Positions 1 to 64,000 of a stretch of DNA of 64,000 nt are shown here, one piece after another; within the stretch, counting starts at the first letter, position 1; each line of letters starts with the position of its first letter. The position numbers and the translations under genes are program-made. The notes below the pieces were generated by a model. The model was not told where the DNA came from, searched no databases, and worked only from the letters and a program-made list of their open reading frames with translations. The DNA is from Candidatus Puniceispirillaceae bacterium (lineage in GTDB: Bacteria; Pseudomonadota; Alphaproteobacteria; Puniceispirillales; Puniceispirillaceae). The stretch covers positions 116 through 64,115 of the forward strand of contig JBMHBX010000067.1 in assembly GCA_049890215.1 (NCBI GenBank), written 5' to 3'.

Positions 1-674
1 CAGATAAGAAGGTAGCAGAGGTGGCAAAACCAGTCGCGCGGCCAACACCGCGCCCCAAACCGCCGAAAAAACCTGTCAAGAAGCCAGATCCAAAGCCAAA
101 AGCAAAGCCTGCGCCAAAACCAAAACCAAAACCTGATTTGTCACGGGTGAATGAGCTTGCCAAACAATCGCAAGAGCAAAAAAAGCGCGAAGATGCCGCC
201 AATGGCGTGTTGCAGAATCTGGCAGAGATACAAAAAACCAAAGAAGCTGAGAAAAAACAGGCTCAGAAGGTAAAAAAAGAACAGGCCACACAAAAAATTG
301 CCACAAATGTGTCAAATGTTGTTTCTAAGGTGAAAACAAAGACAGATGCAAAGCCAAGCGATATGAAAATAGGTCTGGCAGAACTTGACAGGTTGAAGCT
401 GCATATCGCCTCTAAATGGACACCGCCTCTGGCGGCGGCCGGGGCTGATGCCTTAAAGGTGGATATTTATGTCAGACTAAAGTCAGACGGGACAGTGGAA
501 GAGGCAAGTATTGTGGACACAAAGCGCTATAATCAGGACCAGACCTATCGGGCAGCTGCTAATGCGGCCTTGCGTGCTGTGCTTGATGCGTCACCTTTGC
601 CATTGCCGGCTGAAAAATATGAATTATGGCAGGAATTTATTTTTGGGTTTGATCCACGCTTTATCTCGCGCTGA
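1..674 (+). CDS. tolA: TolA, C-terminal part. The 5' end lies upstream of the window and the frame is open back to base 3.
   Basis: A Lys/Pro-rich KPKPKP spacer and a Lys/Glu-rich helical stretch are followed by a compact C-terminal domain. The gene sits directly upstream of tolB-pal-cpoB. The listed GTG start at 21 is a window-edge artefact. Confidence 0.75.
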   Translation, partial: DKKVAEVAKPVARPTPRPKPPKKPVKKPDPKPKAKPAPKPKPKPDLSRVNELAKQSQEQKKREDAANGVLQNLAEIQKTKEAEKKQAQKVKKEQATQKIATNVSNVVSKVKTKTDAKPSDMKIGLAELDRLKLHIASKWTPPLAAAGADALKVDIYVRLKSDGTVEEASIVDTKRYNQDQTYRAAANAALRAVLDASPLPLPAEKYELWQEFIFGFDPRFISR

Positions 675-724
675 TCACAAGGCATAATGTCAGGGACAGG
701 CCATAGCTATTAGGGGTAGATGAA

Positions 725-2074
725 ATGGGAAAATTGACAGTGATGAAACGCTGCTTTGTCATGTTGGCAGGCTTGTTTATGGTCATGGTCACAGCGATGG
801 GAACTGCATCTGCACAAACCTTGCGTTTGGATATTACAGATGGCCAGGTGGCACCGATACCGATTGCCATTGCAGAATTTACAGGGCCGGATGGATTGCC
901 AACCTCTGTTGGCTCACAAATATCACAGATTATCTCAGATGATTTGGCAAGCTCAGGCCAGTTCAAACCTGTTGATAGCGCTGCTTTCATCTCGCCGCCT
1001 GAATCACCTGATATTCGTCCCAATTTTAATGACTGGATTCCTCTTGGGGTGCAAGGGCTTCTGGTTGGATCTGCCTATCTTGATGATCAAGGCTTGCTTC
1101 AAATCGAATTTGTCTTATGGGATGTAGTGGCGCAAAGGGATATCACCTCTGGCGAAGGGTCGACAGATAATAGCGGATTGCGCAGATTATCTCATCAGAT
1201 TGCAGATTTTGTTTATGAAGAATTCACAGGAGACAGCGCTTATTTTGATACGCAAATTGTCTATGTATCTGAATCAGGGCCGGCTGACAGGCGTGTGAAG
1301 CGTCTGGCGATCATGGATCAGGACGGGCATAATCACCGTTTCCTGACCTCTGGCTATGATTTGGTTCTCACACCGCGCTTTTCGCCTCAGGCACATGAGA
1401 TTGCCTATCTGAATTATTTTAATGATGAGCCAAATGTCTATCTTCTTGATGTGGCAACAGGGCGTACTGAGCGTGTCGGCTCGTTTCCCGGCATGACTTT
1501 TGCGCCGCGTTTTAGTCCTGACGGAGATGCGCTGATCATGTCTTTGGCAGAAGATGGCCTGACAGATATTTATGAATTTGACCTGAAAACACAGGATATG
1601 AGGCAATTAACAAGGTCACCTTCGATTGATACCTCACCAAGCTACAGCCCTGATGGTCGTCAAATTGTCTTTAATTCGGACAGAGGCGGCGCACAACAGC
1701 TTTATATCATGAACCGTGAGGGCAAAAATATTAAGCGTATCAGCTATGGAGACGGGCGTTATGCGACCCCTGTCTGGTCACCACGTGGTGACATCATTGC
1801 TTTTACAAAAATCGTTAAAGGCGAATTTTTTATCGGTGTCATGAATATAGACGGGTCCGGCGAAAGGCTTCTTGCAAGAGGCTTTTTGGTTGAAGGGCCA
1901 ACATGGGCACCAAATGGGCGTGTCCTGATGTATTTCAAGCAAGAACCGCAAGGCGAAGATGGCAGTGGCGGTGAGGTGGCTATGTATCGTGTTGACATTA
2001 CCGGCTTTAATGAAAGCCGTATCATCACACCGGCAGATGCCTCTGATCCTGCCTGGTCCCCTTTATTGCGTTAG
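725..2074 (+). CDS. tolB: Tol-Pal system beta-propeller protein TolB
   Basis: It has a signal peptide ending ASAQ. Repeated propeller motifs are present ([35 protein letters not shown]). It lies between tolA and pal. Confidence 0.95.
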
Positions 2075-2281
2075 GTGAAAGGCAAATTTGCATAACGGAA
2101 AAACTTGCCAGTTTTGCCAGACAATGCTATGGACATACTATTTACAAGATTACCTTGAGGCCGAAAGGCATCATGGTTGTGTGAGTTCGCGTAGTGAATA
2201 CTGGGTTTACTCATGGTCAAACTGTTAAGATTCGCTTTTGATCAAGCCGCTAGGTTTGTTCATCTTTTTGGGAGCATAGAA

Positions 2282-2848
2282 ATGTTCAAACCTCTATTTA
2301 CACTTTTTGCTGCGACATTCTTGTTAGCGGCTTGTGAGACTGCTTCAACCATGTCTGAAGAGGCAGCAGGTACATCTGCATCAGATTCATCAGCCTCTAG
2401 CACACAAACAAGCTCTACTACTTCAACAGCTTCATCATCAACAACATCTTCAAGCAGCGCTAGCGCGTCATCAGATGCTGATAATTCAGCATTGGACGAA
2501 GCACGCTCTGAGATGATGTCAATTGGTGATACTGTTCTGTTCGGCTATGACTCATCACAGTTGAGCGCTGAAGCAATGGCAACATTGGACGCACAAGCAG
2601 CTCTGTTGAACGCAAAGCCAAGCTTCCGCGTGAAGATTGAAGGCCATGCGGATGAGCGCGGCACAAGAGAATATAACCTTGCTCTTGGTGAGCGCCGTGC
2701 CTCTGCCACACGCGACTATCTGGTTGCTAAAGGTGTAGATGGCTCACGTGTTCGCATTGTCTCATATGGCAAAGAGCGTCCTGCTGTTATCGGCTCAAAC
2801 GAAGAAGCATGGGCGAAAAACCGCCGTTCAGTGACTGTTCTTAACTAG
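2282..2848 (+). CDS. pal: Peptidoglycan-associated lipoprotein Pal (OmpA-like domain)
   Basis: The lipobox LLAAC follows the start at MFKPLF, and I trimmed the ORF-track start at 2213 to this ATG. The OmpA-like motif is EGHADERGTREYNLALGERRA. It follows tolB. Confidence 0.9.
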   Translation: MFKPLFTLFAATFLLAACETASTMSEEAAGTSASDSSASSTQTSSTTSTASSSTTSSSSASASSDADNSALDEARSEMMSIGDTVLFGYDSSQLSAEAMATLDAQAALLNAKPSFRVKIEGHADERGTREYNLALGERRASATRDYLVAKGVDGSRVRIVSYGKERPAVIGSNEEAWAKNRRSVTVLN

Positions 2849-2873
2849 ACAGACGTCACAAAATTTGATGAAA

Positions 2874-2905
2874 AAGGCCTTGCCGTTTGCAAGGCCTTTT
2901 TTTTG
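2874..2905 (+). terminator. Rho-independent terminator after pal
   Basis: The stem AAGGCCTTGC/GCAAGGCCTT has a 5-nt loop and is followed by a run of about 7 T. Confidence 0.8.
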
Positions 2906-3027
2906 CCCTATTGTAAGGCTAAGGGTGATTCATGGTTTGTGTGTTGTGCATTATTTATGCGGGCGCATAGTCAATCAAAAGATAACCCGGTCAAGTGGTC
3001 ATATTGTGTTCAAGAAGGTGTATAAAG

Positions 3028-4221
3028 ATGCGCTTACAAAAATTGAAAATCATCTCAGGAGCCAGTTTTGTGGCGCTTTCACTTCTGGGGGGCGCGACTA
3101 GCCCTGTTTTTGCCCAATCAGCAGATTCCACCTCTGCGCTTATGGCACGTCAGCAGTCACGCCTGAATACAATTGAAGATAATTTGAAAACTGTGCGCGG
3201 CACCTTAGAGACAGAATTTCGCGCCATCCGTATGCAAATACAGGATATGGTCGAAAATCAGGCAGAAGATGACCAACTGGCAAATGCCAAATTAAAAGAG
3301 CTCAAAAGCCAAATTATCGAATTGGGTGATACGCTTGATATTTTCAATCAACGTCTTCGCCGTTCTATTGAATTGTCATCTGATATCGAATTCAGGGTGT
3401 TGCGCATGGAAAAACGCATGCAGACCCTGTTATCTCTTAGCGGTGATAATTTAGCTGATGCTATTTTGCAGGAAGATGTGACGGCCGGCGGTACAGCGCC
3501 TGCTGTGTCTATGAGCCGTGATAATGAGACAGGTGGCGCAACATGGACTGTTGAAAAAGATGATGACCTGTCACAAGAGCTTGCCAAATTAGGTGAGGCT
3601 GATAATGCGTCTGATGAAAATGAGGTGGCGGCAACGGCCTCATCCACGGCAACTGGCGATGAGGGTGATCTGTCGGCCCTTCAGGATAATGAGACACAAA
3701 TCACCACAGGTGCTGAGGCAGATGGTTCTGTCGTCACGCAAGATGAGGCACAAGATCTCAATCAGGATAACCAGCAGGCAGAGACAGAGGTTGCAAGCAC
3801 CCAAGAGGCAGTGATATCTGTCCTGCCGGAAGGCAGCCCTGAAGAGCAATATCGTTTTGCTTTTGGCCGTATGTTACAAAATGATCTTGAAACAGCTGAG
3901 GCAGGTTTTGCGGAATTCCGCGCCACTCACGACTCTCATGAACGCTCAGCAGATGTCTTATACTGGCTTGGCCGTGTGCAATTTATCCAGGGGGATTATG
4001 GGAAATCGGCAATGTCTTTCACCGAATTTAACACAGAATTCCCAGATGATTCCCGCCTGCCGGAGGCGATTTTGATGATTGCTGAATCAGTGCTGAATTT
4101 TGCTACGGCTGAACAGGCCTGCCAGATTTTTGCCGATTTGCCGCAAATGCTTGATCAGCCAACTGAGATATTCACCACACGTCTGGCTGAATTAAAGGAT
4201 GAAGCCTCTTGTGAGGGGTAG
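3028..4221 (+). CDS. cpoB: Tol-Pal associated coiled-coil/TPR protein CpoB (YbgF-like)
   Basis: It has a signal peptide (PVFAQ), an N-terminal coiled-coil region and a C-terminal TPR-like region (YRFAFGRMLQNDLETAEAGF...YWLGRVQF). It lies immediately after pal. The start was trimmed to the ATG at 3028. Confidence 0.75.
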   Translation: MRLQKLKIISGASFVALSLLGGATSPVFAQSADSTSALMARQQSRLNTIEDNLKTVRGTLETEFRAIRMQIQDMVENQAEDDQLANAKLKELKSQIIELGDTLDIFNQRLRRSIELSSDIEFRVLRMEKRMQTLLSLSGDNLADAILQEDVTAGGTAPAVSMSRDNETGGATWTVEKDDDLSQELAKLGEADNASDENEVAATASSTATGDEGDLSALQDNETQITTGAEADGSVVTQDEAQDLNQDNQQAETEVASTQEAVISVLPEGSPEEQYRFAFGRMLQNDLETAEAGFAEFRATHDSHERSADVLYWLGRVQFIQGDYGKSAMSFTEFNTEFPDDSRLPEAILMIAESVLNFATAEQACQIFADLPQMLDQPTEIFTTRLAELKDEASCEG

Positions 4222-5524
4222 CCGTCTGTGTCATCTGGCGGATTTATGCACCTCGCTTGTGGCGGATATTGCGCATGCACCTGATTCAAAATCGTGGTTT
4301 GTTGCTTTATCAGGCGGCGCCGATTCTACAGCCCTTTTGCATGTTTTGAGCCAGATCGCACAAAGGCATAAAGCCAGCCTGACAGCGTTAATCGTCAATC
4401 ATAATTTGCGCGAAGACGCCGCACAAGAAGCTGAATTAGTCGCACAAAGATGCCATGACAGACAGATTGACTCTGTCATTTTGACCATCTCGCAAACAGC
4501 GCCAAAATCAGGGCGTCAGGAATGGGCAAGAGCACAAAGATATGCGCTTTTATGTGATCATGTGCGCCGCCATGGCGGGGTGCTGTGGCTTGGTCATCAT
4601 ATGCATGACCAACAGGAGACCATTGCCATGCGTCTTGCCAGAGATAGCGGTCTTGCCGGATTGTCAGCGATGCGCCCAACCCATCACCGCGATGGTGTTT
4701 ATGTATTGCGTCCTTTTTTAACAGTCCCCAAATCAGATCTGATTGCAATTTGCCAGTCACAAAACATCTTATTTGTTGCGGATCCGTCAAATGAAAATCG
4801 TGCTTTTGAGCGCGTCAGATGGCGACAAATCCTTGACCATGACAGGCCATTAGCCGGTATGCTGACACGCATGGGCCTTGTGTCCGGGGCGATTGCCACC
4901 TCTGTAGCAGACGCCATAAAGCCATTTTTCACCCATCATGTCAGCTATAGTTGGTCACAATTATCTGTGATGATAGACAAAAAGGCGTTTCACACATTGC
5001 CAGAGACAGCGCGTTTGCTTGTTTTGCGCCACTTGCTTGTACATATCGGGCATCATCATTATCCGCCATCTTTTGCCTCTGTCAGGAACATCCTGCAAAC
5101 AGACAAAGGGACGGAACAGACAGTCACCTCAACACTTGCAGGCTGCCTTATCAGGCAATCTGCGGATAGTGTGATGATATTTCCTGAGGCAGGGCGTCCT
5201 CATGCGCCCCTGTTTGTGCAGGCAGGCAAGACAATTTGTTATCGTGGCCGGTTTATCATCTATACGCCGCACGATATCATGGTGCATCCTTTATGTGACA
5301 AGCGCTTATCATCCTTATCACAAGATAATCACTATCGCGCTGATTTAATGCGCTATGGCAAAGAAGAAAGGCTTATATTTCCTTTGCCGGTGGCACTTGA
5401 CGAAACACCTATCACTCCCCACATTAAAGACGTAGTGCATATGGGCTATCTCAGCCAGTTGGATTGGTCAGATGATGAAGTTGCCATCTACCCCCTTGGT
5501 CGGTTAGCAATGACCCATATGTAA
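4199..5524 (+). CDS. tilS: tRNA(Ile)-lysidine synthase TilS
   Basis: It carries the PP-loop motif LSGGADSTALL. The tilS-ftsH adjacency is widely conserved. Confidence 0.85.
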   Translation: MKPLVRGSRLCHLADLCTSLVADIAHAPDSKSWFVALSGGADSTALLHVLSQIAQRHKASLTALIVNHNLREDAAQEAELVAQRCHDRQIDSVILTISQTAPKSGRQEWARAQRYALLCDHVRRHGGVLWLGHHMHDQQETIAMRLARDSGLAGLSAMRPTHHRDGVYVLRPFLTVPKSDLIAICQSQNILFVADPSNENRAFERVRWRQILDHDRPLAGMLTRMGLVSGAIATSVADAIKPFFTHHVSYSWSQLSVMIDKKAFHTLPETARLLVLRHLLVHIGHHHYPPSFASVRNILQTDKGTEQTVTSTLAGCLIRQSADSVMIFPEAGRPHAPLFVQAGKTICYRGRFIIYTPHDIMVHPLCDKRLSSLSQDNHYRADLMRYGKEERLIFPLPVALDETPITPHIKDVVHMGYLSQLDWSDDEVAIYPLGRLAMTHM

Positions 5525-5598
5525 CTAGCGAACATGCTTATTGATGTATGATGACATGAATAAGAGACAAACATATTACTGAAAAAAGGTTAGCCTTC

Positions 5599-7536
5599 GT
5601 GAATAATCTCGGCCGCAACATATTTATTTGGGTGATCATCGGTATCGCGCTGATGTCACTGTTCAACCTGTTCCAGAATCCTGCCTCAACCGGCTCAGGG
5701 CGCAATGTGGCATATACAGATTTTGTTGCCTCTGTGCAGTCGGGTCAGGTGCGTGATGTGGTCATTGAAGGGGCGAATATCAAAGCTCGTACCAAAGATA
5801 ATCAGCAGCTTTCATCTTATGTGCCGGAAGGCGCAGATATTGTCGGTATCCTGACTGATAATGATGTGCGCATAGAAGCACGCCCTGATAGCAGCAATTC
5901 ACCGGGCTTTTTCTCAGTCTTGCTTTCATGGTTCCCTATGTTGTTGTTCATTGGTGTTTGGATTTTCTTTATGCGCCAAATGCAAGGTGGTGGTAAAGGC
6001 GGCGCAATGGGCTTTGGCAAATCACGCGCTAAGCTTTTGACCGAAGCGCATGGGCGGGTCACATTTGATGACGTTGCCGGTATTGATGAAGCAAAAACAG
6101 AATTAGAAGAAGTGGTCGAATTCCTCAAAGACCCCGGCAAGTTTCAGCGCCTTGGCGGCAAAATTCCAAAAGGCGTTTTATTGGTCGGACCACCCGGCAC
6201 AGGTAAGACATTGCTTGCCAAATCAGTTGCAGGTGAAGCCAATGTGCCGTTTTTCTCTATCTCTGGCTCAGATTTCGTTGAAATGTTTGTCGGTGTGGGT
6301 GCCTCTCGTGTGCGCGATATGTTTGAACAAGGCAAGAAAAGCGCGCCATGTATTATCTTTATTGATGAAATTGACGCTGTTGGCCGCCATCGCGGCGCCG
6401 GCCTTGGCGGCGGCAATGATGAACGTGAACAGACCTTAAACCAAATGCTTGTCGAGATGGATGGTTTCGAAGCCAATGAAGGTGTTATTTTGGTCGCCGC
6501 AACCAACCGTCCTGATGTCTTAGATCCGGCATTGTTGCGCCCAGGCCGTTTTGACCGCCAGGTGGTCGTGCCGAATCCTGATTTGCTTGGCCGTGAACGT
6601 ATTTTGAAAGTGCATATGCGTAAAACACCACTTGCCAATGATGTGGAACCACGCGTCATTGCACGTGGCACGCCCGGATTTTCAGGTGCTGATTTGGCCA
6701 ATTTGGTGAATGAAGCGGCCCTTCTGGCAGCGCGTAAAGGCAGACGCACTGTCTCAATGTCTGAATTTGAAGAAGCCAAAGATAAGGTCATGATGGGCTC
6801 TGAGCGCCGTTCTATGGTGATGACAGATGATGAAAAGCGTCTGACAGCCTATCATGAAGCAGGGCATGCGGTGGTAGCGCTTCATCTGCCTGCCTCTGAT
6901 CCGATCCACAAAGCAACCATTATTCCACGCGGCCGTGCGCTTGGTATGGTCATGCGCCTGCCCGAAGGTGACCGTGTGTCACTTGCTTTTGATAAGATTT
7001 TGGCAGATTTGCGTGTTGCTTGTGGTGGCCGTATTGCAGAAGAGCTGATTTTTGGCGCTGAGAAGATCACAACAGGCGCCTCATCAGATATCCGCATGGC
7101 AACTGACATGGCGCGGCGCATGGTCACAGAATGGGGCATGTCTGATAAGCTTGGTTTCCTTGCTTATTCAGGTGATGAGCAGGAGGTCTTTTTGGGCCGG
7201 TCTGTCACACAGCAAAAAACAGTCTCAGAAGGGACCGCAGATCTGATCGATGCCGAAGTGCGCCGGATTGTTGATGAAGCTTATGATGATGCTGAAAAGC
7301 TTCTGAAAAAGCATGGTGATCAGCTTGAAAATCTGGCTCAGGGCTTGCTTGAATATGAAACCTTAAATGGTGAAGAGATCAAAATCATTGTCGAAGGTGG
7401 CACAATTTCGCGCAAAGATGGCACGGATGATGAACCTTCAGAGCCACGCGCCAAAAAGCCGCGTTCCGGCCTGCCATCTGGCGGCAGGCGGTCTGCAAAG
7501 CCATCTTCTGAGCCTGCAGGACCTGATGGCACTTAA
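5599..7536 (+). CDS. ftsH: ATP-dependent zinc metalloprotease FtsH
   Basis: It has an N-terminal TM segment, Walker A GPPGTGKT, an AAA second region of homology and the zinc motif HEAGHA. Confidence 0.97.
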
Positions 7537-7542
7537 AACCAG

Positions 7543-8664
7543 ATGACTCTTATCTATCAAAAAACGCTACCTGCGCCGCCTCATGGGCGGCGTAGTTGGG
7601 TCAGGCCTGTTCACCTGTCTGCGCAAGACAGCGCCTTTGCCAGATCGCAAGCACCAGATACGCTTTTTCCTCTTGCAGGCGGATGGATGGCTTTCAGCCA
7701 TGTGGATGTGATGCAAAAACAGGGCACAGATGTGATTGCCTGCCGGATGCCTGTATCAGCCTATCTTGATGAGGCCTCTGATAAACAGGCAGCGCGTGAT
7801 AGAATTGAGAAGCTGACAAAGCCGCGTTCTGATCTCGCAGGCCTGTCAATGGCAGAGCCACGTATTATGGGTATTGTGAATGCCACACCAGATAGTTTTT
7901 CAGATGGCGGACAGCATTTTGAGGCCCGCGCCGGCATAGATGGTGCGTTGGCTATGGCGAAGGCAGGGGCGCATATTCTTGATGTAGGCGGCGAATCGAC
8001 CCGCCCGGGCGCAGAGCCTGTTGGCCGTGATGAAGAAATCAGGCGTATTGAGCCCATTATCAGTGCGCTTGTGCAAGCAGGCCATATTGTCTCAGCAGAT
8101 ACACGTCACACAATTGTGATGGAAAAAGCCGCAGAATGCGGGGCGCAAATCATCAATGATGTTGGCGGTTTTCGTGATGAAGGCGCGCCTGAGCTTCTTG
8201 CAAAGGTTGCGCAGACTAAAGCTGATACAGGCTATGGGATCGCGATGCATATGCAAGGCACACCAGAGACGATGCAACAAAATCCTGTCTATGATTTTGC
8301 CCCTTTGGATGTCTATGACTGGCTTGAAGAGCGTATTGAGCATTTGATGGCGGCCGGAGTGCCTGCGGGCCATATTGCGGTTGATCCTGGTTTTGGGTTT
8401 GGCAAAACGCCGGCACATAACCTTGAGATCATTAACTGGACCAGCCTGTTTCACGGCCTTGGGGTGCCTGTTCTCATTGGGGTATCACGCAAATCCACCA
8501 TTGCCAAATGCTCAAAAGGTGAGCCTGCCACAGAGCGCCTTGGCGGCTCGCTTGCGCTCACATTACGTGCCATTGAACAAGGCGCACAGATTATCAGAAC
8601 CCATGATGTGGCGCAAACAGCTCAGGCGATAAGCCTTTATTGCCAGACACGCCACGCAGTCTGA
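7543..8664 (+). CDS. folP: Dihydropteroate synthase with an N-terminal extension of about 105 aa
   Basis: Motifs GIVNATPDSFSDGG and DVGGESTRPGA are present. The ftsH-folP-glmM order is conserved. Confidence 0.9.
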   Translation: MTLIYQKTLPAPPHGRRSWVRPVHLSAQDSAFARSQAPDTLFPLAGGWMAFSHVDVMQKQGTDVIACRMPVSAYLDEASDKQAARDRIEKLTKPRSDLAGLSMAEPRIMGIVNATPDSFSDGGQHFEARAGIDGALAMAKAGAHILDVGGESTRPGAEPVGRDEEIRRIEPIISALVQAGHIVSADTRHTIVMEKAAECGAQIINDVGGFRDEGAPELLAKVAQTKADTGYGIAMHMQGTPETMQQNPVYDFAPLDVYDWLEERIEHLMAAGVPAGHIAVDPGFGFGKTPAHNLEIINWTSLFHGLGVPVLIGVSRKSTIAKCSKGEPATERLGGSLALTLRAIEQGAQIIRTHDVAQTAQAISLYCQTRHAV

Positions 8665-8765
8665 TGTCACCACAAAAGGTGATTATGGGCGCTGATATAG
8701 ACACTAAGGCCTGCAATCGCCTATAGTGCGAAAAAATCGTCTAATCACATGGCAGGTATATCCTT

Positions 8766-10157
8766 ATGGCAGGTATTTTTGGAACAGACGGGGTGCGCGC
8801 ACGTATCAATACAGGGCCGATGCGGGCTGAATCTGTTGTGCGTTTGGCGCTCGCTGCCGGCAGATGGTTTGTTGATCATATTGGTGATTCATCTGGCGCG
8901 GCGCCTTTGGTTGTCATTGGTAAAGATACAAGGCTCTCTGGCTATATGCTTGAATCAGCGCTTGTTGCAGGTTTCTCGTCCATTGGTATGGAATGCCGCC
9001 TGTTAGGGCCTATTCCAACGGCGACTGTTTCTATGATGACACAGTCACTTGGGGCCCATCTTGGTGTGATGATTTCAGCCAGTCATAATCCGCATTATGA
9101 TAATGGAATCAAATTATTCGGACCGGACGGCAAGAAACTTGATGACAATATAGAGCTTGAGATTAGCCAGTTAATGCAAGGGTCAATCGCTCTGGCAGAA
9201 GCAGAGGATATGGGTCGTGTGCGCCGTATCCTTGAGACCAGTGATATTTATGTGGAAAATGCGGTTCAGACTGTCACAGGTAAGACACCTTTTGCCGGTT
9301 TGAAAGTGGTTGTTGATTGTGCAAATGGCGCGGCCTATATGACAGCGCCCAAGACTCTTACCGCTCTTGGGGCAGATGTGATTTGCCTTCATAACACCCC
9401 CGATGGTCTCAATATCAATGAAAATTGCGGGGCAGTTCACCCGCAAGCTATGGCCAAGGCGGTTGTGGCACATGGCGCTGATTTGGGGATTGCCCTTGAT
9501 GGGGATGCTGACAGATTGATTCTGGCAGATGAGACAGGCCTTATCCATGATGGTGATAAAGTCCTAGCGGTGATTGCCAGTGCTATGAAGCAGGCAGGCA
9601 CCCTCAGAGGGGCTGTGGTTGGCACTTTGATGTCAAATCTTGGCCTTGAGAGATTTCTGAAAAGTCAGGATATCGCTTTTGCCCGTGCCAAAGTCGGGGA
9701 CAGATATATCCTGCAAATGCTGGATGGCACGGACGCTGATAAAGGTGAGGGCGGCAATCTGGGTGGTGAGAATTCAGGTCATATTCTCATGCCTGATCTG
9801 ATTGCCTCCGGAGATGGCCTCATTGCAGCACTGCAGGTGATCTCTGCCAAGGTGGCACAAGACAAACCAATGAGTGACATTCTGGGGCTATATGAGCCTG
9901 TGCCACAGAAATTGGTGAACCTGCCTGATATGGATAAACGGATTCTGGATGATGATGAGATCACCTCACTTGTCGCAGATCTAACAGAAAAATTTGCAGG
10001 TGAGGGACGTATCTTACTGCGTCCGTCCGGCACAGAGAATTTGATTAGGGTTATGGTAGAAGCCACTGACGAGGTGATGTTAACACAGGTGATAGACAGG
10101 CTTGTTCACACCCTCTCAGAGGTGAATCAGCGCTATACTGAGGCTGAATCTGCCTGA
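8766..10157 (+). CDS. glmM: Phosphoglucosamine mutase GlmM
   Basis: The N-terminus is FGTDGVRA, the active-site loop is SASHNP, and GGENSGH is present. Confidence 0.95.
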   Translation: MAGIFGTDGVRARINTGPMRAESVVRLALAAGRWFVDHIGDSSGAAPLVVIGKDTRLSGYMLESALVAGFSSIGMECRLLGPIPTATVSMMTQSLGAHLGVMISASHNPHYDNGIKLFGPDGKKLDDNIELEISQLMQGSIALAEAEDMGRVRRILETSDIYVENAVQTVTGKTPFAGLKVVVDCANGAAYMTAPKTLTALGADVICLHNTPDGLNINENCGAVHPQAMAKAVVAHGADLGIALDGDADRLILADETGLIHDGDKVLAVIASAMKQAGTLRGAVVGTLMSNLGLERFLKSQDIAFARAKVGDRYILQMLDGTDADKGEGGNLGGENSGHILMPDLIASGDGLIAALQVISAKVAQDKPMSDILGLYEPVPQKLVNLPDMDKRILDDDEITSLVADLTEKFAGEGRILLRPSGTENLIRVMVEATDEVMLTQVIDRLVHTLSEVNQRYTEAESA

Positions 10158-10203
10158 ATTTAAGTCAAATTAAAAAATTTTATGTCGGTTACTTGACATT
10201 TTG

Positions 10204-10274
10204 TGAGGCGTAATTATTTTCCTCAGTGGGTCGCCATCCCCCAACGGATGGTCACATTACTGATGAGGTCTATT
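10204..10274 (+). promoter_or_regulatory. Candidate serC 5' leader with competing anti-SD pairings
   Basis: CCTCA (10221-10225) can pair with TGAGG at 10204-10208 or with TGAGG at 10264-10268. The second TGAGG contains the GAGG Shine-Dalgarno 7 nt before the ATG at 10275. An inner hairpin CCATCC/GGATGG lies at 10234-10251. Confidence 0.35.
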
Positions 10275-11459
10275 ATGCAGATCCTGCAACCGGCGGTTAA
10301 ACCGTCTAGCGCGCGCTTTTCTTCTGGTCCAACCAAGAAGTATCCCGGCTGGCACCTCTCTCACCTTGACGACACCCATCTTGGCAGGTCACACCGCGCC
10401 AAGAATCCCAAAGCTTCCCTGACATCAGCGATTGACCGCATGGCGCACCTTCTTGGTCTGCCTGAAGGTTATCGTCTTGGCATTGTGCCTGGTTCTGATA
10501 CCGGGGCAGTTGAAATGATCATGTGGTCATTATTGGGTCAAAGAGGGGTCGATATCCTTGCGTGGGAGTCCTTTGGCAAAACCTGGGTAAATGACGCCAC
10601 ACAACAATTACAACTTGATGATTTGCGTCTTATCGAAGCTGATTGGGGCGCATTGCCCGCACTTGATAAGATTGATTTTGATCGAGACGTCCTGTTTACC
10701 TGGAATGGCACCACATCAGGTGTGCGTCTGACAGATGGTGATTTTATTCCGGCAGACAGGCAGGGGCTGACCATCGCAGATGCGACTTCTGCCTGCTTTG
10801 CTATGGATTTGCCATGGGACAAGATTGATATCGCGACTTTTAGCTGGCAGAAATCGCTTGGCGGTGAAGGCGGGCATGGGGTGATTATCTTATCGCCGCG
10901 TGCCGTAGAACGTCTTGAATCTCAGCCTGCGCCGAGAGGGTTGCCAAAGATCTTTCAATTGACCAAAAAAGGCAAATTAATCGAAGGCATATTCAGAGGT
11001 GATACCATCAACACCCCTTCAATGCTGGCAGTTGCTGATTTGCATCTGGCACTTGACTGGGCAGAATCTATTGGCGGCTTGCCTGCCCTGATTGCCCGGT
11101 CAGACAAATCTCTCGCAACAATCGCACAATGGGTGGATAGGACAAGCTGGGTTGATTTTCTGGCCATAGAGCCGGAAACCAGATCAAATACCTCAGTGTG
11201 CCTGAAATTGGTTGCCCCGGAAGTGCTGGCACTTGGCCAGAGTGATCAGGCAGCTTTTGCCAAACAGATGGTCTCTTTGCTGGCCGAGATGGATATCGCT
11301 TATGATATTGGGGCCTATCGCACGGCGCCTGCAGGTTTGCGTATCTGGGCAGGCCCCACGGTTGAGCCAGATGATATCGCAGCGCTTCTGCCATGGCTTG
11401 ATTGGGCATTTGCCATTACCAAAGATGATTTTATGAAAAAGGAGGCACAAGATGCCTAA
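10275..11459 (+). CDS. serC: Phosphoserine aminotransferase (alpha-type SerC)
   Basis: Motifs FSSGPTKK, GIVPGSDTGAVEM and FSWQKSLGGEGG (PLP lysine region) are present. The start was trimmed from the GTG at 10203 to the ATG at 10275, which has a GAGG SD. The 3' end overlaps serA by 8 nt. Confidence 0.9.
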   Translation: MQILQPAVKPSSARFSSGPTKKYPGWHLSHLDDTHLGRSHRAKNPKASLTSAIDRMAHLLGLPEGYRLGIVPGSDTGAVEMIMWSLLGQRGVDILAWESFGKTWVNDATQQLQLDDLRLIEADWGALPALDKIDFDRDVLFTWNGTTSGVRLTDGDFIPADRQGLTIADATSACFAMDLPWDKIDIATFSWQKSLGGEGGHGVIILSPRAVERLESQPAPRGLPKIFQLTKKGKLIEGIFRGDTINTPSMLAVADLHLALDWAESIGGLPALIARSDKSLATIAQWVDRTSWVDFLAIEPETRSNTSVCLKLVAPEVLALGQSDQAAFAKQMVSLLAEMDIAYDIGAYRTAPAGLRIWAGPTVEPDDIAALLPWLDWAFAITKDDFMKKEAQDA

Positions 11460-13035
11460 AGTGTTAATCAGTGACAAGTTAGCCCCGGAAGCGGTGGCTA
11501 TATTCGGAGACAGGGGCGTGGAAGTTGATTTTCGCCCCGGCCTGTCAGCAGAAGAGCTGTCAGAGATCATTGGTGATTATGATGGTCTTGCCATTAGATC
11601 AGCGACCAAAGTGACAGCTGAGCTATTGGCAAAGGCGCCCAATTTGCGCGTCATTGGCAGAGCTGGTATCGGTGTTGATAATGTCGATGTGCCTGCTGCC
11701 ACAAAAGCAGGGGTGATTGTAATGAACACCCCTTTCGGCAATTCTGTTACAACAGCTGAACATGCCATTGCTATGATGTTGTCTCTGACAAGACAAATTC
11801 CGCATGCACACAGCTCCACCATTGCAGGAAAGTGGGAAAAATCCAGGTTCATGGGAACAGAAATCTCAGGCAAGCGTCTTGGCATTATCGGTTGTGGTAA
11901 TATCGGGGCCATTGTGGCTGAAAGAGCGCAAGGTTTGAAAATGCGTGTTCTTGGTTTTGACCCGTTCCTGACAGCTGAACGTGCCAAACAGCTTGGTATT
12001 GAAAAAGTAGAGCTGGATGATCTGCTCACCATGGCAGATTTTATTACGCTTCACACTCCTCTGACAGACGGGACCCGCAATATCATTTCGGCAGACGCGC
12101 TTCAAAAAACGAAAAAAGGGGTGCGGATTATTAATTGTGCGAGAGGCGGGCTTGTTGATGAGGTGGCATTGGCTGCTGCTTTGCATTCAGGTCATGTCGC
12201 AGGGGCAGCGCTTGATGTATTTGAAAAAGAGCCGGCCCATGAAAATATCCTGTTTGAGGCACCCAATCTGATTGCAACCCCGCATTTGGGCGCAAGTACA
12301 GTTGAAGCACAAGAAAAAGTCGCTTTGCAGGTGGCAGAACAAATATCAGATTATCTGATGGATGGGGCCGTCAGCAATGCGCTGAATATGGCAAGTGTGA
12401 CGGCAGAAGAGGCACCGATTCTGCAACCTTATATGAATTTGGGACGCCTTTTGGGCGGCTTTTTAGGGCAAATAGATACAGCTGATATGAAATCAGTTTG
12501 CCTTGAATTTGACGGCAAAGCCTCTCATTTGAATGAGGCACCTGTTCTGGCCTCTACCTTATCTGGTCTGCTTGGGCCAAAGATGGATTCAGTCAATATG
12601 GTGAATGCAGCCTCTGTGGCCTCTGCAAATGGTATTGATGTATCAACTGTTCGTCATGACAGACGTTGTGATTATGAAAGCTTGCTTCGTGTCACAGTGA
12701 GTTTTGAAGGCGGAACAAGAACCATTGCAGGCACATTGGTCGGCGGTAATAAGCCACGCCTTGTCGAAGTGCAGGATATTGCAGTCGAAGCTGATTTTCC
12801 GGAAAATATGTTGTATTTGCGTAATTATGACACGCCTGGTTTCATTGGCGCTCTTGGCAATGTGTTTGGGGATATTGGCCTGAATATTGCAACATTTCAT
12901 CTTGGTCGTAAGGAAGCTGGCGGTGAGGCCATTGCGCTTGTTGAGGTGGATGGCAAAATCGATAATGACGCATTGGAAAAAGTGCGCCATCTGAAACAGG
13001 TAGTCCGCGCTGACAGATTATCTTTCGCAAGCTAG
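11452..13035 (+). CDS. serA: D-3-phosphoglycerate dehydrogenase (long form with C-terminal regulatory domains)
   Basis: It has the NAD-binding motif GIIGCGNIGA and the catalytic region NTPFGN...HLGAST. At 527 aa its length fits the ASB+ACT type. Confidence 0.95.
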   Translation: MPKVLISDKLAPEAVAIFGDRGVEVDFRPGLSAEELSEIIGDYDGLAIRSATKVTAELLAKAPNLRVIGRAGIGVDNVDVPAATKAGVIVMNTPFGNSVTTAEHAIAMMLSLTRQIPHAHSSTIAGKWEKSRFMGTEISGKRLGIIGCGNIGAIVAERAQGLKMRVLGFDPFLTAERAKQLGIEKVELDDLLTMADFITLHTPLTDGTRNIISADALQKTKKGVRIINCARGGLVDEVALAAALHSGHVAGAALDVFEKEPAHENILFEAPNLIATPHLGASTVEAQEKVALQVAEQISDYLMDGAVSNALNMASVTAEEAPILQPYMNLGRLLGGFLGQIDTADMKSVCLEFDGKASHLNEAPVLASTLSGLLGPKMDSVNMVNAASVASANGIDVSTVRHDRRCDYESLLRVTVSFEGGTRTIAGTLVGGNKPRLVEVQDIAVEADFPENMLYLRNYDTPGFIGALGNVFGDIGLNIATFHLGRKEAGGEAIALVEVDGKIDNDALEKVRHLKQVVRADRLSFAS

Positions 13036-13278
13036 CCATCACGGCTTACTTTGCAAAATGCTATTGGGGCAGGGGTGCCCGGTGCAGGGGTGTTCATCTA
13101 TGGACACCCCTGTCCTCACAGTAGTGCAAGTCTGCTTGCTGTTCTGGCTCAAATTTGCTAAATAATCGCAAGTTGATTCCATAAAGGCGGTTTCCTTTTC
13201 CAGTGGATCTCATACTGGGATCAGGCACTTGTTTTTGTGGTAAGCGCAATCACCCGCGATGAAAGTGACAGGCTCATC

Positions 13279-14436
13279 ATGTCTTTTGATAAAAAATCAC
13301 CTGAAGATATGCCATCAGCGCTTTTGCCTGCAGGCTTGCAGGATGTGCTTTATCCTCAGGCACAAAATGATGCCAAGGCATCAGAGATCATCATGGATTG
13401 TCTTGCCGCTTTTGGTTATCAGCGTGTGCAACCACCTTTGGTCGAATTTGAAGACAGCCTTCTTGGTGACAAGCTTGGAGCCGCTTTATCTGATAAAACA
13501 TTCCGTTTGCTTGACCCTTTATCTCATAAGATGATGGCACTTCGCGCTGATATGACAGCGCAAATTGCCCGCATTTCAGGCTCGCGCCTTTCTCATATGC
13601 CGCGGCCTTTGCGATTGTCTTATTGTGGCAGTGTGATGCGTGTTGTCCCGGACGTTCTGAATCCTGAAAGACAGATGGTTCAGGCAGGCGCTGAATTAAT
13701 TGGCAGTAATGATGCGCTTGCCAGTGCTGAGATGGTCAGCCTTGGCGTGCGAGCCTTAAATTTGGCAGGTATTTCAGGCCTGACTGTTGATATGGGTGTG
13801 CCTCATCTGTTTGATCTGATTACCGCTGACTGTGAGGCTGATTTGCAGTCTGATATGGCAGATGCACTGCGTCTGCGTGACAGTGATGCCCTTCTTGCAT
13901 TGGGTCATCCGGCAGCGACTTTATTATCTGATTTATTGCGCGTATCTGGTCAGGATGTGGAGCCTGTCAAAACATTAATGCCACAATTATCAAAAGATGC
14001 CGCCGTGATGGTGGACACTGTTTTGCATGTGCAGTCTGTTGTTAAATCAATCTGGCCTGATTTGCCGATTACGCTTGATTTGCTGGACAGACGTGACGGC
14101 GATTATCACAAAGGTCTGCATTTTGCGATTTTCAGCGAGGGTCTTCGCGGTGAAATCGCAAGAGGCGGCTCTTATCAGACAGGCTATGGAGAAGAGGCAA
14201 CAGGATTGTCTATTTATATGGAGCGTGTATTGCGTGCATTGCCGGCTGCACCAAAACAAGCTTCTATCTATGTTGCGGCGACAGCCGGCCTTGGCACCGC
14301 TATGGCATTGGCAGAACGTGGCAGGTCTGTGATTATGGGAAGCGAAGGTGTCGATCCCAAAAAACAGGCCCGTGAAATGGGTTGTGAGTTTATTATTTTG
14401 CAGGCAGATGACATGCCGCAGGCGCTGGAAGATTAA
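13279..14436 (+). CDS. hisZ: ATP phosphoribosyltransferase regulatory subunit HisZ (HisRS paralog)
   Basis: It is HisRS-like without an anticodon domain. LPAGLQDVLYP and FGYQRVQPPLVEFEDSL are present. The start was trimmed to the ATG at 13279. Confidence 0.8.
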   Translation: MSFDKKSPEDMPSALLPAGLQDVLYPQAQNDAKASEIIMDCLAAFGYQRVQPPLVEFEDSLLGDKLGAALSDKTFRLLDPLSHKMMALRADMTAQIARISGSRLSHMPRPLRLSYCGSVMRVVPDVLNPERQMVQAGAELIGSNDALASAEMVSLGVRALNLAGISGLTVDMGVPHLFDLITADCEADLQSDMADALRLRDSDALLALGHPAATLLSDLLRVSGQDVEPVKTLMPQLSKDAAVMVDTVLHVQSVVKSIWPDLPITLDLLDRRDGDYHKGLHFAIFSEGLRGEIARGGSYQTGYGEEATGLSIYMERVLRALPAAPKQASIYVAATAGLGTAMALAERGRSVIMGSEGVDPKKQAREMGCEFIILQADDMPQALED

Positions 14437-15744
<1,308 letters not shown>

Positions 15745-15746
15745 GC

Positions 15747-16646
15747 CTAGCCGTCATAAGACAGAAGGTTCAATTCTTCAGCCTTGTCTCTGACAGCGCT
15801 TGCCAGCTTTTCAAAAGCGCGCACTTCGATTTGGCGCACACGTTCGCGGCTGACATTAAATTCATTTGCCAATTCTTCGAGGGTCAAAGGCGGCTCTGAC
15901 AGGCGCCGTGCCTCAATAATGCGTTGCTCACGCTCATTCAGCTTAGACATCGCCTCAACCATCAGCGCTTTGCGTGCATCAAATTCCTCTGTTTCTGCAA
16001 AGGTAACTTCCTGATTTGGTGTGCTGTCTTCAAGCCAGTCCTGCCATTCTGTTGCCTGTTCGCCATCTTTGGCGATTGTGGTATTGAGCGAGTGATCATG
16101 GCCTGCCATACGCTGATCCATTGAAATCACATCTGCTTCGGACACATCAAGCGTTTGAGCGATTTCACTCACTTGTTCAGGCTGTAAATGACCCTGATCG
16201 ACATCCTGAATTTTATTTTTAAGGCGGCGTAGATTAAAAAACAGCTTTTTCTGGGCAGAGGTTGTGCCAATTTTGACCAGTGACCAGCTGCGCAAAATAT
16301 ATTCCTGAATGGCAGCTTTAATCCACCACATAGCATAGGTCGCAAGCCGGAATCCTTTTTCAGGCTCAAATTTTTTGACCGCATGCATCATGCCTAAATT
16401 GCCTTCTGAGATCAGATCAGATATTGGCAGCCCATAGCCGCGATAACCCATTGCAATTTTGGCCACAAGGCGCAAATGGCTTGTCACCAATTTGTGCGCT
16501 GCCTCAACATCACCGCGTTCTTTCCATGATTTGGCAAGACCATATTCTTCGTCCGCCTCAAGCATTGGAAATTGTCTGATTTGTTCAAGATACCGCGATA
16601 AATTACCATCAGGGCTAATCGCGGGGATAACAGCGTTTTTTGACAT
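15747..16646 (-). CDS. rpoH: RNA polymerase sigma-32 (heat-shock sigma factor RpoH)
   Basis: Sigma-70 family regions 2-4 are present. The RpoH box is AQKKLFFNLRRLK, and the C-terminal HTH region is ELANEFNVSRERVRQIE. Confidence 0.95.
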   Translation of the reverse strand: MSKNAVIPAISPDGNLSRYLEQIRQFPMLEADEEYGLAKSWKERGDVEAAHKLVTSHLRLVAKIAMGYRGYGLPISDLISEGNLGMMHAVKKFEPEKGFRLATYAMWWIKAAIQEYILRSWSLVKIGTTSAQKKLFFNLRRLKNKIQDVDQGHLQPEQVSEIAQTLDVSEADVISMDQRMAGHDHSLNTTIAKDGEQATEWQDWLEDSTPNQEVTFAETEEFDARKALMVEAMSKLNEREQRIIEARRLSEPPLTLEELANEFNVSRERVRQIEVRAFEKLASAVRDKAEELNLLSYDG

Positions 16647-16727
16647 GCGTTTCTCATCCCTTTATCATTGCCACAAATAATAATACCATGACTGACCGTG
16701 CAATTCAGCCATTGCCTCTATCATACT

Positions 16728-16756
16728 ATATGGGGATGGCATCTGTCCTTTGCAAG
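16728..16756 (-). promoter_or_regulatory. Sigma-32-type promoter upstream of rpoH
   Basis: The - strand reads CTTGCAA-N14-CCCCATAT, about 80 nt upstream of the rpoH ATG. This closely matches the classical CTTGAAA-N13-15-CCCCATnT heat-shock promoter. Confidence 0.55.
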
Positions 16757-16766
16757 AGGCCTGCGC

Positions 16767-17768
16767 CTAGACAGCCTTTGCGCGTCTTTTTATACCTTGT
16801 TCAATTTGTGAAATCAGCCCGGTCATATCGGCAGGTAGAGGGCTGTCAAAGTGCATTTGTTGTTTTGTGATGGGGTGTTCAAACCCTAAATGCGCTGCGT
16901 GAAGTGCCTGACGGGCAAAGCCGCGAAGACCGGCAAGAACATCACGGGCAATCTGATCTGGCATTTGGGCAGAACGCAAGGGGTGTCCATAGACACCATC
17001 ACCGATAATGCCATATCCCATGGCTGATAAATGCACTCTGATTTGGTGCGTGCGACCTGTTTCAAGAGCGCATTCAAGAAGCGCCGCAAAAGGTGGCAGG
17101 TCACGCAATGTCTGATAATGGGTGATGGCCTCTTTTCCTGTGTCTGTCACCGTCATCTTTTTACGATCATAGCGTGATCGCCCGATTGGTTGGTCAATCG
17201 TATCAATTCTGTTTGGTGGCAGGCCCCACACAAGCGCATGATAGCGGCGGTCAAGCGCATGTTTGGCAAACATTTTCGATAATTTAATATGCGCCTTTTC
17301 ACTTTTGGCCGCCATCATCACGCCAGATGTATCTTTATCAAGGCGGTGAACAATACCAGGGCGCGCCACCCCGCCAATCCCGGACAGGCTGTCGCCGCAA
17401 TGATGCAAAAGCGCATTTACAAGTGTGCCTTCATAAGCGCCGGGGGCCGGATGGACCACCATGCCTGCCGGTTTTTCAAGGACAATCAGATGGTCATCTT
17501 CGAAATAAATATCAAGAGGGATATTTTCAGGCTGAGGTGTGGCATCCTGAACAGGCGGCAGCGTGACTTCATAACAAGCCCCTGATTTGACGCTTGCTGA
17601 GGGATCAGTTAATTTGACGCCATCACATGTCAGACTGCCATCTTGTATCAAGGCTTTGAGGCGTGTGCGTGATAACTCAACTTCGCTTGCTGTGGCAAGA
17701 AAACGGTCAAGCCTTTTGCCATTATCTTCTGGCGTGGCGATAATTTGAATAGGGTCTGATTGGTCCAT
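16767..17768 (-). CDS. rluD: 23S rRNA pseudouridine synthase, RluD/RluA family with N-terminal S4 domain
   Basis: An S4-like N-terminus (RLDRFLA) and the catalytic motif HRLDKDTSG are present. Confidence 0.9.
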   Translation of the reverse strand: MDQSDPIQIIATPEDNGKRLDRFLATASEVELSRTRLKALIQDGSLTCDGVKLTDPSASVKSGACYEVTLPPVQDATPQPENIPLDIYFEDDHLIVLEKPAGMVVHPAPGAYEGTLVNALLHHCGDSLSGIGGVARPGIVHRLDKDTSGVMMAAKSEKAHIKLSKMFAKHALDRRYHALVWGLPPNRIDTIDQPIGRSRYDRKKMTVTDTGKEAITHYQTLRDLPPFAALLECALETGRTHQIRVHLSAMGYGIIGDGVYGHPLRSAQMPDQIARDVLAGLRGFARQALHAAHLGFEHPITKQQMHFDSPLPADMTGLISQIEQGIKRRAKAV

Positions 17769-18132
17769 GGAATCAAGTAATAAAGATAAATCCTCACAAA
17801 TAGAAGCGCAAAAGCAAGAAGAGCATAACGCTGAAGGCCCCTTTACCGCCGGTCAGATGCGTGCACTCAAGATGGCGACTGCCATTATGGGGGTCATGAT
17901 TGTGATTTGCGTGATCCTGCTTGGGATTGGTTTATCACGTCAGGCAAATAAAATAGCCTCCAGTGATGAAGCACCTGTTATCATGCTTGATAAACAAACA
18001 CAGATAAAAGCGATCAGCGCAGATGGCAATTCTGGCATCTGGCTTTATACCATCACAGACGGGGTTGAGGCGATCACCTATTATAAATCATCTGGCAAGG
18101 CAGCCGGTGGTTTTGATATTCAGCGACATTAG
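17767..18132 (+). CDS. Hypothetical single-pass membrane protein
   Basis: It has one strong TM segment (MATAIMGVMIVICVILLGIGL) and no motif I can name. The true start may be an internal Met (M31 or M36). Confidence 0.5.
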   Translation: MESSNKDKSSQIEAQKQEEHNAEGPFTAGQMRALKMATAIMGVMIVICVILLGIGLSRQANKIASSDEAPVIMLDKQTQIKAISADGNSGIWLYTITDGVEAITYYKSSGKAAGGFDIQRH

Positions 18133-18488
18133 CCTGACATCATCTGCAAAGCGCTAAGCGTAAAAGCCTCAAGTGATAATTGTGCGATCCCTTCGATCTC
18201 ATAGCCAATGATTGTCGGCAAGCCATAAAAACGGATAAGCAAAAGCCAAAAGCCAACATAAAGAGGTTTTACTCTGTTGATAATCAGGCGATGGGTTAAA
18301 AATCCAAATATCTTAATCAAAGGGTCGGTGGCTTTGTTCAATTGGCGCACACCGATGATTTGGCTGTTTTCTGGCAGAAATATGCCATAGATAAAGCGCC
18401 ATATCACAGCCCATTGCACAAGGCCGACTGCCATATCAATCATCACTATCCAAAGGGCTTCGTCTAACATGTCCTGTTTTATCCTCAA
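18129..18488 (-). CDS. Small integral membrane protein, YggT-like (tentative)
   Basis: It has two or three hydrophobic segments. The central ATDPLIKIFGF resembles the YggT loop motif. The start is more likely the MLDEAL Met at 18470. Confidence 0.45.
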   Translation of the reverse strand: MRIKQDMLDEALWIVMIDMAVGLVQWAVIWRFIYGIFLPENSQIIGVRQLNKATDPLIKIFGFLTHRLIINRVKPLYVGFWLLLIRFYGLPTIIGYEIEGIAQLSLEAFTLSALQMMSG

Positions 18489-18639
18489 GCATGTCTTGTT
18501 GTGTCATTTTGCTTCAAACATAGCAAATCGCGCTAGATAGGCTAGTTATTTTATCAGAAATCGCCTATCTATAGGGGGCAATTATTGGTGGGGCGAAAAA
18601 GCTCACAATAACGGCGCGTTTGTGCAAAAGGAGAGAGCC

Positions 18640-20319
18640 ATGGTCAGTTCGCAATATGTTTATTCAATGTATAAGCTCGGCAAAACCTATCCGGGTGGCA
18701 AGGAAGTGTTGCGGGATATCAGCCTGTCATTTTTGCCGGGCGCAAAAATAGGTGTGCTTGGCCTTAATGGTGCTGGTAAATCGACTTTGCTAAAAATCAT
18801 GGCAGGGATTGAGACCGATTTTACAGGTGAAGCGCAAGCAGCAGACGGTCTGAATGTCGGCTATCTTGCACAGGAGCCTGAATTAGATCCATCAATGGAT
18901 GTGCAGGGCAATGTGATGTCCGGTATGGGCGAGGCCAAAGAGCTTGTTGACAGATTTAACGCTGTCTCTGCCCGCTTTGCTGAAGAGCTTAGCGATGATG
19001 AAATGAATGAGGTTATTGCAGAACAGGCTGATTTGCAGGAAAAAATCGATGCAATGGATGCCTGGGATCTTGAACGCAAAGCGGAAATTGCGATGGATGC
19101 CTTGCGTGTGCCTGATGGCGCGGCTGATGTCACAAAATTATCAGGTGGTGAGCGCCGCCGCGTGGCTTTATGCCGCTTGTTATTATCTGCACCAGATATG
19201 TTGCTGCTTGATGAGCCAACAAACCATCTGGATGCCGAATCAGTGGCATGGTTACAGCGGTTTTTACATGATTTCCCCGGTACAGTGGTCACCATCACAC
19301 ACGATCGTTATTTTCTGGATGAAGTCGCAGGCTGGATTCTGGAGCTTGATAGAGGCGCCGGCATTCCTTATGAGGGCAATTATTCCGGTTGGCTTGAGCA
19401 AAAACAAAAGCGCCTTGAGCAAGAAGGGCGGTCTGAGGATGCGCGTGTTAAATCATTATCACGCGAACTTGACTGGGTGCGCTCTGCGCCAAAGGCACGA
19501 CAAGCTAAATCAAAAGCGCGTATCGCTGCTTATGAAAAGCTGTTGGAAGAAGGCCAATCAGCAAAGATTGAAACTGCCAAGATTGTTATCCCTGCCGGCC
19601 CGCGCCTTGGAGATAAGGTGTTGGAAGCAGATAATCTGGTCAAAGGATTTGGTGAGCGTTTGTTAATTGATGAGGCTAGTTTCCGTTTGCCTCCGGGTGG
19701 TATTGTCGGTGTTATTGGCCCGAACGGCGCAGGTAAGACAACTTTGTTCCGGATGCTAACCGGTATAGAAGAGGCAGATTCCGGGGCGCTGACAGTCGGT
19801 GATACTGTCAAGCTTGGCTATGTTGACCAGTCACGTGACGCGCTTGATGATGACAAGACTGTTTGGGAAGTTATCTCAGACGGGCTTGATGAGCTGGAGC
19901 TTGGCAAACGCACAGTGCCTTCAAGAGCCTATGTCTCTAATTTTAATTTCAAGGGCGCTGATCAGCAGAAAAAAGTAGGTCAGCTATCTGGTGGTGAACG
20001 CAACCGTGTTCATCTGGCGCGTATGCTGAAAAGCGGTGCAAATCTGCTGCTGCTCGATGAGCCGACTAATGATTTGGATGTAGATACATTGCGCGCTTTG
20101 GAAGAAGCATTATTGGAATTTGCAGGTTGCGCCGTTGTGATTTCACACGACAGATGGTTCCTTGATCGTATTGCCACTCATATTCTTGCCTTTGAAGGTG
20201 ACAGCCATGTTGAATGGTTTGAAGGCAATTATGAGGCTTATGAAGCTGACAAAAAGCGCCGTCTTGGCGCTGATGCTGACAGACCAACACGCATTAAATA
20301 TAAGCCTATCGCACGATAG
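18640..20319 (+). CDS. ettA: ABC-F translational throttle protein EttA
   Basis: There are two ABC cassettes (GLNGAGKST/LSGGERRRVAL and GPNGAGKTT/LSGGERNRVHL) and no TM domain. The EttA-type N-terminus YVYSMYKLGKTYPGGKEVL is present. The ATG at 18640 is preceded by AAGGAGAG. Confidence 0.95.
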   Translation: MVSSQYVYSMYKLGKTYPGGKEVLRDISLSFLPGAKIGVLGLNGAGKSTLLKIMAGIETDFTGEAQAADGLNVGYLAQEPELDPSMDVQGNVMSGMGEAKELVDRFNAVSARFAEELSDDEMNEVIAEQADLQEKIDAMDAWDLERKAEIAMDALRVPDGAADVTKLSGGERRRVALCRLLLSAPDMLLLDEPTNHLDAESVAWLQRFLHDFPGTVVTITHDRYFLDEVAGWILELDRGAGIPYEGNYSGWLEQKQKRLEQEGRSEDARVKSLSRELDWVRSAPKARQAKSKARIAAYEKLLEEGQSAKIETAKIVIPAGPRLGDKVLEADNLVKGFGERLLIDEASFRLPPGGIVGVIGPNGAGKTTLFRMLTGIEEADSGALTVGDTVKLGYVDQSRDALDDDKTVWEVISDGLDELELGKRTVPSRAYVSNFNFKGADQQKKVGQLSGGERNRVHLARMLKSGANLLLLDEPTNDLDVDTLRALEEALLEFAGCAVVISHDRWFLDRIATHILAFEGDSHVEWFEGNYEAYEADKKRRLGADADRPTRIKYKPIAR

Positions 20320-20346
20320 ACAGGCCTGATTTATTTATAAAAACCG

Positions 20347-20380
20347 GCAGATGAGAGGATTATATCTCATCTGCTGTTTT
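20347..20380. terminator. Hairpin between convergent ettA and mlaC (possible bidirectional terminator)
   Basis: A 9-bp stem GCAGATGAG/CTCATCTGC is followed by TGTTTT on the + strand. The hairpin overlaps the mlaC stop codon. Confidence 0.45.
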
Positions 20381-20983
20381 GCGAAGCACATCAATCAGAG
20401 CTGAGAATTTACCGCTATTTTTGCGAATAATCGCAGCATTTTCCTGCTGTTGGGTAATCAGCATTGAGATATTTTCAATTTCCACATCAATGATCAAAGC
20501 AGCTTTTCCTTCAACTGTGCTAACGCGCCAACTGACAACAGCATCTGCCTGCGCGCCTGTGGGATCTTTCATAATACCTGTGACAAGGACAAGTTTTTTG
20601 CCTTTCGACACCGCGTCCGTAACAGTGTAATTCAGGCCTTTCAGCTGATCAAATTGCCGGGCAGCAAGACCTGTCAGAACATTGCGAAACAAAATCATAT
20701 ACTCCGCTTGTTCTTCTTTGGTCGCTTTTTTCCAATAGCGTCCTGCTGAAAAACGGGTGATACCATCAAAATCAAAATAGGTATCAAGAAGCTTGTTCAC
20801 TTCTGTAATGCGTGCCTCTTCTGTATCATAGTTTGCTTCGACTGCTGTTTTGACCGCCATAGCCATTTGCGAGACAAGCTCACGCGCCTCATCAATACGT
20901 TGATCAGCCTTGGCAGGGGCCATTAGCATAAACGCGCCTAATAAGGCAATCGCAAGTGCGCGCGCACCTAAATTCATCATCAT
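20360..20983 (-). CDS. mlaC: MlaC/Ttg2D-family periplasmic phospholipid-binding protein
   Basis: It has a signal peptide (APAKA) and the family-typical region FDFDGITRFSAGRYWKKATKEEQAEY...F. It directly abuts mlaA. Confidence 0.75.
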   Translation of the reverse strand: MMMNLGARALAIALLGAFMLMAPAKADQRIDEARELVSQMAMAVKTAVEANYDTEEARITEVNKLLDTYFDFDGITRFSAGRYWKKATKEEQAEYMILFRNVLTGLAARQFDQLKGLNYTVTDAVSKGKKLVLVTGIMKDPTGAQADAVVSWRVSTVEGKAALIIDVEIENISMLITQQQENAAIIRKNSGKFSALIDVLRKTADEI

Positions 20984-21748
20984 TTAATCTCCAAAAAATG
21001 AGTCAAAAGCATCATCATTATCACTTTCAACAATCTGGCCGGGCAGCCTGTCTTCTAACAGACCAGTGCGTTTTTGATAATAGACAGACCGCGCTCTGGC
21101 ATAAGGATCAAGGCTGTTATATTTTACCTCATTGATAGCTTCAAAGTCTTCTGCTCTGGCTGACACGGCAGCAACAGGCAATTGCGCAGACTGGACAGTT
21201 TGTCCTACCTCACCTGCCTGCAGGGCTGATAAGGGGTTCATCACAAAATCGACCACGCGCCCTGTCAGAGAGCGTGTCGTGTGGCCACCAAGTAAGGGGA
21301 CTTCAATATAGGATCCTTCAGGCACATTGGCTGCGGCTAATGTTTGTCCAAAATCTTCTTTGGTTGGTTGTTCATCATCAGCTGTTAAATCGGCAAAGCC
21401 AAGGGTCAGCGCATTGACGGCAAAATGAAGCACAGCCAAAGTCGCATTCTCAAACTTGCCTTGCAAGGTTGAGTTGACCGCGGTTGAAGGCAAAGAGACC
21501 CAATTGACATGGTTGCTGACCGCTTTTTGCACTCCGTTCGGCGCAACATTACGATAGCCATCTGCCACAGGCTCCAGAACATAGGTATCTGCTGCCAAAT
21601 TAAAGGCAAAAACCTGCCTGTTTGTCTCTTCATAAGGGTCACGTATATCAGAGCGCTGATCTTCTGGCAGGCTGGCACAGCCGGCCACAAATGAGGCAAT
21701 AAGCATTATCTTACAAAAGGCGCGAATATTCGAAGCATAATGAGGCAC
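20984..21748 (-). CDS. mlaA: MlaA/VacJ outer-membrane lipoprotein
   Basis: It has the lipobox FVAGC and the VacJ motifs DPYEETNRQVFAFN and NSTLQGKF. Confidence 0.85.
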   Translation of the reverse strand: MPHYASNIRAFCKIMLIASFVAGCASLPEDQRSDIRDPYEETNRQVFAFNLAADTYVLEPVADGYRNVAPNGVQKAVSNHVNWVSLPSTAVNSTLQGKFENATLAVLHFAVNALTLGFADLTADDEQPTKEDFGQTLAAANVPEGSYIEVPLLGGHTTRSLTGRVVDFVMNPLSALQAGEVGQTVQSAQLPVAAVSARAEDFEAINEVKYNSLDPYARARSVYYQKRTGLLEDRLPGQIVESDNDDAFDSFFGD

Positions 21749-21952
21749 AATGACACCTTTATCACAGTCACATAACGATGAGCTTATATGTAAAATAGCT
21801 TTGTTGTCTTGTTTTGTCTACGATACCATAGTGACGAAATGATGGCGGTGGTTATTTGCATGCGCAAAATGCTTCATTAATGACAGTGTTCCCTTTTTTA
21901 TTTTCATGATTTGTTCTATCTTATCAATTAAGATTTCATTTTTTTACAAGGT

Positions 21953-24247
21953 ATGATTAAGCCAGTGACATCAGATCTTCGCGCGCAAAATTCATCACAG
22001 CCATCACAGGATATCAGCATGCCATGGCTTGCCGGCCTGAACAGTGAACAGCACAAAGCTGTGACGACTTTAGATGGCCCGTTATTGGTGTTATCAGGGG
22101 CAGGGACAGGCAAAACACGTGTGCTGACTGCACGCATAGCACAGCTTATCGGCACACGCACCGCAATGCCGTGGAATATTCTGGCCGTGACTTTTACAAA
22201 TAAAGCGGCACGCGAGATGAAAGAGCGTCTGTCTGCCATGGTTGGGCCCATGGCAGAACAAGTTATGCTTGGCACATTTCATTCGGTAGCAGCGCGTATG
22301 CTGCGCCGTCATGCAGAATTGGTCGGCCTGACCTCCTCTTTCACTATCATTGATACAGATGATCAAATCAGGTTGCTGAAACAGGTGATGGAAGCACAAT
22401 CTGTTGATCCCAAAAGATGGCAACCACGCGCAATTCTTGCGATGATCGGAAAATGGAAAGATAAGGGGCTGACAGCGCAAAAAGTCTCAGACCATGAAGC
22501 AGGTGATTTGGCGGATGGCAAAGCGGTGGCATTATATCAAGCCTATCAGGCACGATTGAAATCATTAAACGCCGCTGATTTTGGCGATTTGCTATTGCAT
22601 CTTCTGACCATCTTTACCCAGCATCCCGATATTTTATCAGAGTATCAGAACAGATTGACTCATATATTGGTTGATGAATATCAGGATACCAATGTCGGGC
22701 AATATTTATGGTTGCGGCTTTTGGCTTCGCGGTCGAAAAATCTGTGCTGTGTGGGGGATGATGATCAGTCTATCTATGGATGGCGCGGCGCAGAAGTTGG
22801 CAATATTCTAAAATTTGAAAAAGATTATGACGGCGCTAAAATTGTGCGTCTTGAAGAAAATTACCGGTCAACAGGGCATATTCTTGCCTGTGCGTCTGCT
22901 CTGATTTCTCATAATGAAACACGTCTCGGCAAAGAGTTATATACCTCGCATGCGCAAGGCGATGCGATTCAGGTCTCAGGCTATTGGGATGGCCATGAAG
23001 AAGCACGAAGCCTGTCTTCACAAATTGAATATCTTATCAAAGATGAACATGATCTCAATCAGATTGCCGTTTTGGTGCGTGCCGGATTTCAAACCAGAGA
23101 ATTTGAAGAGCGCTTTATGGCCATTGGCCTGCCTTATCGGGTGGTGGGGACAAGATTCTATGAAAGAGCAGAGATCCGTGATGCGCTTGCTTATTTGCGC
23201 CTGATTGCAAGCCCGTCAGATGATTTGGCATTTGAGCGTATCATTAACACGCCCAAAAGAGGTCTTGGGCCAACATCCTTAAAGGCTATCTTTGCCTATG
23301 CAAGAGGCATTGATAAACCCTATCTTGAAGCAGCGCGCGCTTTGAGCGAGACTGATGAGTTAAAACCACAGGCCCGCCGCCAACTATCAGCCTTTATTGC
23401 CAAAATGGATTATTGGCGTGAAGAAGCAAAACAGCAGACTGCCAGTGATCTTGCCAGATTTGTACTTGATGATTCTGGCTATACCGAGATGTGGCAGCAA
23501 GATAAAAATCCTGATTCGCCCGGCCGGCTTGAAAACCTAAAAGAGCTTGTGACAGCGATGGATGAATTTGAAACTCTTGACGGGTTTTTAGAACATATCG
23601 CGCTTGTCACTGATACCGAAAATAGCAATCAGGATGGTGAAGTCTCTTTGATGACATTACATGCTGCCAAAGGGCTTGAATTTGACACTGTCTTTTTGCC
23701 GGGGTGGGAAGAAGGGTTATTTCCTTCTCAGCGCTCACTTGATGAAAATGGCGGTGCTGGCCTGGAAGAAGAGCGGCGTCTTGGCTATGTCGGCATTACC
23801 AGAGCGCGGCGCAATTTATTTATTTCTTTTGCCGCCAATCGGCGTGTTCATGGTTTATGGCAGGCCTGTATTCCGTCACGCTTTGTTGCAGAACTGCCAC
23901 GAGATCATATCCGCGAAGATATGGCGCAAGGTCTGTCAATCGGCCGCTCAGAGCCGATTATGATAGGCTCAGCAGATGACAGGGTCGGTCAGGCAGGTTA
24001 TGGTCCCGGATGGCAAAGGGCGGCCAGTCGCAAAGGCCAGATGACAGGCACGCCGCCTGCCAGAGATGCTGAAGGATGGACACCGCAAACAGGCAGCTCA
24101 GCCTTTGCCAAAGGAGAGCGGGTCTTTCATCAAAAATTCGGTATGGGCAATATCCGTGCAGTCGAAGGTGATAAGCTTGAAATTGCCTTTGACAGAGCCG
24201 GACGCAAGAAAGTGGTCGCAAGCTTTGTCGAAAAAATGTCTGGCTAA
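21953..24247 (+). CDS. uvrD: UvrD/PcrA/Rep-family SF1 DNA helicase
   Basis: Helicase motifs GAGTGKT, DEYQDTN, VGDDDQSIYGWRGA, TLHAAKGLEF and YVGITRA are present, with a C-terminal FHQKFGMG Tudor-like tail. An alternative start is at M23 (22019). Confidence 0.9.
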   Translation: MIKPVTSDLRAQNSSQPSQDISMPWLAGLNSEQHKAVTTLDGPLLVLSGAGTGKTRVLTARIAQLIGTRTAMPWNILAVTFTNKAAREMKERLSAMVGPMAEQVMLGTFHSVAARMLRRHAELVGLTSSFTIIDTDDQIRLLKQVMEAQSVDPKRWQPRAILAMIGKWKDKGLTAQKVSDHEAGDLADGKAVALYQAYQARLKSLNAADFGDLLLHLLTIFTQHPDILSEYQNRLTHILVDEYQDTNVGQYLWLRLLASRSKNLCCVGDDDQSIYGWRGAEVGNILKFEKDYDGAKIVRLEENYRSTGHILACASALISHNETRLGKELYTSHAQGDAIQVSGYWDGHEEARSLSSQIEYLIKDEHDLNQIAVLVRAGFQTREFEERFMAIGLPYRVVGTRFYERAEIRDALAYLRLIASPSDDLAFERIINTPKRGLGPTSLKAIFAYARGIDKPYLEAARALSETDELKPQARRQLSAFIAKMDYWREEAKQQTASDLARFVLDDSGYTEMWQQDKNPDSPGRLENLKELVTAMDEFETLDGFLEHIALVTDTENSNQDGEVSLMTLHAAKGLEFDTVFLPGWEEGLFPSQRSLDENGGAGLEEERRLGYVGITRARRNLFISFAANRRVHGLWQACIPSRFVAELPRDHIREDMAQGLSIGRSEPIMIGSADDRVGQAGYGPGWQRAASRKGQMTGTPPARDAEGWTPQTGSSAFAKGERVFHQKFGMGNIRAVEGDKLEIAFDRAGRKKVVASFVEKMSG

Positions 24248-24256
24248 AGGGAAGGT

Positions 24257-25164
24257 GTGATTATGATGACATCACAAAGCTGGTCTATCCGGTTTGAAAC
24301 AAGTGATGAGACTGTTAGCTATGAGACAGCGCTGACAGAGATATGCGGCGTCTTGGCGATATCTGTCTCACGCCCCTATCTTGATGCGCCTTATTGGGTG
24401 GTTGAGGGGTTTTGCGATTTTGCGCCTGATGAGGCGGTTGTCGCACAAGCGCTTCAAATAGCCTCTTGTGATCAGATAGCGCCTGACTTTTCCATTATCG
24501 CTTATGGGGAACGAGACTGGCTTGCTGAGAACAGGGCGCAATTTCCGGCGCTTCATATTGGCAGGTTATGGGTACATGGCGCTCATATCAAAGACAGGCC
24601 ACCTGCCGGCTCAAAGGCGCTTCATGTGGAAGCTGCCGAAGCGTTCGGCTCAGGCACACACCCAACCACTGAGGGCTGTTTGCGTCTGATAGATGATTTG
24701 CTGAAAAAGACAAAGCCAAAACAAGTGCTGGATTTAGGGGCAGGCAGTGCCATTTTGGCAATGGCCATTGCCAAATTATCGCCATCTGCCAATTTGATCG
24801 CCTCTGACATTGATCAGATCGCAACCAATACCGCGACTGCTAATCGCAGGCTTAACGCCATTGCCCCACAGAAAATGCGCTGTGTGACTTCAAAGGGATT
24901 TGCTCATCGCGCTATGCATGATTATGGGCCCTATGATTTAGTGGTGGCCAATATTCTGGCAGGGCCGCTAAAACAAATGGCACCAGAGATAGCGCGCCAT
25001 CTCCGCAAGCAGGGTTATCTTATTTTATCTGGTATTTTATCATCACAAGAGCGCCAGATTAGGGCCGTTTACCGCGCTAATGGTCTTGTGATCACAAATC
25101 GTCTTCGCATAGGAGACTGGTCAGCTCTTATGCTTCGTTTTGCCCGGAATAAAGAGGCGGTATC

Positions 25165-25168
<4 letters not shown>
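24257..25168 (+). CDS. prmA: Ribosomal protein L11 methyltransferase PrmA
   Basis: It has GSGTHPTT and the SAM-binding motif LDLGAGSAILAMA. The start is either the GTG at 24257 or the ATG at 24263. Confidence 0.85.
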
Positions 25169-30674
<5,506 letters not shown>

Positions 30675-30680
30675 GACACT

Positions 30681-31505
30681 TTAATCAAACACCGAGAGAG
30701 TTTTGGTAAACAGCCCTTCCACAAAGCCTTGTGGGGCCGGGCGGTTTGGATCATCAACCAGCTCAATCGCACGAACTGTCCAGATGGATTGCGGATAATT
30801 ATATTCTGCAACCTGCAATACGCGCAACGCTTCCTCACGAAGACCAAGTGATAAATAAGCCTCTGTCAGGCGATAAAGGGCTTCTGGCACCTGATTGGTT
30901 GTATCATAGTCACGCACTACCACTTTGAATCTGGCAATGGCAGCACCAAAGTGACCGCCATCAAGATAAAAACGGCCAACAGACATTTCCTTGCCTGCCA
31001 GATGTGAGCGTGTCAAATCAAGCTTAAGCTGACTATCTCTGGCATAAAGGCCATTCGGAAAGCGGCGCAATAAATCTTCAAAGGCCTGTTTTGCGTCTCT
31101 GGTCATGGCAGCATCACGCTCTACATTGACGATTTGCTCATAATAACAAAGCGCCCGCAAATAATAGGCATATTCTGTCAATTCGCCGGCCGCCGGATTT
31201 AATTCAATAAATCTGTCCAGAGCGGCTATCGCGCGTGGATATTGGTTATCCTGATAAAAGGACCAGGCGGCCATCACCTGTGCTTGTGTGGCCCATTTGG
31301 AATAAGGGTGCTGGCGTTCAACTTCTTCAAATTTTGGTGCCGCGGCTTTGGCTGATTCATTCAAAGCGGTGTCAAGCGCTTCATTATACAAAACCTCAAC
31401 CGGCTTTTCTTCTTGCACGAGCAATGAGGCTTCGTCATTTGATGAACAGGCAAATAGCAGGACACAGGCGCTTATAAGGCACAGTTGTCTTAAAGTATGT
31501 ATCAT
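30681..31505 (-). CDS. bamD: Outer-membrane protein assembly factor BamD
   Basis: The lipobox LLFAC follows the start at MIHTLRQ, and I trimmed the ORF start to 31505. TPR-like repeats are present. Its position between lpxC and recN matches other alphaproteobacteria. Confidence 0.85.
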   Translation of the reverse strand: MIHTLRQLCLISACVLLFACSSNDEASLLVQEEKPVEVLYNEALDTALNESAKAAAPKFEEVERQHPYSKWATQAQVMAAWSFYQDNQYPRAIAALDRFIELNPAAGELTEYAYYLRALCYYEQIVNVERDAAMTRDAKQAFEDLLRRFPNGLYARDSQLKLDLTRSHLAGKEMSVGRFYLDGGHFGAAIARFKVVVRDYDTTNQVPEALYRLTEAYLSLGLREEALRVLQVAEYNYPQSIWTVRAIELVDDPNRPAPQGFVEGLFTKTLSVFD

Positions 31506-31659
31506 CACTCTTAACGTCTCACGGCAGATTAATCTCACCTTTTATTTATAGCGTATTTGCCGCGAGGATAAAGGGGGAAATTACGCAATCACACACGACC
31601 ACACATCTTTTAAGCCATGGTTATGCTGATGAAGACAGGTGTGTTTGCACTTGCTGCTG

Positions 31660-32589
31660 TTATGCGCTTGCAGCCAGAGGCACTGCGGTTGCGTCAACAG
31701 CTTCGACTGACGGGGCAACTGAGATATCACCTTCGCGCAAGACAATGCGATAGGCGCTTGGGTCACGAAGCAGGGCTTGTACAAGCAAAGTGCTTAAACG
31801 GTGACCAGGCAAATGTGCGCTAAGACAGCCAATAAGAGGCATGCCGACAAGGAATAAATCACCTATGCAATCAAGGGCTTTATGTTTGACGCACTCATCT
31901 TTCATGCGCAGGCCGCCTTCATTGAGGATTTTGCCTTCATCATAAACAAGAGCGTTATCAAGTGACCCGCCTTTGCCAAATCCTGCCAGACGCATCTTTT
32001 CCACGTCTGAGAACATGCAGAATGTTCTGGCAAGCGCGATTTCATCTGCAAAATGTTCATCTGCCATGTCAAAATGCAGATTTTGTTTGCCAATGCCAGG
32101 ATCGCTAAAATCAATATCAATATCAAGCTGAAGTGACTTGGCAGGTGATAATTGTGCCCATGCGCCATTATCCAATTGGACGCGCACTGGTGAAAGAATT
32201 TCAAGATATGTGCGGTGACTGTCAAGCGGCATAATGCCAGCCTTATTCAGCGCCTCAACGATCATAGCGCTTGAGCCGTCATAAATTGGCACTTCAGGGC
32301 CATCAAGCTCAACCAGAATATTGTCAATGCCAAGGCCGTGAAAGGCAGCCATCAGATGTTCGATCATACGCACTTCTGTGCCAGCTTTATTTTTGATGGT
32401 TGTGCAAAGCTGCGTTTCAATTGCATTGGCAGCATGTGCCAATACATAACCATCATCTTCACCAATATCTGAACGCAGGAATAAAATGCCGGTGTCTGCG
32501 ATAGCCGGACGCATGATCACTCTGGTAAAGCGACCGGAATGCACACCGATCCCCGCCATTTCGATTGTCGCCTTGATCGTTGTTTGCAT
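31660..32589 (-). CDS. lpxC: UDP-3-O-acyl-N-acetylglucosamine deacetylase LpxC
   Basis: It has the N-terminus MQTTIK...GIGVHSG, plus HLMAAF and KHKALDCIGDL. The start was trimmed to M28 of the ORF. Confidence 0.9.
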   Translation of the reverse strand: MQTTIKATIEMAGIGVHSGRFTRVIMRPAIADTGILFLRSDIGEDDGYVLAHAANAIETQLCTTIKNKAGTEVRMIEHLMAAFHGLGIDNILVELDGPEVPIYDGSSAMIVEALNKAGIMPLDSHRTYLEILSPVRVQLDNGAWAQLSPAKSLQLDIDIDFSDPGIGKQNLHFDMADEHFADEIALARTFCMFSDVEKMRLAGFGKGGSLDNALVYDEGKILNEGGLRMKDECVKHKALDCIGDLFLVGMPLIGCLSAHLPGHRLSTLLVQALLRDPSAYRIVLREGDISVAPSVEAVDATAVPLAASA

Positions 32590-32736
32590 CGTGCCCATGC
32601 TTGATGAGCCATTTGCATCTATGGCTGTTTGTTTCAACAGATACTCTCCCCTTGATGACAGATTAGTCAATCATCAGTGAAGCTTAAATTATACAAGCCT
32701 GTTTGGAATGCCAAATCACTTTACTGTAACCTTTTG

Positions 32737-32767
32737 TAGCAGTCTGCCGATGCCTGGCAGACTGCTA
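32737..32767 (-). terminator. Perfect 12-bp hairpin between ftsZ and lpxC (no U-tract)
   Basis: TAGCAGTCTGCC and GGCAGACTGCTA are separated by 7 nt. Neither strand has a T-run after the stem, so it may be an attenuator or stability element rather than a classical terminator. Confidence 0.3.
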
Positions 32768-32794
32768 TCATTGAAGGGTGTGACTGGCAAAGGC

Positions 32795-34495
32795 CTAATT
32801 TGCCTGACGGCGCAAGAAAGCTGGTATATCCAGCTCATCATCTGCCTCATCTTTATCAGATGATGACTGTTGACCAATTGGCAGCGTTTCTTGCAAAGCA
32901 GCGCCTCTTGATAAGTTCAAGATGGCAGGTGCTTCTGGTGCGGCAGGCTCCCCAGCGACTGGTGCTTCTGCCTCTTCTGCTTTGCCTCGAGGGCGCCACA
33001 GACCTGAGATCTGCCTGATAAGAGACGGGCGCGTCTCTGGTATCGGGTCTGTCTGAGATACCACATCGGCTGCATCCACGCTCAAAGGCTCTGAGGGGAT
33101 GAAGCTGTCTTGCGGTGCAGGTGCCATGCTTTCAGCTTCTTGTGCCAAATCATCGATACGCGCGACCGCTTCTTCAAGATCTAGCTGAGCTGTGTCATTG
33201 TCTGATGAAGCCTCTGCTTGCGCGTCTTGCTGATCAGATGACGAGGTGACCTCTTGATCCATAACAGGCTCTTGCGTCATGGCTGGCATTTCCTGGTTAT
33301 CTTCAGGCACATCTCCCATCATCACAGGGACATCTGAATCCAGACGATCTGCCATCTCAGGCATAGAGCCATCCATTACCTTTGTCGGTATGGGCGCATC
33401 AAAGGCTGTGTCTTCTGGCAATTTGACATTGCTGTCTTCTTTTGCCGCGGCCTCATCGCTGCTCAGACCAGTTGCAATGCCAGCGGTATTTGGCCTCATT
33501 GGGGCCGGAATCGGCGCTGCAATTGAATTGGCATCAATACCGGTTGCGACAACAGACACACGAATCGTGCCGTCCAGAGAGTCATCAATGGCTGAGCCAA
33601 AGATCAGATTGGCATCTTCATCAACTTCACGTCTGATACGTTGCACAGCTTCGTCAACTTCGTAAAAACCAAGTTCAGGGCCACCTGTGACATTAACGAT
33701 AAGCGCTTTGGCACCAAGCAAAGTGGTGTCTTCAAGAAGCGGGTTATTAATGGCAGTTTCAGCAGCGATAATAGCTCTGTTTTCACCAGACGCTTCGCCT
33801 GTACCCATCATGGCTTTGCCCATCTCAGTCATCACTGAGCGGATATCAGCAAAATCAAGATTGATAATGCCAGGCTTTAGCATCAGATCTGTGACACCGC
33901 TAACACCCTGATATAGCACTTCATCTGCCATATGGAAGGCATCTGCAAAAGTTGTGCGCTCATTTGTGACATGGAACAAATTCTGGTTCGGCACAACGAT
34001 GAGTGTGTCAACATGCGCGGCAAGCTGTTCTATGCCTGTATTGGCCTGTTTCATGCGGCGCGGGCCTTCAAATTCAAACGGTTTGGTGACAACACCCACC
34101 GTTAAAATGCCATTTTCACGAGCGGCTCTGGCAATCACAGGTGCTGCGCCTGTGCCTGTGCCACCACCCATACCGGCAGTGATAAAGACCATGTTACAAT
34201 CATGCAATTCAGCAATGACCTCATTCATGGATTCTTCAGCCGCCTGGCGTCCGATATCTGGTTTTGATCCTGCGCCAAGACCGGCGGTAAGATTCGTGCC
34301 AAGTTGGATTTTGCGTGGCGCCAGAGAATGGGCCAATGCCTGGCCATCTGTGTTTGCCACAAGAAAATCAACACCATCTAAATTGGCATTGATCATATTA
34401 TTGACAGCGTTGCATCCTGCGCCGCCAACACCGATAACAGTAATGCGCGGGCGTAGCTCTTGCATTGTCTGTGGTACAGTCAGGTTGATACTCAT
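32795..34495 (-). CDS. ftsZ: Cell division GTPase FtsZ (long-linker alpha-type)
   Basis: It has [13 protein letters not shown] and the tubulin signature [10 protein letters not shown]. An acidic linker of about 230 aa precedes the conserved C-terminal peptide [11 protein letters not shown]. Confidence 0.98.
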
Positions 34496-34632
34496 TTTAG
34501 CCTCCCTTCAATTTTAAGGCTTATTATGTTTGCTATGTACCTCATAGCGGAGGATCTGCCATGATGATTTGTCTCATCACAGCTTAGATTCAGGTTCACA
34601 TTAGCGCGCTTCATCACAGCTCCTTTTGCTCA

Positions 34633-35943
34633 TCACAGATGCGTGCGCAGCCACATGCCAAGGCGCCCAAAAGGCGTTTTTGACAAAATGGCAGGGTGAA
34701 ATTCTGTCAGCTCTTCTTCTGCTGATTTGGCAACATGCAAAGCCATGCCAACAAGCGCAGAGAAAGCCGGATTAGAAGAATGCTCATCAAGTCCCATAAT
34801 ATGATGCGGCGTGGCAAGCGTGGCGCGCCTCTTCCAATATTGAGAGACAAAATCAGCCATGCCTGTCAGCTGGCTTGCACCGCCTGTCAGCACAACACGC
34901 TGGCCAATATGATTGCCAAGACCTGCTTCTTTCAGCTTGCCAAATATCAGATCCAATATCTCTTCTACTCTTGGTCTGATGATATCGCTTAGCAATTGTC
35001 TGTTGATGGTCTCTCCATTTGGCAGGGTAAGATCCTGCATTTGATAGGCGCTTGCTGCGGGAATAAAATTATCACCTGCTGCCAGAAATGGCGGCGGTGA
35101 TAAGATATTGCCAATGGCTTCACCATGAGATGGCGTAATGGCACCTTCCATCGCCTTCAGCCTTTCTGCATCAGAGACAGAGACAGATAAAATACGTGCA
35201 ATATCTCTTGTGATCTGGTGACCGCCCACAGGGACTGAGGCAATACCGACAACCCCATTATTCAAAAACAGGGCTGCAGAGGTTGTGCCGCCCCCCATAT
35301 CAACGACCAAAGCGCCAAGATCAGCTTCTTCTTCAGATAAACAGGCAAGGCCAGACGCATAGGCACAATGGCCAACACGCCCCATAGACAGATGATTATG
35401 CTGCACTGCCTCAGACAGGTTCATATAGGCTGTGGCAGACATAGATATGCCGGTCGCATCAAGTGCCAGATGACTGGCACGCATACCTCTTGGATTTTGC
35501 ACAATCTGGCTTTTATCAATGATGTAATGCAGGCGTTCAGACGCGATAAGGCACCGCCCTTCCGGCAAGGCAATTTGTAATTGTTTTGCCAGTAAGCGGC
35601 CAATATCACGTTTGCTGATGATGGCATCTGTCAGCTCAAGCTGATAGCGATCTATTTGTGAAGAGACCTGTCCGCCCGGCATGACAAGATGAAGATCTTT
35701 GATTGTCAGCCCTGCTTTTCTTTCTGCTGTTTCAACGACTTTGCCGACTGTCTCACTAAACAGGACAAGATCAGAAATCTCACCTCTTTGAATGCCGGCA
35801 GAGGCATGCATCGCATAAGATAAGATATTCAGCTTACCACCTGCCGGCTCTACAATCAGGCAACCAAGCTTTGATGATCCAACATCAAGAACCGCAAAAG
35901 GTCCTTTGACAGAGATAGCTTTCATTGGGGTCAATGCACTCAT
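34633..35943 (-). CDS. ftsA: Cell division protein FtsA
   Basis: It has the actin-like ATPase motifs DVGSSK and DMGGGTTS, and lies between ftsQ and ftsZ. Confidence 0.95.
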   Translation of the reverse strand: MSALTPMKAISVKGPFAVLDVGSSKLGCLIVEPAGGKLNILSYAMHASAGIQRGEISDLVLFSETVGKVVETAERKAGLTIKDLHLVMPGGQVSSQIDRYQLELTDAIISKRDIGRLLAKQLQIALPEGRCLIASERLHYIIDKSQIVQNPRGMRASHLALDATGISMSATAYMNLSEAVQHNHLSMGRVGHCAYASGLACLSEEEADLGALVVDMGGGTTSAALFLNNGVVGIASVPVGGHQITRDIARILSVSVSDAERLKAMEGAITPSHGEAIGNILSPPPFLAAGDNFIPAASAYQMQDLTLPNGETINRQLLSDIIRPRVEEILDLIFGKLKEAGLGNHIGQRVVLTGGASQLTGMADFVSQYWKRRATLATPHHIMGLDEHSSNPAFSALVGMALHVAKSAEEELTEFHPAILSKTPFGRLGMWLRTHL

Positions 35944-36770
35944 GTCTTTTGCCCTCTTTTGCTAAGTGGCAGGTTAGGTTCCACGATAAATTGCCCTGAT
36001 ACACGCATATCAATAACTGCCAAATCGCGTTTCATGATTTGCTTTTGGCGGTCAATGATAGCCAATTTGGACCAGGCAAGTACGGCGTCTTTTTCAGGCA
36101 GTCTGACAGCCAGACCTGTTTTCAGATGCACATCCCATCGTCTGTTTGACACGCGCTGCAAGGCCCATACATCTGAGAAAAGCTCCGGCTCAGTGCGCAA
36201 CTCTTCTATGATGAATTTTGCCTGCTCTGCGGCCCCTTCACCTGATACGACCGGCAAATGGCTGAAATTGGCAGCTTGTGCGCCAAAGATGATACTGCCT
36301 GTCTCATCAATCAGACGGTGACCTGCGGTTGTTTGCAACAAGGCAAGCGGGCGGCGCTCTGTTAAGGATATCTCTATCGCATCAGGATAGATACGCGCGA
36401 CTTTGGCTGATTTCACCCATCCAAGCTGTTCCAGATTATGTTGTATCTCGGCAAGGGACAAAGATAATAACGGCGTGCCGTAAGAGGCGCCTACAGCAGA
36501 TTTAATATGCGCATCACTTGTAAAATTACGCCCTTTTACATGAATATCTGACAAGGCAAATCCCTGATTTGCGCTTATCTGATAAGCGCTTGTGATCAGC
36601 GCCTGCCTGCCTGTCCATATAAAGACACAAGCTGTTATGACACCAAGGCATAGCCCGCCCTTGATAGCGCGCTTTACAAAAGGCAAATTAAATGATTTGG
36701 CGCGGCCTCGCGGGGCCTCTTTTCTTTGCATATCGCTATTGTCTTTTTTGAAAAAACTCAATCGTCGCAT
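35940..36770 (-). CDS. ftsQ: Cell division protein FtsQ
   Basis: A single TM segment is followed by a POTRA-like region. It lies in the ddl-ftsQ-ftsA position with 4-nt stop/start overlap with ftsA. Confidence 0.85.
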   Translation of the reverse strand: MRRLSFFKKDNSDMQRKEAPRGRAKSFNLPFVKRAIKGGLCLGVITACVFIWTGRQALITSAYQISANQGFALSDIHVKGRNFTSDAHIKSAVGASYGTPLLSLSLAEIQHNLEQLGWVKSAKVARIYPDAIEISLTERRPLALLQTTAGHRLIDETGSIIFGAQAANFSHLPVVSGEGAAEQAKFIIEELRTEPELFSDVWALQRVSNRRWDVHLKTGLAVRLPEKDAVLAWSKLAIIDRQKQIMKRDLAVIDMRVSGQFIVEPNLPLSKRGQKT

Positions 36771-37672
36771 TGGGCAATCTCCAATAAATGATTGACAAGT
36801 TCTTCACCCGAAATGCCCCGCCACAAAGCTTGTTCAGGCACAAGAGATGTGGCTGTCATACCTGGCTGTGTGTTGACCTCAAGCATGTAGAGTTGTTGTT
36901 TGGTCTCATCATAGCGGTAATCAGCTCTGGCAACGCCCCGGCAGCCAAGCAAATGAAAGGCACTTTCGGCCCATGACAGTGCTTGTGCCTCTATCTCTTT
37001 GGGAATATCAGCAGGCAGAATATGCTTTGATCCGCCGTGTTTATATTTGGCATCAAAATCATAAAATGCTTCATCTGTGGTGATTTCTGTGACGCCAAGG
37101 GCAGTGCCATCTAGCACAGAGACTGTTAATTCACGCCCCGGAATGTAAGCTTCGGCAAAAAGCTGAGTGCCAATGGCCCACAAATCATGTGAAGGAGGGG
37201 TGCTGCCTTGCTTGATGATTTGCACCCCAAAGCTTGACCCTTCATTGACAGGTTTGACGACATAATCGCCGTCATAATCTTGAACTTGTAACAGGCCATT
37301 ATCCTCATTCAGGGTCAGGCGCTGGGGAACAGCGATACCGGCAGTGCGGAAAAGCTGACGGGAAATCACCTTATTCATAGCCACAGCAGAGGCAACCACA
37401 CCGCTATGTGTGTAAGGGATACCCATAATATTCAGCAAACCCTGAACAGAGCCATCTTCGCCAATCTGACCATGAAGTGCATTATAAACGCGGCTTGGAT
37501 TTATCTCTTTCAGGCGGGTTTGGATATCACGATCAAATTCAACCTCTATTGCATCCCATCCGGCCCCTCTTGCTGCTTTGGCACAAAAAGCGGCTGATAC
37601 GCGGCTCACCGCCGCCTCTGACGTCCAACCGCCCATCAGGACCACCACTCTTTTTGGATCTGGTTCAAACAT
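36758..37672 (-). CDS. ddl: D-alanine--D-alanine ligase
   Basis: It has an ATP-grasp fold, VVVLMGGWTSE and LEVNTQPGMT. The ORF-track start at 37855 would run 190 nt into murB, so I trimmed it to the MFEPDPK Met at 37672. Confidence 0.92.
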   Translation of the reverse strand: MFEPDPKRVVVLMGGWTSEAAVSRVSAAFCAKAARGAGWDAIEVEFDRDIQTRLKEINPSRVYNALHGQIGEDGSVQGLLNIMGIPYTHSGVVASAVAMNKVISRQLFRTAGIAVPQRLTLNEDNGLLQVQDYDGDYVVKPVNEGSSFGVQIIKQGSTPPSHDLWAIGTQLFAEAYIPGRELTVSVLDGTALGVTEITTDEAFYDFDAKYKHGGSKHILPADIPKEIEAQALSWAESAFHLLGCRGVARADYRYDETKQQLYMLEVNTQPGMTATSLVPEQALWRGISGEELVNHLLEIAQCDD

Positions 37673-38630
37673 GTCTTGCTTCCTTATCAGCAGAATCCAG
37701 CATTTTATCGTCCGGTATTTTTTCGTCCTGAGTCTGTTTTTGGGGCAGTGCGCGGCCGAGGCGCCTGATTTCCCACCTGAGGTGAATACCGCTTTTATCA
37801 AGCACTCTGGCTCTGACAGTCTCACCAAGCGCCTCAATATCCCTGGCCGTGGCATGACCGTGATTGATCAGAAAATTACAATGCTTATCATTCATACTGG
37901 CATCACCAATGCGCAGGCCGCGGCAGCCTGCTTCATCAATCACCTGCCATGCCTTATGCCCCTCAGGATTGGCAAAAGTAGATCCGCCAGTGCGCACACC
38001 CTGCGGCTGTGTTCTGGCACGCATTTGCAGCATCTCTCTCATTTCCGCTTTGATTTGTGCGCTCTCACCCTTTGTGGTTCTGAAGGTGGCTGATAAAAAG
38101 ATCATCTGCTCATCGACATTAGTATGGCGATAGGCCATGCCCATTTCGAGCGGTGTCATCTGGTGGATAGTGCCCTGTTTGTCCATCATACGCGCGCTGA
38201 TAACAACATCCTTGAATTCAGAGCCATAACAGCCTGCATTCATACGAAGCCCGCCACCTATCGTGCCTGGAATTGATACAAGGAAAGAAAGCCCTGCCAT
38301 GTTATGGCGGGCGGCAAAACGCGCAAGATCAGCATCTGTCGCGCCTGCCCCTGCGATGATATGGTCTTGCTCACACGATAATTGCGAGAAGGCACCGCAA
38401 AGCCTTATGACCGCCCCTTCAATACCGCCATCTCTTATCAGCATATTAGAGCCGGCGCCCAAAATAGTGACAGGCATATCTTTTGGAATGGCTTTCAGGA
38501 ACGCAGCCAAATCAGCTTCGTCAGCTGGTTCAAAATAGAGATCAGCCTTACCACCCACACCAAGCCATGTGCGTGTTTCAAGCACCTCATCTGTCAGAAT
38601 AAGGCCGCGCAGGGCAGTGGTATCAATCAT
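37665..38630 (-). CDS. murB: UDP-N-acetylenolpyruvoylglucosamine reductase MurB
   Basis: It has the FAD-binding region [13 protein letters not shown] and the motif GGSTFANP. Confidence 0.93.
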
Positions 38631-40057
38631 GATGCTGCTGCCCCCTTATCTAATAGAGACTCCAGTTCTGCCGGCAGACCGGCTGCCCAATTTGTGATAG
38701 AGCCGGCGCCAAGGCACATGACAATATCTCCTTTTTGGGCATGCTTTGCGACCATCTCAGCAAGTGCCTCTGGTGCTGAAAGGGCAAAAGTGTTGCGATG
38801 GCCGGAGGCTTGCAACCCTGCGACCAAATCATCTTTGCCAAAGCCGTCAATTGGCGCCTCTCCGGCGGCGTATACATCTGCGACAATGACGATATCTGCC
38901 TCATTAAAGCAGTGGCAGAAATCATCAAATAAATCTCTCAGCCGGCTATAGCGATGTGGTTGCACCACCGCGATTAATTTGCCGTCATTAACCTTCATGC
39001 GCCCTGCATTCAGGGCGGCTGAAATTTCAACAGGATGATGCCCGTAATCATCAATCACGGTAATGCCATGCGCCTGTCCTTTAATGTCAAAGCGTCTGCC
39101 AACCCCTTTGAATTGTGCAAGCGCATTGCGGATAACGTCATGATCAATGCCCATTTCAAGCGCAACAGATATAGCGGCAAGCGCATTTTGCACATTATGT
39201 CTGCCAAGCATAGGAAACCGAATATCGCTTATGATTTCAGCCTGACCCATCAGCCTGTCAGACAGATGGATATCAAACAGCATTTTATCATGATCATTTC
39301 TGATATTCACGGCCCTGACATCAGCCATGACAGAGACCCCATAAGAGATAATGCGCCTGTCTCTGATTTTCGGCATTAAGCGCTGCACCGCAGGATGGTC
39401 AATGCAAAGACTGGCAAATCCGTAAAAAGGAATAGAGGCCACGAAATGCTCAAACGCCTGTTCAAGCTTTTCATAATTGCCATGATGGTCAAGGTGCTCA
39501 GGGTCGATATTTGTGACAATGGCAGCCGTTGGCTTAAGGCGCGAAAACGACCCGTCACTCTCATCTGCCTCTACGACCATCCATTGCCCGGCGCCTAATT
39601 TAGCATTACTGCCCCAGCTATGAATAATGCCGCCATTGATAACGGTGGGATCAATCCGGGCCGCATCAAGCAAGGTTGCAACCAGTGAGGTTGTTGTTGT
39701 TTTCCCATGTGTGCCTGCGACCGCGACAGACCAGCGAAGGCGCATAAGCTCACCTAACATTTCAGCGCGATGCACCACAGGGATAAATCTCTCACGCGCT
39801 GCCATTAATTCTACATTATCAGGCTGAATGGCAGTTGAGATCACAACAATGGACACATCATTAATATTGCTTGCCTGTTGCGGGATCGTCACAGCGATCC
39901 CTTTTTCTCGCAGGCGTCTGACATTATTATTTTCAGCAATGTCAGATCCCTGAACCTGATATCCTAATTCTGCCAGAATTTCGGCAATCCCACTCATGCC
40001 GATCCCGCCGATACCGGTGAAATGGATTTTCCCAATGCTAAGAGGCAGAGCGGTCAT
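38627..40057 (-). CDS. murC: UDP-N-acetylmuramate--L-alanine ligase MurC
   Basis: Motifs [12 protein letters not shown] and GTHGKTTT are present. Confidence 0.95.
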
Positions 40058-41142
40058 TGAACCTCTCCTGTGACAGCAGATGTTGATAAAGGCAGGCCAG
40101 TCAGCCCGGCAATGGCAGAGGCGGCGCCTTCCTCGGACAGCGTTTTGGCAGTTTCTGCCATTTTGGTGCGTTTATCTGGCTGGCTGATAAGCACAGATAA
40201 GATAGCCGCCAGCTTGTCAGCGCTTGCGTCTTTTTCAGCTATCAGATAAGCGCCGCCCTGATCAGATAATTGTCTGGCATTGCCTGTTTGATGATCATCA
40301 AGCGCCCCTGCAAAAGGCACTAAAATGCTTGGTCTGCCGGCGCTTGCAATCTCTGCAACTGAAGAGGCACCTGCCCGGCTGATGATGATATCAGAGCGGC
40401 GATATAAATCTGCCATATCATGATAAAAACGCGCGACCTCTGCTTTAACGCCGAGCGCCTTATAGGCTTGTTGTAACAGGCTGACATGCTCATCACGGCA
40501 TTGTTGTGATATGCGGATTGTGCGCTTGTCGCTTGGGCGTAGTTGTGAAATTGCCTCTGGTACAATATCGGCGAAAATCTGGGCGCCAAGAGAGCCGCCT
40601 ATGATGGTGATATGACAGCTATCTGATGGCTGATAGGCAGCGATTTCATGGAATTGGCCTCTGACAGGCAGGCCGGTAATTGCCTGCGGGCATGTTTGCG
40701 GCGCGCCTTTGGTATCAGCAAAGGTAAGCGCAATATGATGGGCAAATTTACCAAGCAGACGATTGGCACGTCCCATAATGGCGTTTTGTTCATGCAAAAT
40801 ACATTTTGCACCCATCAGGCGCCCTGCCATCAAAGGTGCCAAAGACGGATAACCACCAAAGCCAATCACACAAGCAGGACGTGACAGGGCAAAACTGGCA
40901 AGTGATTGCAACAGGCCAAATGCAAGGCGTATCAGCCCTGTAAGCTTTGAAAGGAGCCCTGAATTGAAAGGAGACGCAGAGCTGATTTGCCGATAGGTGA
41001 TTTTGCCATCCACCATCGCAACGCCTCTTTTGTCCGTGAATAAAATCACCTGATGACCAGCCGTCTCAAGGATTTCGGCAACCGCCAAAGCAGGGAAGAT
41101 ATGGCCACCTGTTCCACCGGCGGCAAGAATAACCTTAGCCAT
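40054..41142 (-). CDS. murG: Undecaprenyldiphospho-muramoylpentapeptide beta-N-acetylglucosaminyltransferase MurG
   Basis: It has the N-terminal motif [13 protein letters not shown] and lies in the murG position of the dcw order. Confidence 0.93.
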
Positions 41143-42247
41143 CCAAGCCTCCCTCTCTTTGTCTTCGTCTGGTCAAAGCAAGCAGCATCCCAATTGTAAT
41201 ACCACTGGCAAGCAAAGAAGAGCCGCCATAGCTGATAAGTGGCAAAGTCATGCCTTTGGTAGGGATCAAATCAACTGATGAGGCCATATGGATGGCAGCC
41301 TGCAAGCCAAATTGCATGGCAAGGCCGGCCCCGGCAATCAGGCAGAATAAATTATCACCTGCCGCAGAGCGCTCAAATCCGCGAAAGACGGTAAAGCCAT
41401 ATAGCGCAATAATGCCAAGACATACCAACAGCCCATATTCTTCGGCAGCAACAGAAAAAATAAAATCAGCATGCGCATCAGGCAGATATTCTTTAACTTT
41501 GCCATCACCTGGCCCAACACCCAAAAAGCCCCCATCTGCAAATGATCTGATCGATAATTCAGATTGCATCGAGCCGCCATCAAAGAATTTGGTAATGCGT
41601 GATTTTACATGGTCCAGATAATGATAGGCCGCAAATAAGGCGATAGGGGCAAGGCCAATGGCGATTAGAACAAGCAACAAAGGCATGCCTGCCAAAAATG
41701 TCTGGAAACCCCAGGTCATTGCGATAACAGATGTCATGCCAATATCAGGTTGCAAAACCAATATGGCAATGATGATCCCTGCCAGGCTTGTTGCCCATGC
41801 CCAGCCCGGGAAATCGTCATCTTCACGCCATAAAGATAACAACCACGCACAGACAACAGCAAAAAGAGGCTTCGCAAATTCAGACGGCTGTAAATTCACA
41901 GGGCCAATGGTAATCCATCTTGTTGCCCCTTTTACTTCCGGACCAAGGATGAGTGTAAGGCTCATGAGCCCAATCACCCCTAACAGGCCGATCAAAGATA
42001 AAATCCGAATAAGGCGCGGACTCATGAAAGACAGAACAAAAATCGCGACCGCCGCCGGTGCCAGATAGATAAGTTGGCGCCAAACAAAATGGAATTCAGG
42101 CAAAGAAATGCGTGTGGCAACAGGCGGGCTTGCTGCCATGACCATTAAGGTGCCGATCACCATTAATAAGATAGCGGCCATAAGAAGCCACCTGTCGACT
42201 GTCCACCACCAAACACCCAAAAGAGATCTGTCTGTTCTACCGAGCAT
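41135..42247 (-). CDS. ftsW: SEDS-family peptidoglycan polymerase FtsW
   Basis: It is polytopic with about 10 TM segments. SEDS motifs QPSEFAK and LPLISYGGSS are present. Confidence 0.93.
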   Translation of the reverse strand: MLGRTDRSLLGVWWWTVDRWLLMAAILLMVIGTLMVMAASPPVATRISLPEFHFVWRQLIYLAPAAVAIFVLSFMSPRLIRILSLIGLLGVIGLMSLTLILGPEVKGATRWITIGPVNLQPSEFAKPLFAVVCAWLLSLWREDDDFPGWAWATSLAGIIIAILVLQPDIGMTSVIAMTWGFQTFLAGMPLLLVLIAIGLAPIALFAAYHYLDHVKSRITKFFDGGSMQSELSIRSFADGGFLGVGPGDGKVKEYLPDAHADFIFSVAAEEYGLLVCLGIIALYGFTVFRGFERSAAGDNLFCLIAGAGLAMQFGLQAAIHMASSVDLIPTKGMTLPLISYGGSSLLASGITIGMLLALTRRRQREGGLDG

Positions 42248-43565
42248 GGCTGACCTCCTTTAAGGGCTGATGATGTGTGTCAATAAAGGCCTTGGTCAGC
42301 TTGGCAAAATGATCACCCCGCATGCCAAAATTGGCGAATTGATCAAATGAAGCCGCTGCCGGAGATAACAGAACAACTTCAGTCCCATCCAACATATCGG
42401 TTGCATGGGCAAAAGCCTCATCAAGTGTGTCATGATAATGGCAGGTGATATGATCTTTGGCCTGTTCATAAAATGCTTTGGCAGATTCACCAAAGAAATG
42501 GGCTTTGCGTATATGATGAAAATAAGGGGTGCAGGCAGACAGACCCTCTGCTTTGGCGCGCCCGCCGGCAAGCCAGATTATGCTTTCAAACGCAGATAAG
42601 GCCTTGGCGGTGGCATCCCCATTTGTTGCTTTGGAATCATTGATAAAGGGCGTGCCATTGTGGCTGCCAACCGGTTGCAAGCGATGAGGCAGACCAATAA
42701 AGGAGGTTATTGCCTGTTCCATGATATCGCCTGAGACCCCGAAATGACTTGCTATTGCAAGGGCAAAAGCAATGTTCTGCTGATTATGAAGGCCGGCAAG
42801 ATACGGGTTTTGACATAAAGAGGATGGCAGTGATTTGCCGCTAATGGCCTCAATCTGACAGGATAGGTTATCATGCGCCCACGCAAGGACGTCTTTCATA
42901 ATTGGCCCTTCATCACCTATTAGCGCAAGACCGTCCGGCCTTATTGTGATGAGGCTTTGTTTTTTGGCGCTGATATAGCCGTCAAGGCCGCCATGCCGGT
43001 CAAGATGATCCGGCGTAATATTCAGCAATGCTGAAACCTTTGGTGCCAGAGATGGTGTGGTTTCAAGCTGATAGGATGATAATTCCAGCACAGTGAAGCC
43101 ATCTGTTTGTTCCGGCAATGCGCATAAAGGTGTTCCCAGATTGCCGCCAATACCCACCGACAGACCTGCTTCTTTGAGGATATGGCCTGTCAGGGCTGTT
43201 GTTGTGGATTTGCCATTTGTGCCGGTGATGATGATCATCTCACCCCAATTGCCGGTACGAAGGCCAAATTCGACTTCTGAGATAATTTCCACCTGATGAT
43301 CTTGCGCCATCTTGGCAACAGGATGGGGGGCAGGGTGGTGATGGGCAATGCCAGGGCTGAGGATAAGCGCCTCAATCTGAGAGAAATCCCACTCTTGGAA
43401 GGATATAAAATCATGATCTGCAATCGTCTCATAAGCTGTCATATGGTCATCATCAATGACACAAGATATCCCTAAATCACGCGCACGCGCATAGGCCGCA
43501 CGTCCTGACAGGCCGGCGCCGAAAATCGCGATATGCTGAAAAGATGTCTTATGCCTCATTGTCAT
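42237..43565 (-). CDS. murD: UDP-N-acetylmuramoylalanine--D-glutamate ligase MurD
   Basis: Motifs IFGAGLSGRA and GTNGKSTT are present. The start was trimmed to the Met at MTMRHK, because the ORF-track start would overlap mraY by 88 nt. Confidence 0.9.
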   Translation of the reverse strand: MTMRHKTSFQHIAIFGAGLSGRAAYARARDLGISCVIDDDHMTAYETIADHDFISFQEWDFSQIEALILSPGIAHHHPAPHPVAKMAQDHQVEIISEVEFGLRTGNWGEMIIITGTNGKSTTTALTGHILKEAGLSVGIGGNLGTPLCALPEQTDGFTVLELSSYQLETTPSLAPKVSALLNITPDHLDRHGGLDGYISAKKQSLITIRPDGLALIGDEGPIMKDVLAWAHDNLSCQIEAISGKSLPSSLCQNPYLAGLHNQQNIAFALAIASHFGVSGDIMEQAITSFIGLPHRLQPVGSHNGTPFINDSKATNGDATAKALSAFESIIWLAGGRAKAEGLSACTPYFHHIRKAHFFGESAKAFYEQAKDHITCHYHDTLDEAFAHATDMLDGTEVVLLSPAAASFDQFANFGMRGDHFAKLTKAFIDTHHQPLKEVSHAR

Positions 43566-43582
43566 GATGATGAAATGGCCTC

Positions 43583-44671
43583 CTATCTCAGCTTTAGGGT
43601 TGACAGGGCGACAAGCGCCAAAATGACAGAGATGATCCAAAACCGAATGACGATGGTCGGTTCTGCCCATCCCTTTTTCTCAAAATGATGATGAAGGGGC
43701 GCCATCAGGAAGATACGCTTACCTGTTAATTTGAATGAGGCGACTTGCAGGATAACAGAGACGGTTTCAAGCACAAATAAACCACCTGTGATGGCAAGAA
43801 CCAATTCGTGACGTGTGGCAACTGATATCACCCCCAAAGTGCCGCCAAGGGCAAGCGAGCCTGTATCTCCCATAAAGACTTTAGCAGGCGGTGCATTAAA
43901 CCATAAAAAGCCAAGGCCGCCGCCAATGAGCGCCCCGCATACCACCGCCAATTCACCTGTTCCGGCAATGTAGTTTATTTGCAGATAATCAGCGAAGTTC
44001 AGATTACCTGACAAATAGGCAATCAGGGCAAATACAGAGGCCGCTATCATCACAGGCACAATGGCAAGCCCGTCTAGCCCGTCTGTCAGATTGACAGCGT
44101 TCGATGCGCCAACAATGACCACAAGGGCAAAGGGCACATAAAAATAAGACAGATATAATAGAGTGTCTTTCAGGAAAGGCAGTGCAATGCCATAACGCAA
44201 TTCTTCTGGTGACAGTTCCACCAGATATAAGGTCGCAAGCAGTGCTAACATAATTTGCAGCATAAATTTCTGATAAGAGCGCAAACCAGCTGAGCTTCGT
44301 TTTTTCAGCTTTAGCCAGTCATCAATAGCGCCTATGGCGCCAAAGCCGGTTGCGACAATCAGAACAGGCCATAAATAGCTGTTATCGAGCGGTACCCATA
44401 ATAAGGTAGATATCACAAACACCCCTAAAATCAGCAAACCGCCCATGGTTGGTGTGCCGGCTTTTGTTAATATATGACTTTCAGGCCCGTCTGAGCGAAT
44501 AGGCTGACCTTCTGCCTGATGCGATTTCAGCCATCTGATAAAGGCCTCACCAAATAACAGGCTCAGCAACAACGCGGTCATGACAGCGCCGCCTGTACGA
44601 AAGGTCAGATACCGGAACAGATTTAGCGGCTGAAACTGATCAGCAAAGGGCAATAGAAGGTCAGGTAACAT
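43583..44671 (-). CDS. mraY: Phospho-N-acetylmuramoyl-pentapeptide transferase MraY
   Basis: It has FRYLTFR and [13 protein letters not shown] and is polytopic. The start was chosen at the Met 6 nt after GGAGG. Confidence 0.95.
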
Positions 44672-46076
44672 CATGCGCCTCCGCTTTATCATTTTGTATG
44701 GTAAGGGCGCTCAGCAATCGCGCCATCTGCGGCGCACCAGAGCCATTTGACCCTTTGATGAGAATCAAGTCGCAATCTGCTAACAGGCCATGCAGCTTAT
44801 CCTTTGCCTCATCTGCAGAGCCAAAGGCAGAGATATCGCCGTCTATGTGAATAGAAGAAGCAAGCGCTGACATTGCAGGCCCAATCAGAATAAGACGCTG
44901 AGGGCCGGTTGCCCTAATCAGCGGGATCAAAGATTGATGCGCCTCATCACTCATATGCCCTAATTCAAGCATATCTGTCAGAACAATGCCTTTTTTGGCA
45001 TGTGTCAGGCTTGCAATATGCTGTAAAGAGGCTGCCATAGAAGCAGGGCCGGCATTGTAGCTGTCATTGATAAATAAGGCAGTTTTCTGGCCTAGATTTA
45101 CAAAGCTCTGATCACCGCGCCCTGTGACCTCTTGTAACTGTGCCAGCTTTGTTTCTGCCATCTGCCATGGCAGGGATAAAGCATGTAAAGTCGCAATCGC
45201 AATCATCGCTGTGGTGGCATGATGAGGGGCTGACAAGCCAAGGGTGAAAGTCAGACTCTCGCCGCTTAAGTGGTTATAAAGGCTCAATGACTGGCCTTTT
45301 TCAAGACTGGCCTGTTTGATAAGCTGTATATCTGCCCCTTTGCCTGTCCCAAAAGTGATGAGGTGAAGGCCTTTGGCTTTGGCTTTATCACGCAAAATAT
45401 CGAAATGCGCATCATCATAAGGCAAAATAGCTGTGCCATCTGTCATGCCATCAAAAATCTCAGCTTTGGCACAAGCAATATCACCAAGGCTGTCAAAATG
45501 CCCGATATGGCTATTGGCGATTTTGGTAATGATCGCAACATCACCATGATAAAGATACGAAAGAGGGCTAATCTCACCTTTGTGATTCATGCCCATTTCC
45601 ATGACAATCAAATCACAATCATCTGGTGTTCTTGCCATCGATAGGGGGGCGCCAATGTGATTATTATAATTACCCCGGCTGGCATGGCAGTTGCCATAAC
45701 ATGATAAAATAGTATCAAGCGCCTCTTTGGTGCTTGTTTTGCCAACAGAGCCTGTGATGGCAATTTTCTTTGCCGTTGTTTGCGCCATGGCGGCTTTGGC
45801 AATATCATGCAGTGCTGATAATGTATCAGGGACTTTTAACTGAGCGCAACATGCGCCGTCAAATTGACGTGATACAAGTGCGCAGTGGCCCATCGTTAAA
45901 TCAGCCACAAAGTCATGGCCATCATGATGATTGCCTTTCAAGGCAATAAACAGGCCTGTTTTATCAAGATTACGATGGTCAATTTCCACCTGTTCAAGTG
46001 GCAAAACAGGCGCTGGCCCGTGCCAGATGCCAGAGGTAATTTGCGCCAAATCTGAGGCTGTCCAATTTGTGATCAT
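44661..46076 (-). CDS. murF: UDP-N-acetylmuramoyl-tripeptide--D-alanyl-D-alanine ligase MurF
   Basis: It has the Mur ligase P-loop [10 protein letters not shown] and lies between murE and mraY. Confidence 0.92.
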
Positions 46077-47560
46077 GCACCCCCCTTTGCCGGCAAAAAG
46101 GCAAGGGCTGCGCGCGCTACCGCCGCATCATCAAAAGGAAGCGTCTCATGACCTACGGTTTGTGTGGTCTCATGCCCTTTACCGGCAATCAAAAGACAAT
46201 CACCTTCTTTTAAGGAATCAATGGCCACTTGGATAGCAGCTTTACGATTAGCGATTTCTGTGAATTTTTCCGGTTTGTCTGCCATGATGGCAGCGCGGAT
46301 AGCGGCCGGATCTTCACTTCGCGGATTATCATCAGTGATATAAATATGATCAGCAAATGCAAGCGCCTGTGCGCCCATCATCTCTCTTTTTCCGGCATCT
46401 CTGTCACCGCCGCAACCAAACAGGACATGTAAATCACCTGTTGTCTCTTCGCGCAATAATCGCAAAGCATTGGCAAGCGCATCAGGCGTATGGGCATAAT
46501 CAACCAGAATACGGGCGTTTAACGGGTGGCCATGAACAGGCTGCATGCGCCCTGCAATGGGCTGTAAATGCGGCAGAGCGCCAAGAGCATCATGAAGTGA
46601 CAGGCCCGACAAATGCGCAAGCAAAGCGGCCAATATTGCATTCTCAGCCTGAAAACGCCCCATCAAAGCAATCGGGTATTGATAGGATTTGCCGTCATAA
46701 ATAATATGTGAATCAAAGCCATAATCTCTTGGCTTGAGGTCTTTTATCTGCAGATCTGCCCCATCAGAGGCACCGATGGTTTTGATCACAAGAGGCCTGT
46801 CTTTGATAGCCTTTGTGATTTTTTTACCATAAGGGTCATCATGATTAATCACGGCCGCACCACCATCTGGCAGAAGGTGGGTAAACAGGCGCAATTTTGC
46901 CTTAAAATACTGGTCCATTGTGCCATGGTAATCAAGATGATCCCGGCTCAGATTGGTAAAGCCCGCAACATGTATCGGCAAAGGGGCAAGCCTGTCTTGC
47001 GCTATGCCATGAGATGAGGCCTCTAGTGCAATGCAACGCACCGACTGGCGTGCCAGCTCATCTATGACACGGAACAAATCTTCAGCGCCGGGCGTGGTAA
47101 GCCCTGATGTGGCAAGATGCGGTGTATCAAGGCTTTGTCCTGATTGTGCTGTTTTTGCGCCTAATGTGCCGATAGAAGCGGCCGGCCAGGTAGCTCTTTG
47201 CCATATTTGTCTGACAAATTCTGCCACAGATGTTTTGCCATTTGTGCCGGTGATGGCAATCTGGATGGCAGGGCGTTTTGGCCAGAACCTGGCACAGGCA
47301 AAAGCATAATCATAACGCAGTTGTGGCGAACACAGATAAGGCACAGATAAGCCATCTAACGCAGCCTCGCCGATGATAGCACAGGCGCCATTATCAATCG
47401 CCGCCTGAATATAATCATGCCCGTCATGATCATGACCTTTGATGGCAACAAATACCATGCCGGGGCGAATGCGCCGTGAATCAGCGCTAATGCCTGTAAC
47501 CCCAACAGACGCCTCAGGCTCATTCATCATGATGTCAGGGAACAGATTACAAAGCTTCAC
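46073..47560 (-). CDS. murE: UDP-N-acetylmuramoyl-L-alanyl-D-glutamate--2,6-diaminopimelate ligase MurE
   Basis: It has GTNGKTS and the DAP-specificity-type motif DNPRSEDP. Confidence 0.93.
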   Translation of the reverse strand: MKLCNLFPDIMMNEPEASVGVTGISADSRRIRPGMVFVAIKGHDHDGHDYIQAAIDNGACAIIGEAALDGLSVPYLCSPQLRYDYAFACARFWPKRPAIQIAITGTNGKTSVAEFVRQIWQRATWPAASIGTLGAKTAQSGQSLDTPHLATSGLTTPGAEDLFRVIDELARQSVRCIALEASSHGIAQDRLAPLPIHVAGFTNLSRDHLDYHGTMDQYFKAKLRLFTHLLPDGGAAVINHDDPYGKKITKAIKDRPLVIKTIGASDGADLQIKDLKPRDYGFDSHIIYDGKSYQYPIALMGRFQAENAILAALLAHLSGLSLHDALGALPHLQPIAGRMQPVHGHPLNARILVDYAHTPDALANALRLLREETTGDLHVLFGCGGDRDAGKREMMGAQALAFADHIYITDDNPRSEDPAAIRAAIMADKPEKFTEIANRKAAIQVAIDSLKEGDCLLIAGKGHETTQTVGHETLPFDDAAVARAALAFLPAKGGA

Positions 47561-49247
47561 TGCCTACCTCCTCTTTGCCAATCCGAATATTTGGCACAAG
47601 ATTCTGGCGAATTTCTGGCGCTGTTTCATCAACAGGCAAGACACCAAGCTTTGGGGCGATTTGTTCAACAATTTGTTTGACCGCAGGCGCTGCCACCCAG
47701 CCCGCTGTGGCATAATTATGAGAGAATTTTTGTCCCTTTGGCTCATCCACCATGACAAAAATCAGATAGGCCGGATCATGGGCAGGGAAGGTGCCAACAA
47801 ACGAGACCATATTTTTCTTTTTGTTATAGCGGCCATTTTCCACTTTTTCCGCAGTCCCTGTTTTGCCGCCGACAAGATAGCCGGGCGCTTCGGCAAAATT
47901 ACCTGTGCCAGCTTTATGAGAGACCACAAGGCGCATCATGCTTCTCACAGCTTTGACATGTTCTTCTGAAAAGATACGTTCTTTCATAATAGGGTCTTGC
48001 GGATTGCGTTTCAGCAAAGTTGGCTGACGGTAAATGCCGTCACCTGATGCTGCCGCGATGGCAGCAGAGGCATGGACAGGCGTTACCGAAATGCCATGAC
48101 CAAATGATATCGTCATAGATTGCACACGTTCCCAATAGCGCGGTGGCAGGGGATTTGATACTTCGGGAAGTTCCAAAGACAGCCTGTCAAGAAGGCCAAG
48201 GCGCCTCATATAAGCTTTTTGGGTCTCTCCGCCAATGGCATCAGCTATGCGCGCAGATCCGATATTTGATGAATAAACCAATATTTCTGACAAGCTCAAA
48301 TCACGCTTCATCATATGGAAATCAGCAATGCGATGACCGCCAATAAATAGCGGCTTTGAGACCTGATAATGTTGGCCCATTCTGGCCGCGCCTGATTCAA
48401 GTGCGATGGCGGTATTCAGCACCTTGAAAATGGAGCCCATTTCAAAAACACCTTTGGTGGCTCTGTTGAAGCGGGCATCATCAACCGCAGCGCCAAAATG
48501 ATTTGGGTTGAAATCTGGCAATGAGGTCAGGCCAAGCAATTCACCAGTCTTCATATCAAGAACCAAACCGGCGCCGCCTATGGCCTCAAAGGCGGTGATT
48601 TGTTTTTGGATTTCTGCGCGCAATATGGCCTGCACACCAACATCAATGGATAAAGCCACAGGCTTGCCTTCTTTGAGGCTTGCATCAAATTGTTTTTCAA
48701 TGCCTGCCAGACCATTGCCGTCAATATCCACTGTGCCAAGGATATGGGCGGCTTCATTGCCATGCGGATATAGCCTTGTTTTGGTGGGCGTCATGGCAAT
48801 GCCAGGCAGGCCAAGGCGCATGATCTGTTTTTGCCTGTGATGGGTCAGGCGTCTTTCAAGCTCTATATAGCGTGTCTTTTTGGCAAAATGGCTTAACAAG
48901 CGCTCTTCAGACCATTTCGGCAATAAAGGCGCCAGCTTTTCAGCTGTTTCAAACGGGTCCAGAATTAATTTGGGATCAGCATGCAAAATCATCACAGGCA
49001 AAGAGGTGGCAAGCACTTTGCCATGCCGGTCTGTGATGATACCGCGTTCAATGGCCGCTTTTTGCGGGCTTCTGAATTGTGAGCGTAAATCGGCATTTGT
49101 AGCAAGATAAAAGGCTTTTGCGCCAATGGTGCCAAAACATAAAAAGGCCAAAAATGACCCGAACCATAGCCGCCCGACCGCAATACGCTTTGATTGCGCC
49201 GGTTGCGGCTTTGATGGCCAGATGATTTTACGCCATGATTGCGCCAT
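47547..49247 (-). CDS. ftsI: Division-specific class B penicillin-binding protein FtsI (PBP3)
   Basis: It has an N-terminal TM segment and the transpeptidase motifs SIFK (SxxK), SSN and KTGT. Confidence 0.93.
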   Translation of the reverse strand: MAQSWRKIIWPSKPQPAQSKRIAVGRLWFGSFLAFLCFGTIGAKAFYLATNADLRSQFRSPQKAAIERGIITDRHGKVLATSLPVMILHADPKLILDPFETAEKLAPLLPKWSEERLLSHFAKKTRYIELERRLTHHRQKQIMRLGLPGIAMTPTKTRLYPHGNEAAHILGTVDIDGNGLAGIEKQFDASLKEGKPVALSIDVGVQAILRAEIQKQITAFEAIGGAGLVLDMKTGELLGLTSLPDFNPNHFGAAVDDARFNRATKGVFEMGSIFKVLNTAIALESGAARMGQHYQVSKPLFIGGHRIADFHMMKRDLSLSEILVYSSNIGSARIADAIGGETQKAYMRRLGLLDRLSLELPEVSNPLPPRYWERVQSMTISFGHGISVTPVHASAAIAAASGDGIYRQPTLLKRNPQDPIMKERIFSEEHVKAVRSMMRLVVSHKAGTGNFAEAPGYLVGGKTGTAEKVENGRYNKKKNMVSFVGTFPAHDPAYLIFVMVDEPKGQKFSHNYATAGWVAAPAVKQIVEQIAPKLGVLPVDETAPEIRQNLVPNIRIGKEEVGSEAL

Positions 49248-49249
49248 TG

Positions 49250-49555
49250 TTAGTCACTTTGGTCTGTTGTTAATTCAAATGAGCCATCACGAAACGGGAT
49301 GGCCTCTAGCGGCAATACGCGATCGGTTGAAATAGGCTGAAGGGATAATAAATCCGAAGATAAGGTCAAAACGCGTTCCGGGCGCGAGAGATAAGACCAT
49401 TCTGCATTCAAAATCGCAGCTTGTTGATTTTCATGTTTAATCTGGGCATCAAGGCGCGCTAGCTCATCGCGCCTGCTATCATACTCACTTGTTGTGATGT
49501 AAAGTGCAGAGCCTGAGATGACCAAGATAACAGCGATGAATAAAATGGTTCGCAT
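49250..49555 (-). CDS. ftsL: Cell division protein FtsL
   Basis: It is 101 aa with a single TM segment followed by a coiled coil. It occupies the canonical slot between rsmH and ftsI. Confidence 0.7.
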   Translation of the reverse strand: MRTILFIAVILVISGSALYITTSEYDSRRDELARLDAQIKHENQQAAILNAEWSYLSRPERVLTLSSDLLSLQPISTDRVLPLEAIPFRDGSFELTTDQSD

Positions 49556-49566
49556 AGTGATACCTC

Positions 49567-50526
49567 CTATGTGACGTCATTTTCAGCCACACGTATTGCG
49601 GCGCGTAATTTGGCAGAGCGTGAGCGTGGATTAGAGTCAATTTCAGCCTCTGAAGGCAAAACAGGCTTGCGTGTCACAACAGAAAAATAAATCACCGCTG
49701 CCTCGGTTTCCGGCAAATGACGGGACGGGCGCGCAACCTTGCCGCTGCGGTTTGCAAAAAAGCGTTTCACAATCCTGTCTTCAAGAGAATGGAAGGTGAC
49801 CACAACAAGCCGCCCTCCCGGTTTTAGCATCATCTGCGCTGCCTCAAGGGCGTCTTCGATTTCTGTGATTTCCTGATTGACATAAATGCGCAACGCCTGA
49901 AAAGAACGTGTGGCAGAATCAGACTGCCCCGGTTTTGGGCGCGGCATAACAGAATGAATGATCTCTGCTAATTGCAGGGTTCTTGTGATGGGGCCATTGC
50001 TTCTTGCTTTGACAATCGCTCTTGCAATCCGCCGCGACGCACGCTCATCCCCATAATGATACAGAATATCGGCCAAATCAGATTCTGAGGCATGATTAAC
50101 AACCTCAGCGGCATCTCTGCCATCCTGAGACATGCGCATATCAAGTGGCCCGTCTTTTTGGAACGAGAAACCGCGCTCTGGCTGGTCAAGCTGTGTTGAA
50201 CATACGCCAAGATCAAAGACAATGCCATCAAGGCTCTGTTTTGCAGGCCTCTCACTATGGATTGCCTGCAACTCTGCCATTTGTGAAAAACGGCCATGGG
50301 CAAGCGTAAATCGCGGCGCGAAAGAACGCACTAATGACTGGCCGCGTGCAATCGCCTCCGGATCCTGATCAATGGCCATCAGATGGCAATTCGCAGCTGA
50401 TAAAATCGCACGGCTATAGCCGCCATTGCCAAAAGTGGCGTCTATATAACGCCCGCCATCTGTTGGTGCGAGGGTGTCGATGACCTCATCAAGCATAACA
50501 GGTTGATGCAGGTTCGCCTGGCTCAT
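49567..50526 (-). CDS. rsmH: 16S rRNA (cytosine1402-N4)-methyltransferase RsmH (MraW)
   Basis: Motifs HQPVML, DATFGNGGYS and DLGVCSTQLD are present. Confidence 0.95.
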   Translation of the reverse strand: MSQANLHQPVMLDEVIDTLAPTDGGRYIDATFGNGGYSRAILSAANCHLMAIDQDPEAIARGQSLVRSFAPRFTLAHGRFSQMAELQAIHSERPAKQSLDGIVFDLGVCSTQLDQPERGFSFQKDGPLDMRMSQDGRDAAEVVNHASESDLADILYHYGDERASRRIARAIVKARSNGPITRTLQLAEIIHSVMPRPKPGQSDSATRSFQALRIYVNQEITEIEDALEAAQMMLKPGGRLVVVTFHSLEDRIVKRFFANRSGKVARPSRHLPETEAAVIYFSVVTRKPVLPSEAEIDSNPRSRSAKLRAAIRVAENDVT

Positions 50527-51029
50527 TACGAGCCTCCGTCTGTTGATGTGGCCTTGTTATTTAAGGTTAATTTTGGAAGGCCGTTTGATTTTGCATTTGC
50601 CCTTGCTGCCTCTTCTCTTTTTCGGAAGACATCAGGGTGCCATATCTGAAAAGAGCGGCCAATGCCGGCAAATAAAGCTGTCTCGCCAAGCCCTGCAAAG
50701 GCAATAAAGTCAGCTGACAACATAATGCGACCTTCACTGTCAAGGCGCATTTCCTGTGCGCTTGATAACATGGTCGTCAAAGTCGCCACCTCTTCAGACA
50801 GGCTGTCCATGGTATCAATGGCATCTACAATTTGTGAAATCCTCTCAGGGCCGCACCCTTCAACACAAGGTAAGACCAGAGATTTATATAAAAATAAAGC
50901 GGCGTGATTTGCTTCTAGGGTCGCACGAAACGGGGCAGGCACTGATATGCGCCCTTTGCGATCTATGCGATTTTCAAATGTGGATAAAAATAAAGCCACA
51001 CCATTATCCCTATTTTGGTCTGCGATCAC
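50526..51029 (-). CDS. mraZ: Transcriptional regulator MraZ
   Basis: It has two SpoVT/AbrB-like repeats with DRKGRISVP and DSEGRIML, and is the first gene of the dcw cluster. Confidence 0.9.
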   Translation of the reverse strand: MIADQNRDNGVALFLSTFENRIDRKGRISVPAPFRATLEANHAALFLYKSLVLPCVEGCGPERISQIVDAIDTMDSLSEEVATLTTMLSSAQEMRLDSEGRIMLSADFIAFAGLGETALFAGIGRSFQIWHPDVFRKREEAARANAKSNGLPKLTLNNKATSTDGGS

Positions 51030-51167
51030 ATCTGATTGGATGCAATGGCTGACATTGCTACATCACCCGATAAAATATCTAACACATTGATTTTTATATA
51101 TTTATTCAAAAAATCTTAGGCATTATACCTTATGAAAAAAGGCGGTTTGCCCCTGTTAGTGTCATTT

Positions 51168-51212
51168 ATGGGTTCTTATGGGATATCATGGGTAATATTG
51201 GTGGTCAATGGG
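51168..51212. promoter_or_regulatory. Phased ATGGG direct-repeat array (candidate MraZ operator) upstream of mraZ
   Basis: ATGGG occurs at 51168, 51178, 51188 and 51208, with a degenerate TTGGT at 51198, so the period is exactly 10 bp. A - strand TATAAT lies at 51122-51127. Confidence 0.5.
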
Positions 51213-51244
51213 AAATGACTATTATGCCATGGAAAAATTGAGAA

Positions 51245-51283
51245 AAATCAATGCTTTATAAAGTATAATATTAGCATTGATTT
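51245..51283 (-). terminator. 11-bp inverted repeat downstream of rnpB (candidate terminator insulating rnpB from the mraZ promoter)
   Basis: AAATCAATGCT-N17-AGCATTGATTT. Read on the - strand, the second arm runs into TTTTTCTCAATTTTT. Confidence 0.4.
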
Positions 51284-51365
51284 GTAACCTCTTGCATTAG
51301 TTGAAAAAAACAAAAATTGTTCATGAAATGTTCTGAGTTATTGCGCAAAAACAGGGAAAGAAAGA

Positions 51366-51750
<385 letters not shown>

Positions 51751-51798
51751 GTGGATTGTTATGGCCTGTGGCAATGATTAGGTCAAGTCGTCAGCCTG

Positions 51799-53628
51799 TT
51801 ACTCAGATTTCCCTGCCTCAATCTCTTCTTTTTTCATTTCAGCAGCAAGCCATGCCTCTTCTTTTTCAGATAGCAGCTTTTTGTCTGATTCAACCTCTGC
51901 CGCGCATGTCTGATAGGCTTGCGGGTCTGATTGGAAAAAATTCATATCAGCCAGTTGTATTTCTGCTTGCTTGATACGCTCTTCTATTGCGGCAATTTCT
52001 TTGGGCAATGTCTCAAGCGCATGAACATCTTTGTAAGACAACCTGTCCGAACGTGGTGATTTTGGTTTCTCTTTGGCAGGGGCTTTCCTGGACTTTCCCT
52101 TTTGGTTGTCGCCCTGTTTTTGAGGTCCGCGCCGCGCCAGATAGTCATGATAGCCACCTGCATGAGGTATGATTTTGCCATACCCTTCAAACGCAAGAAC
52201 TGAAGTGACAGTACGCTCCAGAAAATCTCTGTCATGGCTGACAATCATAATGGTGCCGTCATATTCAGCAACCACCTCTTGCAACAGATCAATGGTCTCT
52301 ATATCCAGATCATTTGTTGGCTCATCAAGCACAAGAAAATTATGAGGCTGGGCAAAAATTTTGGCAAGCAACAGGCGGTTTTGCTCGCCTCCTGATAAGG
52401 TTGATACTTTTTGAGTCATTTTATGGTCGTCAAACAGGAAATCACGCAAATAGCTTGTCACATGTTTTGTCTTACCTGCCACTTCCACAGTATCACCGCC
52501 ATCAGGGCATAAAACACGCCATGGCGAGCTGTCTTGAGTCAAAGCCTCGCGCGATTGATCAAAATAGGCTGGCAACAGGCCAAATCCTTGTTTTACATGG
52601 CCACCATCTGGTTTTGTTTCCTGCAATAGGGCGCGCACCAGAGATGATTTACCAACCCCGTTCGGGCCAATCACGCCAATGCGATCGCCGCGTCTGATAC
52701 GAGCATGAAAATGACTGACAAGCGGCCTTTGCCCTTGCGGTGTATCAACGCTTATTGTGACATCTTTGGCTTCCAGAACCACCTGACCGCCGCCTTCTGC
52801 CGGTCCTGTCACCATTGACATGGATCTGGCAGCGATACCGCCTTGCCTTGCGCGTTCAACACGCAGATTGGCAAGTTCGCGAAGGCGGCCCTGATTGCGC
52901 TTTCGTCTGGCTGAAATGCCCTGATGAGACCATCTTGTTTCTTCTGCAATTTTCTTATCAAGTTTGGCAAGCCTGACAGCTTCTTCTTGTTCTATGCCTT
53001 CAGACCAGTCTTCAAATTCATCAAAAACACCTTGCCTTGTGCGTAATTTGCCTTGTGAGATCCAGATAATCCCATTACCAAGCGCCCGCAAAAACGCACG
53101 ATCATGCGAGATAAGAACAAGCGCGCCCTGACGTTCTCTTAACAGGCCTTCCAGCCATTCAATCGTGGGAAGATCCAGATGGTTGGTTGGCTCATCAAGT
53201 AATAAGACTTCAGGATTTGTGACAAGCGCTTTGGCAAGAGAGGCGCGCCTTGCCTCACCCCCTGACAGCCCGTCTGTCAGGCGTGAGGGGTCCATGCCCA
53301 TTTTTTGCAATAATGCCTCAGCTCTGTAAATTTCATGACTATCATCAAGCCCCTCTGCAACATAAGAGGCAAGCGTCATGACCCCCTTTATTTTTGGCGC
53401 TTGGGGCAGATAGGCAATATTGGTATGAGGCGAGACCCATCTTGTGCCCTCATCTGCTTCAGCCGTTCCTGTGATGAGCTTCATTAAAGTGGATTTGCCT
53501 GCCCCGTTTCGGCCAACCAATGCAAGCCTGTCACCGCTATGGATTGATAAATCAACATGCCGCAACAGCCATCTGTCACCCAGATTGACGCCAACATCAC
53601 TCAAAGTAAGCAAAGGGGGTGGTGCCAT
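51799..53628 (-). CDS. ABC-F family ATPase (Uup-like)
   Basis: There are two ABC cassettes (GRNGAGKST/LSGGEARR and GPNGVGKSS/LSGGEQNR), no TM domain and a Lys-rich, coiled-coil C-terminal tail. Confidence 0.9.
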   Translation of the reverse strand: MAPPPLLTLSDVGVNLGDRWLLRHVDLSIHSGDRLALVGRNGAGKSTLMKLITGTAEADEGTRWVSPHTNIAYLPQAPKIKGVMTLASYVAEGLDDSHEIYRAEALLQKMGMDPSRLTDGLSGGEARRASLAKALVTNPEVLLLDEPTNHLDLPTIEWLEGLLRERQGALVLISHDRAFLRALGNGIIWISQGKLRTRQGVFDEFEDWSEGIEQEEAVRLAKLDKKIAEETRWSHQGISARRKRNQGRLRELANLRVERARQGGIAARSMSMVTGPAEGGGQVVLEAKDVTISVDTPQGQRPLVSHFHARIRRGDRIGVIGPNGVGKSSLVRALLQETKPDGGHVKQGFGLLPAYFDQSREALTQDSSPWRVLCPDGGDTVEVAGKTKHVTSYLRDFLFDDHKMTQKVSTLSGGEQNRLLLAKIFAQPHNFLVLDEPTNDLDIETIDLLQEVVAEYDGTIMIVSHDRDFLERTVTSVLAFEGYGKIIPHAGGYHDYLARRGPQKQGDNQKGKSRKAPAKEKPKSPRSDRLSYKDVHALETLPKEIAAIEERIKQAEIQLADMNFFQSDPQAYQTCAAEVESDKKLLSEKEEAWLAAEMKKEEIEAGKSE

Positions 53629-53631
53629 TAT

Positions 53632-54360
53632 CTATCCTGTTTGTGCCTGAATTTGGCTGCGCATCAGCTCATAGGCTCTGTTAATACGTGCTAGCCTGTC
53701 TGTAGCAGACTCAATAAATTCTGACGGCATACCTTTGGCAATAAGCTGATCAGGGTGATGGTCTTTGACAAGCTGCATCCACGCTGCCCGCACCTCTGCC
53801 AGAGACGCATCCCGTTTTATGCCCAAAATTTGATGCGGCATGGCGTCATCATGGGCATAGATTTCTGTAAAACGTGCAAAGTCAGCCTCATCATATCCAA
53901 AAATAAGAGCGACTTCAGTTAAGTAATCCCATTCAGGCTCTGTGATATCACCATCTGCTTTGGCAATGCAGAACAGCAAATCAAGCAATTGTTCCAAAAT
54001 GGCAGCGCGCTCACCAAATAAAGCAACTGTTTGTTTGGCATAGGCTTGGAACCCATCTTGTGTTTGTCTGGCTAAATCCCAGAATTTTGCGACTTGTTTG
54101 ATATCTTTTTCAGGAATATGAACACGCGCCCGAAATGCCTGAATTTCAGCTTTGGTCACCACGCCATCTGTTCGCGCCATTTTGGCAGATAAAGCTATTA
54201 CAGCCACGGTAAAGGCCACATTGCGCGTTTGTTCAGGGGCGATCACCTGTTTCAGGCCACGTTCTGCGACATGGCCTGCTGCTGCGCCAAGCAAAGCGCC
54301 TATCGGGCCTCCCATCGCGAATCCCGCAGCGCCCCCTATGATGATTCCCCAAATTGTCAT
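53632..54360 (-). CDS. djlA: DjlA-like membrane co-chaperone (TM + TerB-like domain + C-terminal J domain)
   Basis: It has a Gly-rich N-terminal TM segment and a C-terminal J domain, ILGIKRDASLAEVRAAWMQLVKDHHPDQ, which contains the HPD motif. Confidence 0.7.
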   Translation of the reverse strand: MTIWGIIIGGAAGFAMGGPIGALLGAAAGHVAERGLKQVIAPEQTRNVAFTVAVIALSAKMARTDGVVTKAEIQAFRARVHIPEKDIKQVAKFWDLARQTQDGFQAYAKQTVALFGERAAILEQLLDLLFCIAKADGDITEPEWDYLTEVALIFGYDEADFARFTEIYAHDDAMPHQILGIKRDASLAEVRAAWMQLVKDHHPDQLIAKGMPSEFIESATDRLARINRAYELMRSQIQAQTG

Positions 54361-54498
54361 GCCTATATGTAGCCTTTCACCTCATGATAAAGCAAGTTGC
54401 CTTCTGTGTGATATTTGTTATTTATGGCAGAATAATGATGGTCATCAGACAAGCTGGTGTGATGAAAACACTTAACAAAGCAACAGCAAGGACAGAGC

Positions 54499-54756
54499 AT
54501 GACTGAGCGCAAAGAGCCGGATGAGACTGACAAAGTATTATGTTTTGATTTTACCGGATTAAAATGCCCTTTGCCTGTACTAAAAGCGCGCAGGGCTTTA
54601 TCAGATGCTCTACCGGGGGCGGTCATTGAAGTGGTCGCAGATGACCCCGCCGCCCCTTTGGATTTTGCGCATTTCTGCGAGACCGCAGGCCATAAGCTTT
54701 TGTCTGTCAAAGAGCAGGGACCACAATTTCATTTCAGGATTCAAAAGCAGGGTTAA
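54499..54756 (+). CDS. TusA/SirA-family sulfur-carrier-like protein
   Basis: It is 85 aa and carries the conserved LKCPLPVLKARRAL motif (CPxP cysteine). Confidence 0.8.
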   Translation: MTERKEPDETDKVLCFDFTGLKCPLPVLKARRALSDALPGAVIEVVADDPAAPLDFAHFCETAGHKLLSVKEQGPQFHFRIQKQG

Positions 54757-55111
54757 TCGCCACTAGCAAAGCCTGATGGTGGCTTTTACGTGATAACTTG
54801 TCTGGCAGTGGATGACCGCCCGATAGCGCGTCAAAAAAGCCCGGGGCGGGGATGTTTGTAACTTTTGATACCACAAGCGCCGCTCTGACAGGCTGTTTGG
54901 CAGTGATGTCTTCTTTGATTAACGCTTCTAAAAATAATGTCAGCTTATGAATGCGATGCGGCGCCGGTATTCCGGCAGATAAGGCAAGCTCATGATAGGT
55001 GATAAGCTGTGCTGTCTGTGCCAACACTGCCAGACTCATGATAATTTTTGTTTGCCAGATTTCTCTATCTTGAGGTGTTTTTGTTGGCTTGTTTATGTTA
55101 TGGGTGGTCAT
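54734..55111 (-). CDS. Hypothetical protein, possibly a degenerate MGMT/ATL-like winged-helix domain
   Basis: ITYHELALSAGIPAPHRIHKL...QPVRAALVVSK loosely parallels the MGMT DNA-binding domain pattern (TYGELA..G.P...R.VG...PCHRVV), but the PCHR/PWHR site is absent. The start is uncertain. Confidence 0.35.
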   Translation of the reverse strand: MTTHNINKPTKTPQDREIWQTKIIMSLAVLAQTAQLITYHELALSAGIPAPHRIHKLTLFLEALIKEDITAKQPVRAALVVSKVTNIPAPGFFDALSGGHPLPDKLSRKSHHQALLVAINPAFES

Positions 55112-55178
55112 ATTATTTTACAAGGGCATGAGGACGAGTTTGCCAATTGGCCTGTCTTATTTGTGTGACATTCATTAT

Positions 55179-55874
55179 ATGATGATATTGCGATCTTTAT
55201 TATTTAACATCTTTTTTTACGCTGGCACTGTGTTTATCGCTGTTGGTTTGTCACCTTTGTTGCTTTTGCCACGACCTGTTGCGATCGCACTAGGCAGATT
55301 TTGGGGATATTACACCAATTTATGCCTTAGAATATTTGTCGGGATCAGCCATGAAATGCGCGGCGATATGCATCTGTCACGGCAGGTGATTTATGCGGCA
55401 AAGCACCAGTCAGCCTGGGAGACGATGACTCTTTGCTGGCGCTTAAATGGTCCTGTTATCATTTTGAAAAAAGAATTGTCCAGACTGCCTTTTGTGGGGT
55501 GGTTTATGTTGCGCTCAGGGGCAATCGCGGTTGACAGAAAAGCAGGCATGAAAGCCTTAAAATCATTACGAAAAGAGGCGATAAGCGCCCAAAAATCAGG
55601 GCGTTCTCTGCAAATTTATCCGCAAGGCACCAGAGTGCAACCAGGCCAAAGCGCTGATTATCAGGTCGGTATATATGCGATTTATGATGCCACAAATTTG
55701 CCTGTTATTCCGATTGCACTCAATTCAGGTCATTATTGGGGGCCGCGTGCCTTTTTGAAAAAACCTGGCACGATAGCCGTCTCTTTTTTGCCGGAGATTG
55801 AACCGGGTCTCTCAAGAAAAGAGTTTATGTCACGTCTTGAAAACGCAATTGAAACAGAGATGGCGCGCTTGTAA
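55179..55874 (+). CDS. Lysophospholipid (1-acyl-sn-glycerol-3-phosphate) acyltransferase family protein
   Basis: It has an HX4D/E-type motif (KHQSAWE), an IYPQGTR motif and an N-terminal TM segment. The start was trimmed to MMILRS. Confidence 0.75.
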   Translation: MMILRSLLFNIFFYAGTVFIAVGLSPLLLLPRPVAIALGRFWGYYTNLCLRIFVGISHEMRGDMHLSRQVIYAAKHQSAWETMTLCWRLNGPVIILKKELSRLPFVGWFMLRSGAIAVDRKAGMKALKSLRKEAISAQKSGRSLQIYPQGTRVQPGQSADYQVGIYAIYDATNLPVIPIALNSGHYWGPRAFLKKPGTIAVSFLPEIEPGLSRKEFMSRLENAIETEMARL

Positions 55875-55901
55875 CGCTCAGCCTTCGTTGGCACCGTCAT
55901 C

Positions 55902-56324
55902 TTGAAAAAAACCAAAAAGGACAGAAAAATGGATGGAGAATCTTTTCATCACGAACGCCAATATAATGTGCTTGGCTCTGTATTGATTAGCTGTTCCACA
56001 AGCCCCATGACAGGGTTTTATCGCGATGGTTGCTGTGCGACCGGCCCGGAAGACAGAGGACTCCATACAGTTTGCGCTCTGATGGATGAGGCATTTTTGC
56101 AATTTTCAAAACAAGCAGGAAATGATCTTATCACGCCGCGCCCTGAATTTGGGTTTGCAGGGTTAAAGCCCGGTGATTACTGGTGTTTATGCGCCGGCAG
56201 ATGGGAAGAGGCACGACAGGCAGGCAAAGCGCCGCGCCTCAGATTGGCAGCGACAAATCGTGTAACACTTGCGATCATCCCTCTGGAGATTCTGGAGTCT
56301 TACGCAATCGACAAGCCAGTGTAA
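55902..56324 (+). CDS. DUF2237 family protein
   Basis: NVLGS...C.TSPMTGFYRDGCC.TGPEDRGLHTVCA...GNDL...PGDYWCLCAGRWEEA matches my recollection of the DUF2237 Cys-rich pattern. Confidence 0.75.
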   Translation: MKKTKKDRKMDGESFHHERQYNVLGSVLISCSTSPMTGFYRDGCCATGPEDRGLHTVCALMDEAFLQFSKQAGNDLITPRPEFGFAGLKPGDYWCLCAGRWEEARQAGKAPRLRLAATNRVTLAIIPLEILESYAIDKPV

Positions 56325-56375
56325 GGCCAATGCCCCCCATTAGGATATTTTAGTTTTTTATGTTACATTAACCCT

Positions 56376-56537
56376 ATGGTCGGGGGAAAACAGATGGTTG
56401 TGTAAAATCACGCGACCGGAATGATGGAAAAAAGGGTGTCCCTCAGCGAGTTGGGACCGGCTAGGATACTCAACTAAGGGACATGACCTTCTACGCCATG
56501 ATCACGAAAGTGGTTTTCTTCCGATCATGTTTTTTTA
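56376..56537 (+). ncRNA. Candidate structured sRNA or long structured 3' UTR of the DUF2237 gene
   Basis: A weak promoter-like TTAGGA-N18-TACATT lies at 56340-56369. There is a hairpin GTCCCT...AGGGAC at 56438-56482. A long-range 11-bp pairing joins CGGGGGAAAAC (56381-56391) to GTTTTCTTCCG (56513-56523). The region ends at a terminator with T7, and no + strand gene lies downstream. Confidence 0.3.
56497..56537 (+). terminator. Rho-independent-like terminator (+ strand)
   Basis: A 7-bp stem CATGATC/GATCATG encloses a 19-nt loop and is followed by TTTTTTT. The T-run is on the + strand only. Confidence 0.45.
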
Positions 56538-56594
56538 TCGCTTTCCATCATATGAGATATCCTGCAAGGCTGATAGCGGTCAGTTGCCTTGCTT

Positions 56595-57794
56595 TTACGC
56601 CTGTAACGCTGTCATGATTCCGCGCAATTCTGCCAATCCGCGAAGCCTGCCAATCAGAGGATATCCCGGGTTGGACTGCCTGTTAAAATCTGACAATAAG
56701 CGGTGACCATGATCTGGTCTCATTGGTATTTGATGATCATGGCGTCCTGCCTGTTTGCGCTTTTGTTCTTCTTCTAACAACGCTTTGATGACCGCTACCA
56801 TATCTGTGTCACCACCAAGATGTTCTGATTCAAAAAAGCTATGACGAACGCCATCTTTAGGATCATGTCTTTTGGTGTTTCTCAGATGGACAAAATGGAT
56901 ATGCGTGCCCAGTGTTTTTATGAAATCGAGAGGATCAAAATCAGGATCAACACCAAGAGAGCCGGTGCAAAAGGTAATGCCATTCGCCTTGATATTCACC
57001 TGTTCCATCACATAATGATAATCTGACTGACAGGACATTATGCGCGGCAGGCCAAGCAGGGGAAAGGGCGGATCATCAGGATGACAACAAAGGCGCAGCC
57101 CCAATTTGTCAGCGACAGGGGCAACTTCTGATAAAAAATCTATCAAATTTTGCCGCAATTGCTCAGATGTCATTCCATCATAAACAGACAGATGCCTGCG
57201 CACATCGTCCAAAGTCCAATTGTCATTTGCACCAGGCAATCCGGCAACAATATTTTGCGCAAGGTGCCTTTTTTGCGCATCATCCATCTTGCGATAACGG
57301 GTCTTTGCCATCTCATAATTATCTGATTCATAATCATCGGCCGCACCCTGCCTTTGCAGGATAAAACAATCAAAGACCGCAAAATCAATAATATCAAAAA
57401 ACATAGCCTCACCGCCATTGGCAACCGGCCCGGACAAGGTGGTTCTTGTCCAGTCCAGAACTGGCATGAAATTATAACAAATCACATCCAGTCCACAGGC
57501 CGCCAGATTCTCAAGACTTTGTTTGTAAGCAGCGATATGGGCTTTGAAATCAGTGTCTTTGCGCTTGATGGATTCAGATACAGGAAGGCTTTCTACCACA
57601 TCCCATTTAAGGCCTGTCTGTTTGCCGTTTTCAAAGGCGATCTCTGCCTGCCTTTTTTTGATATCATCTATAGGCCAGATGGCACCCGGGCGGTGTTGAT
57701 GCAGGGCGCTTACAATGCCTTGTGCGCCGGTTTGTCTTATCTCATCTATTGAGATGTTATCCTGTGGCCCAAACCATCGCCATGTTTGTTTCAT
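56595..57794 (-). CDS. uxuA: Mannonate dehydratase UxuA
   Basis: It has the canonical N-terminus MKQTWRWFGP. I trimmed the ORF start to this Met. The length of about 399 aa fits. Confidence 0.9.
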   Translation of the reverse strand: MKQTWRWFGPQDNISIDEIRQTGAQGIVSALHQHRPGAIWPIDDIKKRQAEIAFENGKQTGLKWDVVESLPVSESIKRKDTDFKAHIAAYKQSLENLAACGLDVICYNFMPVLDWTRTTLSGPVANGGEAMFFDIIDFAVFDCFILQRQGAADDYESDNYEMAKTRYRKMDDAQKRHLAQNIVAGLPGANDNWTLDDVRRHLSVYDGMTSEQLRQNLIDFLSEVAPVADKLGLRLCCHPDDPPFPLLGLPRIMSCQSDYHYVMEQVNIKANGITFCTGSLGVDPDFDPLDFIKTLGTHIHFVHLRNTKRHDPKDGVRHSFFESEHLGGDTDMVAVIKALLEEEQKRKQAGRHDHQIPMRPDHGHRLLSDFNRQSNPGYPLIGRLRGLAELRGIMTALQA

Positions 57795-58001
57795 GCTTCT
57801 TTCCTTATCAAACGCCCTGTCTGTGAAAAGCCAAACGAACAAAAATCTAGTCATGTTCTCGCTAACAAGTCAAATCTCATGCACGTCAAATGCCATCGGG
57901 GGCATAAGCTTGCCCTATGTGATGGTTTGGGTCATGCTATGGCTCTGATCAAAATGTTCAGTCCTTATTTTTGCGCAACATAAAGAGGCCTAAAAACCAT
58001 C

Positions 58002-59324
58002 ATGTCACATATCGTACATATCGGGGTTGGCAATTTTCATCGGGCCCATCAGGCAGATTATATTGCTAAGGCAAATGGGTGGACAATGTCAGCTGTGGTG
58101 ATGAGTAATGCCGGCCTTTTACAACATATGCAAAGATATGATTATCGCTACCTGCTTGGCATATGGGGTAATGACGGCTTGGATTGCCGCCTCATAGACG
58201 CCTATCAAAAGCTATATCTTGCAGGCCGGGATGAGGCTGAGATCATAGAAGACCTAGCGTCTGAGGCAACCAAGATTGTCACATTGACCATCACAGAAAA
58301 AGGCTATTTTCTGAATAAGTCACAAGATGGCTTGTCTTTGGTTTCAGCGCCTGTCAGCCATGATTTGCAATTCGATCATCCGCAAACGGCAATTGGTATG
58401 ATGGCCAAGGCGCTCCATTTGCGCGCTATGACGCATCAAGAGCCAGTATCTTTGCTAAGCTGTGATAATCTTGTGCAGAATGGCCAAAAATTACAGATGG
58501 TGCTCAGGCAATTTATGCATCACAAATATCCCGCCTGCCTGCCATGGTTTGATCTTCATGTCGCTTGTCCAAATGCCATGGTAGACAGAATCACTCCAAA
58601 GCCGGATAAACAGGCTATGACAGATATTTGTGCAAAAGCCGGTCTTGATGATTTCCCTGTGGTGGTAACAGAGGCTTTTTCAGAATGGGTCATTGAAGAT
58701 AAATTTGCCAATGACAGGCCGGAGCTTGAAAGATATGGCGTGGAATTCACCCCTGATGTAAGCGCTTTTGAAGATCGCAAATTGCGCATGCTGAACGCCG
58801 CACACTCTTATTTGGCTTATGCCGGCCTGTTATCAGGCTATCAATTTATCCATGAAGCGATGGCAGACAGGCGCCTCAACAGCCTTGTCAGTCGTCTTTG
58901 GGAAGAGGCAGTGCCAACATTGAAACAAGAGGCAGCGCGTTCATCTGATAGATATGCGGCTGCATTGCGGGCGCGATTTGCCGTGTCGGCAATGCGTCAT
59001 CAATGCGCGCAAATCGCCATAGATGGTAGTCTGAAGATGACACAGCGCCTTGTGCCAATTATCACAAACCGCCACTATTCTGCTTTATCATCACTTGCCT
59101 GCTATGAGGCGGTGGCTGCCTGGCTTGCTTATGTATATTATGTCCTGTCCTCAGGTGATCATCTGGATGACGGGCATGCAGATGATATAACAGCCATGTT
59201 TGACGCCTCAGACAGCAAAGCCCATTTTTGGTCAGCGCTTTTATCCTACATTCAGCTTGATAGCGCACATCATGCGCCGATTATTCAAAATGCTGCCACT
59301 CTATATGCCCAAAAACAAATCTGA
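58002..59324 (+). CDS. uxuB: Mannitol dehydrogenase family oxidoreductase, probably fructuronate reductase (D-mannonate oxidoreductase)
   Basis: It has the N-terminal HIGVGNFHRAHQA dinucleotide-binding motif of the mannitol dehydrogenase family and lies divergent to uxuA. Confidence 0.75.
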   Translation: MSHIVHIGVGNFHRAHQADYIAKANGWTMSAVVMSNAGLLQHMQRYDYRYLLGIWGNDGLDCRLIDAYQKLYLAGRDEAEIIEDLASEATKIVTLTITEKGYFLNKSQDGLSLVSAPVSHDLQFDHPQTAIGMMAKALHLRAMTHQEPVSLLSCDNLVQNGQKLQMVLRQFMHHKYPACLPWFDLHVACPNAMVDRITPKPDKQAMTDICAKAGLDDFPVVVTEAFSEWVIEDKFANDRPELERYGVEFTPDVSAFEDRKLRMLNAAHSYLAYAGLLSGYQFIHEAMADRRLNSLVSRLWEEAVPTLKQEAARSSDRYAAALRARFAVSAMRHQCAQIAIDGSLKMTQRLVPIITNRHYSALSSLACYEAVAAWLAYVYYVLSSGDHLDDGHADDITAMFDASDSKAHFWSALLSYIQLDSAHHAPIIQNAATLYAQKQI

Positions 59325-59594
59325 TTGCGCTTTTTGGCAGGGGTAAAGCTGATGATCAGTGCCCCTAACCAACTGGTACGTGGCTTGATAAAGTTCTGCG
59401 CAATCATGCCAATAAAGCGGACAAATAGCATCTCATTTGGTCCCTCCTGCCATGCCAGATAATACTATTGGTTCATCCATTCGCAGACTGGAAATTCTGT
59501 ATTATACGCATATAGTAAAATTTAATTTAGTTTTTATTAATTTTATTGTATAACCAAAATATTTACGAATTCATAAAAAAATAAGGTGGTCACA

Positions 59595-60131
59595 ATGAAA
59601 AACCTAACAATTGTAAAAAGCTCTGTAATTGCATTAGCGATGTTGTCAGCACCGGCTCTTGCGCAGGACTCAGCAGGTGTGCCGTCACTGGCAGATGTGA
59701 TGGGCGCTATGTCATCTGAAGAAGTAACACAGATGGAAGGCGGCGTTTCTGAAGAAGGCGCATTGTCTCTTGATATGGATGTCACCGTTGAATCAGCCGT
59801 GAATGAAGCTATCGAGGATGGTCTGATTACAGCTGATCAGGCAGAAGATGCCGCAGCGTCTCTTGAAATTATTCAGGCAAATGCTGACTTCTTCAATTTC
59901 GATATTCTTGATGCCATTGGTGAAGTGATTGAGAGCGGCGAATTCTCAGTAGAAGAAATCCGTCAGACTCTGGAAGGCTTCAACACATTGTCAGACGCTG
60001 GTAAGGCGCTTGTCGGTAACGAAGAATTTGATGCGACAGACGTAAGTGATGACTCACTTTTCAATCAGCTATCAGATGCTGATAAGCAAATCGTGCTAAC
60101 ACAGATGCCTGTTGTTGGTGACGACCAGTAA
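59595..60131 (+). CDS. Secreted, extremely acidic hypothetical protein (paralog A)
   Basis: AAGGTGG precedes the ATG at 59595. The signal peptide ends ALAQ. The mature part has about 37 Asp/Glu and 3 Lys/Arg by my count. It is clearly a paralog of the next gene. Confidence 0.7.
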   Translation: MKNLTIVKSSVIALAMLSAPALAQDSAGVPSLADVMGAMSSEEVTQMEGGVSEEGALSLDMDVTVESAVNEAIEDGLITADQAEDAAASLEIIQANADFFNFDILDAIGEVIESGEFSVEEIRQTLEGFNTLSDAGKALVGNEEFDATDVSDDSLFNQLSDADKQIVLTQMPVVGDDQ

Positions 60132-60162
60132 GATTATAGGAACATAACGAGAGGAGATCCCG

Positions 60163-60753
60163 ATGCGTAAATTCCTTATTACCGCTGCTGTTGCAGCATT
60201 CACATTGCCAATGGGCGCAATGGCACAAGACGCAGAAGTACCGGCTCTTGCAGATGTTGTAAGCGGTCTTGATGCGACTGAGCTTTCAGACATGGAAACA
60301 TCAGTAACCGATATTGGCTCTATTTCTGCCGATTTTGATGTTGCCATTGATACAGCAGTGGCAGATGCGATTGAAGAAGGTCTCATCTCTGCTGATGAGG
60401 CAACGGACGCAGCTGCCTCATTGAGCATTATTAGCGATAACGCCCAGTTCTTTGATTTCGACATCATCGAGGTGGTTGGTGAAATTATCCAGTCTGGTGA
60501 ATTTGATATTGCTGATATCCGTCAAACACTTGAAGGCTTTAACAGCTTGTCAGATGCTGACAAGGCAATTGTAGGCCAGCAATCATTTGACACCTATGGC
60601 GGTTATTACACATATGCCTGTGACCCAAGCTGTACCTCTCAGCAAATCGCAGACAGAGACCCAGCTGCAAAAGCGCAGTTTGATTCATTGTCAGATGCAG
60701 GTGAGACAATTGTCCTGACACAAATGCCATTGATACAAGACGAAGACGGCTAG
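60163..60753 (+). CDS. Secreted, extremely acidic hypothetical protein (paralog B, with a Tyr/Gly/Cys insertion)
   Basis: A GAGGAG RBS is present and the signal peptide ends AMAQ. It is roughly two-thirds identical to paralog A over a ~76-residue core by hand alignment. Confidence 0.7.
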   Translation: MRKFLITAAVAAFTLPMGAMAQDAEVPALADVVSGLDATELSDMETSVTDIGSISADFDVAIDTAVADAIEEGLISADEATDAAASLSIISDNAQFFDFDIIEVVGEIIQSGEFDIADIRQTLEGFNSLSDADKAIVGQQSFDTYGGYYTYACDPSCTSQQIADRDPAAKAQFDSLSDAGETIVLTQMPLIQDEDG

Positions 60754-60768
60754 GATCGCAAAAAAAAC

Positions 60769-60819
60769 GGGCAGGTACAAAGTCTGAGGCAATCCTACTG
60801 GTGCCTGCCCCCTTTTTTT
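60769..60819 (+). terminator. Hairpin + T7 between paralog B and the barrel gene (candidate attenuating terminator)
   Basis: A 10-bp stem GGGCAGGTAC/GTGCCTGCCC (one G-T pair) encloses a 22-nt loop and is followed by CC + TTTTTTT. Confidence 0.5.
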
Positions 60820-60843
60820 GGCTGAGAGATAAGGTATAAATTC

Positions 60844-62157
60844 ATGTCATATAATATTAAAGCTACCATCGTAGCTGCGTTTTTAATGTTGGCCGCGTTG
60901 CCAATGAGTGCATCAGCCCAATCTGTTTCAGATGCTGATGTTGCAAATCTGCGTGCTGAAGCACAAGATTTGTTGGTTGAAAAGCAGCCAGAAGAAGCAT
61001 TGCGCAAAATTGAACAGGTCATTATTGCAAGACCAACTGATTTGGCGGCACGTTTCTTCCGTGCGCAAATCCTTGTATCTCTGGGCCGCGGCGCCGAAAT
61101 CAGAGATGAATTGCAATTGATGACAACTTTGAACATCCCGGCAGCGGATAAAGAAAAGGCCCGTCAATTGGTTGCGGTCATTGACAAGGCAGGTCGCCGT
61201 TTTTCAGGTACCATCACCCTCAAGGCAGGCTTTGGTTACGGCAATAACGTAAACTCATGGCCAAATGGCGGTGAGACAACCAACTCAAGCGGTATTAACG
61301 CTGCGTTGGGTGACCCTGTCTATAAGAAATATGAGTCAATTGATGATACCATCAGACAAGCTTCTGTCTCATTCAGCGGCTCTTATCTCTTGTCAGAAGA
61401 TCGTAGCCTGAAGACAAATTTTGGCCTGACAACAAGCCAGAAAGAGGCAGGCGATACAGTGTCAATCGACAGCAAAGTTGTTTCAGCACGCCTTGGCCTG
61501 CAAAAAGACTTTGAGACAAACACAACTGTCAAGGTAAACGCCTCTACAACCTCTCTTGATCGTGTGAATGACAAAGACGGCACAGCGGTGACCTCAGACC
61601 TTGATTATGATATTTATGATTTAGATATCTCTCAAAAGGTATTCGGCTCAACAGCGATTGGTGCAAAATACGCAACAAATGCAAGCCGCAATTCAAAGAT
61701 TGCTAACGCCAAGAATTCAGATTCAAACACAAATACAACATCTGTTTATGTCGGTCGTCCGATTGGCGGGACAGCCTATGGCCGCTTGACCTATTCAATG
61801 GCAAAGGCACGCGCTGATCTGGCAAATGAGACTGCCAAGAAAAAGGTCAATAAAGACACCAATACCTTGTCAGCTCTTGTTGTGAAAGTGTTGCCAAATG
61901 ATCAAAGGATTATTGCGACAATCAGCTTTTCAGAGACAGAACATCTGAAAAAGAAGATCAGCAACAAAAACCGTCTTGATAAAAAGAGAAGTCTGACACT
62001 TAGCTATAACATCAAAGGTGATGCTTTATGGTCACGTCTTGAAGGGTTTGATTTCAGTGTCGATGGTTCCATGTCAGAGACAAAATCAAATCAGGCCTCA
62101 GCGCGTGTTCATGCGAAGACAATCATGTTGAACGTATCACGCAAATTTGATCTGTAA
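60844..62157 (+). CDS. Outer-membrane protein: N-terminal TPR-like helical domain + C-terminal beta-barrel (Slam/DUF560-like, tentative)
   Basis: The signal peptide ends ASAQ. Residues ~30-115 are helical and TPR-like. From ~120 to the end I count about 14 amphipathic alternating-residue segments, running from TITLKAGFGYG to AKTIMLNVSRKF. Confidence 0.6.
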   Translation: MSYNIKATIVAAFLMLAALPMSASAQSVSDADVANLRAEAQDLLVEKQPEEALRKIEQVIIARPTDLAARFFRAQILVSLGRGAEIRDELQLMTTLNIPAADKEKARQLVAVIDKAGRRFSGTITLKAGFGYGNNVNSWPNGGETTNSSGINAALGDPVYKKYESIDDTIRQASVSFSGSYLLSEDRSLKTNFGLTTSQKEAGDTVSIDSKVVSARLGLQKDFETNTTVKVNASTTSLDRVNDKDGTAVTSDLDYDIYDLDISQKVFGSTAIGAKYATNASRNSKIANAKNSDSNTNTTSVYVGRPIGGTAYGRLTYSMAKARADLANETAKKKVNKDTNTLSALVVKVLPNDQRIIATISFSETEHLKKKISNKNRLDKKRSLTLSYNIKGDALWSRLEGFDFSVDGSMSETKSNQASARVHAKTIMLNVSRKFDL

Positions 62158-62186
62158 CAGACAAGTCTTATATCCCATTTTCATGA

Positions 62187-62217
62187 AAACCCGCCTTGTT
62201 TTAGGCGGGTTTTTTTA
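62187..62217 (+). terminator. Rho-independent terminator after the barrel gene
   Basis: The stem ACCCGCC/GGCGGGT has an 8-nt loop and is followed by TTTTTT. Confidence 0.8.
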
Positions 62218-62347
62218 TGAGACCACCTCTTGTTCGGCTATCGCATGCCTTGTATAACCAGATGCCTGTCCGCAAGACATGACCAACAGGGCAGCTCATA
62301 ACACTCTTATCTGGCACAAGACTTAACCGAAAAAAGGGGATTTTAGC

Positions 62348-63184
62348 ATGGCACTGTCATCCACCTACAGAAAACAGATAGCAGCATTTGTGGAAAGCCG
62401 CGCGATGACAGCTTTTATCACAGCGCTGATTTTGGTGAACGCTGTCACACTTGGCATGGAGACAGATAAAGAGCTAAATGCCTCTTTTGGCAGTGCCTTA
62501 TATTGGGCTGATAAGGTGATATTGGTTATATTTACATTTGAGCTTACTTTGAAATTCATTGCCTATCGGTGGTCTTTTTTTCGCTCCGGATGGAATTTAT
62601 TTGATCTTGCGATTGTAACAATTGCCTGGCTGCCAACTTCGGGCGCCCTCACAGTGCTTCGTGCGCTTCGTATTTTGCGTGTTTTACGTCTCATTTCAGT
62701 TGTGCCACAAATGCGGCGCGTAGTGGCTGCGATTGGTCATTCTATACCTGGCATGGTTTCAGTCGTTGGTGTGCTTGGCCTGATATTTTATGTATCTGCC
62801 GTTCTGGCAACAAAGCTGTTTGGCACGCACCCTGACCCTCATATGCAGGAATGGTTTGGTACGATTAGCGCCTCTGCCTATACCTTGTTCCAGATCATGA
62901 CACTTGAAAGCTGGTCTATGGGCGTGGTGCGACCGACTATGTATTTATTTCCCTTTGCATGGGCTTTCTTTTTGCCCTTTATCATTGTGACAAGCTTTGC
63001 TGTGTTGAATTTTTTTATCGGCATTATTGTGGATTCTATGCAGATGGCGCAAAAGCTCGAAGCACAGGAAAGTGGTGATGATGATGATATGCCAATGACG
63101 AAAAAAGATTATCGTGATCTTGTGATGAGAATCGAACAGATTGCTTCACGCCAGTCAGACAAGCCGATTATCAAAGGTAAGTAA
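62348..63184 (+). CDS. Bacterial voltage-gated sodium channel (NaChBac/BacNav family, single 6-TM domain)
   Basis: S4 carries RALRILRVLR, with four Arg at every third position. The pore filter is FQIMTLESWSMGVVRP. A C-terminal coiled-coil-like tail is present. The protein is 278 aa. Confidence 0.9.
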   Translation: MALSSTYRKQIAAFVESRAMTAFITALILVNAVTLGMETDKELNASFGSALYWADKVILVIFTFELTLKFIAYRWSFFRSGWNLFDLAIVTIAWLPTSGALTVLRALRILRVLRLISVVPQMRRVVAAIGHSIPGMVSVVGVLGLIFYVSAVLATKLFGTHPDPHMQEWFGTISASAYTLFQIMTLESWSMGVVRPTMYLFPFAWAFFLPFIIVTSFAVLNFFIGIIVDSMQMAQKLEAQESGDDDDMPMTKKDYRDLVMRIEQIASRQSDKPIIKGK

Positions 63185-63194
63185 GCCTGCCTCG

Positions 63195-64000
63195 TCAGCT
63201 CATCTCATCTTCCAGATAGATTTTGATAATATCATGAAACTGGCTTTCTGCGGTAAAGCCAAGAGAAATTGCCTCATCTGGCTGAAAGCACCTTGGCCAG
63301 CCTTGGACAATGCGCATGATAGTTTCATCTGATTTGGGGATGATGCGCGATACCGCCTGTTCTCCTGCGATATCTCTTAATGCCTCTATTTGTTCTGCAA
63401 CCGTGCAGGATATACCCGGCATATTTAACGCGCGCCTTGCCTGTAACAAATTGGTATCAAGGCTGGCTGCATGCATGAAAAAACCAACGGCAGAACGCGG
63501 AGATGCATGCCAATGGCGCACCGTATCAGGCACTGGCAAAATCGCTGTCTGGCCATTTAAGGGCTCTCTGATAATGCCAGAAAAAAAGCTTGAAGCTGCA
63601 GCATTTGGCTTGCCGGGACGCACACATATTGTCGGCAGACGGATAGACAACCCATCTATAAAGCCTTTGCGCGCATAATCAGCCAGTAAAAGCTCCATCA
63701 TGGCCTTTTGCGCCCCGTAAGAGGTTTGAGGTGCTGTCAGAAAGCTGTCATCTATTGTTTGGGGAAAAGGCGGCCCAAAGACCGCAATGGATGATGCGAA
63801 AATCACACGTGGGCGATAATGCCCGTCTTTTGCCTCATGACGCTTTTTTAGGGCCTCAAAAAGCTGCCATCCGCCTCCCATATTCATGCGCCACCCTTTG
63901 TTGAAATCAGCTTCAGCCTCTCCTGATACAACAGATGCCAGATGAAAAATAATATCTGCCTCTTCGCTTGCCAGCTTGTCTGTGATGTCTCTATCTGCAA
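63195..64000 (-). CDS. NAD-dependent epimerase/dehydratase (extended SDR) family protein, partial. The N-terminus lies beyond the window end.
   Basis: The frame stays open upstream of the listed Met to the window edge (..ADIIFHLASVVSGEAEADFNKGWRMN..), which is typical of the extended-SDR core. It is possibly D-erythronate dehydrogenase-like, which I cannot verify. Confidence 0.7.
   Translation of the reverse strand, partial: ADRDITDKLASEEADIIFHLASVVSGEAEADFNKGWRMNMGGGWQLFEALKKRHEAKDGHYRPRVIFASSIAVFGPPFPQTIDDSFLTAPQTSYGAQKAMMELLLADYARKGFIDGLSIRLPTICVRPGKPNAAASSFFSGIIREPLNGQTAILPVPDTVRHWHASPRSAVGFFMHAASLDTNLLQARRALNMPGISCTVAEQIEALRDIAGEQAVSRIIPKSDETIMRIVQGWPRCFQPDEAISLGFTAESQFHDIIKIYLEDEMS

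Follow-up and report, generated by a model that had tools for sequence, protein, structure and literature searches.

A putative two-component outer-membrane export unit pairing a divergent Slam/DUF560-superfamily barrel with hyperacidic helical proteins in a marine SAR116 bacterium

Introduction

Could an outer membrane pore resembling those of the type 11 secretion system (T11SS) export proteins that look nothing like known T11SS cargo? This question is raised by three adjacent genes of a free-living marine SAR116 bacterium. T11SS is the latest-named Gram-negative secretion system, and its verified cargo, all of them from animal-associated bacteria, have a single beta-barrel targeting domain in common. 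The outer membrane protein (OMP) of T11SS consists of TPR helices and a 14-stranded barrel (PMC8406197), and the known and predicted cargo are united by a C-terminal 8-stranded beta-barrel that is regarded as their targeting element for secretion (PMC8406197, PMC12282271). According to the main bioinformatic survey, marine T11SS are largely without recognisable cargo (PMC12282271). A first-pass annotation of the locus studied here had proposed that two small acidic secreted paralogs, A and B, are the cargo of a TPR-beta-barrel OMP encoded next to them, and had offered an unrelated porin as the alternative. Our literature searches turned up neither this kind of module nor any T11SS cargo described as helical. 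We give the anatomy of the module in full, together with the evidence for and against export.

Results

Three co-directional genes form a compact module

The window, by which we mean the whole 64,000-nucleotide stretch of DNA that was analyzed, contains the module on its plus strand as gene A (59595-60131), gene B (60163-60753), and the barrel gene (60844-62157), with gaps of 31 nt between A and B and 90 nt between B and the barrel gene, just as the first-pass annotation had described. For gene A, the list of open reading frames (ORFs) gives a GTG start at 59586; we prefer the ATG at 59595 because it lies 5 nt past a ribosome-binding site, AAGGTGG (59583-59589, read off the sequence), and agrees with the starts of homologs. 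Upstream lies a leader and promoter region (59475-59594, plus strand) with a low GC content, which is 0.24 across 59475-59624 versus approximately 0.45 in the surroundings, in line with the strong AT richness claimed for it. The leader holds a promoter-like site at 59489-59516 (TGGAAA-16-TATAGT, matching at 9 of 12 positions), as well as a near-palindrome, TTTACGAATTCATAAA, at 59563-59578 (also read off the sequence). In a simple scan, promoter-like sites were no more numerous than in shuffled sequence. The motif TTGATCCAAAAGGTTAATGC, which is conserved upstream in related loci, has 0 matches in the window at up to 3 mismatches.

Between gene B and the barrel gene, a hairpin at 60769-60819 (plus strand) is a candidate attenuating terminator. 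Its 10-bp GC-rich stem (60769-60778 paired with 60801-60810) encloses a 22-nt loop and is preceded by A8 and followed by T7 (60813-60819), so that the hairpin with T7 noted earlier at this place is indeed present. It folds at -28.5 kcal/mol (z = -4.0), an energy that 0 of 200 shuffles reach. The barrel ATG follows the T-run after only 24 nt, which is too short a distance for a separate barrel promoter. Unrelated hairpins occupy the same intergenic position in 13 of the 16 related loci with a gap above 60 nt; the position is conserved and the sequence is not. The module is closed by an intrinsic terminator at 62187-62217 (plus strand), as clean as had been reported, with a dG of -23.5, a z of -6.7, a stem formed by 62190-62196 and 62203-62209, and a T7 tail at 62210-62216. 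A simple terminator scan with a loop limit of 8 nt detected neither hairpin, the loop of the B/barrel hairpin exceeding that limit. An Rfam scan of 59200-62400 returned only sub-threshold matches, all on the final terminator, among them a Leu_leader match (27 bits versus 50) that we rejected as generic hairpin similarity.

A and B are hyperacidic paralogs with Sec signals and predicted helical folds

Gene A encodes a 178-aa protein and gene B a 196-aa paralog, 47% identical to A (E 8e-54). Both carry Sec signal peptides of the SPI type, that of A ending in ALA before QD and that of B in AMA before QD, and neither has a cysteine near the cleavage site, that is, a lipobox. Mature A contains 36 Asp and Glu residues against 3 Lys and Arg and no cysteine; mature B contains 38 against 4. 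Each has a net charge of about -33. An insertion in B bears the cysteine pair ACDPSC, and disulfide-type cysteine pairs are found in B-type members of the family. An A-type member is present at every related locus. The acidity is conserved family-wide, at 26 to 45 Asp and Glu residues versus 4 to 9 Lys and Arg. Conserved stretches of the partner include residues 93-142 and a C-terminal MPV region. Both proteins are predicted to be all-helical; the model of B has a pLDDT of 76, rising above 90 at about residues 90 to 190. The first-pass description of A and B as exported, hyperacidic, helical proteins is thus in keeping with their sequences and models.

The repeated motif that the same annotation had pointed out, F-x-x-LSDA-x-(K/E), occurs twice in each protein as F-x-x-LSDA-x-K (in B, F-x-x-LSDA-x-K-x-I-V). 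The copies in B are FNSLSDADKAIV and FDSLSDAGETIV, and the two 18-residue copies align profile to profile with 96.7% probability. The N-terminal part of the family was considered as a further repeat copy and rejected, at an hhalign probability of 4.6%.

The acidic proteins belong to an orphan family of at least 153 sequence clusters, none of them named. Neither A nor B matches a family in Pfam or NCBIfam, the family profile finds nothing significant among PDB sequences, and a fold search with the acidic model in PDB and BFVD gave no match below E 0.8. An EF-hand identity was rejected, as the best PDB match, calexcitin, has an E of only 0.18 and there is neither a Pfam EF-hand match nor a fold match. 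The C-terminal 8-stranded beta-barrel of T11SS cargo is absent, B being predicted to be wholly helical and having no Pfam match. A and B are in these respects as unlike known T11SS cargo as had been suggested.

The barrel protein combines a TPR-like domain with 14 predicted strands

The third gene encodes a 437-aa OMP. Its signal peptide (aa 1-25) is followed in the AlphaFold model by a TPR-like helical domain (aa 30-117; 60931-61194, plus strand) and a 14-stranded beta-barrel (aa 120-436; 61201-62151, plus strand), that is, by about 90 residues of helices and then 14 long strands. The mean pLDDT is 81, with most barrel blocks above 90. The groove of the TPR-like domain carries the invariant residues ARFFRAQ and R82-G83-E85. 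The domain order and the strand number, which had been estimated at about 14, match the Slam topology (PMC8406197).

Direct family searches with the barrel protein gave only weak generic TPR matches in Pfam and NCBIfam (TPR_16, E 0.005; TPR_19, E 0.009), and YaiO, BcsC, and PgaA were absent from these results, so that no other family claims the protein. PADLOC, Pfam, and NCBIfam scans of all three proteins gave no significant match; TMP_3, Fae, and JetA matches were set aside as chance level. Against PDB sequences, the barrel profile found nothing below E 0.14. By fold (Foldseek), the best solved-structure matches are the monomeric 14-strand porins OmpG and CymA (TM to target 0.60 to 0.76). 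As the fold search returns generic barrels and no Slam entry stands among the 50 PDB matches listed, it cannot discriminate the family.

Profile comparison links the barrel to the Slam/DUF560 superfamily

Even with E relaxed to ≤ 1, the barrel protein matches neither PF04575 (SlipAM/DUF560) nor PF24575 (TPR_Slam); for P0143, the closest of its intermediate relatives, the score is 20.6 bits, short of the PF04575 cutoff of 22. The expectation of a Slam/DUF560 assignment thus failed at the level of direct HMM matches and held in profile-profile comparison. With the barrel portion alone, hhalign against six PF04575-matching barrels gave a probability of 98.2% (E 5e-14) over 294 columns, end to end, versus 1.7% and 0.5% for reversed-sequence controls. 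An intermediate family bridges the barrel and the PF04575 proteins at 99.8% and 99.5%, and the TPR-like part of the protein aligns with its counterpart in PF04575 proteins at 97.2%. A HMMER search with the profile against 1.84 billion proteins also reached PF04575 proteins that lie above threshold (P0231, 48 bits; P0233, 44 bits; P0224, 29 bits). Three motifs are common to all 47 aligned proteins: (D/N)-N-x-N-x-x-P, located after strand 1; R-x-D; and S-N, located before the last strand. Judged by these profile alignments, the barrel is a divergent member of the Slam/DUF560 superfamily, remotely homologous to PF04575, and the Slam-like architecture seen in the first pass, a 14-stranded barrel adjoining Sec-exported proteins, is upheld.

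The acidic gene adjoins the barrel gene at every informative locus

The gene immediately upstream of the barrel gene belongs to the acidic family in 11 of 11 genome loci, in 16 of 16 informative metagenome loci, which were found starting from the acidic protein, and in three more distant loci. One carrier is the SAR116 isolate HIMB100, whose copy of the module lies at AFXB01000001.1 107601-120872. Overall, the two genes stand side by side in the same orientation in 30 of 30 informative loci, down to a barrel divergence of E 5e-52. Among the confirmed genome loci the barrels are as little as about 38% identical, and those of the three distant loci are more divergent still. Since the flanking genes vary between loci, with both flanks replaced, only the pair is conserved. 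The linkage of acidic and barrel genes is strict and ancient. The co-occurrence that a partnership predicts is therefore found, and the idea that the barrel is a porin unrelated to A and B is contradicted. Linkage fits any obligate partnership equally, and so on its own it is not specific to export.

Distant barrels adjoin another class of acidic exported protein

Further from the module, three barrels (P0135, P0148, and P0162) and the true PF04575 member P0231, which match the barrel profile at E 3e-34 to 2e-5, adjoin acidic, Sec-exported FecR-domain (PF04773) proteins. These partners are 494 to 869 aa long, have a pI of about 4.1, and are encoded immediately adjacent and co-directionally; some of the loci also hold secretin, POTRA_2, or pseudopilin genes. 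As in the module, a homologous barrel stands beside an acidic partner with a Sec signal, but these larger FecR-domain partners are unrelated to A and B: we detected no homology between the A/B family and the FecR-domain neighbors (hmmsearch E above 0.03; hhalign 0.2%). Such a pattern, in which the pore is kept while its neighbors change, would be expected of a translocon with diversified cargo.

Discussion

We propose that the module is a putative self-contained, two-component outer-membrane export unit, in which a divergent type 11-like translocon serves a new class of cargo that is not a beta-barrel. We assign this reading a probability of about 0.5. Under this proposal, A and B would be made in excess from the AT-rich promoter and strong ribosome-binding sites, reach the periplasm via Sec, and be cleaved by signal peptidase I, while the barrel gene would be transcribed only by read-through of the attenuating hairpin. 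The periplasmic TPR-like domain of the barrel protein would then receive A and B, which would pass through the 14-stranded barrel to reach the cell surface or the medium. There, the most plausible role of these polyanionic helical proteins would be to bind cations or cationic nutrients on behalf of their oligotrophic marine host. The TPR-cargo contact, translocation, final location, ligand, expression ratio, and partial termination in this scheme are ones that we infer.

The module shares several features with the T11SS/Slam systems (N. meningitidis Slam1/2, X. nematophila NilB, HrpB), including a signal peptide, a 14-stranded barrel, and, putatively, a short periplasmic domain of TPR type, and a single OMP as the sole dedicated component, encoded beside one or more Sec-exported partners. 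It differs in that its barrel protein scores too low for the Pfam thresholds of PF04575 and PF24575, its host is free-living and marine rather than animal-associated, and no TonB-dependent receptor or TonB occurs among the neighboring genes of the listed loci. Whereas T11SS cargo (TbpB, hemophilin, NilC, and Pls types) have a C-terminal 8-stranded beta-barrel (TbpBBD/lipoprotein C) and handle domains, the module's partners lack both and are all-alpha, hyperacidic, and unlipidated. For HrpB/HrpC, dependence of the partner on the OMP was assayed by co-expression and secretion (PMC8406197). The missing targeting barrel and Pfam matches, together with OmpG and CymA as the best fold matches, count against export.

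Another parallel is offered by the cluster 3 T11SS OMPs of Rhodobacteraceae/Roseobacteraceae. These too belong to marine alphaproteobacteria in which canonical beta-barrel cargo are rarely found nearby; instead, one to three adjacent paralogous DUF1194 proteins, mostly Sec-exported, non-lipidated, and of likely cation-binding character, have been proposed, not demonstrated, as alternative cargo (PMC12282271). In contrast to the module OMP, which is more divergent, cluster 3 OMPs are recognised PF04575 members. Their neighbors are alpha/beta Rossmann-like proteins (vWA-like, MIDAS) rather than an all-helical orphan family, and their loci include thymidylate synthase and glyoxalase genes, whereas the conserved unit of the module is the pair alone.

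The serious rival to export, which we consider less likely, keeps A and B in the periplasm as partners of the barrel in uptake or gating. Here the barrel would serve as an OmpG/CymA-type 14-strand channel that passes cations or small solutes, and A and B would dock on its TPR domain to act as a cation sink, as a binding protein, or as a regulator. Strict linkage is compatible with such a partnership, the extreme and conserved negative charge of the partners suits cation binding, and the targeting barrel typical of T11SS cargo is missing from them. The resemblance to OmpG and CymA, which share the strand number and are the best solved-structure matches, also speaks for this rival, but these porins have about 10% identity to the barrel, no sequence-profile match, and no periplasmic TPR domain, and the sequence profiles put the barrel in the Slam/DUF560 superfamily, not among porins. 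To our knowledge, neither OmpG nor CymA is genetically coupled to acidic exported partners. The faint resemblance of the acidic family to the EF-hand protein calexcitin is not significant, and the pairing of distant relatives with large FecR-domain proteins, and in one case with a secretin, resembles export more than solute uptake.

Far less probable is a role in polysaccharide export, with the barrel protein as a miniature version of the synthase-dependent exopolysaccharide exporters PelB, BcsC, and PgaA and with A and B as accessory periplasmic proteins. Foldseek matches do include PelB (rank 2, E 4.8e-12) and BcsC (rank 43), but both superpose poorly (TM 0.36 to 0.38, rmsd 12 to 13 Å). PgaA-type exporters have far longer TPR arrays, and the module has no Pfam BcsC, PgaA, or AlgE match and no glycosyltransferase or other polysaccharide gene beside the pair in the listed loci with called genes. 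Some PgaA homologs carry a PF04575 assignment, but the PgaA barrel has 16 strands (PMC8406197), against 14 strands and about 90 helical residues here. Least credible of all is that three hypothetical genes were merely co-inherited as neighbors: their homologs all belong to a rather limited range of marine alphaproteobacterial lineages, so that shared ancestry adds to the linkage, but the pair persists at all 30 loci despite barrel divergence and replaced flanks, and the intergenic hairpin is kept in position and not in sequence.

Returning to the export reading, we tentatively suggest a broader consequence, about which we are less confident: that Slam/type 11-like barrels can export all-helical, hyperacidic, soluble proteins without a C-terminal 8-stranded beta-barrel, by a second mode of cargo recognition, and that A and B represent an extracellular polyanionic family for cation or trace-metal capture in SAR116. 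On the pore side, this second mode would probably rely on the TPR domain, and on the cargo side on the conserved C-terminal two-thirds. In structure, the partner is the reverse of known cargo, and the pore has diverged too far to be picked up by the Pfam model used in surveys. If the two are indeed translocon and cargo, the boundary of the T11SS family would widen, the beta-barrel targeting rule would be broken, and a tractable two-gene system would become available for the study of substrate recognition by Slam-type barrels. The orphan acidic family of SAR116, an abundant clade of ocean bacterioplankton, would then gain a role, possibly in the acquisition of cations or trace metals.

Results

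The window derives from a metagenome-assembled genome of Candidatus Puniceispirillaceae (SAR116), and NCBI entries from such a genome match the barrel protein and protein B at 100% identity. The module comprises three co-directional forward-strand genes encoding the acidic proteins A (59595-60131, 178 aa) and B (60163-60753, 196 aa) and a TPR-beta-barrel outer membrane protein (60844-62157, 437 aa), with gaps of 31 nt between A and B and 90 nt between B and the barrel gene. The ORF list starts gene A at GTG 59586; we set the start at ATG 59595, based on its 5-nt spacing from the ribosome-binding site AAGGTGG and its agreement with homolog start positions. GC content is 24% in the 150 nt 5' of gene A, compared with ~45% locally. 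The gap upstream of the barrel gene contains a GC-rich stem of 10 bp (60769-60778 / 60801-60810) with a T7 run behind it (60813-60819; dG -28.5 kcal/mol, z -4.0), and a terminator of classical form follows the barrel gene (62190-62216; dG -23.5, z -6.7). The first-pass annotation had described the three ORFs and their gaps, the AT-rich upstream region, the hairpin with T7, and the clean terminator, and this description was confirmed in every particular. A near-perfect 16-bp palindrome, TTTACGAATTCATAAA (59563-59578), lies between a promoter-like site and the gene A ribosome-binding site; it may be an operator and was not found conserved in related loci. The flanking UxuA, mannitol dehydrogenase, Ion_trans channel, and epimerase genes are unrelated to the module. 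For the Ion_trans gene directly downstream (voltage-gated-type cation channel, 278 aa, 62348-63184, E 1.6e-41) this is probable because the related loci with listed gene calls show no such neighbor.

A and B are paralogs (47% identity, E 8e-54) with SPI-type signal peptides (A, …ALA|QD; B, …AMA|QD) and no lipobox cysteine. Mature A contains 36 D+E versus 3 K+R and mature B 38 versus 4, giving both a net charge of about -33 and a pI of about 4.05. Acidity is a property of the whole A/B family (D+E 26-45 versus K+R 4-9 in 30 members). A Cys pair (ACDPSC) within an insertion of B fits folding outside the cytoplasm. Each protein carries two copies of the motif F-x-x-LSDA-x-K-x-I-V, which align at 96.7% probability, and the AlphaFold model of B is all-helical (pLDDT 76 overall, >90 for about residues 90-190). 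The paralogy, hyperacidity, missing lipobox, predicted helical fold, and repeated motif proposed from sequence alone all held. Neither protein matched a family in Pfam, NCBIfam, or PADLOC; the best match of the family to PDB sequences was E 0.18, and a fold search of PDB and viral folds gave nothing better than E 0.8. The family profile matched 153 clusters in a search of 5.8 billion proteins, and among the 120 listed none had a Pfam domain and source names were only "hypothetical protein."

The AlphaFold model of the barrel protein (mean pLDDT 81, most barrel blocks >90) places helices at residues 30-117, after a signal peptide, and 14 long strands at 120-436, in agreement with the strand number anticipated earlier. 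In Pfam it gave only sub-threshold TPR matches and, even at E <= 1, none to PF04575 (DUF560), PF24575 (TPR_Slam), BcsC, PgaA, or YaiO; no Slam entry occurs among the 50 listed Foldseek PDB matches. We searched 1.84 billion representative proteins with a HMMER profile built from 27 family members. The 194 matches include a series of full-length TPR-barrel relatives outside the family proper, among them proteins that exceed the gathering threshold of PF04575 (P0231, 48 bits; P0233, 44; P0224, 29), matched at E 1e-5 to 1e-7. Since these HMMER matches rest partly on the TPR region, we ran profile-profile comparisons restricted to the barrel parts. The family aligned with six PF04575-matching barrels end to end over 294 columns (98.2% probability, E 5e-14), whereas controls with either side reversed, which preserves composition and strand periodicity, reached 1.7% and 0.5%. 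An intermediate family matched our family at 99.8% and the PF04575 barrels at 99.5%; the TPR parts alone gave 97.2%. All 47 aligned barrel proteins share three short motifs: strand 1 is followed by G-x-x-x-(D/N)-N-x-N-x-x-P, a late strand carries R-x-D, and the last strand is preceded by S-N, with a terminal aromatic residue. From these profile comparisons we conclude that the protein belongs to the Slam/DUF560 superfamily, to which the first-pass annotation had likened its architecture, as a divergent member that the current Pfam model does not cover.

A barrel-seeded scan of 185,579 species-representative genomes yielded nine loci, and exact-protein look-ups added three; all 11 of these loci that include upstream DNA have a same-strand acidic-family gene as the next gene upstream. 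An acidic-protein-seeded metagenome scan yielded 21 loci. The barrel gene is next in 16/16 with downstream-gene sequence recovered, and the other five contigs end some 30-210 nt past the acidic gene. Pairing also holds for P0117, P0119, and P0124, more distant barrels (E 5e-74 to 5e-52): the acidic-family profile matches the unannotated genes upstream of them (E 1e-50 to 2e-26), so the suggested co-occurrence was borne out. Where a locus has a single acidic gene it is usually A-like; where it has two, the order is A-like then B-like or ambiguous.

Several loci have features of their own. In the SAR116 isolate HIMB100 (AFXB01000001.1; L003:1-1856), a giant protein of 7,426 aa is encoded by a gene whose end lies about 2.8 kb upstream of the module, and a mannitol dehydrogenase gene near the module there and in the window is a trace of shared synteny. 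The acidic gene is split into two or three ORFs at L001:5348-5937, L002:5232-5808, and L012:3260-3893; two of these are long-read "pilon" contigs, and the splits probably reflect sequencing frameshifts, not pseudogenes. Four contigs of one estuarine sample series (L022-L025, e.g., L023:2966-2993) have the barrel ORF split into TPR and barrel ORFs exactly at the domain junction, on a G6 run (GATGGGGGGCGG); the cause could be a true frameshift allele, slipped-strand phase variation, or an assembly error that recurs. In one sub-clade, some 60-75 nt separate the acidic gene from a conserved upstream motif of roughly 30 nt, TTGATCCAAAAGGTTAATGCCATTAGCGAT (L016:845-875; also L018, L020, L021, L026, L027, L030, L032, L011, L012, and L022). 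This possible promoter or operator is absent from the window.

The acidic-barrel gap holds a hairpin in 13 of the 16 loci in which it exceeds 60 nt; the sequences are unrelated, several with T-runs. In the window the barrel ATG follows the T-run by just 24 nt, which means that transcription must read through the hairpin to reach the barrel gene. The hairpin is consistent with a candidate attenuator, which would yield small protein in excess over the barrel.

In more distant barrel relatives the partner is swapped. A FecR-domain protein of 494-682 aa is encoded directly upstream of each of P0135, P0148, and P0162, and one of 869 aa directly downstream of P0231, a true PF04575 protein (L013:466-1950, L041:1810-3459, L042:1456-3504, L043:4924-7533). 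All four neighbors are acidic (pI 4.05-4.17), the three upstream ones have clear Sec signal peptides, and no homology to the A/B family was found. P0141 adjoins a secretin gene, and the P0162 locus also contains POTRA_2 and pseudopilin-like (N_methyl) genes (coordinates in the two loci, L040:1092-3215 and L042:257-1439, 4858-5382), which hints that some Slam-like barrels are linked to type 2/type 4 pilus-like machinery.

Discussion

The best-supported reading, to which we give a probability of roughly one half, is that the module encodes a divergent type 11-like translocon with a new hyperacidic helical family as candidate cargo. DUF560 proteins combine a 14-stranded barrel with a periplasmic TPR-containing N-terminal domain (PMC8406197), an architecture that agrees with the window protein. 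The main rival, which we consider less likely, holds that A and B remain in the periplasm, where they function with the barrel as a channel partner; the 14-strand porins OmpG and CymA do top the Foldseek PDB matches (TM to target 0.60-0.76). Swapping of acidic Sec-exported neighbors around a conserved pore is what one would expect to see if a translocon had diversified its cargo. A role as polysaccharide exporter is disfavored, and PelB and BcsC superpose badly on the barrel protein (TM 0.36-0.38, Foldseek). Mere co-inheritance of neighboring genes is likewise disfavored; both flanks vary among loci, and only the acidic-barrel pair is conserved.

As cargo of such a translocon, A and B would not be of any known type 11 class; both lack the canonical C-terminal 8-stranded beta-barrel targeting domain. 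The nearest precedent is the marine "cluster 3" systems, in which canonical cargo is rare (0.21 per outer membrane protein) and adjacent paralogous Sec-exported DUF1194 proteins were proposed, not shown, as alternative cargo (PMC12282271). The surveys describing these systems started from PF04575 membership and so could not have captured the window barrel family. We found no description of the module in the literature and no mention of barrel-FecR pairing in PMC8406197 or PMC12282271. The superfamily of the pore is already known; the novelty lies in the partner family, in its strict pairing with the barrel, and in the fact that the canonical targeting domain is missing. As putative cargo, A and B would act outside the cell, plausibly in cation capture.

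Follow-up and report, generated by a model that had tools for sequence, protein, structure and literature searches.

Two tandem genes for hyper-acidic, signal-peptide-bearing proteins (paralogs A and B) in a 64,000-nucleotide stretch of DNA from a Candidatus Puniceispirillaceae bacterium (hereafter, the window) form, together with the outer-membrane protein (OMP) gene directly downstream, an obligate, compact and self-contained envelope cassette. The first-pass annotation described the acidic pair and missed the decisive context, namely, the downstream gene for an OMP combining TPR and barrel regions. We see a roughly even chance that A and B are all-alpha proteins of a new class that serve a divergent Slam-like translocon as cargo or surface partners. 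The elements of the cassette in the window are as follows:

59480-59594, plus strand: AT-rich region upstream of A, with an AAGGTGG Shine-Dalgarno sequence and a hexamer pair resembling a promoter (59489-59516)
59595-60131, plus strand: acidic paralog A, 178 aa, ATG start
60163-60753, plus strand: acidic paralog B, 196 aa, with the same plan as A plus an insertion of about 20 residues that carries a Cys pair (CDPSC)
60759-60820, plus strand: GC-rich hairpin followed by a U7 run, between B and the OMP gene (dG -28.5 kcal/mol, z-score -1.9)
60844-62157, plus strand: OMP, 437 aa, with a predicted signal peptide, TPR-like helices (30-117) and a 14-strand beta-barrel (120-436)

The OMP gene lies immediately 3' of the acidic gene(s), on the same strand, in all 16 loci analyzed (the window counted), with two acidic genes in 11 of these loci and a single one in the other 5. 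By contrast, the outer flanks differ from lineage to lineage: mannitol dehydrogenase and an ion channel in the window, an esterase and a transketolase in L003, a nitroreductase and an ABC transporter in the sequenced SAR116 strain HIMB100 (locus L015), an integrase/AlpA/methylase island in L013, and bactofilins and TetR/CorA in L014. Because the flanks vary while the linkage stays, the conserved unit consists of the acidic gene(s) and the OMP gene. No glycosyltransferase or synthase genes accompany the cassette, no TonB-dependent receptor was found near it, and the SAR116 cassette includes no signalling partner, be it a cyclase, a sigma factor or an anti-sigma factor.

The A and B genes are separated by 31 nt, and each is preceded by a good Shine-Dalgarno sequence. 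That of A, AAGGTGG, is located 5 nt 5' of the ATG, and an alternative GTG start (59586) falls within it. The hexamer pair upstream of A is only suggestive of a promoter, and the promoter scan of this region gave a score of 9/12, not above that of shuffled sequences. The hairpin that separates B from the OMP gene may act as a partial terminator or an attenuator; it was overlooked by a simple terminator scan because its loop is long. Non-homologous hairpins, some of them with a T-run, occupy the equivalent position in L001, L010, L007 and L015.

The tandem paralogy of A and B, originally proposed from a hand alignment, was borne out by BLASTP (47% identity, 66% positives, E 8e-54), and the accompanying estimate of about two-thirds identity in the shared core corresponds to 64-68% across an ungapped core of 74-81 residues. 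The claimed hyper-acidity was reproduced as well: mature A contains 37 Asp/Glu and 3 Lys/Arg, for a net charge of about -34 and a pI of about 4, and mature B contains 38 Asp/Glu, 4 Lys/Arg and 2 Cys. Asp and Glu account for 22-24% of the residues of the two proteins, His and Trp are absent, and A and B rank as the top two in acidity among the 54 window ORFs of at least 150 aa.

Both proteins are likely to carry signal peptides of the SPI type. Their N-termini consist of a basic n-region, a hydrophobic h-region and an A-x-A element followed by an invariant Gln, and across 38 homologs this segment varies in sequence while keeping its hydrophobicity, which is the pattern of a signal peptide. Thus, the signal peptides reported previously stand, whereas the cut site does not: because of the -3/-1 rule and the invariant Gln, SPase I is likely to cut directly behind A-x-A, between ALA and QD in A and between AMA and QD in B, one residue earlier than claimed, so that the signal peptide of A would span about residues 1-23. 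The Cys pairs of the B-type paralogs lend further support to the presence of signal peptides. A surface-lipoprotein lipobox (Cys at +1 of the mature protein) is absent from A and B; A has no Cys at all, and both Cys residues of B are internal (CDPSC).

The motif F[ND]xLSDA[GD][KE]x[IL]V indeed occurs twice in each protein, as first noted, at positions 129 and 156 of A and 126 and 173 of B. In a relaxed 12-residue form (F-x-x-L-S-D-A-x-K-x-x-V), it is present in at least 2 copies in all 38 aligned homologs, and profile-profile comparison of copies 1 and 2 across these 38 homologs aligned 12 columns with a probability of 95.5% (E 1.3e-8). A longer internal duplication was rejected: all other segment pairs of A/B had E values of 0.002 or higher, and only the 12-residue motif was significant. 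The C-terminal tail singled out in the same annotation, IV(L)xxQMP(V/L), is conserved family-wide and reads IVLTQMPVVGDDQ in A; as candidate contacts of the TPR domain of the OMP, we single out the N-terminal peptide QDSAGVPSLADVMG and the C-terminal peptide LSDADKQIVLTQMPVVGDDQ. Also invariant in the acidic family are D60, D62 and the FDI segment, as well as P30, L32 and V35 within the post-signal VPSLADV segment. Most of the invariant positions hold hydrophobic or helix-capping residues (F99, F100, F102, L126, G128, F129, L132 and S133).

The CDPSC element of B maps to window positions 60600-60630 (B residues about 147-153). A Cys pair recurs in the second paralogs of L007, L015, L001 and L021 and is absent from the first paralogs; it is either internal (CDPSC) or located at the extreme C-terminus (ECRxPAGSC, CAQNPGGQGC, CSVSC). 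Such pairs are consistent with life outside the cytoplasm. A simple history of one A clade and one B clade was rejected, given that the NJ tree unites the two paralogs of L001 and likewise those of L021; repeated duplication or gene conversion may have shaped the pair. Because the tree groups some pairs by locus, the sequences suggest either that the split between A and B is ancient and was followed by gene conversion, or that the Cys pair was gained more than once.

An AlphaFold2 model of A, built from a 38-sequence alignment, has a mean pLDDT of 73.5, with values above 85 for residues 90-170, and consists of helices 56-74, 80-95, 104-114, 119-130, 134-140 and 161-175, with no strands; A and B are thus predicted to be all-alpha. 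The post-signal segment of A (residues 25-58, including VPSLADV) is conserved and was modelled with low confidence. The initial verdict that the proteins belong to no recognizable family was upheld by searches of Pfam, NCBIfam, PHROGs, PADLOC, PDB profiles and, by Foldseek, PDB and BFVD, none of which returned a confident match. For A and B, the Pfam search yielded only noise (TMP_3, E 0.008; Fae, 0.04), the PADLOC search only JetA at a sub-threshold 0.003 and 14.6 bits, and the PDB-sequence profile search only a 22-residue Fae/Avd helix (E 0.1), whereas the NCBIfam and PHROGs searches placed them in no family. With the model of A, the best Foldseek E values were 6.7 in PDB and 1.1 in BFVD, neither of them a match.

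Homologs of A and B formed 71 clusters in a single-sequence search and 107 clusters in a profile search, with a sharp lower boundary. None of the 107 clusters contains a Pfam domain, and the sole name given to their members is 'hypothetical protein'; as far as these searches reach, the acidic family is unannotated and without detectable relatives. The clusters come nearly all from SAR116/Puniceispirillales or other alphaproteobacterial MAGs. Among 185,579 species, each represented by one genome, the acidic family was found in only 6 loci, all of them in Puniceispirillaceae/Puniceispirillales (SAR116) or unclassified Alphaproteobacteria MAGs. Where it could be computed, and with dS saturated, dN/dS against orthologs at 51-75% protein identity was 0.08-0.11 for A and 0.11-0.25 for B. 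Given these values, A and B are real genes under purifying selection.

The OMP has a pI of 9.3, a signal peptide ending in SASA before a Gln, and the C-terminus ...RKFDL. Its AlphaFold2 model (25 sequences, pLDDT 82.5) comprises five helices (residues 30-117) followed by 14 long strands. Foldseek matched the model best to CymA and OmpG, both of them 14-strand barrels (TM-scores of 0.6-0.74, normalised to the target), and to the TPR-porin PelBC, and the TPR region has weak Pfam matches to TPR_16/TPR_19. Two Arg residues in the TPR domain, R70 and R73, are invariant family-wide and belong, with R37 and R82, to a conserved face, and a crude count of the lumen-facing barrel residues gave 20 K/R versus 9 D/E. 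The homologs encoded directly downstream of acidic genes are 430-450 aa long, and the close OMP family comprises 44 clusters, strain HIMB100 among them; the OMP and acidic families are similarly narrow in distribution.

The predicted architecture of the OMP, a periplasmic TPR domain followed by a 14-stranded barrel, is that of Slam/DUF560 proteins. Direct membership of the window OMP in DUF560 was nevertheless rejected at the Pfam level: neither this protein nor its 24 close homologs matched PF04575 at the gathering threshold or even at E <= 10. An exhaustive search with the OMP profile retrieved 194 relatives at E < 1e-3, the full-length ones at 18-39% identity. When compared with PF04575 SlipAM (cutoff 22 bits), the retrieved relatives P0252, P0189 and P0276 scored 22.4, 20.6 and 19.7 bits, respectively, and P0263 scored 20.7 bits across profile positions 10-288 of 288; other retrieved relatives matched PF24575 TPR_Slam below the threshold. 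An hhalign comparison of the OMP family with the borderline SlipAM proteins gave a probability of 99.8% (E 1e-28) over 384 collinear columns spanning the TPR domain and the whole barrel, a score that is partly built in, the borderline relatives having been chosen with the OMP family's own profile; the SlipAM matches of these intermediates appear to be independent evidence. Our conclusion from these comparisons is that the OMP is probably a remote relative at the fringe of the Slam superfamily, outside PF04575 as now defined, in a family that is unannotated and escapes the DUF560 model.

Type XI secretion systems (TXISS/Slam) are built around a periplasmic TPR domain and a 14-strand barrel, with the cargo encoded beside the OMP (PMC8406197). 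The cargo is either lipidated or soluble with an SPase I signal peptide, and the authors of the TXISS classification predicted 'as-yet-unknown cargo' (PMC8406197). Similar to the Slam/TXISS systems (DUF560, PF04575 SlipAM), such as Neisseria Slam1-TbpB and Xenorhabdus HrpB-HrpC hemophilin, the cassette combines a TPR plus 14-strand OMP with adjacent candidate substrate genes, and the OMP may be linked remotely in sequence to these systems via the borderline SlipAM/TPR_Slam matches. Among the features of TXISS cargo, A and B share the adjacency to the OMP gene (16/16 loci) and, as predicted, the SPI-type N-termini. Other features differ. PF04575 is matched by neither the window OMP nor its close homologs; the candidate cargo is predicted to be all-alpha and is hyper-acidic, whereas known cargo has a C-terminal 8-strand TbpBBD barrel; the cassette lacks a lipoprotein or TonB-dependent receptor partner; and its host belongs to SAR116 and lives free in the sea rather than in association with a host. 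A TbpBBD-type cargo barrel was found neither in the all-alpha model of A nor as a TbpBBD match in Pfam. The cassette is best described as a Slam/TXISS-like translocon with adjacent cargo, in which the candidate cargo is categorically different and the host is a free-living marine bacterium.

Because they are always encoded just upstream of the OMP gene, the acidic proteins are probably cargo of the OMP or its periplasmic partners. We infer a mechanism that covers TPR recognition, translocation, the final location, any part played by cations and any influence of the hairpin on expression. A and B would reach the periplasm via Sec, where signal peptidase I would cleave them. There, the TPR domain of the OMP would engage them, probably through the N-terminal VPSLADV segment and/or the repeated LSDAxK..V motif and the ..QMP tail, and the 14-stranded barrel would pass them across the outer membrane or display them there, much as Slam (type XI) translocons handle cargo encoded beside them. 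Outside the cell, the two proteins would form a strongly anionic, probably cation-loaded layer, soluble or surface-bound; the polyanion might take up cations there, provide a layer of surface charge or act as a decoy. The hairpin between B and the OMP gene might ensure that much cargo and little pore are made. The case for A and B as cargo draws on the obligate linkage, the narrow co-distribution, the architecture of the OMP and its probable remote homology to Slam, and is extended by the presence of an exported acidic protein upstream of related OMPs (see below), the Cys pairs in the second paralog, the excess of basic lumen-facing residues in the crude count and the recurring hairpins. Against it, the link to Slam depends on intermediates that were retrieved with the OMP family's own profile. 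The missing PF04575 matches of the OMP and its close homologs, the all-alpha prediction for A and B and the lack of a TonB-dependent receptor nearby also count against it.

The relatives of the OMP bear on this question from another side. A metagenome scan with a distant OMP subgroup yielded 80 loci. The closer of these encode, immediately before the OMP, an acidic FecR-domain protein of 430-720 aa that bears a signal peptide and has a pI of 4.1-4.5; the two genes are spaced by -3 to +43 nt. Such pairs are found in L017-L040 from marine metagenomes (for example, L019:2496-3995, L025:2424-4001 and L030:1872-3947; PF04773, E 1e-5 to 3e-9), and the FecR protein and the OMP seem to constitute an uncharacterised two-gene module. 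Like the cassette, these pairs combine a full-length homologous OMP with an acidic signal-peptide protein immediately upstream; unlike A and B, to which it has no detectable homology, the upstream partner is larger and bears a FecR domain. Homology between A/B and the upstream FecR-domain proteins was rejected at an hhalign probability of 3%. More distant OMP relatives (470-530 aa) are encoded just 3' of CHASE2 plus adenylate/guanylate cyclase genes (L079:1425-3686, L085, L087 and L043), an arrangement suggestive of a signalling setting for some of the OMP superfamily. FecR and CHASE2 are classic periplasmic signalling parts. Judging from these loci, pairing of the OMP superfamily with an exported acidic partner looks general, and the identity of the partner varies. 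Nothing usable was found in the literature on CHASE2/FecR/TPR-OMP systems or on expression in SAR116/HIMB100.

A single metagenomic contig, L021, carries modules of both types in convergent orientation (172-2987, plus strand; 3473-5883, minus strand), namely, a FecR-type protein with its OMP, and two small members of the acidic family, of 167 and 186 aa, accompanied by a second, 433-aa OMP paralog.

A wider interpretation, which we hold only tentatively and consider somewhat doubtful, is that the TPR plus 14-strand OMPs constitute an unrecognised translocon branch, sister to DUF560/Slam and outside the Pfam model, in which each member would export the acidic protein encoded upstream, small all-alpha polyanions in SAR116 and FecR-domain proteins in other marine bacteria. 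Counting against a cargo role for A and B, the FecR and CHASE2 partners of related OMPs would fit periplasmic signalling at least as well. As the main rival reading, it is conceivable, if unlikely in our judgement, that A and B remain periplasmic and serve the OMP TPR domain as ligands, regulators or plugs, or belong to an envelope-sensing complex, with the barrel serving as a channel, a sensor or the like. TPR domains bind peptides, and the invariant R70 and R73 sit in the TPR domain of the OMP; the pairing of related OMPs with FecR proteins and of more distant ones with CHASE2 cyclases points in the same direction, as does the all-alpha fold predicted for A and B, which is unlike that of known Slam cargo and lacks the shared beta-barrel targeting domain (PMC8406197). 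A net charge of -34 and the presence of two paralogs would nevertheless be unusual for a regulatory ligand, the high expression of the acidic proteins and low expression of the OMP suggested by the hairpin would be more in keeping with a cargo or structural product than with a 1:1 regulator, and the SAR116 cassette is devoid of a cyclase, sigma factor or anti-sigma factor.

Less probable still is a role of A and B as periplasmic polyanions that buffer Ca2+, Mg2+ or trace metals or work as a chaperone, and that are co-regulated with the OMP but have no direct mechanistic coupling to it. Cation binding, with a polyanionic mimic as the alternative, was suggested at the first inspection of the sequence, and the extreme composition, together with the invariance of D60, D62 and the FDI segment, would suit the former. 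Yet, no EF-hand, RTX, calsequestrin-like or other metal-binding domain or fold was found in the Pfam, NCBIfam, PDB profile and Foldseek searches, and the invariant residues are mostly of the hydrophobic and helix-capping kind rather than chelating clusters. The linkage to the OMP in every one of the 16 loci, amid changing flanks, speaks for direct coupling and makes a stand-alone cation buffer less likely. Finally, that A and B are chance reading frames or decaying pseudogenes without a product has practically no chance of being correct, with nothing but the missing annotation in its favour, and is effectively refuted by conservation, given the low dN/dS, the 107 homolog clusters, the good Shine-Dalgarno sequences and the conserved synteny.

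Other systems with dedicated outer-membrane pores resemble the cassette in part. The FapF-FapB/FapC system, which exports functional amyloid in Pseudomonas, and the CsgG-CsgA/B curli system consist of paralogous Sec-exported repeat subunits and a dedicated outer-membrane pore with a periplasmic helical domain, and paralogous Sec-exported repeat proteins are likewise encoded with their own outer-membrane pore in the cassette. However, A and B are acidic and predicted to be helical, whereas the amyloid subunits contain Q/N/G-rich beta-amyloid repeats; these subunits and A/B match neither in sequence nor in fold, and the cassette lacks accessory chaperone or protease genes. The TPR-porin exopolysaccharide exporters PelB, PgaA and BcsC share with the OMP a periplasmic TPR region and a barrel, and PelBC was among the top Foldseek matches; they differ in having 16-strand barrels, long TPR arrays and polysaccharide synthase operons.

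SAR116 is counted among the most abundant heterotrophic clades of the surface ocean (PMC8547437). The envelope and the secreted proteins of this clade have hardly been characterised. If a Slam-like barrel does export A and B, type XI secretion would extend to free-living marine Alphaproteobacteria, would include a cargo fold without the supposedly required C-terminal beta-barrel, and would reach OMPs that go undetected by the current DUF560 model. Should the OMPs indeed form a translocon branch of their own, a type XI-like system would have in A and B its first class of cargo that is not a beta-barrel, and the two proteins would make up an abundant anionic component, at the surface or secreted, of one of the commonest bacterioplankton clades in the ocean. 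If, instead, the two proteins are periplasmic, the family would still define a new partner of an unannotated OMP superfamily. The remark in the first-pass annotation that the C-terminal tail could be a sorting element gains a concrete, testable form from the cassette context, and the presence of the three-gene cassette in the sequenced strain HIMB100 makes the hypothesis directly testable by heterologous reconstitution.

Several additional observations concern the surroundings of the cassette. In some genomes, its neighbours are of an island-like or cell-surface kind: it is found beside genes for an integrase, AlpA and an N6/N4 methylase in L013:3039-6834, beside a gene for a 1,824-aa Flagellin_N/cadherin-like giant protein in L002:2205-7679, and beside a gene for a 7,426-aa giant protein in HIMB100 (L015:1-1856). 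The cassette may be located in variable surface-related regions. In two long-read 'pilon' assemblies (L001:9282-10513 and L012:7335-9400), the OMP gene is frameshifted, and so are the acidic genes in L012. Many neighbouring genes in L001 and L012 are frameshifted as well, and these frameshifts probably reflect assembly error rather than pseudogenisation.

Directly 3' of the cassette, the window encodes a 278-aa single-domain Ion_trans protein (PF00520, E 1.6e-41; 62348-63184, plus strand) that contains an S4-like helix of the form RxxRxxR and may be a voltage-gated cation channel of the bacterial type; an Ion_trans gene is also located about 7 kb downstream in L014, probably by coincidence. 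Elsewhere in the window, the minus strand carries an array of eight tightly packed or overlapping ORFs of 362-566 aa (38627-49247), an arrangement reminiscent of a cell-wall/division (mur/fts) cluster.

Follow-up and report, generated by a model that had tools for sequence, protein, structure and literature searches.

A SAR116 outer-membrane protein remotely homologous to DUF560/Slam translocons is strictly linked to genes for small acidic proteins with predicted signal peptides

Among the secretion routes of Gram-negative bacteria, type 11 is the latest to have been named, and nearly all work on it has concerned host-associated species. The Neisserial Slams are proteins of about 490 aa, and the cargo of Neisseria Slam1 is encoded away from the Slam1 gene. 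SAR116, the lineage in which the present locus is found, is among the most abundant alphaproteobacterial clades of the surface ocean. Slams are defined by a TPR N-domain joined to a 14-stranded DUF560 barrel (PMC5449769), and the outer-membrane proteins (OMPs) of the type 11 secretion system (T11SS), which carry PF04575 (DUF560, 'SlipAM') together with PF24575 (TPR_Slam), include Neisseria Slam1 and Slam2, Xenorhabdus NilB and HrpB, and Haemophilus TepS. Every verified T11SS cargo has a C-terminal eight-stranded barrel, which is thought to carry the targeting signal (PMC5449769, PMC8406197, PMC12282271), and T11SS also secretes soluble cargo of the signal peptidase I (SPase I) type, as in the HrpB/HrpC pair (PMC8406197). 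The closest marine precedent is formed by the cluster 3 T11SS OMPs of Rhodobacteraceae/Roseobacteraceae (Grossman et al. 2025, PMC12282271), which are PF04575-positive, co-occur with DUF1194, glyoxalase and thymidylate synthase genes, and only rarely co-occur with beta-barrel cargo, so that other targeting domains have been considered possible. What the marine T11SS OMPs transport was left open by this latest survey, in which FecR is without mention (PMC12282271).

The locus described here lies in a stretch of 64,000 nucleotides from a Candidatus Puniceispirillaceae bacterium (hereafter the window, meaning the whole stretch that was analysed), in which a gene for a TPR and beta-barrel OMP follows two genes for small acidic proteins. 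The features of the locus are as follows:

59595 to 60131, plus strand: small acidic secreted protein, paralogue 1 (178 aa from the NCBI ATG; alternative GTG start at 59586)
60163 to 60753, plus strand: small acidic secreted protein, paralogue 2 (196 aa; putative signal peptide ending ...GAMA/QD)
60759 to 60821, plus strand: intergenic GC-rich hairpin (GGGCAGGUAC...GUGCCUGCCC) with A-run and U-run flanks (RNA fold)
60844 to 62157, plus strand: whole OMP gene (ATG start, 437 aa plus stop)
60844 to 60918, plus strand: putative OMP signal peptide (aa 1-25, ...LPMSASA/QS), SPase I type, without lipobox; pLDDT low at 1-27
60931 to 61194, plus strand: periplasmic TPR-like helical domain (aa 30-117), from the helices of the AlphaFold2 model and weak TPR_19/TPR_16 matches
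61201 to 62151, plus strand: predicted 14-stranded beta-barrel (aa 120-436), from AlphaFold2 strands and remote DUF560/SlipAM homology

The OMP reading frame is present just as the initial annotation of this DNA had described it, and its product is 100% identical over the full length to an NCBI MAG protein of Candidatus Puniceispirillaceae bacterium, which bears the name 'tetratricopeptide repeat protein' and nothing more. At 437 aa, it is somewhat shorter than the Neisserial Slams. The N-terminus (MSYNIKATIVAAFLMLAALPMSASA|QS), with its hydrophobic core and A-x-A site, reads as a Sec-type, SPase I signal peptide cut after aa 25, in agreement with the signal peptide (..MSASAQ) noticed earlier, and the protein is not a lipoprotein, because Cys is absent from its entire sequence. 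The helical domain that follows holds the best-conserved stretch of the OMP (P64-DL-x-ARFFR-x-Q-x-L...GRG-x-E, aa 61-100), with a mean column conservation of 0.74-0.85 in the conservation profile of the family. The TPR clans of Pfam, which the initial annotation had named for checking, do appear, all below the gathering score: of 26 family members, 18 match TPR_19 (best E 7.7e-5) and 10 match TPR_16. It is from these weak matches that the helical domain is called TPR-like. As in Slam and T11SS OMPs (PMC5449769), a periplasmic TPR-like domain thus stands at the N-terminus, while PF24575 (TPR_Slam) itself gave no match at E<=1 for the OMP or 25 relatives.

An AlphaFold2 model of the OMP, built with 26 homologues as input (mean pLDDT 81.6, pTM 0.68), places five helices at residues 30-117 (~88 residues, where about 90 helical, TPR-like residues had been read from the sequence), followed by 14 long antiparallel strands. 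The initial annotation had counted about 14 strands and had named a clearly different strand number as the outcome that would speak against it; the model contains exactly 14:

Strands 1 to 7 (aa): 120-135, 166-182, 189-202, 210-222, 227-241, 249-266, 270-283
Strands 8 to 14 (aa): 294-307, 311-324, 337-350, 354-372, 375-391, 402-415, 423-436

The pLDDT of the barrel is mostly 85-97, and extracellular loop 1 is long and of lower confidence, with a small low-confidence hairpin. The predicted OMP shares with Slam and T11SS OMPs the 14-stranded C-terminal barrel by which these are recognized (PMC5449769, PMC8406197). When the model was compared with the PDB using Foldseek, the top matches were the 14-stranded monomeric porins OmpG (2x9k, 2iwv, 2f1c) and CymA (4v3h, 4d5d), with E-values of 3e-11 to 1e-9 and TM-scores of 0.59-0.71 normalised by target; 16- to 18-stranded porins and PelBC ranked below them. 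No entry described as Slam stood among the 50 matches listed, which were generic 14- to 18-stranded porins, and for this reason Slam membership is beyond the reach of this fold search.

Sequence profiles were more specific. PF04575 gave no match at E<=1 for the OMP or 25 relatives, and ten family members farther removed matched neither it nor PF24575 at E<=0.01, so that the hmmscan proposed by the initial annotation came out negative for the OMP and all 35 relatives, and the OMP lies outside Pfam membership as set by the gathering cut-off of 22 bits. The annotation had also taken a strong score for some other family, alongside a missing DUF560 match, as an outcome against its reading. No other family scores strongly: the remaining Pfam matches of the OMP and the 35 relatives are noise (T6SS_VasJ, Omp85, OMP_b-brl, Autotransporter), an NCBIfam scan of the OMP gave nothing useful, and PDB sequence searches, whether run with the OMP sequence alone or with the family profile, returned only TPR-level noise (HsiE1, E 0.1-0.8). 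The profile of the OMP family was then searched against 1.84 billion representative proteins, which yielded 195 matches at E<=1e-3, comprising ~45 full-length members down to E ~1e-12 and, at E 1e-7 to 1e-4, a tail of TPR and barrel proteins 430-550 aa long. When 20 of these tail proteins were scanned with Pfam, four passed the PF04575 gathering score of 22 bits (P0229 with 48.1, P0230 with 44.4, P0219 with 29.0 and P0201 with 22.4 bits), all of them matched by the OMP family HMM at E ~1e-7 to 1e-5 library-wide; P0219 passes TPR_Slam too. Another four lay just under the cut-off (P0216 with 20.7, P0222 with 19.7, P0235 with 17.8 and P0239 with 16.5 bits), and no other barrel family was matched consistently among the 20. 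Profile-profile alignment with hhalign, in which E-values are pairwise and were gauged by reversed-template controls, gave the following results:

43-sequence family alignment against the P0230 group: 99.5%, E 5e-23, 369 columns
Family alignment against eight proteins (seven recorded PF04575-positive): 99.9%, E 4.3e-34, 391 columns, query 20-436
Family alignment against seven single DUF560-type proteins: 98.9-99.8%, E 3e-17 to 5e-28, 371-399 columns
Barrel only: 97.7%, E 2.4e-12, 286 columns
TPR only: 96.8%, E 2.5e-10, 77 columns
Reversed-template controls: 2-4%, E 0.012-0.023, 94-130 columns (barrel control 0.012)

The alignments of the OMP family to PF04575-positive proteins are collinear through both domains, and the invariant positions of the family fall on DUF560 motifs, namely G-x-G-Y-x-(D/N)-N-(V/I)-N after strand 1, R-x-D at 377-379, S-N at 415-416 and a C-terminal Phe (F435). 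Over the barrel, too, the similarity to PF04575-positive proteins is significant and collinear, as expected for a member of the broad DUF560/Slam superfamily. From these profile comparisons, we conclude that the OMP is a true but remote DUF560/Slam homologue over both domains, whose subfamily is outside the reach of the Pfam PF04575 model; the relationship is one of remote homology and carries no database membership. The likeness to Slam/DUF560 first proposed for this protein therefore holds as remote homology (99.9%, E 4.3e-34) and fails as Pfam membership, with the further caveat that no Slam-type cargo is encoded next to the OMP, as set out below.

The TPR and barrel architecture also invites comparison with the porins of synthase-dependent exopolysaccharide export, of the PgaA, BcsC or PelB kind. 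PelBC stands at rank 11 in the Foldseek comparison, NCBIfam matches some relatives of the OMP weakly to the TPR regions of PgaA and BcsC, and PF04575 has been assigned to a few PgaA homologues (PMC8406197). However, the model has 14 strands and not 16, its TPR domain spans only ~90 residues, PelBC superposes with a TM-score of just 0.36-0.39 (rmsd 12 A), and conserved neighbors of the glycosyltransferase, deacetylase or c-di-GMP receptor type are absent. That the OMP exports a polysaccharide is thus very improbable, and a porin of this kind, with 16 strands, a long TPR array and a synthase operon, was rejected on strand number and gene context, no synthase genes being present in any locus.

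The OMP family is small, with 44 clusters at 90% identity among 5.8 billion proteins. When one genome from each of 185,579 GTDB species was scanned with two patterns, a search that detects close relatives of the OMP only, nine loci were obtained, all from Puniceispirillaceae/Puniceispirillales or from otherwise unclassified alphaproteobacterial or proteobacterial MAGs. Likewise, the named genome matches of the OMP all belong to SAR116 (Puniceispirillales) or to other alphaproteobacterial MAGs, and the gene is present in a cultured SAR116 strain, HIMB100 (L002).

The OMP gene keeps its neighbor. In the window and in loci L001-L008, L010-L014 and L020, HMMs run on six-frame ORFs detected a homologue of the small protein directly upstream of the OMP gene and in the same orientation, and the reverse search starting from the small protein found the OMP directly downstream in L021 and L022. 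The linkage thus holds in 17 of 17 loci with both sides visible, a count that leaves out L009, whose sequence begins at the OMP gene. It is kept even in L020, though the OMP there is only ~29% identical to that of the window. The small protein is present in one or two copies per locus, with two in the window, HIMB100, L005, L006, L007 and L008. The genes farther out change from locus to locus, which indicates that the cassette alone is conserved: together with the one or two genes upstream of it, the OMP gene makes up a unit of two or three genes that is conserved in the SAR116 lineage. The arrangement resembles that of Slam and T11SS genes in that the OMP gene adjoins genes for proteins with predicted Sec signal peptides. 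Like most of the cluster 3 OMPs, the SAR116 OMP is a marine alphaproteobacterial protein of DUF560 type without a co-located beta-barrel cargo (PMC12282271), but it differs from them in that PF04575 does not detect it and in that no DUF1194, glyoxalase or thymidylate synthase genes flank its cassette.

The two small proteins of the window are 49-52% identical to each other and have mature masses of 16-18 kDa (~16 kDa for paralogue 1, which is 100% identical to P0045 over its 178 aa). As read from the sequence, their signal peptides are of SPase I type without a lipobox, that of paralogue 1 ending ...APALA/QD. Acidic residues number 37-38 against 3-4 basic ones (D+E 37 versus K+R 3 in paralogue 1), and this strong acidity is general, since the net charge ranges from -19 to -35 in all 28 small-protein sequences examined. 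Neither paralogue has His or Trp, and paralogue 1 also lacks Cys and Tyr; paralogue 2 differs by an insertion of ~18 aa, with two Cys, ahead of the last LSDAxxxIV repeat. Conserved motifs are NA(E/D)FFNFDIL and TLEGFNxLSDAGKxxVG, the second partly repeated near the C-terminus. An AlphaFold2 model of the small protein is all-helical (pLDDT 70). At threshold, no Pfam or NCBIfam family was found for the small proteins, Foldseek against the PDB gave nothing at E<=0.001 (best E 2.8), and there was no beta-barrel match, including to the eight-stranded barrels TbpBBD and lipoprotein-C. Both proteins adjacent to the OMP are thus predicted to be all-helical and without a Pfam or PDB-fold match, unlike the cargo of Slam and T11SS. 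A lipoprotein (SLP-type) cargo was considered as well and rejected, since Cys is absent from paralogue 1 and, in paralogue 2, from the vicinity of the cleavage site.

Given the best fold matches, the OMP could also be regarded as an OmpG/CymA-like solute channel with a TPR handle, with the acidic proteins shuttling cations or metals and the cassette serving import. The equal strand number, the extreme acidity of the partners (24% D+E), which is compatible with low-affinity cation binding, and the role of several T11SS cargoes in metal or haem acquisition (PMC8406197, PMC12282271) speak for such a function. Nevertheless, OmpG and CymA, which are solute channels and not translocons, share just 9-11% identity and no sequence-profile relationship with the OMP, so that these matches reflect the generic 14-strand fold. 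No OmpG-family match (e.g., PF16946 / OmpG) was found for the OMP, and the profile evidence is specific to DUF560 over the full length, including the TPR domain, which the porins lack. In addition, the loci examined have no conserved gene for a TonB-dependent receptor, an ABC importer or a metal regulator beside the cassette, and the partners have neither His nor any recognisable metal-binding motif, Cys being absent from paralogue 1 as well. Import through a porin-like channel is, on balance, quite unlikely.

The hairpin at 60759-60821 (-28.5 kcal/mol, z -2.3 by RNA fold), which separates the OMP gene from those of the small proteins, looks like an intrinsic terminator or attenuator. It was not reported by a simple scanner, apparently because its loop exceeds the 8-nt limit of that program. 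Hairpins of unrelated sequence occupy the equivalent position in seven loci (L001, L003, L004, L010, L011, L012 and L013). As judged from sequence and predicted folding, the inter-gene hairpin and its U-run would fit a higher output of the small proteins than of the OMP. Upstream of the cassette, inspection by eye of the 300 nt before the first small gene in 14 loci revealed only AT-rich sequence and no shared motif (e.g., a Fur box), and Rfam gave no riboswitch or sRNA near the cassette.

Taken with the predicted Sec signal peptide, the TPR-like N-domain and the 14-stranded C-terminal barrel that the OMP has in common with Slam and T11SS OMPs, these data lead us to propose, with a probability of roughly 0.55, that the locus is a divergent T11SS-like cassette whose OMP takes the small acidic proteins out of the periplasm, either to the cell surface or into the medium. 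These proteins, which we infer to be exported by the OMP, are thus candidate cargo. Sec would export them and signal peptidase I would remove their signal peptides; in the periplasm, the highly conserved TPR groove of the OMP would capture them, after which they would travel through the barrel or alongside it to the surface or the medium. The hairpin and U-run would keep the OMP gene far less transcribed than the small-protein genes. Such a low level of OMP transcription would fit the expectation for an abundant cargo and a catalytic translocon. The putative docking site is the TPR domain, as it contains the best-conserved residues 61-100. Recognition would differ from that of canonical T11SS, because the partners are without the eight-stranded barrel of verified cargo: they are small, extremely acidic proteins predicted to be all-helical, and their SPase I type recalls the soluble cargo handled by HrpB (PMC8406197). 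The objection that a barrel is missing is weakened by the soluble cargo of the HrpB/HrpC pair and by the cluster 3 precedent. The charges give no argument for electrostatic recognition: the TPR domain, with a net charge of -4 to +4, is not basic enough to complement the acidic partners, and the net charge of the barrel swings widely across the family, from -18 to +25.

Note that gene adjacency cannot tell cargo from accessory factor. The OMP may be Slam-like while the small proteins act as periplasmic accessory factors, such as adaptors, chaperones or plugs on the TPR domain, with the cargo encoded elsewhere, as it is for Neisseria Slam1. This would account for partners without the eight-stranded barrel of all verified cargo (PMC5449769), and the fact that the TPR segment is the best-conserved part of the OMP suggests a fixed protein partner; the T11SS genes of marine cluster 3 are also often unlinked to cargo (PMC12282271). 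We nonetheless regard an accessory role as unlikely, since the T11SS OMP alone has been described as necessary and sufficient, with no accessory protein known to be required (PMC8406197), and since the excess of small protein implied by a terminator-like hairpin would be less expected of a stoichiometric adaptor than of cargo. Cargo genes are also the more typical ones to be duplicated and to diverge, as the two paralogues have, and no beta-barrel cargo candidate lies within ~4-6 kb of the OMP in any of the loci examined.

If the OMP does export its neighbors, the cassette may further represent a T11SS-like system with a new, barrel-less class of helical acidic cargo, read via the invariant ARFFRxQ...GRGxE groove of the TPR domain; this more specific proposal is tentative, and we rate it at somewhat short of even odds. 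What is new here is a Pfam-invisible, DUF560-related subfamily with a new and strictly linked partner type, known to date only from SAR116 and related MAGs of Alphaproteobacteria. The recent survey, being limited to PF04575-positive proteins, had no view of this family (PMC12282271). If the export reading is true, Slam-type translocons are not confined to barrel-bearing substrates, and the small proteins become a concrete candidate for what marine T11SS-like OMPs export; the strictly linked pair of an OMP and a small helical protein is a testable candidate for a second recognition mode. The small proteins themselves constitute a conserved family, putatively secreted and possibly involved in cation binding or surface chemistry.

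The superfamily may also be wider than Pfam shows. Three OMPs, P0132 (in L019), P0159 (in L018) and P0230 (in L016/L017), share the TPR and DUF560-like barrel architecture of the SAR116 OMP and adjoin proteins of 494-878 aa with a FecR domain. P0132 and P0159 are full-length matches of the OMP family profile (E 3e-34 and 3e-16), and P0230 is PF04575-positive. The partner of these OMPs is a large FecR-domain protein, whereas that of the SAR116 OMP is a small acidic helical protein; the partner type is therefore not conserved across the superfamily, which suggests that DUF560 proteins have several partner classes. If so, the Pfam-defined DUF560 census undercounts a superfamily that includes FecR-paired lineages. 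As a separate observation, L018 also holds a gene for a POTRA_2 protein and pilin-like N_methyl genes.

The genes that flank the cassette (the OMP gene with its one or two upstream small acidic secreted protein genes) differ between the window and the other loci that were compared with it. In the window, the cassette lies between the following features:

56595-57854, reverse strand: UxuA mannonate dehydratase gene, upstream of the cassette and divergent from the next
58002-59324, forward strand: mannitol-dehydrogenase-family gene, upstream of the cassette
62348-63184, forward strand: gene for a single-domain Ion_trans protein (PF00520, E 1.6e-41) of 278 aa, directly downstream of the OMP gene

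The Ion_trans protein resembles a bacterial voltage-gated cation channel, and its gene is not kept beside the cassette in the other loci. A Mannitol_dh gene is also found in SAR116 strain HIMB100 (L002 11715-13127), at most about 5 kb from the cassette, and is absent within about 5 kb of it from the loci other than these two.

Elsewhere, the cassette is adjoined by Phage_AlpA, NYN and N6_N4 methyltransferase genes (L021 1-2834) or by a D5_N primase-like gene (L003 4145-5593), and in L012 it comes after an apparent tRNA gene, judged by eye, at about 3090-3170. These mobile-element-like neighbours, together with the tRNA-like gene, hint that the cassette may be located in variable or island regions. 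A search with ARAGORN turned up no tRNA genes in the 64 kb of the window, and the RNase P RNA listed below is the sole Rfam match there. Two further features of the window are these:

34633-49247, reverse strand: unbroken run of 13 co-directional ORFs (276-566 aa), tightly packed or overlapping
51364-51747, reverse strand: bacterial RNase P RNA class A (RF00010, 317 bits)

Among the more distant relatives, three TPR + DUF560-like barrel proteins are each adjoined by a large FecR-domain (PF04773) protein of 494-878 aa, the pairs being located as follows:

L016, 5001-8964
L017, 237-4200
L018, 1076-5329, part of a cluster together with several pilin-like N_methyl genes and a POTRA_2 protein
L019, 466-3274

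The barrel protein of L016 and L017 (P0230) is PF04575-positive, and those of L018 (P0159) and L019 (P0132) are matches of the SAR116 family profile, which was built from relatives of the OMP. The FecR-domain proteins may represent a second, undescribed class of partner for Slam-like OMPs. Some weak remote matches of the same profile (P0197, P0208 and P0248) carry an N-terminal SPOR (peptidoglycan-binding) domain, followed by TPR and a C-terminal barrel.

Finally, the small acidic protein gene is apparently frameshifted in two metagenomic loci (L001 5348-5937 and L014 3260-3893), with the HMM match broken across two or three reading frames, which could reflect either assembly error or decay; the record name of the L014 source contig gives cov_0.098933.
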